DNA from: Octopus sinensis
Lineage: Eukaryota
Assembly: GCF_006345805.1 (NCBI RefSeq)
Contig: NC_043023.1
Span: forward strand, 18,414,001-18,478,000
Direction of reading: 5' to 3'
Length of the DNA: 64,000 bases
Below the pieces are notes generated by a model. That model saw only the letters and a list, made by a program, of their open reading frames with translations. It had not been told where the DNA came from and ran no database searches. Within the stretch, counting starts at the first letter, position 1, and every line of letters starts with the position of its first letter. A program made the position numbers and the translations under genes. Of the stretch, positions 1 through 64,000 are shown in pieces.

Positions 1-450
1 GTTCATATAGTAACACGGAGAGAAGAGAAAAAGGCGAGATAAAACTAGTAAAAATGACTGGATAATCCCAGATTCCGGATTTCTGACTTTGCATTTAGGA
101 ATGGTTTGCCTCACCAGTGGAATATACACAGAGTGAAATATATATATATATATACAACATACGAATACTTACATATACGAACGTATATGTATATGTATGT
201 ATACGTTCGTATATGTAAGTATTTGTATGTTGTATTTGTATGTATATATATATATATATGTATTTAAACACATAAGAGATGACCATAATAGGATATCTGA
301 CACACTAGAAAGAGCAGTTAAACTCCAAACCACTAATAGTTGTAATTCTGAAAGGGAAAGAGAAATAAAAATGTTTACCCTATCTTTCCTGGACTATGCA
401 TAGTTTCGACAACTAATTACAACTATTAGTAGTTTGGAGTTTAATTGCTT

Positions 451-687
451 TTTACTCTTTTACTTGTTCCAGTCATTTGACTGCGGCCATGCTGGAGCAC
501 CGCTTTTAATCGAGCAACTCGACCCAGGGAATTATTCTTTGTAAGCCCAGTACTTATTCTATCGGTCTCTTTTGCCGAACCGGTAAGAAACGGGGACATA
601 AACACACCAGCATTGGTTGTCAAGCGATGTTGGGGGGACAAACACAGACATACAAACATACACGCACACACACACACATATATACAT

Positions 688-739
<52 letters not shown>

Positions 740-890
740 GACGGGCTTCTTTCGGTTTCCGTCTACCAAATCCACTCACAAGGCTTTGGTCGTCCTGAGG
801 CTATAGTAGAAAACACCTGCCCAAGGTGCCACGCAGTGGGACTGAACCCGGAACCATGTGGTTGGTAAACAAGCTACTTACCACACAGCC
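451..890 (-). mobile_element. tRNA-derived octopus-type SINE (family 1)
   Basis: Reverse complement of ggctgtgtggtaagtagcttg...ggttccgggttcagtccc...gactgaaacaagtaaaagag, matching the copies at 56107 and 57474. Confidence 0.9.
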
Positions 891-913
891 GTCTGAATTT
901 ATTGATTTTAAAT

Positions 914-1147
914 TTAAAGCTTTTCATGAACAATATACGCACGCCTGTCCTGTTTCCCTAATATTCCGCCATCACCATTATAAACTATTAAGCAGGTATA
1001 TATATTCTGTACATGAAAGACAGGGTGGTTTATCTGTTTATATGCATCACTGACTCCGTATCTGTTCCCTTGAATTCACCTTATACCTACTTTCCACCCC
1101 TCCAACTCGATCCTCGGTACATGTTTCGGAGTGTAGGATCCAATCAT
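914..1147 (-). CDS. Tentative downstream exons (1080-1147 and 914-1006)
   Basis: Phase-1 acceptor gives (N)DWILHSETCTEDRVGGVESRYK|gtgaat, then a 73-nt intron and NIYTCLIVYNGDGGILGKQDRRAYIVHEKL*. Phase-compatible with the LRRCT exon, but the acceptor is weak and no domain is recognised. Confidence 0.2.
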
Positions 1148-1249
1148 CTGAACGTTGTTGAAACTTTTTTATGTTGAGAATCTTCTGATCTCATTTGTAA
1201 ACGCTATATACATTCTTTTATTCTTTTATAGATTTGTACGTGTGTGTGT

Positions 1250-1293
<44 letters not shown>

Positions 1294-1802
1294 GTGCAGG
1301 AAAAGATAGTGAGGGAGAGAAAATAAACGGCTACTCACAGCTCTAGATATGTTAACACCCGAACTTTTATATTCATTGAACTTCTTCAATGTAGAATTGA
1401 AAATCAGATAAAATACAAAAGAATTGGTCCAACCTATGGAAAAATATAGAAACGGAAGTGAATGATTCCTTTCGTAAATGAGAGTCTTGTGATAGATATC
1501 ACGAAGATATAAATATGATTATCAATATGATAACAGTGAAGTGGGTTTCGTTGAGATGGAGGAGGCTGACAAACACATGAGCAGTACACGATTACATTTG
1601 TTTTGTTGATGAGAGCAAAAAAGAGCAAAAAAGAGCAAAAAATAGCAAAAAATAGCAAAAAAGAGTTCAGAATGGTTTGGGAAATGAGTATTTGAACATC
1701 TCATACAATTTCCCTCTCATTCGCGATTTTTGATTCTAAAAATATTTTGGTAACTCTCTACTCATGGCGCAGGAGTGGCTGTGTGGTAAGTAGCTTGCTA
1801 AC

Positions 1803-4150
1803 GCACATGCGCAATTAGTCAGTTGCTTCCTGTTCAGCCAGAGTGGACGCGAGTCAATCAGCTCCGTCCAATTAAAGAAAAAAGACCAAAAACGGAAAGT
1901 TGTCGAGGTAAGTGATTTTGTTTATTGTGAGTTGGGCATAATTTATTGCGTGCCAATTATTATTTCAGTAAGTTGTGTCCAACTCTGAGACAATTTCGCC
2001 GTTTTTGTGTTCATTGAAAAAAAAAGTGATTTTGTTTATTGTGAGTTGGGCATAATTTATTGCGTGCCAATTATTATTTCAGTAAGTTGTGTCCAACTCT
2101 GAGACAATTTCGCCGTTTTTGTGTTCATTGAAAAAAAAAGAAAAAACAGTGGAGGGGCGTATCCTCAGAATTCAATACAGTTACTGTTAAAATTACCGTT
2201 GGCGGTAGCCAGTGCTGTGTTTGGGTTTGTTGAATTTATTCCCTTGTCAGAGTACTTCGCAAGAAAATTATAAAAATAAGCCACTATTGGATTACCTTTC
2301 GGACCCATTTTTGTGGAGGTTGTGTTGCAGTTGCGGCGTTCCAGGTTCAACCCAGGCCGGGAGTACCGCAAGGCCAGAATATTTTTGTTGTGTTTTTCTG
2401 TTTATTAACTTTCTTTTGAACTTCATTTAACCCCCCCTTTTGTTTTTTTTCTTTATTGCGACTTTCCGTTGATTTCTTCCCTTCTGTTTAGCTTTCTCCT
2501 TTTTGTTTTTTCAAAAATCTATCAAATTTTATTTGGACTTTTGAACTTTTTTCTTCCTGCTTTTGAGTTTAATTTGAATATATTTAAAAAAAAACATGGC
2601 AATGAAAAATAACAAAATTTTGGAGTGGGAAATCATACCACCTAAAAAGTGGTTAAAAGACCGTGAAGATGGGACGGTGGTGTTGAGAACCTACTCCAAG
2701 GCACTTGACACCATCGCCCTATTCGAAAAGACGGCAATTGAAAAGGAGTTGGAAGAGTATTTGCCAACAATTAAATTCATTTCCAGGGGTGTCAAATATG
2801 CAACGGTGTGGTTGCTATTTGACACCCCTGAAGAGGCTTGCAAATTTGCTAGCAAACTCCTGGAGGGTAAGGAAATCTTATTCCTGCCCACGTACAAAAA
2901 AAAGAAATTGATGAAAGCTTGGATTTGCGGACTGCCACCCGACATAGAACCCGAGTGGATAGAGGAGACTATCCGCCGGGGTCTGGGTGACAGCGAAACT
3001 AAGCTCCTCAATGTAAAAGTTCTTCCTACGGCTGCTTGGGTAGGGTCAAAAGCAATTTTGACCCTGTGGACCCAATCAGCCAATCTGGTTCTTCCAGATT
3101 TTTTGAAAATGGCCGGGTGCAGGTACCCGGTGATGCTTGAGGGTCGCTCCCCTAAGTGTCATCGGTGCTTGGAGTCCGGCCACATAAAGAAGAACTGTCC
3201 TCGGGAACAAAATAGGATCCCGGAACAGTTAAGTAAAACCCCTCTAGAAGAGGGAACGATAACGGCCGAGAAAGCAGAGGACTCCTCAAACAGAGGCCGA
3301 AAGAGGAAGGTGAGCAACAATGGGTGCTCACCAAAGGATAAAAGGGATGAGGAGAGGAAGGCGAATCTTCCAGCCACGGAGGAGACGCACCCTCCCTCAG
3401 GTGAAAAGGGAAAAAAAGAAAAAGAGGAAGAAAAACGGGACATTACCGGCTGTCAGTGTAGCACCGGAATGTCCCGGAACTACGTCGGTTGGGGTTGTGC
3501 CACCGACAAGAGAAGGAATACCGTTGGCGGAAACTGTGCCGCCAACGAAAGAATTGAACGTATTGGTCCTCTTCTATAGAGGAGGGGAAATTGAAAAAGT
3601 GATGGAAGAGCACTACAAGGGAGCACCTTTAGCCTTCACACAGGACCCCGAATGGCCTCCGCAGGTAGCTGTGGAGGCCGTGGCGTTCGACGTGACGCTT
3701 GGGCTAAAGGAGCTCAATGAAGATTATAACTTGGTCCCGGGCGACGCGAACTCGGAATTTGACTACGTTCTGAGGGAGGCGTGGTTGATGGTGGAGGGCG
3801 CGGGCACAAGCTATTTCGAGGACGATATGTAATTATTAAACTGTTATTATTAGTAATGGACTTAAGTCCAAAAATTGAAAACTTGTAAGAGGATTAATAC
3901 CTCGTTTTGTATTAATAATGGACTGCTAAGTCCAAAAATTGGAAAAATTGTAAGAGGTTTAATACCTCGTTTTGTGTTTATCTTTAAAAAGAACAATGTT
4001 TTAGAGAAGCGAAAGTCGGCGGGCGCTTTTTGTCTTCTCCCATCCTTATCATCTTTCTTTCATTATCATTCACCTCATTAATGTCCTCGTCCAGCCCGCA
4101 AAGCTAACTTAATCTGTGTACTGCCTTCATGGGAAATGTTTTGAAATAAA
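1803..4150 (+). mobile_element. L1/Tx1-type non-LTR element carrying ORF1 only, apparently inserted into a SINE
   Basis: About 790-nt 5' region with a ~115-bp tandem duplication, a gag-like ORF1, and a 3' region ending in AATAAA (4145-4150). No endonuclease or RT. Flanked by a SINE head (1766-1802) and a SINE body (4151 on). Confidence 0.7.
2596..3832 (+). CDS. ORF1 (gag-like, CCHC zinc knuckle) split by one frameshift near 3409-3436
   Basis: ORF 2596-3579 contains GRSPKCHRCLESGHIKKNCP (CX2CX4HX4C). ORF 3320-3832 continues in another frame across an A-rich tract. Confidence 0.8.
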
Positions 4151-4291
4151 GTAGCTTGATTACCAACCATATGGTTCCGGGTTCAGTCCCACTGCGTGGC
4201 ACCTTGGGCAAGTGTTTTCTACTATAGCCTTGGGCCGACCAATGCCTTGTGAGTGGATTTGATAGACGGAAACTGAAAGAAGCCCGTCGTA

Positions 4292-4331
<40 letters not shown>

Positions 4332-4560
4332 TGTGTGTTTGTGTTTCTGTGTTTGTCCCCCTGGCATTGCTTGACAACCGATGCTGGTGTGTTTATGTCC
4401 CCGTCACTTAGCTGTTCGGCAAAAGAGACCGATAGAATAAGTACTAGGCTTACAAAGACTAAGTCCTGGGATCGATTTGCTCGACTAAAAGGCGGTGCTC
4501 CAGCATGGCCGCAGTCAAATGACTGAAACAAGTTAAAGAGTAAAGAGAGAGTAAAGAGTA
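4151..4560 (+). mobile_element. SINE family 1 body (head at 1766-1802)
   Basis: gtagcttgattaccaaccatatggttccgggttcagtccc...aagttaaagagtaaagag. Confidence 0.9.
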
Positions 4561-5002
4561 TGTACCTAATATTCAAATCTCAACACATACCCCAAGCCCA
4601 CACAAATACCAGCACCTAATCCCACCAGCATATCTTTTGTTGTGTTGCAGCCGTCACTATTATATTAAGGACAAGGAACATGACTCTTTATAAAGCCCTT
4701 GACAATTTTGCCTCCCATGACTTCGTCTCGCCTTTTTTCCCCAACATCCACAACCCAGATATATTTTCCACTTCTAGCGACAGAGAGTGTTACCATATTT
4801 GTTTCCATACTTAACAGCACTGAAGAGTACAAGACATTAATTGGTCACACTGGTATCTAACATCCAGTTACATAATCCCCAGTGTGAAACCGATTGTTAA
4901 AATCGGGTAAAATGTATCTACAATACTTGATTCATAATTGTACGAATGCAGCTTTTATAAGCATAGCCGAAAGACTTTCCAAGCTATTGTCGCTTCAAAT
5001 TA

Positions 5003-5089
<87 letters not shown>

Positions 5090-5349
5090 AATATATTATA
5101 TACATATAATCATAATGGTATTCATTTTCCGATTTGAAATGACAATATCTTGCAAAGTCACACACGCAGAGACATATATATATATTTCGTTTTGGGAATT
5201 GGTTTGCAAGATTGTTTATATGAGTTCGTGTGTTGAAGCATATTCTATTGTGTCTTTTAGTGCAAGACGCAACGAAAATTTTAGAAAATAAAAATAAGGA
5301 ATAACTGGAAATTTTACCGGTGAATATGTTAACTAATAAGGTACTAACA

Positions 5350-5422
<73 letters not shown>

Positions 5423-6384
5423 TATATACATACAGTTTCTTCTGATCACCCCATAAGCCCGCAAGTATCTGGTATGCGTAGCCTTCAATTGGTATCGCTT
5501 TTGTTTGCAAGATATTTGAATATAATTTGCATATAGGTAAATGAACTTGACGAACGTGAAAGGAAGTGTTTTGCTGAGGAACGAAACGCCTGCCTGGCAA
5601 TCGAAATCATGATATTTTGATCGTGAGATAACGTAACCAACAGGCCTGCTGCCTTCACTCAGAGTTCAATCAACTGTAAACGGTCAACCTTGAAACGCTC
5701 TGGCCTTCCGGTCAAGGAAAATTTTGACTGACCCGCCAAGCAATTCGGGTGGCGTCATTCGAAAACTTCTACAATATGTGGAAGAACATTGCATATTACC
5801 CAGCATTCATGAGAGAATGTGATGGTAAGCACGAAAACCAAATTTAAGGTATCAAGTTTAACTTTTCTGCAAACATCGATTTTGAGGATGGAATGCCAAG
5901 AAATGTGCTGTGTTTTGGTAGAGTCACTATACCAAAACACACGCATTGTTTCTATTTCATTTTATTATCCGATTATTGGTTAGCAATTTATCCAATTATT
6001 TAATCGCCTGTTTGGCTCATCATTCGTTTCATGAATCAGTCAGTCATGGTCCTTTTGTCGCCAACGCAACCACTTCAATGATATCCATGTTCTACTTCAA
6101 ATCAGCTACAAGTCCGTCCGTCTCTTAAATTTTTGGTTATATATTTATGTATTTCTGTAGATATGTGAATGGGAATGTACGCGTGAGTGTGGAAGTGTGA
6201 AAGACACCGTAAGAAAAAGAAAGAGAGAGCGAACAGGTGTATGTGTATGTCTGTGTACCGATGCATGTTTGTATGGTATAATTAATTCTGTGTGTTCGTG
6301 CATTAGACAAACAACATAAGTTTGCGCATGCCTATGTGTTATTGTGAATGCACATACGTTGATGTATGTGTATGGCGATGTTTG

Positions 6385-6672
6385 TTCCTTCACGAGCCAT
6401 GCCTGGCTCATAAGGGCCGGTTTCCCGGTTTCCTTGGCATATAAGTTTCCCACCTGGACGGGAAGCCGGTCCATCGCAGGTGAGCTGCAAGATGCAGGAG
6501 GAAAGAGTGAGAGGAAGTTGTGGAGAAAGAGTCACCAGAAGTTCGCCATTACCATCTGCCAGAGCCGTGTGGAGATTAGGTGTTTCGCTCATAAACACAC
6601 ACATCGCCCGGTCTGAGATTCGAACCCGCGATCCCTCGACCGCGAGTTCGCTGCTCAAACCACTAGGCCAGT
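6385..6672 (-). mobile_element. tRNA-derived SINE (family 2 variant)
   Basis: Minus strand has ggcctagtggtttgagcagcgaactcgcggtcgagggatcgcgggttcgaatctc, a tRNA-like head with box B. Confidence 0.75.
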
Positions 6673-7016
6673 GTGAAAAGTGTGGACGGTAAAACGATTA
6701 TTTTTTATATATCTATTGTTCTTGTTTCATACGACATTATAATGCGAACAAGAGAGAATATTCTGGAATGTTCTTATTGACAATAAGCCGCAAGGTCTGA
6801 AATTTTGGGAGAGGATAATAATCGATTACATCGACCTCTGTGTTCAACTGATACTTATTTATCAACACCGAAAGAATAGAATCGATCTGGAAGGCGTTTG
6901 AACTTAGACCGTAAGAATGAACAAAATGTCGCTAAGCCGACGTGCCGAAGAAAGCGCTAATTCGTCGACTTTATTAGTGGTAGTAATAAAATAACAACAA
7001 GGATGATTTTACTAAC

Positions 7017-7186
7017 TTTTACATTCGGAATATTCCAGTATCGGTATTGATTTGGTTTGGTTATTGCCAACATCTGCCTGACACTGGCCCCGGACAGTCA
7101 CCTTTCTGTTGAACGTTGTTTTCGTATAATTTACCAAGGCTGGCAGATAACATCCACACATCATACCTGTATTGTTTTTGAGGTCA
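7017..7186 (-). CDS. LRR C-terminal cap (LRRCT) exon
   Basis: ttgcag|T GAC CTC AAA AAC AAT...TGT AAA A|gttagt = xDLKNNTGMMCGCYLPALVNYTKTTFNRKVTVRGQCQADVGNNQTKSIPILEYSECK. 170 nt; starts in phase 2 (joins the LRR exons in frame) and ends in phase 1. CxC...C...C spacing fits LRRCT. Confidence 0.85.
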
Positions 7187-7419
7187 CTGCAATTATAAAC
7201 AGAACTTTAAGTGAATGTACTTTAGAGATATGGAAAAACTCCTGCGGTATTTGAGAAGAAACAAGGATAATATAATTCCAGCAACAAGATTATAGAAGTA
7301 ATGATATTCATGTTTCGTTCCAAAAGGTGTTAATAACAACAATAAAATGAAATGGTTTCTGGTGGAAATTGAAAACATATGAAGTTCTTACTATCTTTTA
7401 GCTTATGTTTTGAATAATC

Positions 7420-7757
7420 AGAGACCACCTTCGGTCACGAATGACCATGGGATTGCACCTAGAAAGTTACCCTCCCAGGCACAAGTCCGGGCAAGGTTGT
7501 TTATGGAAGACCAACAGTCGCCCATGCATACCAGCCTCCTCTCTCCACACCACTGATGTTATCCAAGGGAAAGGCAAAGGGGCCGATACAGCTTGGCACC
7601 TGTGACGTCGCAACTCATTTCTACAGCTGAGTAAACTGGAACAACATGAAATAAAGTGTCTTGCTCAAGAACACAACACCCAGCCCGGTCCAGGATTCGA
7701 ACTCACAACCTCACAGTCGTAAGTTCGACGCCCTAACCACTAAGCCATGCGCCTTCA
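7420..7757 (-). mobile_element. tRNA-derived SINE (family 3)
   Basis: Minus strand has gaaggcgcatggcttagtggttagggcgtcgaac...gagttcgaatcctggaccggg head and a conserved body. Confidence 0.8.
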
Positions 7758-8014
7758 CTTTTGAATAATAAAGCCCCTTTAAGGAAGGAGAAGCTCCCTT
7801 TATATCATACATTACAGAAGATTTGATGCTAGAAATTCGGTGGTAGCGATTTGGCGCAGCTGTCATTGAGCAACAATGTGTTAGACGGATTGTTTTGGTA
7901 CACAGAAACTTTTGGTGCTGAGGAATTTTTGTTTGCAGCTTATATAACACTTGGTCTTAAAGTTCAATATGAGCCAATTCAGAAGCTGAATAAGTACAGA
8001 GTTTATGCGTTATA

Positions 8015-8543
8015 CAGGGTGGACCAAAATGATCTGACACGTTTGGAGGCTTAATAAAAGCACAAAATAAGAAATAATGAAAAAAAAATCATTTTCTGAA
8101 TCTACATATAATGCCATTTTATTTAATTAAGTTTTTAAAAATAAATTAGCTAAATGCATCCCATCATTGTCAACACACTGTTAGAGACGTTCATGAAAGT
8201 CATCGATAAATCTATGGATCATTTCTTCTGGAATGGTGAAATGTGATTTCTTCTTGTGGTGATATTTAAAATCAAAAGTATTCAGTCATCACCCTCGAGC
8301 TATTGATGAATTAAAACGTGCAATTTATGTAGAAATAGCAACCATTCCAGAAGAAATGATCCAAAAAGTTATCGATAACTTTCACGGACGTCTCCAACAG
8401 TGTTGACAATGACGGGAAGCATTTAGCTAATTTAATTTTTAAAAACTTAATGAAATAAAATTCAGAAAATAAAATTCTTTTCATTATTTCTTATTTTGTA
8501 CTTTTATTAAGCCTCCAAATGTGTCAGATCATTTTGGTCCACC

Positions 8544-8546
<3 letters not shown>
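8015..8546. mobile_element. Non-autonomous Tc1/mariner fold-back element with TA flanks
   Basis: TA|CAGGGTGGACCAAAATGATCTGACAC... terminal inverted repeats (TIRs) at both ends. The interior carries transposase C-terminal remnant IDELKRAIYVEIATIPEEMIQKVIDNFHGRLQQC in both orientations. Confidence 0.9.
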
Positions 8547-8621
<75 letters not shown>

Positions 8622-8982
8622 GTATGTATATATATGTATATAATAAATAAAATATATATCCCTCTGCAAAAGAATTTTATTTAATTCTTTTGCAGGAAGG
8701 ATTGCTTCGACCGGTTCGTGTTCTGTCCTTACCTTCGAAACACGCATTGAGTCGAACCAGGGACAGCTGATGAAGGGGAATATTCCTTGTATTGTTTGTA
8801 TTGTACTCTGTTTTTTCGTTGTTAAGAAAGTCCGTTTCCTAGGTTGTTTTATATATATGCATGTATATATACATGTTGATGTAGGTACGTTCATATATGT
8901 ATGTATGCATATTTTTTATTTATTAAATTATTATATGACTGAGCGCCATCACATCGTTTCGTTTCTTTTCTCCAAGTACGTT

Positions 8983-9015
<33 letters not shown>

Positions 9016-9052
9016 TATATAGAGGGTACTTTTATTCATAGGTACCACACGC

Positions 9053-9116
<64 letters not shown>

Positions 9117-9318
9117 GGAATGCTCATAATTATAGAGTGAAAACGAATTGATATATGTTATTCGATAAATCATTTTGAGTATTTTCATTCGGTTTTTAGG
9201 ACACATAATGATCATTTTTCGTAGAGTTTATATATCATGTAATCAGAGATAAACTATTTCATCTTCATTTCAATAAATGTTCATATTTCTGCATGCCTTT
9301 TGGTCTGTGTGTTTGTGC

Positions 9319-9356
<38 letters not shown>

Positions 9357-10039
9357 GTAACATCAAGTTCAATTGATGAGAAATTGAATGGAACAAATTT
9401 GTGATATACTATCACATATTAGACTAAATAATTGAACGACGGAAAAAAAGAAGAAAGTGGATTATCGGTGAAGGTGATAAGCATAAAGATAACGATGAAG
9501 CAAGGAGAGAGAAAAAGTTGGTACCAATGATGTTATAATGATGAAGATGGCGGTGAAGAAGTTAATGGTAATTATTCTGATAATGACGTTCATTAGTACG
9601 TTTATCTTTATGATGATTATGATATTGAGGATGACTGTTGGCCATGATAGTGATGGGGAAGATATTTGAAGTGGATTATAGCAATGAATGATATTGAAGA
9701 TGATGATGATAATGAATGTGACGATGTGGACAGAGACCGATAGAATAAGTCCTAGTGTCGATTTTCTCGACTAAAGGCAGTACTCCAGTATGGCCACAGG
9801 GAAATGAGTGAAACAAATAAAGAATAAAAGAATAAAAGAAATTCAAGAATAGCTTTCAAATGCAAGGAACATTTTCCTTTTTTCTGCCTGTCTCTGTCTC
9901 TCTTTTTTACTCTTGTGGGTTATAGGCAGTTAGCAGCAGCTAGTTCGTTATGAATTATTTTCTTTGATTGTTTAAGCAGTAGTAGTATTGACGAAGAAGA
10001 AGAATGATGGGGGGCTATGACAGTTGTAGAATGTTGATG

Positions 10040-11630
10040 GAATCTTCGTAAATGGTCATGTACCTAAAAGTGACTCGTTGTGGATGATATTAGTTATTGA
10101 AATCGTTCTGAATAAATTCTTGAGAGGACGGTTTTGAATATATCGTTTTTAAAATACTTGCTTGGGTATTGTTCTACGGCCCTGGTGATAGCGTCATTTG
10201 TTGTGGATGCGTTCAAAAGAGGTTTGTATTTTGTAATAAAGAATGACTCTTCATTATTGCGCCGACTACAGATTGTATCGTCCCTGAATCGATAGAGTGG
10301 AAATATTATGAAGCTTGGTTGTTTGTTATTGGCACAAATGTCGTTGAGTTCGTTGAATGCTGTTTCTCTGATTTTCGGATTTTGATCTGGGATCTGTGCA
10401 GAGCAATCCTTTGTCATAGACTGTTTTTTGCTTGGACAATGTATTGCTCTCGACACCCAGCCCAGCTTAATACGTATATCAGGCTCTCCGAAGTACATGT
10501 GAAGTTGCTTTTCACTGTGAAACCTTGGCTTTGTTTGAAAGAGTAACTCTGATCCTTAAATTAGATCGACACATAGTTAGGCCTTCCTGTATCTTTTAAC
10601 TGACGGATTCAGTGTTGTTGTTGAGCGTATTCTGCCTTGCGTTAGGATACTTTTCATAGATTTGGGCTGACGTTTGCTTTTATGATGTGTGCGTTTCGGG
10701 GACTAAATTCGTTCTGTGGTCCCTTTTTAGTAGGGGGATGTTTTGGAGAATGGTGTCGAAGGCTTCATTGTTAAGAGGGTTGTGTGTGGAGATGTATGGT
10801 AGGGCTTTTGGCTGTTAATCTTTCATTAATTTGGGAATGTATGAGTTCGTGAATGTTGAGGTGTAGGCCACGTTGAAAGCATGTTTATGTAGTCGTGTGT
10901 CCTTGGTGCATGGAATAGAAACTATAGTACAAATCGTTTTTGCTAGGTTGAAAGGGATATTCATTCTAGTATGTCTGGGGTGGCATGAGTGGAACGGTAG
11001 GAAATGATTCAATGTAACATGTTATAAAATGCATTTATAATGAATGCACGACTCTAATTGCAAAGATGATTATTCAGCAAAATGACGTTTAATGATGTCT
11101 TCATTAAGGTCTCTGCTAACAATTCATTATTATTCTCTTAGAAACTGAAACATTACGAAATGACATCTTTCAACTGATCTATTCATTCATTTTGAGGAAT
11201 GAATGAAAATAACAAAGCTCTCGGGTATTTCATTCAATTCCAAGACAAGTAAAAGCACTTAAGATATTAAAGGATTTCAATGTGATTATGTGGAGGGGGT
11301 CACCTGCACGGCAGGCTACAGTATGTTATGGATGTACATTTCACAATATAACCGTAATACATGCGTCAATCTACTTGAAGGATCAGAGTTCTCTTTGAAA
11401 CAAAGTCAACGTTTCACAGTTGACTCTGTTTGAATGCATTCACAACAAATGACACTACCGCCTGGGCAGTAGAACAACACTCACATAAGTATTGTAAGAA
11501 CGATATATTCAAAACCGTCCCCTCAAGAATTTATTCTGAACGATTTCAATAACTAATATCATCCACAACGAGTCACTTTTAGATTACTTGACCATTTAAA
11601 ATGATTCCACCAAAATTCTGCTACTCTCAT
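10040..11630 (-). mobile_element. Penelope-like element remnant with inverted terminal piece
   Basis: 10815-11012 FLPFHSCHPRHTRMNIPFNLAKTICTIVS (RT thumb) and 10094-10498 FIIFPLY...ESFFITKYKPLLN (GIY-YIG C-terminus). 11375-11630 repeats 10040-10170 and 10520-10560 in inverted orientation. Confidence 0.85.
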
Positions 11631-11647
11631 ACCTCTCCGCATTTTTT

Positions 11648-11900
11648 TTCTTCTTCGTCTTCTTCTTCTTCTTCTTCTTCTTCTTCTTCTTCTTCTTCTT
11701 CTTCTTCTTCTTTTTCTTCTTCTTCTTCTTCATCTTTTCTTCTTCTCTTCTTCTTCTTCTTCTTCTTCTTTCTTCTTCTTCTTCTTCTTCTTCTTCTTCT
11801 TCTTCTTCTTCATCTCTTCTCTTCTTTTCTTCTTCTTCTTCTTCTTCTTCTTTCTTCTTCTTAATCTTGTTCTTCTCACTTCTTCTTTTTCTACTTCTTC
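11648..11900. repeat. (TTC)n microsatellite
   Basis: Long imperfect TTC run. Related (GAA)n runs occur at 12710-12890, 38255-38305 and 53290-53575. Confidence 0.95.
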
Positions 11901-12218
11901 CCCTTCTTCCTTCCCTTGCACTGGAAAACTATGGAAATATCTATATTTAAAAAAACAATTCATTTTTAAGTTTTCCACAATTTAATTGTTTTTTTATGCT
12001 TTAGTCTAAGTTGAAAAAGTCGCAAAGACTGAAACCAGTACTAAAAATAATTTGATGATAAAATTATTTTAGCATTTTCTACCTTGTCTTATTTTCTTAT
12101 ACAATCAAATCGTGGTCCCTTTCAACCGTCTCCACAAAAACCATATCGAATAATTCCCATTTGGTGATCTTAGATATTCTTTAATGTATGTATGTATGTA
12201 TGTATACCACACAACACA

Positions 12219-12256
<38 letters not shown>

Positions 12257-13111
12257 TTATTATATATATCCATGGTAATACAAAATATATTTATCTCAGA
12301 CGTTCAAAGATTATTCACAAACAGTTAAAAAAAAAAGTTGGTACAATGATGTAAAATGAAGTTAATGGTAATTATTCTGATAAGATGCTCATTAGTACGT
12401 TTATCTTATGGATGATTATTGATATTGAGGATGACTTTGGCCATGATCATGATAGGGATGGGGAAGATATTTGAAAGTGGATTATAGCAATGAATGATAT
12501 TGAGATGAAGATGATAATGAATGTGACGATGTAGACAGAAGGAAAGATAAGAATTGTGACAATGATTAGTGGAGGATAACGAAAAAGCCTCATTAGATGC
12601 CAAGATGGTGATATAAATTACAATTATTGAGAGATGAATAGAAAACTAGCGAAAGATAAAAGAAAATACGAAGAAAATATGGAACATAAGAGAGGAACGA
12701 AAAAAGAAGAAGAAATGAAGAGAAACGAAGAAGAAGAAGAAGAAGAAGAGAAGAAAGAAGAAGAAGAAGAAGAGAAGAAGAAGGAATTAGAAGAAGAGAA
12801 GAAGAAGAAGTAGAAGAAGAGAAAGAAGAGAAAGAAGACAGAAGAAAGAGAAGAAGAAGAAGAAGAAGAAGAAAAGAAAGAAGAAGAAAATTCTAAGTAT
12901 AGAAAAGTTAGTTAGCAAATTACATTTAGAAATAAGAGAAGATGAGATAGAAATATTGGAAGAAATTTAAATATGAAGAATGTACTTCTAAATAGAAAAA
13001 TGAAATAAGACTTCAATATGCTGATCAGCGTAATCTAATGGTAAACTCAGTACATGACATCTAGATGGATTACAGACACACGTTGATAATCTCGCATATT
13101 CGAATCTAGAC

Positions 13112-13157
<46 letters not shown>

Positions 13158-13252
13158 TATATATATCTAATTAGGATAAAAATTCTCGAAAAATATTTTA
13201 TCAATGGCCAGCATATTAAAAAAATACCTTTAAAGGTTAAATTTTATAAACA

Positions 13253-13667
13253 ACTTATGAACAAGGGCAAAAGAAAAATGTTTCCATGCCAATATACCGA
13301 AATATAGATTTAATTGTCAATAACCATATAATTTATCCCTATAAGCACGCGTCTCGAAAGCAAGCCGATAGAAATTTAAACAATATCGTTATTATCGGAT
13401 CGGTCCCAATTTCTGAGTTAATTAATTTAGAATTTTTCGTCATCAGCGACAAATAAGATGAGAAAATAAACGAGATACTTCTTGTACCCATGGAAGAATT
13501 AACTCAGAAATTGGGACTGATCGATAATAACGAAATTTTTTAGAAATTTCTATCGGCTTGCTTTCGAGACGCAAGCTTATAGTAAAAACTTATATGGTTA
13601 TTGAAAATTAAGTCTATATTTCGGCATTTTTGGCATTGGGATTTTTTCTTTTGCCTTGTTTATAAGT
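13253..13667. repeat. Fold-back inverted repeat, ~170-bp arms
   Basis: 13253-13423 is the reverse complement of 13497-13667 (shared core gcgtctcgaaagcaagccgatagaaattt). Confidence 0.85.
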
Positions 13668-13720
13668 GGTATATATATACACATATATATATATATATAT
13701 AATATATATAATATATATAT

Positions 13721-13889
13721 GTATCAAAAGAAACCAGGACGCAAAAGGATTTTGCGGTACATATTTTCGGGCTCTATAGAACACCTTATTCTTATATCAA
13801 TGCTTTTTCTTATACAACAATACGTTGTTCAATAAAACCCGAAACATATGTACCGCAAAATCCTTTGCATCCTGTTTTTCTTTTGATAC
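13721..13889. repeat. Inverted repeat, ~51-bp arms
   Basis: gtatcaaaagaaaccaggacgcaaaaggattttgcggtacatattttcggg pairs with 13838-13889. Confidence 0.85.
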
Positions 13890-13958
13890 ATATATACAAT
13901 CACCTATACCACTAGCTGGCATATATAGGTGCTTCATTTATCAAGTATTCACCCTGAA

Positions 13959-14007
<49 letters not shown>

Positions 14008-14231
14008 TGAATAAAATGGTTCGTCTGATGTGTCAAACTCACATATATAAAAACAGATACTCATATTCCCTCAGACATGACATTCACAAGCAATCATACG
14101 TTCTATTAGGGGAGAATGAGAATATTGGGAGAGAATAAATGAGAGAGTGGGAAAGTAAGGATGTGAAGATATTAAATATTAAGAAAGATATTGTCAATGA
14201 AATGCTAGCAACAAGTCTGATCTTCACTTAC

Positions 14232-14302
14232 AATGTTGTTAAACTGGGGAGATTTTGAAAGGATCCGGCTTTGAGTTCTTTTATATCATGTAATGCAAAT
14301 AT
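14232..14302 (-). CDS. LRR exon 13 (C-type), 71 nt as assembled
   Basis: ttacag/gtaagt boundaries. Reads YLHYNDIKELKAGSFQNLPSLTT(F) after restoring one A (cattacatgat vs expected cattacaatgat). Confidence 0.7.
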
Positions 14303-14443
14303 CTGTAAGATTAAATTAATTTGAAAAGAAATATCATGGAATAGGTATCTGATAAAATGACACATATTATGACAAAATAATAAGATGAGGGAAAAAGAAA
14401 GTAGATAATGATGAGGATAAATTTCAAGATGATGGAGATAATG

Positions 14444-14658
14444 GTGGCGGTATCGTTAGCACGCCGGCCGAAAATGCTTAGCGGTATTTCGTCTGCCGTT
14501 ACGTTACGTATGAGTTCAAATTCCGCCGAGGTCGATTTGCCTTTCATCCTTCGGGGGGTCTATAAATTAAGTACCAGTTGCGCACCGGGGTCGATATAAT
14601 CGACTTAATCTGTTTGTCCTCTCTGTGTTTAGCCCTTGTGGGTAGTAAAGTAATAGGT
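14444..14658 (+). mobile_element. tRNA-derived SINE (family 4)
   Basis: ggcggtatcgttagcacgccgg...gagttcaaattccgccgaggtcg...ttgtgggtagtaaag. A degenerate minus copy lies at ~6765-6970. Confidence 0.85.
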
Positions 14659-14934
14659 ATATGAACGTTGCATATGTTTTGATATATTTTCTTCCGAATC
14701 CTATTTTGGGAATATAAGGGAGATAGGTATAAGGAAAGAAGAATAAAAGGTGTGAAAAGAGAAAGCAGGAAACAAAGGAAGAAAGAAAGAATAAGAAGGA
14801 AGGCGAAAGGAGGAGGAGGAGGAGGAAGAAGCAGGAGGAGGAGGAAATGGAGGACTCAGAAGAAAGAGAAGGAATATAGAAGAGTATATAGATGTAAAGA
14901 AGAGGTAGAGGAAGAAGAGAAAGAAAGACGCATG

Positions 14935-15596
14935 TGTCATGGAGAGAGAAGTGTGGGTGGGGCAAACCATCATGGTTTGGGTGCGATAGGGATGGATCAG
15001 AGAATTGGGCAGCACGAGTTCCCTGATGTTGGTGCAGGCAGAGGGAATAGCATCACAGCGCAGTTCTAAGTTGACCAGATCCTAAGACCTCACATTGTGC
15101 CATTCTTCGTGCGTCACCATAGCCGCGTGTTCCGTCAGAACAATGCTCTGTGCCACATGGCCAGGTTCACCATGGACTCCTGCGTTAGCACAACATCATA
15201 ATCAGTGCGTGGCCGGCTCTCAGCCCGGATTTGAATACAAGTGGACACCGCTGGGATGAAATCCAGAGGAAGCTGAACCAGGGGCTCCCAAGGCCGACAA
15301 CTCATGTGCCTCATGTTGGGGGCACAGGTACCAATGGCTTTTGTGAACCGCCTCATCCACTCCATGTATATGGCCGTTTTGAACACCCAGAGAAGGCATA
15401 TACGGTATCGAAGCCCTACAATCTCGATGGACTGGATTTCACCCACTACCAGAACACATGGCAACGACCCATAGACTGTGGTCAAAGTGCATCCTAGAAA
15501 TTGATTTCATCAGATATATCAAAATTATTTCTGTGATAATGAAATTGAAACATATTTCACAGTGACACAGGTCTTGTGTTTATTTTGCAGATCAGT
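14935..15596 (+). mobile_element. Tc1-type transposase 3' remnant (DD34E region) with 3' end
   Basis: Frameshifted ILRPHIVPFF...QNNALCH...WPALSPDLNTSGHRWDEIQRKL...FVNRLIHSM...HIRY, followed by 3' UTR. Confidence 0.8.
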
Positions 15597-15684
15597 TTTT
15601 CTGTTGTGTGTGTGTGTGTGTATACATGTACATATGTGTGTGTATATATGTATATGTATATATATTATATGCATATATCAAATA

Positions 15685-15846
15685 GGCGAATGAGTGGCTG
15701 AGCAGTAAGAAGCTTGCTAGCGAACCACATGTTTCAGGGTTGAGTCCCACTGATTGGCTCCTCGAACAAGTGTCTTCTTCTATAGCCTCACGCCAACCAA
15801 AGCCTTGTGAGTGGATTTGGAAGATGAAAACTAATAGAAGCCCTTC

Positions 15847-15850
<4 letters not shown>
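15685..15850 (+). mobile_element. SINE family 1, 5' half, diverged
   Basis: ggcgaatgagtggctgagcagtaagaagcttgc...ccttgtgagtggatttgg...gaagcccttcg. Confidence 0.8.
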
Positions 15851-15942
<92 letters not shown>

Positions 15943-15971
15943 TATATATACACATATATATATATATATAT

Positions 15972-16287
15972 AATATTAATTAGAGACAAACCACTATTAT
16001 GCAAATCAAACAAGAAAGATTTAATCCAACACATAAAAAATTTTATATAATTAAATATAATTAAGATATCCACTACGATCGTTTCTTGTCACTTCTATTG
16101 ACATTCATCAGTTTAAAACTTGCAAAGAATGTCTTGAAAACCACCTGATGAATGTCAATAGAAGTGACAAGAAACGATCGTAGTGGATATCTTAATTATA
16201 TTTAATTTATATAAATTTTTTTATGTATTGGATTAAGTCTTTCTTTGTTTGATTTGCATAATAGTGGTTTTGTCTCTAATTAATATT
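15972..16287. mobile_element. Inverted pair of Penelope-type terminal repeats (~140-bp arms)
   Basis: 15972-16111 is the reverse complement of 16145-16287; both arms contain the hammerhead core. Confidence 0.8.
16141..16186 (+). ncRNA. Minimal type I hammerhead ribozyme, intact
   Basis: CCAC-CTGATGA-a-TGTCA/atagaag/TGACA-a-GAAA-CGATCG-TA-GTGG: stem I CCAC/GTGG, stem II, palindromic helix III (ACGATCGT), GUA cleavage triplet. Confidence 0.85.
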
Positions 16288-16365
16288 ATATTATATTTTA
16301 CTATAAAATTGGATTCAATCCTAAATCTGATTTTCCCTGTAAATTTGGATTTATTCCCTAATATT

Positions 16366-16407
<42 letters not shown>

Positions 16408-16597
16408 GTTTGTCTGTGTGTGTGTGTGTGTGTGTTTGTGTGTGTAAGAGATAACAGTGTCACTGAGAGCCAAAGGTGTCAGGTAATGATGAATAAGTGC
16501 TATAGACAGACCATAGTTAAGTTTCAGATTCGGTAATATTGCGAATAAAGGGTTCAACGTTGGTTCTATGTCAGCGTGTGTATATACGAATTGTTTG

Positions 16598-17206
16598 CGT
16601 AATGAGATAAAAACCAAGGCTGTATAGATATTAGAGCATTTATAGATAGAAGGTCTTACAGCTGTTTCTAGGATGTTAATTAATATTATCCCTTCATCGG
16701 ATATTAATTATATCCCTTCTTTCTCTCTCTCTCACTCTCTCTCTTTCTCTCTTTCATTCCTCTCTTCTTATTTTCAATTTAACCATACTAATACATTCCT
16801 TATTTCTAGGTCAGTTTAAATACAAACCTTGAATCTGTTACACTCTGTGAATGGCCATCTTTAAGGAATTTTACATTGCTTATAAACTCTATATCTGGAT
16901 GGATTAATATTAAACTCTGTTGGACTTTTGGATTTTACTCAAAGGATATTGGAATATTAGACATATATACCATTATGCCCATAAACGGATTTACGAACTC
17001 AATACCCATATATATCTTACATCTATTTTCTTTCCTCCACCTCACTCTCCATTTGTATCACATCGAAACTAATTAGGACTTAATTTTTCCTCTCACACCG
17101 TCTCTGATGAAGGAATATTATTAATGAATATCTTATAAACAGCTGTAAGACCTTCTATCTATAAATGCTCTAATATCTATACAGCCTTGGTTTTTATCTC
17201 ATTACG
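16598..17206. repeat. Inverted pair of Penelope-type terminal repeats around a ~400-bp spacer
   Basis: 16598-16700 is the reverse complement of 17103-17206 (ttagagcatttatagatagaaggtcttacagctg). Confidence 0.8.
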
Positions 17207-17444
17207 AAAAAAGATTCTTATATATAAGTATATATATGTGTGTGTGTGTGTGTGTTTGTAGACAACAAACAGGCGTTTTAGTATAACGCTCGGGAAGTGA
17301 AAAAGTCTTTAACGTTCCGAGCCTACGCTCCTCCGCGGGAAGGAACACAGAAAGAAACGAGAGATAATAAAGAAGGAGAGAAAATAAAGAGAAAAAATAA
17401 AATTTAAAAAATATATGTCTGTGTGTGTGTGTGTGTGTGTATGT

Positions 17445-17746
17445 GGAGGCGAAATGGCCAGTGGTTAGGGCAGTGGACTCGCGGTCGTAGGATCGCGGTT
17501 TCGATTCCAGACCAGGCGTTGTGAGTGTTTTTTTGAGCGAAAAACACCTAAAGCTCCACGCGGCTCCGGCAAGGGGTGGTGGTGATCCCTGCTGTACTCT
17601 TTCGCCACAACATTCTCTCACTCTTTCTTCTGTTGGCCTGCTCTCTTCGCCAGCGGAGTGGCATCATTTGAAGGCTAAAACAATGCGAAGCGCATTGTGA
17701 CCAGCGATGTGTAGCAACATCTGATAGCCTAGTCGATCCCGGTGAT
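17445..17746 (+). mobile_element. tRNA-derived SINE family 2 (duplicate at 26012-26311; independent minus copy at 59681-59979)
   Basis: ggaggcgaaatggccagtggttagggcagtggactcgcggtcgtaggatcgcggtttcgattcc...ctgatagcctagtcgatcccggtga. Confidence 0.9.
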
Positions 17747-18058
17747 ACCCATATATATACATATAAATACACACACACATATATATACACATATATACAT
17801 ATATATAAAGGTGGGTGAGCAAAATGATAACCCTCATGCATCACACACCCATATATACCAAATGTATACCAACACACTCTCATATTCCCTTTCAGAGACA
17901 TTCAAAGATATTCACAAACAATCACGCGCTCTTACTAAGGGAGAGTAAAAATATAGGGAGAGATTAGTTGAGAGAGCAATACAAGGACGATGTGAAGAAA
18001 TTAAATACTTCGGAAATATCATCAATGAAACGTTATCACTGGGAATGTTCAAACTTAC

Positions 18059-18130
18059 ATCGCATCTAACCTAGGAAGATTCTGGAAGGCTCCTGCATGG
18101 ATTTCCTTAATATCATTTTTATGCAAAACC
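18059..18130 (-). CDS. LRR exon 12 (D-type), 72 nt
   Basis: ttacag|...|gtaagt; VLHKNDIKEIHAGAFQNLPRLDA(I). Confidence 0.9.
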
Positions 18131-18993
18131 CTGTAATATAAAATTCAGCTGAGCAAAAATTGTATGCAATACATGTGGTTAAAATTAATTAGGTGATGGT
18201 AAAAATGGATGTAGATTAAAGCGATGATGATAGCGGCGTTATTAGTGATTAATGAAAGGAAGAGGGGTGTTAGCGATGATGATGATGATGGTATTATCAT
18301 AGTCATCGTGGTGGGAGAGTGAAGCTGATTCTTCTTATAATGATGTTCATTAGTATATTTATGGTGATGATGATCATGATATTGAGGCTGATCATAATGG
18401 TAGAGATGCTTTATGATGAAGAATTATGTTGATAACGAAAACAATGATGACGGTGATTATGACGAGGGCGGCGACATTATGATGATGGTGACGGTGGTGG
18501 TGATAAGAACAGTACAAGTATTAGACGAGTCAAAAAGGGCAATCAGTGTTATTCTAAAGGTAAACACAGTCCATGCTTTGCAGACTGACTTAGAAACACA
18601 TTGATATTCTCGCATCGATTCATGCATAAACAACGATAAAGAAGCACACACACGCGCACACACACACACACACACACACATACACACACACACACATACA
18701 CACAGGCCCACAAACACACACAGAGGCCCACACACAAGGTTCAAGACAGCAGAGGCAAAGGGCACTGATGAAATTTGCACCGAACATGACATCAGATTGC
18801 ATATCCCACATTGTACAGTCGATGCAGCTAAAACGCGTGTAGGTCCAGTAAAAGATGGTGTTAATAACTATTAAATAACAGTAAAGATGTGAAAAAGTTA
18901 CGCTCTTCTTATTAATACTAAATATATATGTAAATATCTATCTATCTATCTATCTATCTATCTTCTTTACTTCTCTCTCTCTCTCTCTCTCTC

Positions 18994-19037
<44 letters not shown>

Positions 19038-19156
19038 TATAATAATAATTGTTAAATTTTATGTTTCTAGTTCGACAATAGAGTTTATTATAGGTAAAAT
19101 TATTATGTTTAAAAATATTGTTTAAATATTTCTGTTTATATTTTAGATGTTTAATT

Positions 19157-19219
19157 CACCTGAAGATTGACTGTAACTCGAATTATTATGAATTGTACAG
19201 CCATGAAACGATCGTAGTG
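19157..19219 (+). ncRNA. Minimal hammerhead ribozyme (copy at 27767-27829)
   Basis: CAC-CTGAAGA-t-tgactgta...tacagcca-t-GAAA-CGATCG-TA-GTG. Confidence 0.7.
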
Positions 19220-19424
19220 TTACTCTTTATGATTTATTAATCTTACAATACTTTTGATATTTTAAAATAATATAAATTAATTTTATGTATTGGCTTATGT
19301 TTTTCATTGTTTGATTTGCCTAATAGTGGTTTTATCTCTAATATAATATATATATTTATACTATAAAATTGGATTTAATGCTAAATCTGATATTTCCCTG
19401 TAAGTTTGGATTTATTCCCTAATA

Positions 19425-19468
<44 letters not shown>

Positions 19469-20229
19469 CGAAAAGAAATAATATTTGGTTCTTTTTAAGG
19501 ATACAAAATGGTTTATAGGACTGCAAATGTAAGTGCTCAATTGTAAATGAGATTAAGATAAAGAAACATTGATCATAGAACAAACATCAAATGTGAGTCG
19601 ACGATTTTATATATAACACCATACCTCGATCATGTAGTCATATGTAAATATTACCATGGTCTTTGAACATATAAAATATACATTTACATAAAAAAAGAGA
19701 AGGTAAAATTATATATGCGAATAAAATAAAAAATATATATAGAACAGCCTATCAAACAGGTAAATATAAAAAACTAAAAATTCCTAAGAATTATAAAGCG
19801 TGTCATGCTACAAAAAAAACTAATAAACTAAGATAAAACAAAGTATCAAACGACTAAAAATATTTTTAAATGTTCTTTTTAACTCCCTTCACAAAACGTA
19901 CGTCCAAAAACTTCAATTCTTAAAACCATGGTAGGTTACAGTACATGAGCAAAGAGAGTTCCACAAGGTCAATTCAAACAAACCTATGGCCATTTCGATT
20001 ATATTAAAGTGCATAACGGCAATGTCCCTCTCTTCAGGATGAACAGGAACCAGGAAACACGCACAGAGCAAAACTAAAATGTTCATACAACGCCACATGG
20101 CTAATTTTAAGATAAACCCGTCATTGCAGCAAAATTTTCTAACACATAAAGAAACACCGAATTATTTTATTGCTAAACATGCAGGTGGCTGTTGTTAATA
20201 TAAATTTATACTCGCTGGTTTCAAAACCC

Positions 20230-21140
20230 TATAAAATTAACCATTATTTACTACATCTACTTTTATTTCTAAACTCTTTCAGAAAAGTAGACGGAAACAT
20301 ATGGGTGTAAAAAGGGATCACCTCAGTAACTTTATTTAAGCCCAAAAGACTTAAGGATGGCAAGGGATTCCCTTACACATAACCTATTGAAATTAACTGT
20401 GAAATAAGGAGCCCTCGAAATAACAGACCATTCAAGAGAATATCTTTTAGTTATTCCTCTTTAAACTCTGTATATAAGAATCAAATGTAGTAGAATAACA
20501 GTATTCATCGTTGGAAAACGAATTCATGTGAGCCCTATACATAGTCTTAAGATTTACAGCACTGCCTATATAAAACTTATCCAAATTAACATCCTCTTTA
20601 ACAAAGCATTTATATATTGTTTAATAGAGAGGCAAAGCCAATCAAGGAGACATAATACAGTGTTTCTACAATTATACGATTTACCAAAGCCATTCCTAAC
20701 TTTATTACTACAACTGACATTATTTGTCTGGCTTCCCACCTTCTTTCCTTCAGATATCCCATTACTAGGATTCGATAAGACCGGTGGGAGCAAATGTTTG
20801 TAGCACTAAACTTAGGCATATAAGAGAATATCTGGCCAGTAGCAGGGTTTTCCAGCAGAAGAATACTTCCTCAGCCCTTTCCCAATTAACTTGCTTCTAT
20901 TAAGAGACGCAATAATGGAGGTCATAGTTGGCGTTACTGAGTAAGAGAATTTGATGGAAGACTTATTGCAAATGCTGCAGTATTTATGATTGTTTGGGAA
21001 AATCTTCTTCAGAATCTTAAACAACAATTTGGTCAAGGTTCTTTCTCTAAGAGAAAAAGTCAGGGGCGAACCATATTGTATCCGGTATGCTAGAACGTGA
21101 GTTCTTGCTTTTATTGTCTCCTCTCTTTCACTATTTCGCT
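20230..21140 (-). mobile_element. Penelope-like 3' fragment (RT-linker + GIY-YIG), repeated at ~23890-24800, ~28910-29800, ~39320-40210 and ~43060-43950
   Basis: LLFKILKKIFPNNHKYCSICNKSSIKFSYSVTPTMTSIIASLNRSKL, then across frameshifts IYKCFVKEDVNLDKFYIGSAVNLK (GIY-YIG motif). Confidence 0.85.
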
Positions 21141-21479
21141 TCCTCTATCTATTCCTAACATCTTTACATATGTCACACCTTACAATCTCGATGGACTGGA
21201 TCCACCCACTACCAGAACACATGATAACGACCCATATATATATATTTACATGCGTGCATAAAATGGTTCGTCTGATGTGTCACACTCACGTATATAAAAA
21301 CAGATACTCTTATTCCCTCAGAGATGACATTCATAAGCAATCATACGTTCTTATTAGGGGAGAGAGTGAATATTGGGAGTGAACAAATGAGAGAGTGGGA
21401 AAGTAAGGATGTGAAGATATTAAAAATTTAGAAAGATATTGTCAATGAAATGCTAGCAACAAGTCTGATCTTTACTTAC

Positions 21480-21551
21480 AATGTTCTTAAACTGGAGAGA
21501 TTTTGGAAGGATCCGGCTTTGAGTTCTTTTATATCATTGTTATTCAAATAT
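21480..21551 (-). CDS. LRR exon 11 (C-type), 72 nt
   Basis: ctaacag|...|gtaagt; YLNNNDIKELKAGSFQNLSSLRT(L). Confidence 0.9.
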
Positions 21552-21994
21552 CTGTTAGATTAAATTCATTTGAAAAGAAATATCATGGATTAGGTATCTG
21601 ATAAAATGACACATATTATGACAAAATAATAAGATGAGGGACAAAGAAAGTAGGTAATGATGAGAATGAATTTCATGATGATGGAGATAATGGAGTCGGT
21701 AGTTGTGTTAAATATGAGGCGGAGGAATGTACTGGTAGTGGTGATGAAGATACTGTCATGCTGTTGAAGGTGGGAATAATAATATTGGTTATGATGAAGA
21801 CAATAATAAGGTAGACAATGTTGATGCTTCAGTACAGAAGAAGATGACGAAGATCTTGATGACGGTGGTGGCGACTAAAACGCGACAGCATAATGATGAT
21901 GGATGGTGAGCATGGAGGTGATGATTTAGTAGAAGTATTAGATGAATAGGAAAACTTGTGACATACAAGAATAAATTGTATTTCCTCTCACACC

Positions 21995-22046
21995 GTCTCC
22001 GATGAAGGGATATTATTACTTAATATCCCAGAAACAGGTGTAAGAC
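21995..22046 (+). ncRNA. Second minimal hammerhead family (variant core CCGATGA); copies at 17100-17151, 25666-25717, 30705-30756, 41243-41291, 44850-44900 and minus 16653-16700
   Basis: GTCT-CCGATGA-a-GGGATATT/attactt/AATATCCC-a-GAAA-CAGGTG-TA-AGAC. The 17100 copy has canonical CTGATGA and palindromic ACAGCTGT but TAAA for GAAA. Confidence 0.65.
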
Positions 22047-22119
22047 CTTCTATCTATAAATGCTCTAATATCTATAGAGCCTTGGTTCTATCTCATTACG
22101 AAAAAAATTCTTATATATA

Positions 22120-22192
<73 letters not shown>

Positions 22193-22444
22193 TTGTGTGT
22201 GTGTATGTTTGTAGACAACAAATATGTGTATTAGTATAACGCTCGGGAAGTGAAAATTCTTTAACTTTTCGAGCCAACGCTCCTCCACAGGAAAGATCAC
22301 AGAAAGAAACAAGGATAGATAAAAAGGAGTGAAAATAAAGAAAATAGAAAGAAAAAATAAAGTGAAAAGTGAAAAGAGAATATATAAATATATTTATATA
22401 TATATATATACAATATATATATACATAAATATACATAAATATAC

Positions 22445-22525
<81 letters not shown>

Positions 22526-22823
22526 CATATTTATACATATCTATACATATATATATACACATATATACATGTATATAAGTGTGGGTGTGCAAAGTGATTA
22601 CCCACATGCATCACACACCCGTATATACCAAATGTATACCAACACACTCTCATATTCCCTCTCAGACACATTCGAAGCTATTCACAAACAATCTCTTACT
22701 GCGGGAGAGTGAAAATATAGGGAGAGATTAGTTGAGAGAGCAATACGAGGATGATGTGAAGAAATTAAATACTTCGGAATATATCATCAATGAAATGTTA
22801 TCACTGAGACTGTTCAAACTTAC

Positions 22824-22895
22824 AAATCTACTAAGTTGGGAAGTTTCTGGAAGGCTTCTACATGGATTTCACTAATATTATTTTCACGTAAATAC
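22824..22895 (-). CDS. LRR exon 10 (D'-type), 72 nt
   Basis: ttacag|...|gtaagt; YLRENNISEIHVEAFQKLPNLVD(L). Confidence 0.9.
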
Positions 22896-24889
22896 CTGTA
22901 ATATAAAATTCAGCTGAGCAAAAATTGTATGCAATACATGTGGTTAAAATTAATTAGATGATGGTAAAAATGGATGCAGATTAAAACGATGATGATAGCG
23001 GCGTTATTAGTGATTAATGAGAGGAAGAGGGGGAGAAGGAATATGGAGAACGAGTTAGCGATGATGACGTTGGTATTATTATAGGCATCGTGGTGGGAGA
23101 GTGAAGCCGATTCTTCTTATAATGATGTTCATATTTGTCTTTATTTATGGAAATTTAAGGATTTATAGGACTGCAAAAAAGAAGTGCTCAATTGTAAATG
23201 AGATTAAGATAAAGAAACATTGATCATAGAACAAACATCAAATGTGAGTCGACGATTTTATATATAACACCATACCTCGATCATTTAGTCATATGTAAAT
23301 ATTACCATGGTCCTTAAACATATATAAAATATACATTTACATAAAAACACAGAAGGTAAAATTATATATGCGAATAAAATAAAAATATATAGAACAGCCT
23401 ATCAAAAAGGTAAATATAAAAGACTAAAAATTCCTAAGAATTATAAAGCGTGTCATGCTACAAAAACAACTAATAAACTAAGATAAAACAAAATATCAAA
23501 CGACTAAAAATATTTTTAAAAGTTCTTTTTTACTCCCTTCACAAAACGTACGTCCAAAAACTTCAATTCTTAAAACCATGGTAGGTTACAGTCCATGAGC
23601 AAAGAGAGTTCCACAAGGTCAATTCAAACAAACCTATGGCCATTTCGATTATATTAAAGTGCATAACGGCAATGTCCCTCTCTTCAGGATGAACAGGAAC
23701 CAGGAAACACGCACAGAGCAAAACTAAAACGTTCATACAACGCCACATGGCTAATTGTAAGATAAATCCGTCATTGCAGCAACATTTTCTAACACATAAA
23801 GAAACACCGAATAATTTTATTGCTAAACATGCAGGTGGCTGTTGTGAATAGAAATTTATACTCGCTATTTTCAAAACCCTATAAAATTAACCATTATTTA
23901 CTACATCTACTTTTATTTCTAAACTCTTTCGGAAAAGTAGACGGAAACTTATGGCTGTAAAAAGGGATCACCTCAGCAAATTTATTTAAGCCCAAAAGAT
24001 TTAAGGATGGCAAGGGATTCCCTTACACATAACTTTCACTTATTTATATTAACTCTGAAATAAGGAGCCCTCGAAATAACAGACCATTCAAGAGAATATC
24101 TTTTAGTTATTCCTCTTTAAACTCTGTATATAAGAATCAAGTGTAGTAGAATAACAGTATTTTTCGTTGGGAAACGAATTCATGCGAGCCCTATACGTAG
24201 GCTTAAAATTTACAGCACTACCTAGATAAAACTTATCCAAATTACCATTCTCTTTAACAAAGCATTTATATATTGCTTTAGTAGAGAGGCAAAGCCAATC
24301 AAGGGGACATAATACAGTGTTTCTAAAATTATACGATTTACCAAACCATTCCTAACTTTATTACTACAACTAACATTATTTGTCTGGTTCCCACGTTCTT
24401 TCTTTCAGATATCCCATTATAGGGGTTCGATAAGACCGGTGGGAGCAAATGGTTTGTAGCACTAAACTTAGGCATATAAGAGAATACCTGGCCAGAACTA
24501 GGGTTTTCCAGCAGAAGAATACTTCCTAAGCCCTGTCCCAATTAACTTGCTTCTATTAAGAGACGCAATAATAGAAGACATAGTTGGCGTTACTGAGTAA
24601 GAGAATTTGATGGAAGACTTATTGCAAATGCTGCAGTATTTATGATTGTTTGGGAAATTCTTCTTCAGAATCTTAAACAACAATTTGGTCAAGGTTCTTT
24701 CCCTAAGAGAAAAAGTCAGGGGCGAACCATTTTATATCCCGTATGCTAAAACGTGAGCTCTTGCTTTTATTATCTCCTCTTTTCCACTATTTCGCTTCCT
24801 GTATCTATTCCTAACATCTTTACATATGTCACGCCCAGCAATCTCGATTGACTGGATCCACCCACTACCAGAACACATGATAACAACCC

Positions 24890-24926
<37 letters not shown>

Positions 24927-25150
24927 TGCATAAAATAGTTCGTCTGATGTATGACACTCACAGATATAAAACAGATACTCTCATTCCCACAGACATGACA
25001 TTCACAAGCAATCATACGTTCTTATCAGGGGAGAGAGAGAATATTGGGAGAGAATAAGTGAGAGAGTGGGAAAGTAAGGATGTGAAGATATTAAATATTA
25101 AGAAAGATATTGTCAATGAAATGCTAGAAACAAGTCTGATCTTTACTTAC

Positions 25151-25222
25151 AATCCTACTAAACTGGGGAGATTTTGAAAGGATCCGGCTTTGAGTTCTTT
25201 TATATCATTGTTATTCAAATAT
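25151..25222 (-). CDS. LRR exon 9 (C-type), 72 nt
   Basis: ctaacag|...|gtaagt; YLNNNDIKELKAGSFQNLPSLVG(L). Confidence 0.9.
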
Positions 25223-26623
25223 CTGTTAGATTAAATTAATTTGAAAAGAAATATCATGGATTAGGTATCTGATAAAATGACACATATTATGACAAAATAA
25301 TAAGATGAGGGACAAAGAAAGTAGGTAATGATGAGAATGAATTTCATGATGATGGAGATAATGGAGTCGGTAGTAGTGATAAATATGAGGCGGGGGAACG
25401 TACTGGTAGTGGTGATGAAGATACTGTCATGCGGTTGAAGGTGGGAATAATAATATTGTTGATGATGAAGACAATAATAAGGTAGACAATGTTGATGCTT
25501 GAGAACAGAAGATGATGACGAAGATCTTGATGACGGTGGTGGCGAAAAGAAAGCGACAGGATAATGATGATGGATGGTGAGCATGGTGGTGATGATTTAG
25601 TAGAAGTATTAGATGAATAGGAAAACTTGTGACATACAAGAATAAATTGTATTTCCTCTCACACCGTCTCCGATGAAGGGATAATATTACTTAATATCCC
25701 AGAAACAGGTGTAAGACCTTCTATCTATAAATGGTCTAATATCTATACAGACTTGGTTTTTATCTCATTACGAAAAAAGATTCTTATATATAAGTATATA
25801 TATGTGTGTGTGTGTGTGTGTTTGTAGACAACAAACAGGCGTTTTAGTATAACGCTCGGGAAGTGAAAAAGTCTTTAACGTTTCGAGCCTACGCTCCTCC
25901 GCGGGAAGGAACACAGAAAGAAACGAGAGATAATAAAGAAGGAGAGAAAATAAAGAGAAAAAATAAAATTTAAAAAAATATATGTCTGTGTGTGTGTGTG
26001 TGTGTGTATGTGGAGGCGAAATGGCCAGTGGTTAGGGCAGTGGACTCGCGGTCGTAGGATCGCGGTTTCGATTCCAGACCAGGCGTTGTGAGTGTTTTTT
26101 GAGCGAAAACACCTAAAGCTCCACGCGGCTCCGGCAGGGGGTGGTGGTGATCCCTGCTGTACTCTTTCGCCACAACATTCTCTCACTCTTTCTTCTGTTG
26201 GCCTGCTCTCTTCGCCAGCGGAGTGGCATCATTTGAAGGCTAAAACAATGCGAAGCGCATTGTGACCAGCGATGTGTAGCAACATCTGATAGCCTAGTCG
26301 ATCCCGGTGATACCCATATATATACATATAAATACACACACACATATATATACACATATATACATATATATAAGGTGGGTGAGCAAAATGATAACCCTCA
26401 TGCATCACACACCCATATATACCAAATGTATACCAACACACTCTCATATTCCCTTTCAGAGACATTCAAAGATATTCACAAACAATCACGCGCTCTTACT
26501 AAGGGAGAGTAAAAATATAGGGAGAGATTAGTTGAGAGAGCAATACAAGGACGATGTGAAGAAATTAAATACTTCGGAATATATCATCAATGAAACGTTA
26601 TCACTGGGAATGTTCAAACTTAC

Positions 26624-26695
26624 ATCGCATTTAACCTAGGAAGATTCTGGAAGGCTCCTGCATGGATTTCCTTAATATCATTTTTATGCAAAACC
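26624..26695 (-). CDS. LRR exon 8 (D-type), 72 nt
   Basis: ttacag|...|gtaagt; VLHKNDIKEIHAGAFQNLPRLNA(I). Confidence 0.9.
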
Positions 26696-27574
26696 CTGTA
26701 ATATAAAATTCAGCTGAGCAAAAATTGTATGCAATACATGTGGTTAAAATTAATTAGGTGATGGTAAAAATGGATGTAGATTAAAGCGATGATGATAGCG
26801 GCGTTATTAGTGATTAATGAAAGGAAGAGGGGGAGAAGGAATATGGTGTTAGCGATGATGATGATGATGGTATTATCATAGTCATCGTGGTGGGAGAGTG
26901 AAGCTGATTCTTCTTATAATGATGTTCATTAGTATATTTATGGTGATGATGATCATGATATTGAGGCTGATCATAATGGTAGAGATGCTTTATGATGAAG
27001 AATTATGTTGATAACGAAAACAATGATGACGGTGATTATGACGGGGGCGGCGACATTATGATGATGGTGACGGTGGTGGTGATAACAACAGTACAAGTAT
27101 TAGACGAGTCAAAAAGGGCAATCAGTGTTATTCTAAAGGTAAACACAGTCCATGCTTTGCAGACTGACTTAGAAACACATTGATATTCTCGCATCGATTC
27201 ATGCATAAACAACGATAAAGAAGCACACACACGCGCACACACACACACACACACACATACACACACACACATACACACAGACCCACAAACACACACAGAG
27301 GCCCACACACAAGGTTCAAGACAGCAGAGGCAAAGGGCACTGATGAAATTTGCACCGAACATGACATCAGATTGCATATCCCACATTGTACAGTCGATGC
27401 AGCTAAAACGCGTGTAGGTCCAGTAAAAGATGGTGTTAATAACTATTAAATAACAGTAAAGATGTGAAAAAGTTACGCTCTTCTTATTAATACTAAATAT
27501 ATATGTAAATATCTATCTATCTATCTATCTATCTATCTTCTTTATTTCTCTCTCTCTCTCTCTCTGTATATATA

Positions 27575-27642
<68 letters not shown>

Positions 27643-28034
27643 GTATATATAATCATAATTGTTAAATTTTATGTTTCTAGTTCGACAATAGAGTTTATTA
27701 TAGGTAAAATTATTATGTTTAAAAATATTGTTTAAATATTTCTGTTTATATTTTAGATGTTTAATTCACCTGAAGATTGACTGTAACTCGAATTATTATG
27801 AATTGTACAGCCATGAAACGATCGTAGTGTTGCTCTTTATGATTTATTAATCTTACAATAATTTTGATATTTTAAAATAATATAAATTAATTTTATGTAT
27901 TGGCTTATGTTTTTCATTGTTTGATTTGCCTAATAGTGGTTTTATCTCTAATATAATATATATATTTATACTATAAAATTGGATTTAATCCTAAATCTGA
28001 TATTTCCCTGTAAGTTTGGATTTATTCCCTAATA

Positions 28035-28097
<63 letters not shown>

Positions 28098-29888
28098 GAA
28101 AAGAAATAATATTTGGTTCTTTTTAAGGATACAAAATGGTTTATAGGACTGCAAATGTAAGTGCTCAATTGTAAATGAGATTAAGATAAAGAAACATTGA
28201 TCATAGAACAAACATCAAATGTGAGTCGACGATTTTATATATAACACCATACCTCGATCATTTAGTCATATGTAAATATTACCATGGTCTTTGAACATAT
28301 AAAATATACATTTACATAAAAAAGTGAAGGTAAAAATATATATGCGAATAAAATAAAAAATATATATAGAACAGCCTATCAAAAGGTAAATATAAAAAAC
28401 TAAAAATTCCTAAGAATTATAAAGCGTGTCACACTACAAAAAAAACTAATAAACTAAGATGAAACAAAATATCAAACGACTAAAAATATTTTTAAATGTT
28501 CTTTTTTACTCCCTTCACAAAACGTACGTCCAAAATGTTCAATTCTTAAAACCATGGTAGGTTACAGTCCATGAGCAAGGAGAGTTCCACAAGGTCAATT
28601 CAAACAAACCTATGGCCATTTCGATTATATTAAAGTGTATAACGGCAATGTCCCTCTCTTCAGGATGAACAGGAACCAGGAAACACGCACAGAGCAAAAC
28701 TAAAATGTTCATACAACGCCACATGGCTAATTTTAAGATAAACCCGTCATTGCAGCAACATTTTCTAACACATAAAGAAACACCGAATTAGTTTATTGCT
28801 AAACATGCAGGTGGCTGTTGTTAAGAGAAATTTATACTCCCTGGTTTCAAAACACTATAAAATTAACCATTAAAATAATGGTTAATTTTATAGGGTTTTG
28901 AAACATCTACTTTTATTTCTACCAACTTTCTGAAAAGTAGACGGAAACTTATGGCTGTAAAAAGGCATCACCTCAGCAAATTTATTTAAGCCCAAAAGAC
29001 TTAGGGATGGCAAGGGATTCCCATACTCATAACTTTCACTTATTTATATTAACTCTGAAATAAGGAGCCCTCGAAATAACAGACCATTCAAGAGAATGTC
29101 TTTTAATTATTCCTCTTTAAACCGTGTATATAAGAATCAAGTGTAGTAGAATAACAGTATTTTTCGTTGGAAAACGAATTCATGTGAGCCCTATACATAG
29201 TCTTAAGATTTACAGCACTGCCTATATAAAACTTATCCAAATTAACATCCTCTTTAACAAAGCATTTATATATTGTTTAATAGAGAGGCAAAGCCAATCA
29301 AGGAGACATAATACAGTGTTTCTACAATTATACGATTTACCAAAGCCATTCCTAACTTTATTACTACAACTAACATTATTTGTCTGGCTTCCCACCTTCT
29401 TTCCTTCAGATATCCCATTACTGGGGTTCGATAAGACTGGTGGAAGCAAATGGTTTGTAGCACTAAACTTAGGCATATAAGAGCTTACCTGGCCAGTACC
29501 AGGGTTTTCCAGCAGAAGAATACTTCCTCAGCCCTTGCCCATTTAATTGCTTCTATTAAGAGACGCAATAATGGAGGCCATAGTTGGCATTACTGAGTAA
29601 GAGAATTTGATGGAAGACTTATAGCAAATGCTGCAGTATTTATGATTGTTTGGAAAATCTTCTTCAGAATCTTAAACAACAGTTTGGTCAAGGTTCTTTC
29701 TCTAAGAGAAAAATGCAGGGGCGAACCATCTTATATCCCGTATGCTAGAACGTGTGTTCTTGCTTTTATTATCTCTTCTTTTCCACTATTTCGCTTCCTG
29801 CGTCTATTCCTAACATCTTTACATATGTCACGCCCTACAATCTCGATGGACTGGATCCACCCTCTACCAGAACACATGATATCGACCC

Positions 29889-29951
<63 letters not shown>

Positions 29952-30193
29952 ATATAAATATATATGCGTGCATAAATGGTTCGTCTGATATATCACACTC
30001 ACATATATAAAAACAGATGCTCTTATTCCCTCAGACATGACATTCACAAGCAACCATACGTTCTTATTAGGGGAGAGTGAGAATATAGAGACTGAACAAG
30101 TGAGAGAGTGGGAAAGCAAGGATGTGAAGATATTAAAATATTTAGAAAGACATTGTCAATGAAATGCTAGCAACAAGTCTGATCTTTACTTAC

Positions 30194-30262
30194 AATGTTC
30201 TTAACTGGAGAGATTTTCGAAGGATCCGGCTTTGAGTTCTTTTATGTCATTATCATACATAT
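30194..30262 (-). CDS. LRR exon 7 (C-type), 69 nt as assembled
   Basis: cag/gtaagt boundaries. Approximates YLYDNDIKELKAGSFENLSSLRT(L) after restoring 3 T lost in two homopolymers. Confidence 0.65.
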
Positions 30263-31378
30263 CTGTAAGATTAAATTCATTTGAAAAGAAATATCATGAT
30301 TAGGTATCTGATAAAATGACACATATTATGACAAAATAATAAGATGAGGGACAAAGAAAGTAGGTACTGATGAGGATGATTTTCATGATGATGGTGATAA
30401 TGGAGTCGGTAGTAGTGATAAATATGAGGCGGAGGAATGTTACTGGTAGTGGTGATGAAGATACTGTCATGCGGTTGAAGGTGGGAATAATAATATTGGT
30501 TATGATGAAGACAATAATAAGTTAGACAATGTTGATGCTTGAGTACAGAAGATGATGACGAAGATCATTGATGACGGTGGTGGCGAATAAAACGCGACAG
30601 CATAATGATGATGGATGGTGAGCATGGAGGTGATGATTTAGTAGAAGTATTAGATGAAAAGGAAAACTTGTGACATAAGAATAAATTGTATTTCCTCTCA
30701 CACCGTCTCCGATAAAGGGATATTATTACTTAATATCCCAGAAACAGGTGTAAGACCTTCTATCTATAAATGCTCTAATATATAGAGCCTTGTTTTTATC
30801 TCATTACGAAACAAATTCTTATATATACGTATATATATATATATATATATTGTGTGTAATATGTGTGTATGTTTGTCGACAACAAACAGGTGTATTACTT
30901 TAACGCTCGGGAAGTGAAAAATCTTTAACGTTTCGAGTCTAGGCTCCTCCACAGAAAGGAACACAGAAAGAACAAGGATAGATAATAAAGAAGGTGAAAA
31001 AATGAAGAAAATAAAAATAAAAAATAAATGAAAGAATAAAAGAGAATATATATATATAGATAATTATAAATATATATATATATATATATATAGCAAATAT
31101 ATAAACATATTTATACATATCTATACATATATATATATATATATATATACCCATATATACATATATATAAACATGCGTAAGCAAAATGATTACCCAACAC
31201 ACTTTCATATTCCCTCTGAGGACACTTCAAAGATATTCACAAACAATCTCTTACTGAGGGAGAGTGAAAAAATAGGAGAGATTAGTTGAGAGAGCAATAC
31301 AAAGACGATGTGAAGAAATTAAATACTTCGGAATATATTCATCAATGAAATGTTATCACTGAGAGTGTTCAAACTTAC

Positions 31379-31448
31379 ATTTCTCTTAAGCTGGGAAGAT
31401 TCTGGAAGGCTCCTGCATGATTTCCTTAATATCATTTTTAGCGAAACC
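31379..31448 (-). pseudogene. LRR exon 6 (D-type), degenerate: 70 nt, acceptor reads ccg
   Basis: Donor gtaagt is intact. Sequence approximates VxxKNDIKEIHAGAFQNLPSLRE(I) with two deletions; acceptor is ttaccg instead of ttacag. Confidence 0.6.
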
Positions 31449-32862
31449 CGGTAATATAAAATTCAGCTGAGCAAAATTGTATGCAATACATGTGGTTTTA
31501 AAATTAATTAGGTGATGGTAAAAATGGATGTAGATTAAAAGCGATGATGATAGCGGCGTTGTTAGTGATATTAATGAGAGGAAGAGGGGGAGAAGGATAT
31601 GGTGTTAGCGATGATGACAATGGTATAATCATAGGCATCATGGCGAAGCCGACTCTTCTTATAATGATGTTCATTTGGTATAATTTATGGTGATGATGAT
31701 CATGATATTGAGGCTGATGATAATGGTAGAGATGCTTTATGAGTGAAGAATTATGTTGATAACGAAAACAATGATCAAGTAATCGATGTTGTTTGGTTAA
31801 TTCTTATATATAAGTATAAATAGAATAATCCAAACAGAAAGCACAAAAAAACACAACAACGCGAGGACGTACACACAATATATTATATTTAGGACGCTCA
31901 GGAAAGAAGGAAAGAAGGAGGGTTTAGCGTTTCGAGCGGAGCTCTTAATCGGAAACAAGAAAAAGGAAAAGATTTAAGGAAGGGAATAAAGGAAAAAAAT
32001 CTCCAACGGTACCCACACGAGGTCACATTTTGAAAGACCGGTAGGAAAGTGTGAAGAAAGATGTTTTCAAAGACGTGCGTTGTGTTGTGTGTGGGTTGTG
32101 TGTGTGTGTGTTGTGTGCTTGTTGTGTAGATGTAGATAACAAACAGGTGTATTACTATATCGCTCGGGAAGGAAAAATCTTAAAGTTTCGAGCCAACGCT
32201 CTTCCACAGGAGGAACACAGAAATAAACAAGGAAAGATAATAAGAAGGTGAGAAAATAAAGAAAATAAAACGAGAAAATAAAGTGAAAAAATAAAAAAAG
32301 TGCTTAATTGTAAATGAGATTAGATATAAAGAAACATTGATCATAGAACAAACATCAAATGTGAGTTAAGATTTTATATATAACACCATACCTCAATCAT
32401 TTAGTCATATGAAATTTACTAACCATGTCCTTAACTATAAATATACATAGACATAAAATCAGAGAAGGTAAAATTATATATGCGAATAAAATAATAAATA
32501 TATAGAACAGCCGATCAAAATGTAAATATAAAAACTAAAACTTCCTAAGAATTATAAAGCGTGTCACGCTACAAAAAAAATCTAATAAACTAAGATAAAA
32601 ACAAATATCAAACGACTAAAAATATTTTTAAAAGTTCTTTTTTACTCCCTTCACAAAACTACATCCAAAATGTTCAATTCTTAAAACCATGGTAGGTTAC
32701 AGTCCATGAGCAAAGAGAGTTCCACAAGGTCAATTCAAAAACCTATGGCCATTTCGATTATATTAAGTGCATAACGGCAATGTCCCTCTCTTGAGGATGA
32801 ACAGGAACCAGGAAACACGCATAGAGCAAAACTAAAAAGTTCATACAACGCCACATGGCTAA

Positions 32863-33601
32863 TCTCTCTTTATATAACGGTAGTTTGTCTGTCTGTGTGT
32901 CTTTCAGTTTGTACCCTCACCCTGACCACGGTTTTCAACTGATTCTGATGAAACCTGACACACACATAGACCAATCTCATAATTCAAAACTAACGCAGTG
33001 ACACTTCTGAAACGTTTCCCCAGGTTTGAAAAAATCGATAATTCGACATGGGGTTGAAAATCTAAGCTTTTTTATTCAACACATTTTCTGTTGTAGTTTT
33101 CGCAACTTGCAATCGAATTTCACCAAAGTCATGGTGAAGCTTAAGTGACCCTAGCAAACTTAATTCTGGCGTTAGTTTTCCGTGGCAATACCTTACCCTC
33201 AGAAAGAATCGATAAAATCATGCCATTTTGGGAAATCGCGTTTAAATTCATGATGACATATTTGACAATATCTTTCATAAATTGGCAGAATCTTTTTAAA
33301 ATTCACAGCGAGCATCATGTCTGCTCCAAGAGGTATATGCTATTTTATTCCAATAGATACTTATTACTGAAAAAATCGGTTAATTAAATCATATGTGACT
33401 ACATAGCAAACCGATTTATGTATTAAACACGAACGAGAGGCTGTCTAAGGACGCAACTCGACATTTTTATCGCTCAAAGGGACCATAGGAACGTCATATA
33501 CACATGCGCCTTCGCTCCGTAGAGGGAAAGGACTAGATTGGGATTAGTCGTTCCTACTAGGGGCTCTTACATAGCCGGGCAACGCCGGGATATGCTGTTA
33601 G
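32863..33601 (+). mobile_element. Non-autonomous Helitron
   Basis: 5' TCTCTCTTTATATAACGG; 3' hairpin ccgggcaacgccggg then ctgttag. Absent at the paralogous site near 45831. Confidence 0.8.
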
Positions 33602-33689
33602 ATTTAAGTTAAAAAACCCATCATTTCAGCAAAATTTTGTAAAACAATAAAGAAACTCGAAGTATTTTATTGCTAAAACAGGCAACTTG

Positions 33690-36600
33690 AATTTCTACAA
33701 CCAACTTGAATTCCTTTTATGGTATTCTAAAACCTTCCTTACCCTCATTCCTAAAACTAAAAAATTCTTATGGCAGTCTGACGTTGGATTTGCAGCAGCT
33801 TTTCTAGCATACATTGCATTCAACGGTCTACACAGACATATAGGCAAAATAGTTGGAGGTTCGTTTTCCCTGCGTTCGCAGGATGAGATTTGAGGCCAGC
33901 AAAAGACAGGCATGATATTCACAGACTGTACATACAAAAGGTCATTGTCATTCACCTTTTCGATCGTTACAATTCTTCCTTAGATCTCTTTGAGTTATTT
34001 ATTTGCGTTATCCTCACCCCACTCCACACCTTTGTTCGCCATCCACCTCGATCCGAAGCAAGGGTTTCTATATCTTCCGGACCATCCAAGTGACTTCATA
34101 GTAGTCTTTATCAGTCCTTAAACCTCTTTTTTTGATTTACGCCAATAGCATTCCGACTCTTCAAACTCACCATGAAACAGCTGTTTGTCGGCATGCGTTC
34201 ATGGCTTCGCCTTCGAACAATACGGCTACACCACCATCTCAATTGGTTCCTCAAAATCATAGCTTTAATCGAGGTGATGCCTGCAGATGCAAGGACATCT
34301 GTGTTTGGAATAAAATACCTCCTTTTAATTTTTAAAATGCGTTGAAGGCATTTTTGGTGGAATTGTTGTAACAGTTTAAAATGCCTTTATAACAAGTCCA
34401 AGTTTCACAGGAATACAACAGGGATGGTAAGACCAAATGATATTAAAGTCACAGCTTTGTTAATTCTTATTTTATTTCGCTGGTACCAAACGCGTTACAC
34501 CAAGCCACCAAATGCTTTTGCTGCCCTTTGAATTCGCTGCTGTATTTCTGTATCAAATTTCATCATTTTGAAAGAGCCCTCCAAGTTAGACGAACGAATC
34601 AACAGCCGCGAGTCACTTCGCGCGCTTGACAAAAAGTTTAGTGTGGTTACAAACAAGCACCACATACCGGGTGATGCATAACAACTGTTTTTTTTTTCAA
34701 GTCGATGGTCAAACCAAAATCAACACAAGCAGAGACAAATGCAGATACTAGAGACTGCAGACCTGTTTGAGAATTACTGACAAGATCGCAATCTTCAGCA
34801 TACAAAAGTTCCCTAATGAATGAAGTAAAAACCTTCGTTTTCAATTCAGTCTGGTCAGATTATAAACATTCCCTGTTGTTCGATATTTTATGTAAATACC
34901 TCCTCTCTCAGATTTTAAAAGCGATATATATTGCAACAGCATTATATATTGCAAAGAGGGTGGGTGCTAAAGGTCATTAAGTCTTTACTCCATTTTCCAA
35001 AGCAAAAGATTTCGAGGGCCTACCACTATAATTAACTCTAGCTTTTATATCTTGATGCAAGCTCTGACCATATTTACAAATTTTCAGGGCAACATTTTCT
35101 CTAAGAATTAGTCACAGAGCCTTTCGATAACAGTTTCGAATGCGTTGCTCAAATCAACAAAGCAATGGTATAGAGTAAAATTCTGTTTAATGCACTTTTC
35201 TAGTAATTGTCTACAGAAAGATACAATCATCTGTGCTCCTGGAGGAACGAAAACCACTCTCTAAGATTCAGACACTATATTTGGAACTATGAAGATATTT
35301 AAAACGCTCTAACACAGACGAAAGCGAAATCCCACGATAATTACACACAGATCCTTGGGCTCCGATTTCTTCTTCGAGGAGACTAAAATGGCATCAATCC
35401 AAGGACTGAGAAAGAGTGTATTGTGCCTACGTTTTGCTTTTTAAAAGTAATTATGAATTGACAAGACTGTCGATATTGTAGGCATTATCGGGAAAATCTA
35501 TTTTTCCACGCACTAGATAATGGTCAGTTCAGCTTTCTGCTCTACTCATGACCTGGATGCTAGAAACGTCTTTCATAACACCGTTTCCTGATAAGAATTA
35601 TTCTATGAGATGCCAGTGCTTAGATCTTAGGTACAACCAGGTGGTTTTATTATTTTATTATCTGCTTAAACAGGACTGATGGTGACAACCAGATTATTTC
35701 AGAAACAAAAACGTCAAAAAGATCTACTCCATTTTTATTGCATTATCCAATCTCACATCGACCTAACCAGGCTATGAAACATAGTCCTTTCCACCCTCTT
35801 ACATTGAAACTCCCAATATGACCGGCTTGTCAGAAATTGGTACTTTCCTCAAAATTGTGCTAGATCGTCAAAAATCTGTCTACAGTTTCATCAGAATGGG
35901 CCATTGTTGGCGTATAATACTGACAACGGTAAGAAACCTACCATTTGCCAGTTTTAATATGGCAGGACGTTTGGTCGTTCAGATATACCACTTGGAAGCT
36001 CTGCTGGAGGATACTAATGAATTCTTGAGAGCAAATCAACACAATTCTCTACGTTGACCCTTGTGTTATCGCCTCTCCAAAAGATAGTATATCCATTAAA
36101 GTAGGTTTCACTTGACCTTACCAGAGAGACCCATTTCAAAGAGCCGCAATATATCAAGAAAATATTTCTTGAGCTCACATGCAGTAAGTGCATGTACACC
36201 TTTCTGGCTTCTTGTGAAATTATCATCGAGACGTGTGCGGCACATTGCAGAAACCAAAATTCAAAGGATGTCTATTTTTGCTTTCCCTTGAAGATGTTTG
36301 ACCACAGTGGCAGGAGGCGACGGGTCCAGCTGTGATACACTGGGACACCTGCCGAGCTAGACCTGTTCCACTGACGTTCCCAATCTTTTTTGCCATTTAC
36401 TGAATCTGTTTGTGACATCTTAGAGTAAGTTACAAGTGAATTTTTAGGTTTCTGCCACCAACCAATTCAATGATTTTGCTATGGAGTAACCAGGAAGTAC
36501 CCTGTGCAGATGAATAATTTTCTGTGGGTGTAGCTTGCACTGCAATATTGGCCCAAGAAGACTTTCGCCAGTGTGATGAAAATTGACAAAACCAGGCAAC

Positions 36601-36730
36601 ACAAGACTCAGGTTTTATTTCGGAGATTTCCTTCTCCTAGGTAGATTACCAGCCAAGATTAAATAGCTTCTATAAGCCCATGACGTAAGCTATCCCATCC
36701 CAGACACCAAAGCGACACTCAGACATTCTA
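33690..36730 (-). mobile_element. RTE-clade LINE, degenerate, internally deleted
   Basis: RELLYAEDCDLVSNSQTGLQSLVSAFVSACVDFGLTIDLKK (RT, RTE/BovB-like). Paralog of 47740-51470 lacking about 0.7 kb. Confidence 0.85.
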
Positions 36731-37333
36731 TAAGTGATCAAATATCACTCTGGTGATCGACGTGGAGTAGCACATTCATAAAAAAAAGGAAGAGGTACGA
36801 TATGTGATTTGAAAATGTAAATAAGTATTACATATAAATATAAAAAAGTTAAAGATATTGCGATAAATATAAATGTATATATAAAAGTATACATATAAAT
36901 ACACATATAGAGAATAAAAAGGTATGATGTGTGAATAAACAATATTGTATAAAGAAAAGAAAAAGATAAGCAATTAAAAGATAAAATAAATAATATACAT
37001 AAAGTACAATATACATATATATATAAATATACATATTATATATATATATAAATATACATATATATAAAATATACATACATATATATATATATATATACAT
37101 ATAAAGTTATATGCACATTAAAGAATATTTGTTGGATGGCCGTTGACTGTTCAGGAGTTCATTATACATACATACATACACTTATATATAATCATCATAC
37201 ATACATACCTTAATTACATGCATACATACATACAGGCATCATACATACATAAATATATATACAACACATATATATGCATGTATGTACGTAATGTATGTAT
37301 GTATGTACAGTATGTTATGTATGTATGTATGTG

Positions 37334-37366
<33 letters not shown>

Positions 37367-37565
37367 TTGTTTGTATGCATGCACAAAATGCTTCTCTTGA
37401 TGTATCATATTCACTATATCAACAGGCCCTCGTAGTCCATCACGCAAGTTCACAAACAAATACGTGCTGCAACGGGTGTGTGTGAAATTATACGAAATGA
37501 CAAGTTGAAAGAGCGGGAAAGAGAAGAAGTGCGATGAATATATCAAGAAGACTGGTCTAACTTAC

Positions 37566-37635
37566 AAATATCTTAATTGGGAAGATTTTGGAAGGTTCCT
37601 GGTTTGATTTCGTTTATATGATTGGAATACGTTTC
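37566..37635 (-). CDS. LRR exon 5 (E-type), 70 nt as assembled
   Basis: cag/gtaagt boundaries. Reads KLYSNHINEIKPGTFQNLPNLRY(L) after restoring two single-base deletions; paralog of 52646-52717. Confidence 0.65.
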
Positions 37636-38352
37636 CTGTAACATAAATTTCAGTTGATTAGAAATTGCTTTGTAGAACAATATCGGTGATAAATGTCACG
37701 CATTGTGGATAAAGAACTGGATGATGGGAAAGGTAACTAGATTTAATGACGTTGAAGATCATGATGATGGGTATGATGGTGGCGATGTTAGTGGTAAATA
37801 TTATATGAAGAGGAGGAGGAGGGGGAGGGGGAAGAGAGGGAGAGAAGGAAGAATGTGGTGATGGTGTTGATGACGATGATGTTATGATGCTAATGATGGG
37901 TTAATTAACTTGGTTGTAATTGTAATTTTTGTGAGAGTGTTGTCGATTATGGTTCAGGATACTGATTGATGATGATGTTGATGGTGATGGCGTTATGATG
38001 ATGAAGCAAACGATGATGAACTATACGATATTGATGATTAAAATACAGATGGCAAAAGACCCTGGGGTCATTCATGATGACAAGAACGAGGACGATTAGG
38101 GTTAGGGTGAGGGTAGGTCATGGCGTCGTCGATGGTGGTTGACATAAATAGTACAAGTATTAGTTGAGAAGAAAGAAAAAAAGTAGTTGAGAGAGTAAGA
38201 AGTAAGAAGGAAAAAGGAAAAGAAGTTGAAGAAGAATGAAGAGAAAAGAAGGAACAGAAGAAGAAGAAGAAGAAGAAGAAGAAGAAGAAGAAGAAGACGA
38301 AGAAGGAGAACACATGTTAATACCGTTACATACAAGAATCTATGCACAATAT

Positions 38353-38391
<39 letters not shown>

Positions 38392-40728
38392 GAAATAGAC
38401 ACAATCTTACATAGATCTCTATATATGTATACACATGTACACATCTACGTTTGTGGGCTCGCATGGTGGGGGGCAGAAGTATGTAGAATTGGTGTGTTCA
38501 ATTGTAAATGAGATTAAGATAATAAAGATAATAATTAAGATAATAAAGGAAAGATAATAAAGAAGGTGAGAAAATAAAGAAAATAAAAAGAGAAAATAAA
38601 GTGAAAAAAATAAAAAAGTGCTTAATTGTAAATGAGATTACGATAAAGAAACATTGATCATAGAACAAACATCAATTGAGTTAACGATTTTATATATAAC
38701 ACCATACCTCAATCATTTAGTCATGAAATTACTACCATGGTCCTTAACATATAAAATATACATAGACATAAAATCAGAGAAGGTAAAATTATATATGCGA
38801 ATAAAATAAAAATATATAGAACAGCCTATCAAACAGGTAAATATAAAAAATAAAAAATTCCTAAGAATTATAAAGCGTATCATGCTACCAAAAAAAAACT
38901 AATAAACTAAGATAAAACAAAGTATCAAACGACAAAAATATTTTTAAATGTTCTTTTTAACTCCCTTCACAAAAGTACGTCCAAAAACTTCAATTCTTAA
39001 AACCATGGTAGGTTACAGTCCATGAGCAAAGAGAGTTCCACAAGGTCAATTCAAACAAACCTATGGCCATTTCGATTATATTAAAGTGCATAACGGCATG
39101 TCCCCTCTTCAGGATGAACAGGAACCAGGGAACACGCACAGAGCAAAACTTAAATGTTCATACAACGCCACATGGCTAAATTTAAGATAAACCCGTCATT
39201 GCAGCAAAATTTTCTAACACATAAAGAAACACCGAATTATTTTATTGCTAAACATGGAGGTGGCTGTTGTTAATATAAATTTATACTCGCTGGTTTCAAA
39301 ACCCTATAAATTAACCATTATTACTACATCTACTTTTATTTCTAAACTCTTTCAGAAAAGTAGACGGAAACATATGGGTGTAAAAAGGGATCACCTCAGT
39401 AACTTTATTTAAGCCCAAAAGCCTTAAGGATGGCAAGGGATTCCCTTACACATAACCTATTGAAATTAACTCTGAAATAAGGAGCCCTCGAAATAACAGA
39501 CCATTCAAGAGAATATCTTTTAGTATTCCTCTTTTAACTCTGTATATAAGAATCAAATGTAGTAGAATAACAGTATTCATCGTTGGAAAACGAATTCATG
39601 TGAGCCCTATACATAGTCTTAAGATTTACAGCACTGCCTATATAAAACTTATCCAAATTAACATCCTCTTTAACAAAGCATTTATATATTGTTTAATAGA
39701 GAGGCAAAGCCAATCAAGGAGACATAATACAGTGTTTCTACAATTATACGATTTACCAAAGCCATTCCTAACTTTATTACTACAACTGACATTATTTGTC
39801 TGGCTTCCCACCTTCTTTCCTTCAGATATCCCATACTCTGATTCGATAAGACTGGTGGGAGCAAATTGTTTGTAGCACTAAACTTAGGCATATAGAGCTT
39901 ATTGGCCAGTACCAGGGTTTTCCAGCAGAAGAATACTTCCTCAGCCCTTGCCCAATTAATTTGCTTTATTAAGAGACGCAATAATGGAGGTCATAGTTGG
40001 CGTTACTGAGTAAGAGAATTTTGATGGAAGACTTATTGCAAATGTGCAGTATTTATGATTGTTTGGGAAAATCTTCTTCAGAATCTTAAACAACAATTTG
40101 TCAAGATTCTTTCCCTAAGAGAAAAAGACAGGGGCGAACCATATTGTATCGGTATGCTAGAACGTGAGTTCTTGCTTTCATTATCTCCTCTCTTTCACTA
40201 TTTCGCTCTCTTATCTATTCCTAACATCTTTACATATGTCACCACCTTACAATCTCGATGGACTGGATCCACCCTCTACCAGAACACATGATAACGACCC
40301 ATATATATATATTTACATGCGTGCATAAAATGGTTCGTCTGATGTGTCACACTCACGTATATAAAAACAGATACTCTTATTCCCTCAGAGATGACATTCA
40401 TAAGCAATCATACGTCTTATTAGGGGAGAGAGTGAATATTGGGAGTGAACAAATGAGAGAGTGGGAAAGTAAGGATGTGAAGATATTAAAAATTTAGAAA
40501 GATATTGTCAATGAAATGCTAGCAACAAGTCTGATCTTTACTTACAAGTTCTTAAACTGGAGAGATTTTGGAGGATCCGGGTTGAGTTCTTTTATATCAT
40601 TGTTAGGGAGAGAGTGAATATTGGGAGTGAACAATGAGAGAGTGGGAAAGTAAGGATGTGAAGATATTAAAAATTAGAAAGATATTGTCAATGAAATGCT
40701 AGCAACAAGTCTGATCTATCTTACTTAC

Positions 40729-40800
40729 AATGTTCTTAAACTGGAGAGATTTTGGAAGGATCCGGGTTTGAGTTCTTTTATATCATTGTTATTCAAATAT
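40729..40800 (-). CDS. LRR exon 4 (C-type), 72 nt
   Basis: cag|...|gtaagt; YLNNNDIKELKPGSFQNLSSLRT(L). Confidence 0.85.
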
Positions 40801-42008
40801 CTGTAAGATTAATTCATTTGAAAAGAAATATCATGAATTAGGTATCTGATAAAATGACACATATTATGACAAAAAATAAGATGAGGGACAAAGAAGTAGG
40901 TAATGATGAGAAATGGATTTCATGATGAATGGAGATAATGGAGTCGGTAGTTGTGTTAAATATGAGGCGGAGGAATGTACTGGTAGTGGTGATGAAGATA
41001 CTGTCATGCGTGTTGAAGGTGGAAGAATAATATTGGTTTATGATGAAGACAATAATAAGGTAGACATGTTGATGCTTCATTACAGAAGAAGATGACGAAG
41101 ATCTTGATGACGGTGGTGGCGACTAAAACGCGACAGGATAATGATGATGGATGGTGAGCATGGAGTTAATGATTTAGTAGAAGTATTAGATGAATAGGAA
41201 AACTTGTGACATACAAGAATAAATTGTATTTCCTCTCACACCGTCTCCGATGAAGGATATTATTACTAATATCCCAGAACAGCTGTAAGACCTTCTATCT
41301 ATAAATACTCTAATATCTATAGAGCCTTGGTTTTAATCTCATTACGAAAAAAAAATTTCTTATATATATGAATATATATATATTATATATATATATAGAT
41401 ATATATAGGTATGTATTTGTGTGTGTGTATGTTTGAGCACACATAATGTGTATTAGTATAACGCTCGGGAAGTGAAAAATCTTTAACTTTCGAGCCAACG
41501 CTCCTCCACAGGAAAGATCACAGAAAGAAAAAGGATAGATAAAAAGGAGTGAAAATAAAGAAAATAGAAAGAAAAATAAAGTGAAAAAATGAAAAGAATA
41601 TATAAATATATTTTATTATATATATATATATACAAATATATATATACATAATATACATAAGTACAATATTATATATATATTATATATATATATATAATAT
41701 ATATATATACCATATTTATACATATCTATACATATATATACACCATATATACATGTATATAAGTGTGGGGGTGTGCAAAGTGATTACCCACATGCATCAC
41801 ACACCCGTATATACCAAATGTATACCAACACACTCTCATATTCCCTCTCAGACACATTCAAATCTATGCACAAACAATCTCTTACTGCGGGAGAGTGAAA
41901 ATATAGGGAGAGATTAGTTTGAGAGAGCATACCAGGATGATTGTGAAAATTAAATACTTCGGAATATATCATCAATGAAATGTTATCACTGAGAGTGTTC
42001 AAACTTAC

Positions 42009-42079
42009 AAATCTACTAAGTTGGGAAGTTTCTGAAGGCTTCTACATGGATTTCACTAATATTATTTTCATGTAAATAC
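42009..42079 (-). CDS. LRR exon 3 (D'-type), 71 nt as assembled
   Basis: cag/gtaagt boundaries. Reads YLHENNISEIHVEAFQKLPNLVD(L) after restoring one base; paralog of 22824-22895. Confidence 0.7.
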
Positions 42080-44039
42080 CTGTAATATAAAATTCAGCTG
42101 AGGAAAAATTGTATGCAATACATGTGGTTAAAATTCATTAGGTGATGGTAAAAATGGATGCAGATTAAACGATGATGATAGCGGCGTTATTAGTGATTAA
42201 TGAGAGGAAGAGGGGGAAGTAATAAATGGAGAAACGAGTTAGCGATGATGACGTTGGTATTATTATAGGCATCGTGGTGGGGAGAGTGAAGCCGATTCTT
42301 CTTATAATGATGTTCATATTGTCTTTTTTTATGGAAATTTAAGGATTTATAGGACTGCAAAAAGAAGTGCTCAATTGTAAATGAGATTAAATAAAGAACC
42401 ATTGATCATAGAACAAACATCAAATTGAGTCAACGATTTTATATATAACACATAACCTCGATCATTTAGTCATATGTAAAATTACCATGGTCCTTAACTA
42501 TATAAAATATACTTTACATAAAAACAGAGAAGGTAAAAATATATATGCGAATAAATAAAAATATATAGAACAGCCTATCAAAAGGTAAATATAAAGTCTA
42601 AAATCCTAAGAATTATAAAGCGGTCATGCTACAAAAACAACTAATAAACTAAGGTAACACAAATATCAAACGACTAAAAATATTTTTAAAAGTTCTTTGT
42701 TACTCCCTTCACAAAACGTACGTCAAAAACTTCAATTCTTAAACCATGGTAGGTACAGTCCATGAGCAAAGAGAGTTCCACAAGGTCAATTCAACAAACC
42801 TATGGCCATTTCGATATATTAAAGTGCATAACGGCAATGTCCCTCTCTTCAGGATGAACAGGAACCAGGAAACACACACAGAGCAAAACTAAAACGTTCA
42901 TTCATCGCCACATGGCTAATTGTAAGATAAACCCGTCATTACAGCACATTTCTAACACACATAAGAAACACCGAATTATTTTATTGCTAAAACATGCAGG
43001 TGCTGTTGTGAATAGAAATTTTACTCCGCTATTTTCAAACCCTATAAAATTAACCATTATTTACTACATCTACTTTATTTCTAACCTTTCGGAAAAAGTA
43101 GACGGAAACTTATGGCTGTAAAAAGGGATCACCTCAGCAAATTTATTTAAGCCCAAAGACTTAAGGATGGCAAGGGATTCCCTTACACATAACTTTCACT
43201 TATTTATATTAACTCTGAAATAAGGGCCTCGAAATAACAGACCATCAAGAGAATATCTTTTAGTTATTCCTCTTTAAACTCTGTATATAAGAATCAAGTG
43301 TAGTAGAATAACCGTATTTTTCGTTGGGAAACGAATTCATGCGAGCCCTATACGTAGGCTTAAAATTTACAGCACTACCTAGATACAACTTATCCAAATT
43401 ACCATTCTCTTTAACAAAGCATTTATATATTGCCTTTAGTAGAGAGGCAAGCCAATCAAGGGGACATAATACAGTGTTTCTACAATTATACGATTTACCA
43501 AAGCATTCCTAACTTTATTACTACAACTAACATTATTTGTCTGGTTTCCCACGTTCTTTCTTTCAGATATCCCATTATAGGGGTTCGATAAGACCGTTGG
43601 GAGCAAATGGTTTGTAGCACTAAACTTAGGCATATAAGAGCTTACCTGGCCAGTTACCAGGTTTTCCCCAGCAGAAGAATATTATTCAGCCCTTGCCCAT
43701 TTAAATTGCTTCTATTAGAGACGCAATAATGGAGGTCATAGTTGCGTTACTGAGTAAGAGAATTTGATGGAAGACTTATTGCAATGCTGCAGTATTATGA
43801 TGTTTGGGAATCTTCTTCAGAATCTTAAACAACAATTGGTCAAGGTCTTTCCCTAAGAGAAAAGTCAGGGGCGAACCATTTTATATCCCGTATGCTAAAA
43901 CGTGAGCTCTGCTTTTATTATCTCCTCCTTCTTCCACTATTTCGCTTCCTGTATCTATTCCTAACATCTTACATATGTCACGCCCAGCAATCTCGTTGAC
44001 TGGATCACCCACTACCAGACACACTGATACAAACCCATG

Positions 44040-44118
<79 letters not shown>

Positions 44119-44343
44119 TCATAAAATATAGTTCGTCTGATGTATGACACTCACAGATATAAAACAGAAACTCTCATTCCCACAGACATGACATTCACAA
44201 GCAATCATACGTTCTTATCAGGGGGAGAGAGAGAATATTGGGAGAGAATAGTGAGAGAGTGGGAAAGTAAGGATGTGAAGATATTAAATATTAAGAAAGA
44301 TATTGTCAATGAAATGCTAGAAACAAGTCTGATCTTTACTTAC

Positions 44344-44414
44344 AATCCTCCTAAACTGGGGAGATTTTGAAGGATCCGGCTTTGAGTTCTTTTATATCAT
44401 TGTTATTCAAATAT
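44344..44414 (-). CDS. LRR exon 2 (C-type), 71 nt as assembled
   Basis: cag/gtaagt boundaries. Reads YLNNNDIKELKAGSFQNLPSLGG(L) after restoring one T lost in a homopolymer. Confidence 0.7.
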
Positions 44415-44974
44415 CTGTTAGATTAAATTTTATTTGAAAAGAAATATCATGGATTAGGTATCTGATAAAATGACACATATGACAAATAATAAGATGAGGA
44501 CAAAGAAAGTAGGTAATGATGAGAATGAATTTCATGATGATGGAGATAATGGAGTCGTTAGTAGTGATAAATATGAGTTGGGGGAACGTACTGGGTAGTG
44601 GTGATGAAGATACTGTCATGCGGTCGAAGGTGGGAATAATAATTTGGTGATGATGAGACAATAATAAGGTAGACAATGTTGATGCTTGAGAACAGAGATG
44701 AACGAAGATCTTGATGACGGTGGTGGCGAAAAGAAAGCGACAGGATAATGATGATGGATGGTGAGCATGGTGGTGATGATTTAGTAGAAGTATTAGATGA
44801 ATAGGAAAACTTGTGACATACAAGAATAAATTGTATTTCCTCTCACACCGTCTCCGATGAAGGGATATTATTACTTAATATCCCAGAACAGGTGTAAGAC
44901 CTTCTATCTATAAATGGTCTAATATCTATACAGACTTTGTTTTATCTCATTAACGAAAAAATTCTTATATATAG

Positions 44975-45065
<91 letters not shown>

Positions 45066-46647
45066 TTTATATATATATATTTGTGTGTGTGTGTTGTGTA
45101 TGTATGTTTGTAGACAACAAACAGGTGTATTGCTATCACGCTCGGAAGTGAAAATCTTTACGTTTCGAGCAACGCTCCTCCACAGGAAGGAACACAGAAA
45201 GAAACAAGGAAAGATAAGAAGGAGTGAAAATTAAAGAAAATAAATAGAGAAAATAGAGTGAAAAAAATAAAAAAAAGGGCTCAATTGTAAATGAGATTAA
45301 GATAAAGAAACGTTGATCATAGAACAAACATCAAATGTGAGTCAACGATTTTATATATAACCACCATCCTCAATCATTTAGTCATATGTAAATATTACCA
45401 TTGTCCTTAAACATATAAAATATACATTTACATGAAAACAGAGAAGGTAAAAATATATATGCGATAAAAAAAATTATTATATAGAACAGCCGATCAAAAA
45501 GTAAATATAAAAACAAAATTCCTAAGAATTATAAAGCGTGTCATGCTACAATAAACTAATAAACTAAGATAAAACAACATATCAAACGACTAAAATATTT
45601 TTAAATGTTCTTTTTTACTCCCTTCACAAACGTACGTCCAAAAAGTTCAATTCTTAACCATGGTTTGTTACAGTCCATGAGCAAAGAGAGTTCCACAAGG
45701 TCAATTCAAACACCTATGGCATTTCGATTATATTAAAGTGCATAACGGCAAGTCCCTCTCTTCAGGATGAACAGGAACCAGGACACATGCACAGAGCAAA
45801 ACTAAAAAGTTCATACAACGCCACATGGCTAATTTTAAGATAAACCCGTCATTGCAGCAACATTTTCTAACACATAAAGAAACACCGAATTATTTTATTG
45901 CTAAACATGCAGGTGGCTGTTGTTAAGAGAAATAATTACATCACTTTGTTAATGTGATTAGTGTGTTACTGAGTACACCAACGAAATAGTCAGCTTCTTA
46001 CTGTCAAATTTAAAAACTTATATTTGTTCGTAGTTTGTTTTTTGGGTTTGTAAACAAACTTCTATGTGCTTTCGGTGCAAATGGTTTTGCTAAACGGTGT
46101 CAGTTTTACATTCTGTATTTAAAAATAATGGTATTTTATAAGTTTAAAGCTGATAGCGATCGCCGTGCAACGACTAAGGACAATAGTCTAATAATTGGGC
46201 AAATAAAACCTCGACAGAAAAAAGTAAGCTTTCCCATCCTCGTTGGACTCGAACCCGTATTCTTTTGTTAACGCGTCGACGTCTCACCGTCTATACCAGC
46301 TAAATGGCCTGCTTCTTTATTATTATGTAAAGAAAAGTAAAACTCAACAGCGTCTAATAACTCATTTGCACCGAAAGCGCATAGAAGTTTGTTTAAAAAA
46401 AAAAACACTATGAGCTAATATAGTTCTTAAATTTGACTGTAAGAAGCAGCCTAGCTCGCTGGTATAATCGGTAACACACGTAGGGATTGAGGGATGTGGT
46501 TTCGGTCCCACGCGAATGGGAAAGCCTACTTCTTTTTCTGTCGAGAGTTTATATACTCCATTATTACACTATTTTCCTTAATCATGCACGATGGTCACTT
46601 TAAATTATAAATTACTATATATATACATACACACACACACACACACC

Positions 46648-46708
<61 letters not shown>

Positions 46709-46999
46709 AAATAGCAACAAGAATGATTCCAGTAATTTGGTACAATTGTTTCATACTACAACATTTTATGAAAGCTGTAAATATTACAGCAGATTTAAGA
46801 TGCTGAGTACTCTTCAGCCAATTTATATAGGTTTTCCAATAATATAACAGCTTTCAAATCAAGTCGTAACATTTTAGGGAAGGTAAATATACAGATAAAG
46901 ATGTGAATATGAATCTTAATAACATATGAGGGTATGTAGTTCAGATGCTAACTGACCAAAGCTCTGCTTGCAACTGACTGCTATAAGAAATTTTAGTTT

Positions 47000-47700
47000 T
47001 AGGAATGAGGTAAGGGAAGGTTTTAGAATACCATAAAAGGAATTCAAGTTGGCTGTACTTCTAACAGTAGCTTTCTTTATCTCGGATGTTCGGTGGATTT
47101 TAAAAACGTTTTAAACAACCATTTTTCCTTTTTTAGACTAAAACATAAGGCAGGTTGCACTACACTATCTATCAAAATTTGGGGACTAAAAACAAATAAT
47201 ATAGGATACAACCTAAAATGGGATATAGTTAGAAGGACAAAACCTTATAGTAGGGTAGGCTGTGAACTTTGTTCTATGGAAAACCTATGAAATTTTAAGT
47301 ATCGAAGTATAAAAATCTGTGTGAATAATCGTCTCGAGTTGAGATAATCTTGCATACATTCCACAACTCGAACTTTTAAATACTTTAAATAATTATTTGA
47401 GTATTCCTATATTTTTCAAACTTTAACTTTTTAATATAATAATAATATGAAATATACTATACTAACCTTTATCTTAACTTTCATAGATGACTAGAAAAAC
47501 TTCACTGTAATCTTGAAATTGGAACTTTCCCTAATCTAATCTAGTTTTAAAATTTAAGCTATTCCCCAGTTATAAAATACGATATCTACTAAAAAAAGTG
47601 ATAGTTTTTGTTTTCCCTTACCCTTTGTAAAAGAATTTAATGATCTCTCGACACTGACCTAGTTTACTTCTCACCACATAGAAAAATGGCTTTTTGTTTA
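47000..47700 (+). mobile_element. Penelope-like 3' fragment (GIY-YIG C-terminus)
   Basis: LKTNNIGYNLKWDIVRRTKPYSRVGCELCSMENL matches the KWxI...CxLC..E tail of Penelope endonucleases. Confidence 0.65.
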
Positions 47701-47739
47701 GTGACAACCTGAATTCCTTTATGGAATTCTGAATTCCTC

Positions 47740-50700
47740 CTCTTTCTACAACCAACTTGAATTCCTTTAAGGTATTCTAAAACATTCCCTTACCCTCATT
47801 CCTAAAACTAAAATTTCTTATAGCAGTCTGACGTTGGATTTGCAAGCTTTCTAGCATACATTGCATTCAACGGTCAACACAGACATATAGGCAAAATAGT
47901 TGTTGGAGGTTCGTTTTCCATGCGTTCGCAGATGAGATTTGAGGCCAGCAAAAGACAGGCATGATATGTCACAGACTGTGCATACAAAAGGTCATTGTTA
48001 TTCACCTTTTCGATCGTTACATTCTTCCTTAGATCTCGTTTGAGCCTTATTTGCGTTATCCTCACCCCACTCCACACCTTTGTTCGCCATCCAACTCGAT
48101 CCGAAGCAAGGGTTTCTATATCTTCCGGAACCATTCCAAGTGACTTCATAGTAGTCCTTATACAGTCCTTAAACCTCTTTTTAGATTTACGCCAATAGCA
48201 TTCCCCCTCTGCAAACTCGCCATAAAACAGCTGTTTCGGCATGCGTTCATCTGCCGTTCGAACAATACGGCTACACCATCTCGATTGGTTCCTCAAAATC
48301 ATAGCTTTAATCGAGGTGATGCCTGCAGATGCAAGGACTTCTGTGTTTGGAATAAAATACCTCCTTTTAATTTTTAAAATGCGTTGAAGCATTTTGGTGG
48401 AATTGTTGTAACAGTTTAAAATGCCTTTCATAACAAGTCCAAGTTTCACAGAAATACAACAGGGATGGTAAGACAAATGATATTAAAGTCACAGCTTTGT
48501 ATTCTTATTTATATTTCGCTGGTACCAAACGCGTTACACCAAGCCACCAAATGCTTTTGCTGCCCTTTGAATTCGCTGCTGTATTTCTGTATCAAGATTT
48601 CCATCATTTTGAAGAGAGCCTCCAAGTTAAATGAACGAATCAACAGCCGCGAGTAACTTTCCCTTGACAAAAAATTTTGTGGTTACAAACAGCACCACAC
48701 ACAGGGTGATGCATAACAACTGGTTTTTTTTTCAAGTCGATGGTCAAACCAAAATCAACACAAGCAGAGACAAATGCAGATACCAGAGACTGCAGACCTG
48801 TTTGAGAATTACTGACAAGATCGCAATCTTCAGCGTACAAAAGTTCCCTAATGAATGAAGTAAAAACCTTCGTTTTCAATTTCAGTCTGGTCAGATTATA
48901 AACATTCCCTGTTGTTCGATATTTTATGTAAATACCCTCCTCAGAGTTTTAAAAAGCGATATATATTGCAACAGCATTATATATTGCAAAGAGGGTGGGT
49001 GCATAAAGGTCATTACAGCAGTTTCCACAACAAAAAGATTTCGAGGGCCTACCACTATAAGTAACTTTAGCTTTTTATATCTTGATGCAAAGCTCTGACC
49101 ATATTTACAAATTTTCAGGGCAAACATTTTCTCTAAGAATTAGTCACAGAGCCTTTCGATTAACAGTTTCGAATGCGTTTGCTCAAATCAACAAAGCAAT
49201 GGTATAGAGTAAAATTCTGTTTAATGCACTTTTCTAGTAATTGTCTGACAGTAAAGATACAATCATCTGTGCTCCTGGAGGAACGAAAACCACTCTAAGA
49301 TTCAGACACTATATTTGGAACTATGAAGATATTTAAACGCTCTAACCACAGACGAAAGCGAAATCCCACGATAATTACCACACAGATCCTTTGGCTCCGA
49401 TTTCTTCGAGGAGACTAAAATGGCATCAATCCAGTCTTGAGGTACTTTCTCAGTTCTCCGACAGTGGCAAATTAATATATTTAAGAGTTCAAACATTTTG
49501 TCGACCTTATATTTCAAGACTTCTGCACAGATTCCATCAGACCCTGGATACTTTTTCACAGTTAAATAAATGTCATTCAGAGTTGGTTCAAATGCCATCT
49601 CTTCTATAACTGGAAGGTGATCAATTTTTTTCTATCGTCCCCAGCTCAACGGCTGAGAGTCTATTCAAAAGTGAAGAAAAATATTCTACCCAAAGATTAT
49701 GAATAAAAGCACTGCCAGTCAGAAGAAAATGTCCATTTGCTGTTCTCACTGGAGCAATTGAAGACGATTTGAGGCCATATACCTCCTTCACATAAGACTA
49801 CAAACCCTTGGCATCATTTCTATCAGCTTTTGTGCCCTTTTTGCTCTATCATTTCATCATTACTGTTTAATTTTCCTTGGAGCAGTCTGCACTTTCCTTT
49901 TCAGTTTTCTGTAAACTTCGTTAGAGATGGCGTTCAAGGACTGAGAAAGAAGTGTATTGTGCCTACGTTTTGCTTTTCTAAAAGTAGATTATGAATTTCT
50001 GCTGATCTATCTGAGTACCAGTCACTGGATTTATGAGATTTAAATCCTATTGACGAACTTGCAGCCTGAAATACTTTTGTTTTGAAATCTTCCAATAGAT
50101 TGTTTGGGTCAAGATTGATACTTTCTATAGAATCGTGGAATCTTTGCTTGATAATTTAATGTTTACAACATTTAACTTTTTGGGTACGTTAGGACCAGAC
50201 TGTCGATATTTTAGGCATTATCGAAAAATCTATTTTTCCACGCACTAGATAATGGTCAGTTCAGCTTTCTGCTCTACTCATGACCTGAATGCTAGAAACG
50301 TCTTTCATATCACGTTTCCTGATCAGAATATTATCTATGAGATGCCAGTGCTTAGATCTTGGGTACAACCAGGTGGTTTTATATTTATTTTTCTGCTTAA
50401 ACAGACTGTTGGTGACAACCAGATTATTCTCAGTACAAAACGTCAAAAGAGCTACTCCATTTTTATTGCATTTTCCAATCTCACATCGACCTAAACCAGG
50501 CTATGAAACATAGTCCTTTCCACCTCTTACATTGAAATCTCCCAATATGACCGGCTTGTCAGAAATTGGTACTTTCCTCAATAATTGTGCTAGATCGTCA
50601 AAAATCTGTCCTACAGTTTCATCAGAATGGGACATTGTTGGCGTATAAATACTGACAACGGTAAGAAACCTACCTTTTGTCAGTTTAATATGGCATGACA

Positions 50701-51470
50701 TGGTTCGTTCAGATATACCACTTGGAAGCTCTGCAATGGAGGATACTAATGAATTCTTGAGAGCAAATCCAACACCAGATTCTCTACGTTGACCCTTGTG
50801 TATGCCTCTCCAAAAGATAGTATATCCATAAGTAGGTTCATTTACTTGACCCTTACCAGAGAGACAAATTTCAAAGAGCGCAACTATATCATGAAAATAT
50901 TTCTTGAGCTCACATGCAATAAGTGCAGTACACCTTTCTAGCCTCTAATTGAAATTATCATCGAGACGTGTGCGCACATTGCAGAAACCAAAATTCAAAG
51001 GATGTCTATTTTGCTTTTCCTTGAAGATTGTTTGACCATAGTGGCAGGAGGACGACCGGGTCCCGCCTGTGATACACTGGGACACCTGCCGAGCTAGACC
51101 TGTTCCACTGACGTTCCCAATCCTTTTTTGCCATTTACTGAATCTGTTTGTGACATCTTAGAGTAAGTTACAAGTGAATTTTTAGGTTTCTGCCAACCAA
51201 CCAATTCAATGATTTTTGCCATGGAGTACAGGAAGTACCTGTGCAGATAAATAGTTTTCTGTGGGTGTAGCTTGCACTGCAATATTGGCCCAAGAAGACT
51301 TTCGCCAGTGTGACATAAAAATTGACAAAACCAGGAACATCCAAGATCTCAGGTTTTATTTCGGAAATTTCCTTCTCCTAGGTAGATTACCAACCAAGAT
51401 TAAATAGCTTCTATAAGCCCTTGACGTAAGCTATCCCATTCCAGACACCAAAGCAACACTCAGACATTCT
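47740..51470 (-). mobile_element. RTE-clade LINE, near full length, degenerate
   Basis: Endonuclease (YTPTMSHSDE...VILGDFN; FCTENNLVVTNSLFKQK), RT (DLCGNYRGISL; RELLYAED) and C-terminal AGLKSHLRTH. Confidence 0.9.
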
Positions 51471-51609
51471 ATAATGTGATCAAATATCACTCTGGTGATC
51501 GACGTGGAGTAGCACATTCATAAAAAAGGAAGGTACGATATGTGATTTGAAAATGTAAATAAGTATTATATATAATATAAAAATGTAAAAGATATGCGAT
51601 AAATATAAA

Positions 51610-51995
51610 TCTCTCTCTATATATAAACGGCAGTTTGTCTGTGTGTTTTCTGTGTGTCTGTTTGGTTGTACCCTCACCCTGACCACGGCTTTCAACCGAT
51701 TCTGATGAAACTTGACACACACATAGCCCAATGTCATAATTCAAAACTAACGCAGCGAAAATTTTGAAAAGTTCCCCCAGTTCTGAAAAAGATCGATAAA
51801 TTCGACATGGGGTCGACAATCAGAAACACAAACCACAGATGGTCTAGGGAACGCAACTCGACCTTTTTAACTATCAAAAAAAATTTACCATCATTATTTT
51901 TCCAATTTCTTTGCTATTTTTTTGCTATAACTCTCTAAAAATGCTTTATAGTTATTTCCTTTACAAACCCGAGCAACGCCGGGCGATACTGCTAG
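51610..51995 (+). mobile_element. Non-autonomous Helitron
   Basis: 5' TC, 3' hairpin cccgagcaacgccggg and CTAG. Inserted at A|T (empty site aaatataaa|tgtatat at ~36864). Confidence 0.9.
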
Positions 51996-52645
51996 TGTAT
52001 ATATAAAAGTATACATATATATACACATATAGAGAAATAAAAAGGTATGATGTGTGAATAAACAATTATAAGATATACAATAATATACATAAAGTAAAAA
52101 TATACATATATATATAAATATACATATATATATATATAAATATACATATATATAAAAATATACATATATATATATATACATATAAAAGTTATATGCACAT
52201 TAACAGATATTTTGTTGGATGGCCGTTGACTGTTCAGGAGTTCGTTATACATACATACATACATACATACATACATTTATATACATCATACATGCATACA
52301 TGCATACATACATACAGGCATATAGGCATGCATACATATACATACATAAATATATATACACACATATATATATATATGTATGTACGTAATGTATGTATGT
52401 ATGTACGTATGTATGTATGTATGTATGTATGTATGCATGTTTGTTTGTTTGTATGCATGCACAAAATGCTTCACTTGAGGTATCATATTCACATATATGC
52501 AACACGCACTCGTAGTCCATCACGCAAGTTCACAAACAAATACGTGCTGCAACTGGGCGTGTGTGAAATTATACGAAATGGCAATTTGAAAGAGCGGGAA
52601 ATGGAAGATGCGATGAATATATCAAGAAGACTTGGTCTAACTTAC

Positions 52646-52717
52646 AAAGTTGTTAAATTAGGAAGATTTTGGAAGGTTCCTGGTTTGATTTCGTTTATAT
52701 GATTGAAAGTCAGGTTC
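52646..52717 (-). CDS. LRR exon 1 (E-type), 72 nt
   Basis: ttacag|G AAC CTG ACT TTC AAT...ACA ACT TT|gtaagt = (L)NLTFNHINEIKPGTFQNLPNLTT(L). Exactly 72 nt, phase 2-2. Confidence 0.9.
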
Positions 52718-54186
52718 CTGTAACATAAATTTCAGTTGATTAGAAATTGTGTAGAACAAGATCAGTGATAAAATGTCACGCATTGTGGATAAAGAACTGG
52801 ATGATGGAGAAACGGTAACTAGATTATAATGACGTTGAAGATCATGATGATGGACATGATGGTGGCGTTGTTAGTGGTAAATATTATATGAAGGAGGAGG
52901 AGGGGAAGGGGGGGAAGAGTGGAGGAGAAGGAAGAATGTGGTGATGGTGTTGATGACGATGATGTTATGATGCTAATGATGGGATTAATTACCTTGGTTG
53001 TAATTATTTCTGAGGGTGTTGTCGATTATGGTTCATGATACTGATGATGATGGTGATGGTGATGGTGTTATGATGATGAAGCAAACGATGATGTACTATA
53101 CGATATTGATGATTGAAATACAGATGGCAAAGACCCTGGGGACATTCATGATGACAAGAACGAGGACGATTAGGGTTAGGGTGAGGGTTAGGTCATGGCG
53201 TCGATGGTGGTGACATAAATAGTACAAGTATTCGATGAGCAGAAAAGAAAAAAAATAGTTGAAAGAGTAAGAAGGAGAAAAAGGAAAAGAAGTTGAAGAA
53301 GAATGAAGAGAAAAGAAGGAACAGAAGAAGAAGAAGAAGAAGAAGAAGGAGGAGGAGAAGGAGGAGGAGGAGGAGAAGAAGAAGAAGAAAAAGAAGAAGA
53401 AAAATAAGAAGAAAAAGAAGAAGAAGAAGAAGAAGAAGAACGAGGAGGAGGAGGAGGAGGAGAATAAGGAGAAGGAGAAAAAGGAGAAGAAGAAGAAGGA
53501 GAAGAAGAAGAAGAAGAAAAAGAAGAAGAAGAAGAGAAGAACAAGAACAAGAAGTAGAAGAAGAAGAAGAGGGAGAATGAATGAATGAATGAATGAATGA
53601 ATGAATGAATGAATGAATCACCCTCTTAGAATAGATTTTTCGTAGAAAACGATGAAAAAATAGACATTTTAGCAGGAATTTCAAACCTGATGAATGAAGT
53701 TTTAAATACAGAAATAGAAGCAAGAGTCAATTATAGTAATCAGTGTTAATCTAAAGATAAAAACAGTACATGACATACAGACAGAATTACAAACACATGT
53801 TAATACTGTTGCATACACGAATCTATACACAATATGTGTGTATGTGTGTGTGTGTGTGTGTGTGTGGAAATAGACACACACTTATATAGATCTCTATATA
53901 TGTATACACATGTACACATTTCCGTGTGTTGGCTCGCATGGAGGGCGGGCAGAAGTATGTAGAATTGGTGTGTGCACAGATGTTTGTGTTCATTATGAAT
54001 ACAATTACAGCAGTGACCTTCCTTGACAAATTGCAGCCCTTCTGTCTCTGGCCATCTTCGACTCCCTGCAGTTCCATATTTTTTCGAAGTTCTGCCTTTT
54101 TGGCGAAAAGTCGCGTTAGGATTTTAAAATCTTTAATTAGCACAGAATTTGAGTCAAATAGTTTTCATCCATATATATATATATGA

Positions 54187-54314
<128 letters not shown>

Positions 54315-54860
54315 TATTATTGGTGAATTGAAGAAATGGAGCTGAACGAAGATTGAACAGAAATCGTTTTATTTCATTCTACACGTGTTTCGAAAGGCAC
54401 AATTTACCAAAATCCGATTGAATAATGAGACCATATTGTGTCTTTATCTTCAGGAAGAAATAGGAAATCCGTTGGAAAAAACAAAAACAGAACAGAGGCG
54501 GAGCAAAACAAATCGAACTAGGCTCCTAAGAGCCCATGGCAAAACTGTTTATCAGTGTATGTTGAGAACCGGGGGTTGAAGATTTTAACGGGTCAGGCAG
54601 CGGTCATTCCTGTGGGTGCACAGGAATGACCGCTGCCATGGGCTCTTAGGAGCCTAGTTCGATTTGTTTTGCTCCGCTTCTGTTCTGTTTTTGTTTTTTC
54701 CAACGGATTTCCTATTTCTTCCTGAAGAGAAAGACACAATATGGTCTCATTATTCAATCGGATTTTGGTAAATTGTGCCTTTCGAAACACGTGTAGAATG
54801 AAATAAAACGATTTCTGTTCAATCTTCGTTTAGCTCCATTTCTTCAATTCACCAATAATA
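54315..54860. mobile_element. Fold-back MITE-like element with ~226-bp TIRs and an internal perfect hairpin
   Basis: 54315-54540 is a near-perfect reverse complement of 54635-54860. An 18-bp perfect hairpin lies at 54597-54636. Confidence 0.85.
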
Positions 54861-55009
54861 TTAAAATTCAATTATCCGCACCAACGCACGGTTGCAACAC
54901 CATATGTTCGTACCTCCAACCGTGCTGTCTTCTGCTGTGATTTTTGCTACCAAGGTATCGGCTAAACTTTGATTAATCTGCTACAAGATTATTCATCTTT
55001 CTATTTCAC

Positions 55010-55071
<62 letters not shown>

Positions 55072-55679
55072 ATGTTTCCCAGCTCTGATCGCCCAAATCT
55101 GATTAGCAAATGACCGACAATTCGCGTTCCATCACTAGTATAAATTGTCCATCCCACAGTATAATCGTACAAAATCAGTCACGTCATCCATGAAGATTAC
55201 TTCTCATTAGAATGGATTATAGATCCATGCTTGCTTTTCTTTTTATAGAACTAGAGATCAATATTTCGATTTCGAGCAGTACCATTTAAAATTACATTTA
55301 TCAGAATAGTTCTTCCATTTTATACAGTCAGTCATAACAAAAATATATACAGCTGGTTTTGCTAAGACCAACAGTTTTCATATTTTCCATTCCTGGAATA
55401 TTGCCATAAAGAATTTTGATGTGATAACTAACATCATCAAAGTTCAGATATTGGTCTCACCCTATCTTTCTGTGCAATACTGTAAAATATAGATTCCATA
55501 TAAGTTAATATGTACATGGAAATAGTCTACTTGACTTCGCGGTGGGTAACGTATTTACTACAACATAACACCATGTTTTAAACCTGAAATCAACACCTCA
55601 AGGTATTAGTTAAGAATATAATCAACAAGAAATTAAAGCATTGAATGTGGAAAATATACAGAAATGTTCCAAAACTTAC

Positions 55680-55855
55680 AGATATTCAATATTCGGTGGA
55701 ATGGGTCGTGGGACCGAAGTCAGGTTGCGAGATGAACAATTTATTCTATTTCCCTGACAACTGCATTTAATGCAAATGTCCAATGCAGCACGAGATTCCA
55801 AAAATAATCTCAAAAAGAGTACCAACACAAAGGTCGATTTAAGTTGATGAAACAT
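55680..55855 (-). CDS. First coding exon of a multi-exon LRR protein: signal peptide + LRR N-terminal cap (LRRNT)
   Basis: Minus strand reads MFHQLKSTFVLVLFLRLFLESRAALDICIKCSCQGNRINCSSRNLTSVPRPIPPNIEY+CT|gtaagt (176 nt, ends phase 2). Hydrophobic leader is followed by CxxCxC-x5-C...LTSVP..IP (LRRNT). Upstream acceptor ttctttaacag gives an exon 5' edge at 55873. Confidence 0.9.
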
Positions 55856-56106
55856 TTTCAGACGTAGATTAATCTGTTAAAGAAGAAAATACAAAATATC
55901 AGAAACTTCAGAGTTATTTTTTTTGTGGCTTCTTCGAAGGACAAAGATTGCCTCCTCTTCCATGAGATGAATTTAGCTTTCATTTCTCTTATTTCCAGTT
56001 TGATATTGAAACATCAAAAACTTAATTCAATGATAATTCAATGTGGAGAACATAATTATAAATTATAGCTTTAATGAGTGGTAATGTCGAATAAAAACTG
56101 AACATA

Positions 56107-56294
56107 GGCGCAGGAGTGGCTGTGTGGTAAGTAGCTTGCTAACCAACCACATGGTTCCGGGTTCAGTCCCACTGCGTGGCATCTTGGGCAAGTTTCTTCT
56201 GCTATAGCCCCGGGCCGACCAATGCCTTGTGAGTGGATTTGGTAGACGGAAACTGAAAGAAGCCTGTCGTATATATGTATGTATGTATATGTGT

Positions 56295-56331
<37 letters not shown>

Positions 56332-56535
56332 TGTGTCTGTGTTTGTCCCCCGAGCATTTCTTGACAACAGATGCTGGTGTGTTTACGTCCCCGTCACTGA
56401 GCGGTTCGGCAAAAGAGACCGATAGAATAAGTGCTAGGCTTACAAAGAATATGTCCCGGGGTCGATTTGCTCGACAAAAGGCGGTGCTCCAGCATGGCCG
56501 CAGTCAAATGACTGAAACAAGTAAAAGAGTAAAGA
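56107..56535 (+). mobile_element. SINE family 1, full length (another at 57474-57890)
   Basis: ggcgcaggagtggctgtgtggtaagtagcttgctaaccaaccacatggttccgggttcagtccc...gactgaaacaagtaaaagag. Confidence 0.9.
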
Positions 56536-59490
56536 GAGTATCAATCGCCCTTGCACACACATACACAAATAGAAACATACACACATACACACATACACAC
56601 ATACACACATAAACACACACACACTTATATATGTACATGTGTGTGTGTGTGTGTGTAATGTTCTTGCTATTTTTGTTGTTTTTGCTTTCCATCAACATTT
56701 CGTCTCCCTTCCGAATCCCTTGGGATATTTTATGAAGTTACTGTCCAACTCCTCACGAAGTTACTGTCAAACAACATCACACTCATCTTTCTGCCCTCAA
56801 TTAAAGAAACTGAAGCCACAACCACAACATCCCCATGAATGGCTGAGGGCTCCTACAGAGGAGCATCGGCAGCGGAAATGCTTACTCCTTGCTCTCACTG
56901 GAGCTCAGGCTCTTCCCAAACTTCCTGCTCTCCAAACCAACAACAACAACAATAACAAAAACCTAAATAGTTCTTTCTACAAGACTTGCTCGTCCCCCAC
57001 CGATGCCTTGAAAGTGATTTGGAGGGGAAAATATCAGGTCAAAAGGTGCCAAATAATCTCCAAAAGGAGAGCGAAAACGGAGTGGGGTACAGAGAGTAAC
57101 TTCGAATATACAACACTTCAACAGAACACTTCTCAATAGCTCCAACAACAACAACAACAACATTCCCAACAACAAAAACAAGTGCAACATCAATAACGGT
57201 AACAGCATTATCAATATCAGTAAGAACCATATAAACTCTGCAAAAACCAAAACTGAAACTATTAAAACAAGAATTTAAACTGTATACTAAACGTATCCAT
57301 CAACTTTCCTATTGTGAACTAAAACAAGTTGATAGACTCCTTAATTGAAGATACAAATAAAACCGAGGCGGAGTAGTGAGGGAATTTGAGAATTTCATCG
57401 TCAAATCCGCAAGGGACAAACTGTTAATTAAAACCTTTCCGAATTTTACAAAATAATACAAGAAAAATTCTCAGGCGCAGGAGTTGGCTGTGTGGTAAGT
57501 AGCTTGCTTACCAACCACATGGTTCTGGGTTCAGTCCAACTGTATGGCACCTTGGGCAAGTGTCTTCTATAGCTTCAGGCCGACCAAATCCTTGTGAGTG
57601 GATTTGATAGACGGAAACTGAAAGAAGCCCGTCATATATATGTATATATATATTTATATATATGTGTGTGTATATGTTTGTGTGTTTGTGTTTGTCACCC
57701 CCTCTAACATCGCTTGACAACCGATGCTGGTGTGTTTACGTCCCCGTAACTTAGCGGTTCGGCAAAAGAGACCGTTAGAATGAGTACTAGGCTTCCAAAA
57801 AATAAGTCCTGGGGTCGATTTGCTCGACTAAAGGTGGTGCTCCAGCATGGCCACACTCAAATGCCTGAAACAAATAAAAGAGTAAAGAGTTAATGTGGGG
57901 ATTTAAAATAAATTATAAATAAATGTCTCTTAGAAGGGCCATCTAAGAAACATTCGCGCGAAGGGGGCCCAGAAATCTGGGCTTCTCGAAAATGAAAATG
58001 TTCTCCTTTTTATTTTCTTCGACTAGCATGTCTGTGCTGAAAGTGGGGTATGAGGATGCACAAGACAGGGGACAGCTAGGGAGCAGGTCGCTTGCTCATT
58101 GGCCCCTCAGATGCGGCCGCCATCAATGGGACAAGAATTCCAGAAAGCATGGATTAGCATCCGTTTTCGAAAACTATTAGAATTAAAACTTAAAATTTAT
58201 TGCTATCAAATATTTATATTTACCACAGATAATAACGAAGTGTGTGAGGTCAAGCGAAAGAGCTTACATGTTTATTTGAACGCCACATGTTGAATTGCAA
58301 AATTATAATGTGATAGGAAATCAAACCTGGAGTGCGTGTGTGCGTGTGTTTATATAACAGCGACAGTGTGTAAATGTGTGTGTATAAAAGAGGGAGAGAG
58401 AGAGAGGGGGAGATATAACATTGCAAAGAATGTATGCAATAAACATGAAATATTGAAATATGTAAACTTGAAATAGCCAATATAAAAGAAAGTTTAGAAA
58501 ATAAATTTTCTTGGAAACTTCAGTTTATAAAAAGCCTCACTTGCTTAGTAAATATTTCTTTTAGTAACTTATCGTAGTGTTCTGCAAAGAGAAAATTAAA
58601 ACTTGGAAGGAAAACATTAAAATAGTGATTGACAGACTTTGCAAATGAAAGCGGAAAATTTCGCCTGCAACGAATTAATATTGTTTATTAAACAGAATCA
58701 GGGGGACTCAGATTCATTCGAGTTATAAACTCAACAATTTAACACAGTACTATATAAGATACACACACACACATACACACACATATGTATCTGGTGCTAG
58801 AGGGGCAAATGAATGCAGGATTAGAGAGAGGTGATTATGAGGTTAGTGGTGGTGATGATGGTGCCTGTGTTAGGCGTGTGTACCTAGCAGTAGTTGCTCC
58901 GTCAATATTAGAAAATGAAAAACGGTTTGAAAGAAGTGAATCATATATATAAAGCAATATCATTTATTTTTTTTTTAAATAGTACAAAGAAGAGCCCATT
59001 ATATACATCCGAAGTCAAATTATTCATGCACCCCAGGTATGGAACCAATTCGCGTAGCCGTTTTCGCGGGAAAAGCAAATATACACACACACAGGTCTGT
59101 TTCATATATAAGACATATACATGTATCTATCTATATACATTCACACACACGCACAGGTATGTATGTATAATATTAATAAAGACGACGGTGAAAACGATGA
59201 TGATGAAGATGACGATGTTAATCACGGTGATGATTGCCATCACTTCGCAGAAGTGTGTTACTCATTCTCCGTTTGAACTGCGAGGTATTGTAGTAGAAGA
59301 GGCATCCAAATCAGCGATAAGATGTTAAAGTATGTTTTAAATGCTAAGTCGAATGGAACAACATACTTTGGTCTTGAAATACGTTACTTTTCTAAAAACA
59401 TTTCATACAGCTCTTTGTCTGTCTTTCTCTATCTCTCTTTCTCTCTTTCTCACTCTCTGGGCACTCAGGAAATCATACACACGTACATTC

Positions 59491-59550
<60 letters not shown>

Positions 59551-59615
59551 AGTGTGTGTGTATATATATATATATATATGTATGTATATATATATATACA
59601 TATATATATATATAC

Positions 59616-59684
<69 letters not shown>

Positions 59685-59975
59685 CGTGACCGTCCAGGCT
59701 ATCAGATGTTGCTACACATCGCTGGTCACAATGCGCTTCACATTGTCTTAGCCGTCAAATGACGCCACCGCGCTGGCTAAGCGCGCAGGCCAACAGAAGA
59801 AAGAGTGAGAGAAATTTGTGGCGAAAGGGTACACAGGGATCGCCACAAACTCCTGCTGGAGCCTCATGCAGCTTTAAGTGTTTTCGCTCAATAAACACTC
59901 ACAATGTCTGGTCTGGGAATCGACACGGTGATCCTACAACCGCGAGTCCGCTGCCTTAACCACTGGGCCATTGCG

Positions 59976-60063
<88 letters not shown>

Positions 60064-60841
60064 CATATATATATATATATATACTAAGAACCTATTGGAC
60101 GGTAGAAACCATAAATACTCATATATGAGGGGTGGGGGAATTGAACCCCCTTCCACATTCTAGCAACGAAACCAACACAGTAATTTGAACAACTACCCTC
60201 GCGGCAACTCAGGGGTTCGGTGCGTGTCTGAAATTTGAGCACTGAACCCACTCGGACCCTTACTATTTATACTTTACTGGGGTTAGGCTACCTCTCGCAA
60301 GGGGGCGTCGTAACTCTCATCAAAACAGGGGGAAGACATTTCGAAGAGTACTTCATAAGGATCAGGCTGATATCGAAATTTAAGTCAAATTCTGGGAACA
60401 TTATAAAGATAATTAATTCAAGGGCCTTTATCAATTGTGAGATATGTGGCAGTCCTGAGAAAGGATCGGATCGAAAATCTCTGAAAATAATGACAATGCT
60501 TTTCATAAAAGGGCAAACGTGGACAGGCTGTAGATGAAATGTAAAAATAGGGGGTTCTGTGAAGATGGTAGTGAAAAGTCTAAATCAGTTAATTAAGGAA
60601 AACTCTGAAAAATTGCTAGGAGCAGTAAGGAGTGTAAACATAATAAAAGAAGCTCAAACAAAAGTTGAAGTACTTGAAACGAGAAAGTAAGGATATATGG
60701 ATAAACCTTTACACAGTTTATGAAGAATGCTGAGGCAGAGACGCGTGGAATTGGTTGAAAACGGGAATTCTAAATAAAGAGATAGAAGGATTCACCTTCT
60801 TCCTTTTCCATGGCCAGGCTATTTCGTACTGAAGGGGATTG

Positions 60842-60914
<73 letters not shown>
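60842..60914. repeat. (TATC)n microsatellite; second tract at 63531-63660
   Basis: Pure ATCT runs flanking the Tx1-type elements. Confidence 0.95.
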
Positions 60915-63528
60915 CAGTGCCTACCTACACAGCCTACCACGACTCTCGACAAGAGAGGCAGGGTGCTGTGAAGGTGCCATCACGGCGGCGGAAGTGCAGG
61001 ACGCGATGGCAGAATGGTCGAGGGACAAATCAACGGGTTTGGATGGTCTACCCTACGAGCTTTACAATTGTATGCCAGACTTGTTTGCAGATGTCTTGGC
61101 GGCGGTGTACTGCAACTGGCAGCAAAACGGGAGCATTCCTGGTTTTGTGAGCCGAGGAGCCGTAACACTGCTGAAGAAAGATCTAAACAAGAGAAATGTA
61201 ATATATAAATTTAGGCCCATCACTCTTGCTTAATGCAGACTTGAAAATTTTGGCCAAGGTGCTAGCCAAGAGGTTGGCGCTTGTCATCGAGAAACTGGTC
61301 GACAATGCGCAAACATGCGCCGTGCCGGGTCGGACCATCCATGACAACCTCCACCTGATGCGCTACATCATAGACAGGGTAGTTAACGAACCTGGCATGG
61401 GTGGGGCGCTGATCAATTTGGATCAATCGAAAGCTTTCGATAGGGTGGACCATCACTACTTGGAGGCAGTCCTCAGAGCGGCTGGCTTCGGTCCCGTCTT
61501 CCGCGGCTGGATAGCCGCTTTGTACAGAGGCATCCGTTCGGTAATTCGCGTAAATGGACATCTATCGAGACCCTACGACATCGCACGTTCGGTCCGTCAG
61601 GGATGCCCCCTCTCGTCGCTTCTATACGTATTGACTCTCGAGCCATTTTTGCGGAAGCTGGCAACTTTGAGGGGCATCCCGCGAGAACTGGGATGCGGGA
61701 CGAGCGTGTCTGCATACGCGGACGACGTCAACGGCATAGTATCTAGCCACGAGCACATCGAGCAGGTCGGCGAGACACTGAAAAATTACGAAGCGGTGAC
61801 ATGAGCGAAAATCAACCGGGAAAAGTCAGTGGGCTTACGACTAGGCACCTGGGGAAGCAAGCCCATGCCGTCCACCAGCGCCTCCGTCGTGGGAAGCTAG
61901 ACCGACGGCCCGGTTGAGTTGCTCGGGGTCTAGTTTGGTCCGGACCTCCAAGTGTAGAAGAACTGGAACGAGATAACGAGTAGGGTGGTCACTCTCGCCC
62001 GGCAATGGGCCGAGAGGAAACTGTCCCTAAAAGGTCGGGCGGAGGTGGCGAACACGTATATCGCGTCCGTCATCTACTACCGCCTGACCGACGTGCCTTG
62101 TCCCGACCCTACCATCACCAAACTAGAACGCATTCTCTTTCGCTTCTTGTGGAAAGGATGCGTCCCGATTGTCAGGCGATCCATTTGCTGTCAACACCCG
62201 TTAGAAGGAGGACTGGGCATGCCGTGGTTGATGATGCGAAGACACGCGCTGAGACTGCGACATCTCAGGCTCTTCGTAGACGACGGTGAACAGGTGTGGT
62301 CGCCGTTTGTGAGGCACGCTTTCCCGCAGCTCGTCTCCATGACCGAACTGCAGTCGTGGATCAAAAAGAGGCCGAGGAAGGGCGAATGGCACCGCGAGTG
62401 TCCCGTTGCTCTCAAGCAACTCTGCCGTCCCGGGTCGACCTTGAGTGACTTCATCACAACCAAAGCATTCTATAGGGGATTAGTGGAGGGGAGGTACGAC
62501 GACGAGGTCGGGGCGAACCTGGACGTCGACGAGGAGTACCTGACCCACCTGTTCGAGACGACTTTCGGGCCAGGGCCCATGGACAACTTCCAGAGATCCT
62601 TGGCCTGGCAGTGCTACCGAGAAGCGCTACCCGCTCGGGATAAGCTCTACAGACACGGCTCGATAAACACGGGGCCGACCTGCCCGAGACGAAACCGTTC
62701 TGCATGCACTCGTGCAGTGTCCAACAATTTGCGACCTGTGGGATAATGTCGAACAACTGCTGTCACGTGTGGGACGAGTCGGTTTATCAGCTGAGTCTAT
62801 CGTCAATATTGTCACGCCTCCTTCCTTCAAACGGGAAGGAAGAGCTATTTTCATCATCCTTGTGGCTATGGCGAAAGAATGTATCTGGTGGACGCGTCTG
62901 AAAGGATTAGAGACAAACACTTTCCTCTCTGGTCAATTTCTCATCAACTTCTTCAAGTACCACTTGAAAAGGAAAGTGAGAGTAGAGAGGCAAGTTTTGT
63001 CTAGCGAATGTTTTAAAAAAAGATGGGTGAATGTAGCAAGGATGGCACGTATGAATGACGAAGCCACCTTGAGCATAATCCTATGAACCCAGAAATTGAA
63101 AACAGTGGGTTACCCACTTGCAAACAAATGTGGTAACATATAACAATATTGGCCAAGGTTACCGTGGTCTTTTTCGTAGGCTTTTCTTCCCACAGATAAA
63201 CCTTACTTGATTTCCACTTTACATCATATATCATAACACTGTGATACACGATCCCTATTGATCGTTTTTTTTCCGCTTCCCTTTTTTCCCCCTTTTCCTT
63301 CTTTTTTCATTTCTCTTTCCTTTTGTTCCTTTTCCTTTTCCTCTTTTTTTAATTTTTAATTTTTCTTATTTTTTTCCCTTTTACGATCCCTTTAGATCGA
63401 AAACCTACGCCACATTTTTTTGTTTCTTTTGTTTTTTTGTTTTTTTGTTTTTTTCATCCCCCAAAAGAAAAGCTCTACCTTGTAACTTGTCTCATCTGTG
63501 TGCAGCGCTGTGTGGCCAATAAAGAAAC

Positions 63529-63530
<2 letters not shown>
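60915..63530 (+). mobile_element. 5'-truncated L1/Tx1-clade ORF2 (RT + C-terminal region), disrupted
   Basis: GLDGLPYELY; FRPITL; NADLKILAKVLAKRL; LDQSKAFDRVDH; VRQGCPLS; YADDV; RKLSLKGRAEVAN. Several stops and frameshifts; AATAAA at 63518-63523. Confidence 0.9.
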
Positions 63531-63582
<52 letters not shown>

Positions 63583-63627
63583 GTCTGTCTATCTATCTAT
63601 ATATCTATCTATCTATCTATCTGTCTG

Positions 63628-63660
<33 letters not shown>

Positions 63661-63661
<1 letters not shown>

Positions 63662-64000
63662 GATAGAAGGTTGCGTCGTCAGAGCTAAAATGCGTGCCTT
63701 AAGGAACGAAGGGATCGAAGCTACGCGAGAGGCCCGGGTAGCAGAGGCGCTTCGTGGCAACAGATCAACCATTCGGTCTCTAATAGATCAACAGGGATGC
63801 AGTTTACTCGAACCCGAAAGGATGTGTGAGGCCTTTCAACAGCACTTTGCTCGACTGTTTGGTGCGAGTGGTGGGTCGGAACACGGGATGGATTTCAGTG
63901 CCTACCTGACCGACCTGCCGCGGCTCTCGGCAAGAGAAGCGGAGTGTTGTGAAAGTCCCATCACAGCCGCTGACGTGTGGGATGCGATGGCGGGCTGAGC
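63661..64000 (+). mobile_element. Second 5'-truncated copy of the same Tx1-type family (runs off the window)
   Basis: [11 protein letters not shown]...MDFSAYLTDLPRLSAREAECCESPITAADVWDAMA overlaps the start of the first copy (SAYLHSLPRLSTREAGCCEGAITAAEVQDAMA). Confidence 0.85.

What the first reader, a model, noticed from the sequence alone, without database searches (positions are those of the whole stretch)
37566..52717. Paralogous LRR cassettes differ almost only at concave-face (ligand-binding) positions
Seen: E-type exons 52646 (NLTFN...NLTT) and 37566 (KLYSN...NLRY) share 16 central codons with one synonymous change, but carry 7 substitutions in the five x-position codons at the exon ends, each changing the residue (N/K, T/Y, F/S, T/R, T/Y). 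C-type ends vary likewise (YLNNN/YLYDN/YLHYN; LRT/LVG/LGG/LTT), as do D-types (VLHKN/YLREN/YLHEN; LDA/LNA/LRE/LVD). Established: the x residues of LxxLxLxxN line the concave beta-sheet and are the positively selected sites in VLRs, TLRs and plant LRR receptors. Inference: diversifying selection for ligand recognition. Because the splice junction lies inside this beta-strand, changing which exons are adjacent also creates new surfaces.
Basis: partly seen in the sequence, partly recalled or inferred. Interest (0 to 1): 0.85.

Follow-up and report, generated by a model that had tools for sequence, protein, structure and literature searches.

The report
Octopus one-repeat-per-exon LRR gene diversifying
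This is part of an octopus gene in which each leucine-rich repeat is a separate duplicated 72-base exon, and the copies differ mainly at residues on the likely binding face, a pattern known from other LRR receptors but not yet described for this octopus family.

Summary
The exons lie on the minus strand of an octopus gene. It matches Octopus sinensis XP_036369864.1 ('LRRC15-like'): signal peptide + LRRNT exon (55855-55680), 13 LRR exons of nominally 72 nt plus one fragment, an LRRCT exon (7186-7017), then a C-terminal domain shared with octopus ADGRG6-like adhesion GPCRs. Exon-plus-intron units are tandemly duplicated, with 0.8-9% substitutions between copies.

Within exon types, 23 of 32 changes fall in the five beta-strand x codons: 0.40 steps per site, against 0.07-0.09 in flanking introns and 0.036 in the rest of the exon. 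A second O. sinensis locus repeats this. That favours diversifying selection over relaxed constraint.

Seven of the 14 copies are not open 72-nt exons in this window. E37566 is 70 nt, and the RefSeq protein reads TTYSN there, not KLYSN. Most frameshifts lie in a 37-46 kb stretch with a one-sided excess of single-base deficits (91:17) and are probably assembly errors.

Annotated paralogue isoforms differ by whole 24-residue repeats, which fits the cassette-splicing idea. The closest precedent is the brown-alga LRR-ROCO genes. This is a new member of a known kind and moderately interesting.

The parts
55680..55855 (-). First coding exon: signal peptide plus four-Cys LRRNT cap (MFHQLK...PIPPNIEY, then CT|G)
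   Evidence: It is 100% identical to residues 1-59 of XP_036369864.1.
52646..52717 (-). E-type LRR exon, intact 72 nt (NLTFNHINEIKPGTFQNLPNLTT). This is the first LRR after the cap.
   Evidence: Identical to LRR 1 of P0059.
44344..44414 (-). C-type LRR exon (YLNNN...LGG). It is 71 nt here, with one base missing in a T/C run.
   Evidence: Intact as LRR 2 of P0059. Lies inside the single-base-deficit patch.
42009..42079 (-). D-type LRR exon (YLHEN...LVD). It is 71 nt here (CC reduced to C).
   Evidence: Intact as LRR 3 of P0059. Inside the patch.
40729..40800 (-). C-type LRR exon, intact (YLNNNDIKELKPGSFQNLSSLRT)
   Evidence: Differs by 2 residues from LRR 4 of P0059.
40546..40605 (-). Truncated C-type exon fragment with no acceptor. 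It comes from a tandem partial duplication of about 190 bp whose junction lies inside the exon at about nt 10.
37566..37635 (-). Second E-type LRR exon. It is 70 nt here (two 1-nt deletions). The RefSeq protein reads TTYSNHINEIKPGTFQNLPNLRY.
   Evidence: Inside the patch.
31379..31448 (-). D-type LRR exon (VSHKN...LRE). It is 70 nt here, and the acceptor reads CG instead of AG.
   Evidence: Intact as LRR 6 of P0059. Outside the patch.
30194..30262 (-). C-type LRR exon (LLYDN...). It is 69 nt here.
   Evidence: Resembles LRR 7 of P0059, with 3 residue differences.
26624..26695 (-). D-type LRR exon, intact (VLHKN...LNA)
   Evidence: Not in P0059.
25151..25222 (-). C-type LRR exon, intact (YLNNN...LVG)
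   Evidence: Not in P0059.
22824..22895 (-). D-type LRR exon, intact (YLREN...LVD)
   Evidence: Not in P0059.
21480..21551 (-). C-type LRR exon, intact (YLNNN...LRT)
18059..18130 (-). D-type LRR exon, intact (VLHKN...LDA)
   Evidence: One residue differs from LRR 8 of P0059.
14232..14302 (-). C-type LRR exon (YLHYN...LTT). It is 71 nt here.
   Evidence: Intact as LRR 9 of P0059.
7017..7186 (-). LRRCT cap exon (DLKNNTGMMCGCYLPALVNY...ILEYSECKS)
   Evidence: Identical to P0059 and aligns to the LRRCT of O. vulgaris ADGRG6-like P0074.
1339..1433 (-). Next coding exon (WTNSFVFYLIFNSTLKKFNEYKSSGVNISRA), the start of the C-terminal domain. The gene continues beyond the start of the window.
33692..38310 (.). 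Duplicated block that carries E37566. It is the paralogue of 47743-53377, with 6-9% substitutions.
47743..53377 (.). Duplicated block that carries E52646. It is the paralogue of 33692-38310.
17086..31022 (.). Array of young C/D exon-plus-intron units. Unit pairs differ by 3-8% in substitutions (about 0.8% close to exons D18059/D26624), with paralogues at 38.6-45 kb.
37000..46000 (.). Stretch with a one-sided excess of single-base deficits relative to paralogues (91:17, mostly in homopolymers). It is probably a locally unpolished part of the assembly.

Best explanation
The region is the leucine-rich-repeat part of one octopus gene on the minus strand. The gene is the same as, or a sister-species orthologue of, Octopus sinensis XP_036369864.1 ('LRRC15-like').

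Anatomy (shown): a signal-peptide/LRRNT exon is followed by an array of exons that each encode exactly one 24-residue repeat. Each is 72 nt and is flanked by phase-2 introns that split the Leu-4 codon of LxxLxLxxN. An LRRCT exon follows, and then a C-terminal domain that octopus ADGRG6-like adhesion GPCRs also carry.

History (shown): whole exon-plus-intron units were copied in tandem, as C/D units of about 3.6-4.3 kb and an E-containing block of about 5 kb.

After duplication:
- Shown: scaffold residues stay conserved, at about 0.1 of the intron rate for replacement changes.
- Shown: the five x codons at the two exon ends (x5, x7, x8, x2, x3) change amino acid 3.5 to 8 times faster than the adjacent introns.
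- Partly shown, partly established knowledge: these residues form the beta-strand that lines the concave face.
- Inferred: this reflects diversifying selection on the binding surface.

Splicing: all cassettes are symmetric, so they can be skipped or added without a frame change. Annotated isoforms of paralogues do differ by whole repeats. Whether this generates functional diversity is inferred, not shown.

Frameshifts: most in this window are assembly errors, not pseudogenisation (inferred).
For: Gene identity and anatomy:
- Exon 1 is 100% identical to P0059 = XP_036369864.1.
- P0059's LRRs 1-9, LRRCT and following exon map onto window exons in order.
- LRR and LRRNT similarity to solved LRR ectodomains.
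- The AF2 model of P0059 has pLDDT 77-94 over residues 30-300. Its strands repeat every 24 residues and straddle each exon junction (also for P0002).

Duplication of exon-plus-intron units.

Rate contrast:
- Parsimony steps per site: x codons 23/58, other exon positions 8/220, introns 166/1832, or 60/825 within 120 nt.
- Counting replacement and silent changes separately (Nei-Gojobori), with the intron rate as the neutral yardstick: x codons 10 against 2.85 expected (P = 7e-4); non-x codons 1 against 9.6 (P = 7e-4).
- Local profile for the E pair: 0/24 | 4/15, 1/44, 3/11 | 0/23.
- Empirical intron-window P = 0.004 for the E pair and <4e-4 for C21480/C25151.

Replication elsewhere:
- O. sinensis L001 exons 17471 and 34899 differ at 6/15 x-codon nt, 1/57 other exon nt, and 3 of about 175 nt of downstream intron.
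- At protein level, within-type variation at x sites against other sites is 20:12, 9:3 and 10:3 in P0059, P0071 and P0108.

Frameshifts as artefacts:
- Single-base deficits are 91:17 in 37-46 kb against 35:29 in 29-36 kb.
- The same exons are intact in P0059.
- Single-base indels hit these exons about as often as the introns: 4 in the four sister-pair exons, against about 4 expected by my count. Exon-centre substitutions are depleted.

Isoforms: lengths of 409/385/361/337 aa and 525/501/477 aa; X1, X2 and X3 of XP_029657302 each lack one LRR.
Against: - No codon-model test was run. The excess rests on about 10-15 events, several of them multi-nucleotide clusters that may be single mutations.
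- Without the E pair, the youngest sister pairs show no excess (3 against 1.9).
- About 27% of intron mismatches are also adjacent to another mismatch, so Poisson P values are too optimistic.
- The same residues recur at x sites in different exon types (R at x2 in C, D and E; Y at x7; V at x2). That would also fit exchange between cassettes.
- There are no expression data for this gene in this genome.
- P0059 omits four window exons and contains one LRR (VLAYN...LTD) that the window lacks.
- Ligand and function are unknown.
Confidence: 0.62

Rival explanations
1. Relaxed constraint only. The x positions are simply free to vary while scaffold positions are constrained, and the apparent excess over introns comes from small numbers and clustered mutations.
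For: - The four youngest sister pairs show x-codon change at about the intron rate (3 against 1.9).
- Intron mismatches are also clustered (27% are adjacent to another mismatch).
- 5.7% of intron windows reach 7 or more mismatches in end-sized segments.
Against: - Neutral drift cannot exceed the neutral rate. Here x codons run at 0.40 steps per site against 0.07-0.09 in introns.
- The specific pattern (diverged ends, conserved centre and flanks) has empirical P = 0.004 for the E pair and <4e-4 for the C pair.
- It recurs independently in O. sinensis L001: 6/15 against 3 of about 175.
- All x-codon changes in the sister pairs are replacements (Sd = 0, Nd = 10).
Confidence: 0.15
2. Recombinational mosaicism. 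Unequal crossing-over and short-tract gene conversion between cassettes homogenise exon centres and nearby intron. They also import blocks of differences at exon ends, which mimics site-specific acceleration.
For: - Duplication junctions lie inside exons: C40531 at about nt 10, and L001 34658-34699 at nt 44.
- Flanks within 120 nt are less diverged than more distal intron.
- In the L001 pair, the upstream intron is about 9% diverged and the downstream intron about 2%.
- Identical x-codon states recur across exon types.
Against: - No donor for any variant exon end exists in the window within 0-1 mismatches, apart from its own sister copy.
- A conversion tract would have to skip 10-16 nt at each exon end while homogenising both the exon centre and the intron directly abutting that end (0/24 and 0/23 in the E pair).
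- Even so, retaining such mosaics would still imply selection for, or tolerance of, new x residues.
Confidence: 0.15
3. Sequencing or assembly artefact. The clustered differences at exon ends are consensus errors in a poorly polished repeat region.
For: E37566, D41996 and C44338 lie in a 37-46 kb stretch with a strongly one-sided excess of single-base deficits (91:17). Both E37566 indels sit in its variable ends.
Against: - Substitution rates in that stretch are no higher than in neighbouring blocks (7.8% against 6.3-8.7%).
- The E37566 x residues (Y, S, R, Y) are present in the RefSeq protein.
- The same pattern occurs between intact exons in the clean 17-30 kb part (C21480 vs C25151) and in another locus and assembly.
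Confidence: 0.03

Closest known systems
Brown-alga LRR-ROCO genes (Ectocarpus, Saccharina; Zambounis et al. 2012; PMC11378527)
   Same: - One LRR per 72-bp exon, with the same intron phase throughout.
- Tandem exon duplication and shuffling.
- Variable sites on the concave beta-sheet reported as positively selected (PAML M2/M8).
- Alternative splicing of tandem LRR exons.
   Different: - A different kingdom and a different protein architecture (LRR-ROC-COR GTPase against a secreted or ectodomain LRRNT-LRR-LRRCT).
- The split-codon position differs: their exon nt 3-71 encode the repeat, here nt 2-70 do.
- Here the selection claim rests on an intron-rate comparison, not on codon models.
Octopus-specific adhesion-GPCR expansion with LRR N-termini (Ritschard et al. 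2019, PMC6408891, 'group 3'; O. vulgaris 'ADGRG6-like' CAJ1099246.1 and CAI9743462.1)
   Same: - The same signal-peptide/LRRNT exon family.
- The same LRRCT and following C-terminal domain.
- The O. sinensis locus of P0059 lies within a 1088-aa LRR+GPS+7tm_2 gene on the other strand.
- Branch-level positive selection was reported for the group.
   Different: - No GPS or 7TM is present in the window or in the 461-aa RefSeq model.
- The paper found no positively selected sites and did not analyse LRR cassettes or their exon structure.
Vertebrate LGR and glycoprotein-hormone receptors, and Slit
   Same: LRR ectodomains built from exons of about 72 nt with uniform phase-2 introns. This comes from my own knowledge and from the citation of Koo et al. 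1991 in PMC11378527. LGR4, LGR5 and Slit2 are among the sequence and structure neighbours.
   Different: Those repeats are ancient and orthologously conserved. They are not recently duplicated with still-alignable introns, and they are not known for x-site hypervariability between exon paralogues.
Jawless-vertebrate variable lymphocyte receptors (VLR)
   Same: LRRNT plus 24-residue LRR modules, with diversity concentrated at concave beta-strand x residues. VLRs are among the best structural matches to the P0002 model (TM 0.7-0.76).
   Different: VLR cassettes lack splice sites and are assembled somatically by a gene-conversion-like process. Here every cassette has AG/GT splice sites, lies on one strand, and is joined by ordinary splicing in the RefSeq model.

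Membership tests
Extracellular 'typical' 24-residue LRR proteins with Cys-rich caps | Repeat consensus LxxLxLxxNxIxxIxxGxFxxLxx of 24 residues | tested here: met
   All 13 exons fit the consensus. phmmer gives E values of 1e-30 to 1e-64 to IGFALS, LRIG1, LRRC15, LGR4, TLR3, NgR and VLR.
Extracellular 'typical' 24-residue LRR proteins with Cys-rich caps | N-terminal LRRNT cap (CxxCxCx6C) after a signal peptide | tested here: met
   Exon 1 reads ...DICIKCSCQGNRINCSSRNLTSVP....
Extracellular 'typical' 24-residue LRR proteins with Cys-rich caps | C-terminal LRRCT cap | tested here: met
   Exon 7186-7017 reads ...MMCGCYLPALVNY...RGQCQ...YSEC. It is identical to P0059 and aligns with the LRRCT of P0074. 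My first motif scan missed it.
Extracellular 'typical' 24-residue LRR proteins with Cys-rich caps | x2, x3, x5, x7 and x8 lie in or next to the beta-strand of the concave sheet | tested here: met
   AF2 models of P0059 and P0002 have strands every 24 residues covering x3-x7/x8 and straddling the exon junctions. That this sheet lines the concave face is established knowledge; it was not measured on coordinates here.
Exon-per-LRR cassette genes with shuffling and selection (brown-alga LRR-ROCO type) | One LRR per 72-bp exon with uniform intron phase | tested here: met
   The same holds in O. sinensis L001 and O. bimaculoides L002.
Exon-per-LRR cassette genes with shuffling and selection (brown-alga LRR-ROCO type) | Recent duplication or shuffling of LRR exons together with their introns | tested here: met
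   The window's self-comparison shows units about 84-96% identical (BLAST), including introns.
Exon-per-LRR cassette genes with shuffling and selection (brown-alga LRR-ROCO type) | Positive selection at concave-face sites shown by codon site models | tested here: inconclusive
   The proxy tests are positive: x codons run 3.5-8 times the intron rate. PAML and MEME were not available, and independent events are few.
Exon-per-LRR cassette genes with shuffling and selection (brown-alga LRR-ROCO type) | Alternative splicing of tandem LRR exons | not testable with these tools
   No RNA data were available. Indirect evidence comes from RefSeq isoform series of paralogues that differ by multiples of 24 aa.
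Exon-per-LRR cassette genes with shuffling and selection (brown-alga LRR-ROCO type) | ROC-COR GTPase domains | tested here: not met
   The P0059 architecture is LRRNT-LRR-LRRCT plus an unrelated C-terminal domain. The resemblance is therefore an analogy, not membership.
Adhesion GPCRs (octopus-specific LRR-bearing group) | GAIN/GPS motif and 7TM (7tm_2) | tested here: not met
   Neither appears in the 461-aa model P0059 (its sequence, and its Pfam listing), and nothing in the window pointed to them. Relatives have them: P0074, and a 1088-aa neighbour in O. sinensis. The gene runs off the start of the window, so absence is not proven.
Adhesion GPCRs (octopus-specific LRR-bearing group) | Shared ectodomain modules (LRRNT-LRR-LRRCT plus a membrane-proximal domain) | tested here: met
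   BLASTP of P0059 against P0074 gives E = 5e-39 and covers the cap, the LRRCT and the C-terminal domain.
Lamprey and hagfish VLR system | Germline cassettes without splice signals, assembled somatically into an incomplete gene | tested here: not met
   Twelve of the 13 full-length cassettes have a canonical AG acceptor and all 13 a GT donor (D31366's acceptor reads CG). All lie on one strand behind exon 1, and nine of them are collinear with a spliced RefSeq model.
Dscam-type mutually exclusive exon clusters | Only one exon of a cluster is included per mRNA | tested here: not met
   P0059 includes nine of the window's cassettes in series. The isoforms differ by skipping, not by substitution.

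The most novel reading that the evidence does not exclude
The LRR cassette arrays of this octopus-specific family may act as a diversity generator. The family comprises secreted LRR proteins and the ectodomains of LRR-bearing adhesion GPCRs. Recurrent tandem exon duplication, positive selection on beta-strand residues and combinatorial skipping of symmetric 72-nt exons would together give each gene many binding surfaces. That would be a recognition repertoire analogous to Dscam, protocadherin or brown-alga ROCO diversity. It could be used in the octopus peripheral nervous system, the suckers, or in immunity.
Probability: 0.2. Interest if true: 0.7.

Novelty: new member of a known kind. Interest (0 to 1): 0.4.

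Why it matters
Cephalopods have expanded recognition and adhesion families such as protocadherins and adhesion GPCRs. No diversified LRR receptor system has been described for them in the papers I could search.

This locus shows, at exon resolution, how an octopus LRR ectodomain grows and diversifies. Whole repeat-plus-intron units are copied, and the binding-face residues then change faster than neutral sequence.

Ritschard et al. 2019 found branch-level selection in the related adhesion-GPCR expansion but could identify no selected sites. The LRR x codons are a concrete candidate for where that selection acts.

There is also a practical point. Tandem, near-identical cassettes are where long-read assemblies keep homopolymer errors, so exon arrays like this one can be miscalled as pseudogenes.

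Tried and rejected
- Word-indexed protein searches. A search with the concatenated intact LRRs gave only generic LRR hits at 35-54% identity. A search with exon 1 plus two LRRs returned nothing. Only the exhaustive HMMER search with exon 1 found the true gene product.
- LRRCT motif scan. My regular-expression scan found nothing because the motif was too strict. The LRRCT exon was later located by tblastn with P0059.
P0002 and P0059 were modelled instead. The C-terminal domain of P0059 is modelled at pLDDT below 50 and has no PDB sequence match, so I do not name its fold.
- BLAST-based map of 1-nt indels. It overstated symmetric gaps in diverged pairs because it traded mismatches for paired gaps. 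I replaced it with MAFFT pairwise counts.
- 'Private change' counts per copy are confounded by the tree shape and were not used.
- A search for in-window donors of the variant exon ends, to test micro gene conversion, found none.
- An early reading that half the cassettes are pseudoexons. I dropped it for E37566, D41996, C44338 and C14217 once they proved intact in XP_036369864.1. It stays open for D31366 (acceptor CG) and C30179, which lie outside the error-prone stretch, and it holds for the fragment at 40546-40605.
- DNA for the O. sinensis locus of P0059 could not be fetched because the gene range is 229 kb. No nucleotide-level orthologue comparison was therefore possible.
- The transition/transversion ratio at x codons (E pair: 1 transition, 6 transversions) against introns (349:420) rests on too few sites to be informative.

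Full report
**What is at the coordinates.** Both 'E-type' exons exist, on the minus strand, with canonical splice signals: ttacag|exon|gtaagt. The window is eukaryotic, AT-rich and full of microsatellites and retroelement remnants.

A self-comparison shows that about 14-53 kb is built from tandemly duplicated segments. These include the introns and are about 84-96% identical.

A sensitive scan finds 14 LRR exon copies, all on the minus strand. In order of transcription they are:
- E52646
- C44338
- D41996
- C40729
- a 60-nt C fragment at 40605-40546
- E37566
- D31366
- C30179
- D26624
- C25151
- D22824
- C21480
- D18059
- C14217

Each intact copy is 72 nt: 1 nt, then 23 codons, then 2 nt. The intron therefore splits the Leu-4 codon of LxxLxLxxN (TT|G or AT|G). 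By the standard definition this is phase 2.

**What the gene is.** Upstream, at 55855-55680, lies an exon for a signal peptide plus a four-cysteine LRRNT cap.

An exhaustive HMMER search with this exon found a 461-aa protein that is 100% identical over it. That protein is XP_036369864.1, 'leucine-rich repeat-containing protein 15-like' of Octopus sinensis.

Its ten LRRs map onto the window cassettes in order:

| P0059 LRR | Window cassette | Match |
|---|---|---|
| 1 | E52646 | identical |
| 2 | C44338 | identical once the missing base is allowed for |
| 3 | D41996 | identical once the missing base is allowed for |
| 4 | C40729-like | 2 residues differ |
| 5 | E37566 | read as TTYSN...NLRY |
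| 6 | D31366 | VSHKN...LRE |
| 7 | C30179-like | LLYDN... |
| 8 | D18059-like | 1 residue differs |
| 9 | C14217 | identical once the missing base is allowed for |
| 10 | none (VLAYN...LTD) | absent from the window |

After the LRRs come an LRRCT exon, found identical at 7186-7017, and the next exon, identical at 1433-1339. The rest of the gene lies beyond the start of the window.

The window also carries four cassettes that the RefSeq model lacks: D26624, C25151, D22824 and C21480. The window therefore comes from O. sinensis or a very close relative such as O. vulgaris, and it holds most of one gene.

The LRRCT and the C-terminal domain align with O. vulgaris 'ADGRG6-like' adhesion GPCRs, which continue into GPS and 7TM. 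In O. sinensis the locus lies within a 1088-aa LRR+GPS+7tm_2 gene on the other strand.

Ritschard et al. 2019 described an octopus-specific adhesion-GPCR expansion. LRRs occur in 5 of its 22 members, and it is expressed in axial nerve cord, suckers, skin and gills. They reported branch-level positive selection but found no selected sites.

Neither the 461-aa RefSeq model nor anything I found in the window shows a GPS or 7TM, so I do not file this gene as a GPCR.

**The frameshifts.** Seven of the 14 copies are not open 72-nt exons as assembled:
- E37566 is 70 nt, with two 1-nt deletions, one in each variable end.
- C44338, D41996 and C14217 are 71 nt.
- C30179 is 69 nt.
- D31366 is 70 nt, and its acceptor reads CG.
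- One copy is a fragment.

For two of them the RefSeq protein gives a different repair: TTYSN and LLYDN.

All the lesions are deletions and most are in homopolymers. MAFFT comparisons of paralogous introns show that copies in 37-46 kb are one base shorter than their partner 91 times and longer 17 times. Copies in 29-36 kb give 35:29, and pairs within 17-31 kb give 3:5, 5:3, 2:6 and 5:5. Neutral evolution cannot make two paralogous introns this asymmetric.

Single-base indels hit these exons about as often as the introns. I count 4 in the four sister-pair exons, against about 4 expected. Substitutions in exon centres, by contrast, are about ten-fold depleted.

The same exons are intact in the RefSeq protein. 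The simplest reading is a locally unpolished long-read stretch. D31366 and C30179 lie outside that stretch, so they may be genuinely damaged in this genome. The fragment at 40605-40546 is a true partial duplication with its junction inside the exon.

**Testing the central claim.** I defined the x codons as x5, x7, x8 (exon codons 1, 3, 4) and x2, x3 (codons 22, 23).

Within exon types, minimum parsimony steps per site are:

| Region | Steps / sites | Rate |
|---|---|---|
| x codons | 23/58 | 0.40 |
| Rest of the exon | 8/220 | 0.036 |
| Flanking intron | 166/1832 | 0.09 |
| Flanking intron within 120 nt | 60/825 | 0.073 |

Of all within-type steps, 23 of 32 fall in these five codons (permutation P = 1.4e-4). 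The odds ratio against introns is 6.6-8.4.

I also counted replacement and silent changes separately (Nei-Gojobori), with the intron rate as the neutral yardstick. For five independent sister pairs this gives:
- x codons: 10 replacement changes against 2.85 expected (P = 7e-4), and no silent changes.
- All other codons: 1 replacement change against 9.6 expected (P = 7e-4).

The local profile of the E pair is striking. The 24 nt of intron on each side are identical. The exon ends differ at 4/15 and 3/11. The centre differs at 1/44.

Intron mismatches are themselves clustered: 27% are adjacent to another mismatch. So I replaced the Poisson test with an empirical one, sliding the exon geometry along the paralogous introns. 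The E pattern occurs in 0.43% of windows. The C21480/C25151 pattern (4 or more mismatches in the last 11 nt and 2 or fewer elsewhere) occurs in 0 of 2377 windows.

Caveats:
- Without the E pair, the four youngest pairs show no excess (3 against 1.9).
- VLHKN-type and YLREN-type D exons differ throughout (19 of 72 nt, 11 of them outside the x codons).
- Many changes are di- or tri-nucleotide clusters that may be single events.

**Replication outside the window.** In a paralogous O. sinensis locus (L001, gene XP_029657302.2), exons 17471 (NLAEN...LET) and 34899 (YLSHN...LKT) differ as follows:
- 6 of 15 x-codon nucleotides, all replacement changes.
- 1 of 57 other exon nucleotides, a silent change.
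- 3 of about 175 nt of downstream intron.
- None of the last 25 nt of upstream intron.

At the protein level, within-type variation at the five x sites against the other 19 positions is 20:12 in P0059, 9:3 in P0071 and 10:3 in P0108.

AF2 models of P0059 (pLDDT 77-94 over the LRRs) and P0002 place a strand every 24 residues. The strands cover x3 to x7/x8 and straddle each exon junction. This fits the textbook placement of these residues on the concave sheet.

**Interpretation.** Relaxed constraint cannot push a rate above neutral, so it is insufficient by itself.

Recombination is clearly active here. Duplication junctions lie inside exons, near flanks are less diverged than distal intron, and x-codon states recur across exon types. 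But no in-window donor exists for any variant end. A conversion tract would also have to skip just the 10-16 nt at each exon end.

Assembly error does not explain the substitutions. They are present in the RefSeq protein, they occur between intact exons in the clean part of the window, and they occur in another assembly.

I therefore favour diversifying selection on the beta-strand residues after tandem exon duplication, at moderate confidence. It is not proven by codon models, and the ligand is unknown.

**Splicing.** All cassettes are symmetric. RefSeq isoforms of paralogues differ by whole repeats:
- X1, X2 and X3 of XP_029657302 each drop one LRR.
- One gene has 13 isoforms of 409, 385, 361 or 337 aa.
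- Another gene has isoforms of 525, 501 or 477 aa.

No RNA data were available to me.

**Comparison with what is known.** The closest described system is in brown algae. Their LRR-ROCO genes have one LRR per 72-bp exon, a uniform phase, exon shuffling, PAML-supported selection at concave sites and alternative splicing of LRR exons (PMC11378527). That is an analogy, since the octopus gene has no ROC-COR domains.

The exon architecture also recalls LGR and gonadotropin receptors and Slit. VLRs are close structural neighbours, but the mechanism differs: ordinary splice sites here, against somatic assembly there.

My literature searches found no description of this octopus cassette system.

**Verdict.** This is a real and statistically supported example of a known phenomenon, in a family and phylum where it has not been described.

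Noticed in passing
window 37000-46000: Copies in this stretch are one base shorter than their paralogues 91 times and longer only 17 times, mostly in homopolymers. Neighbouring stretches are symmetric. This looks like a locally unpolished long-read patch, and it creates false frameshifts in at least three exons.
   Followed up: yes
window 7187-14231 (minus strand): The tenth LRR of XP_036369864.1 (VLAYNDIRKIESGAFQNLPSLTD) should lie between C14217 and the LRRCT exon. No trace of it was found by tblastn or pattern search. It is either deleted in this genome or missing from the assembly.
   Followed up: partly
window 21351-29900: Four intact cassettes (C21480, D22824, C25151, D26624) have no counterpart in the RefSeq protein. 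The block is a recent composite duplication: a copy of the 40.6-45 kb unit plus a copy of the D18059 unit, with 3-5% substitutions. It may be a copy-number difference or exons that the annotated isoform skips.
   Followed up: partly
window 40546-40605; L001 34658-34699: In both octopus loci, duplication junctions fall inside LRR exons (at exon nt about 10 and nt 44). This suggests that the conserved exon cores serve as substrates for unequal recombination.
   Followed up: partly
all LRR exon donors in the window, e.g. 52640-52647; P0002, P0007, P0008, P0009, P0010: Every cassette ends ..TT|gtaagt or ..AT|gtaagt, so an unspliced donor reads Leu/Met followed by TAA. The short RefSeq models of paralogues (86, 133 and 157 aa) all end exactly this way. 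Any cassette could therefore act as a terminal exon, or those models are truncated.
   Followed up: no
window 37566-37635 and 31379-31448 (P0059 residues 156-161 and 180-185): In two cassettes the normally invariant Leu-6 of LxxLxLxxN is replaced: by T in TTYSN and by S in VSHKN. Here the diversification reaches a core scaffold position.
   Followed up: no
window 55600-56155 vs L001 and L002: The signal-peptide/LRRNT exon differs by 18-23% at the nucleotide level between family members. That is no less than its flanking intron (about 15%). Only the cysteines and the IPPN[IV]EYL end are conserved, so the whole family evolves fast.
   Followed up: partly
window 2596-3832 (+), 47874-48476 (-), 61226-63086 (+): Retroelement remnants. 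One is a CCHC zinc-knuckle ORF. Others are reverse-transcriptase ORFs broken into several frames. One RT fragment sits inside the intron between E52646 and C44338.
   Followed up: no
window 451-890, 4149-4549, 56118-56538, 57473-57889: A dispersed repeat of about 400 bp (85-89% identical copies, in both orientations), presumably a SINE-like element.
   Followed up: no
window 11648-11909, 12704-12888, 15848-15976, 22380-22577, 53269-53570, 54171-54317, 59494-59681, 63530-63661: Long microsatellites: (TTC)n, (AAG)n, (TA)n and (TATC)n. Several lie in the introns of the LRR array, and they account for much of the length difference between duplicated units.
   Followed up: no
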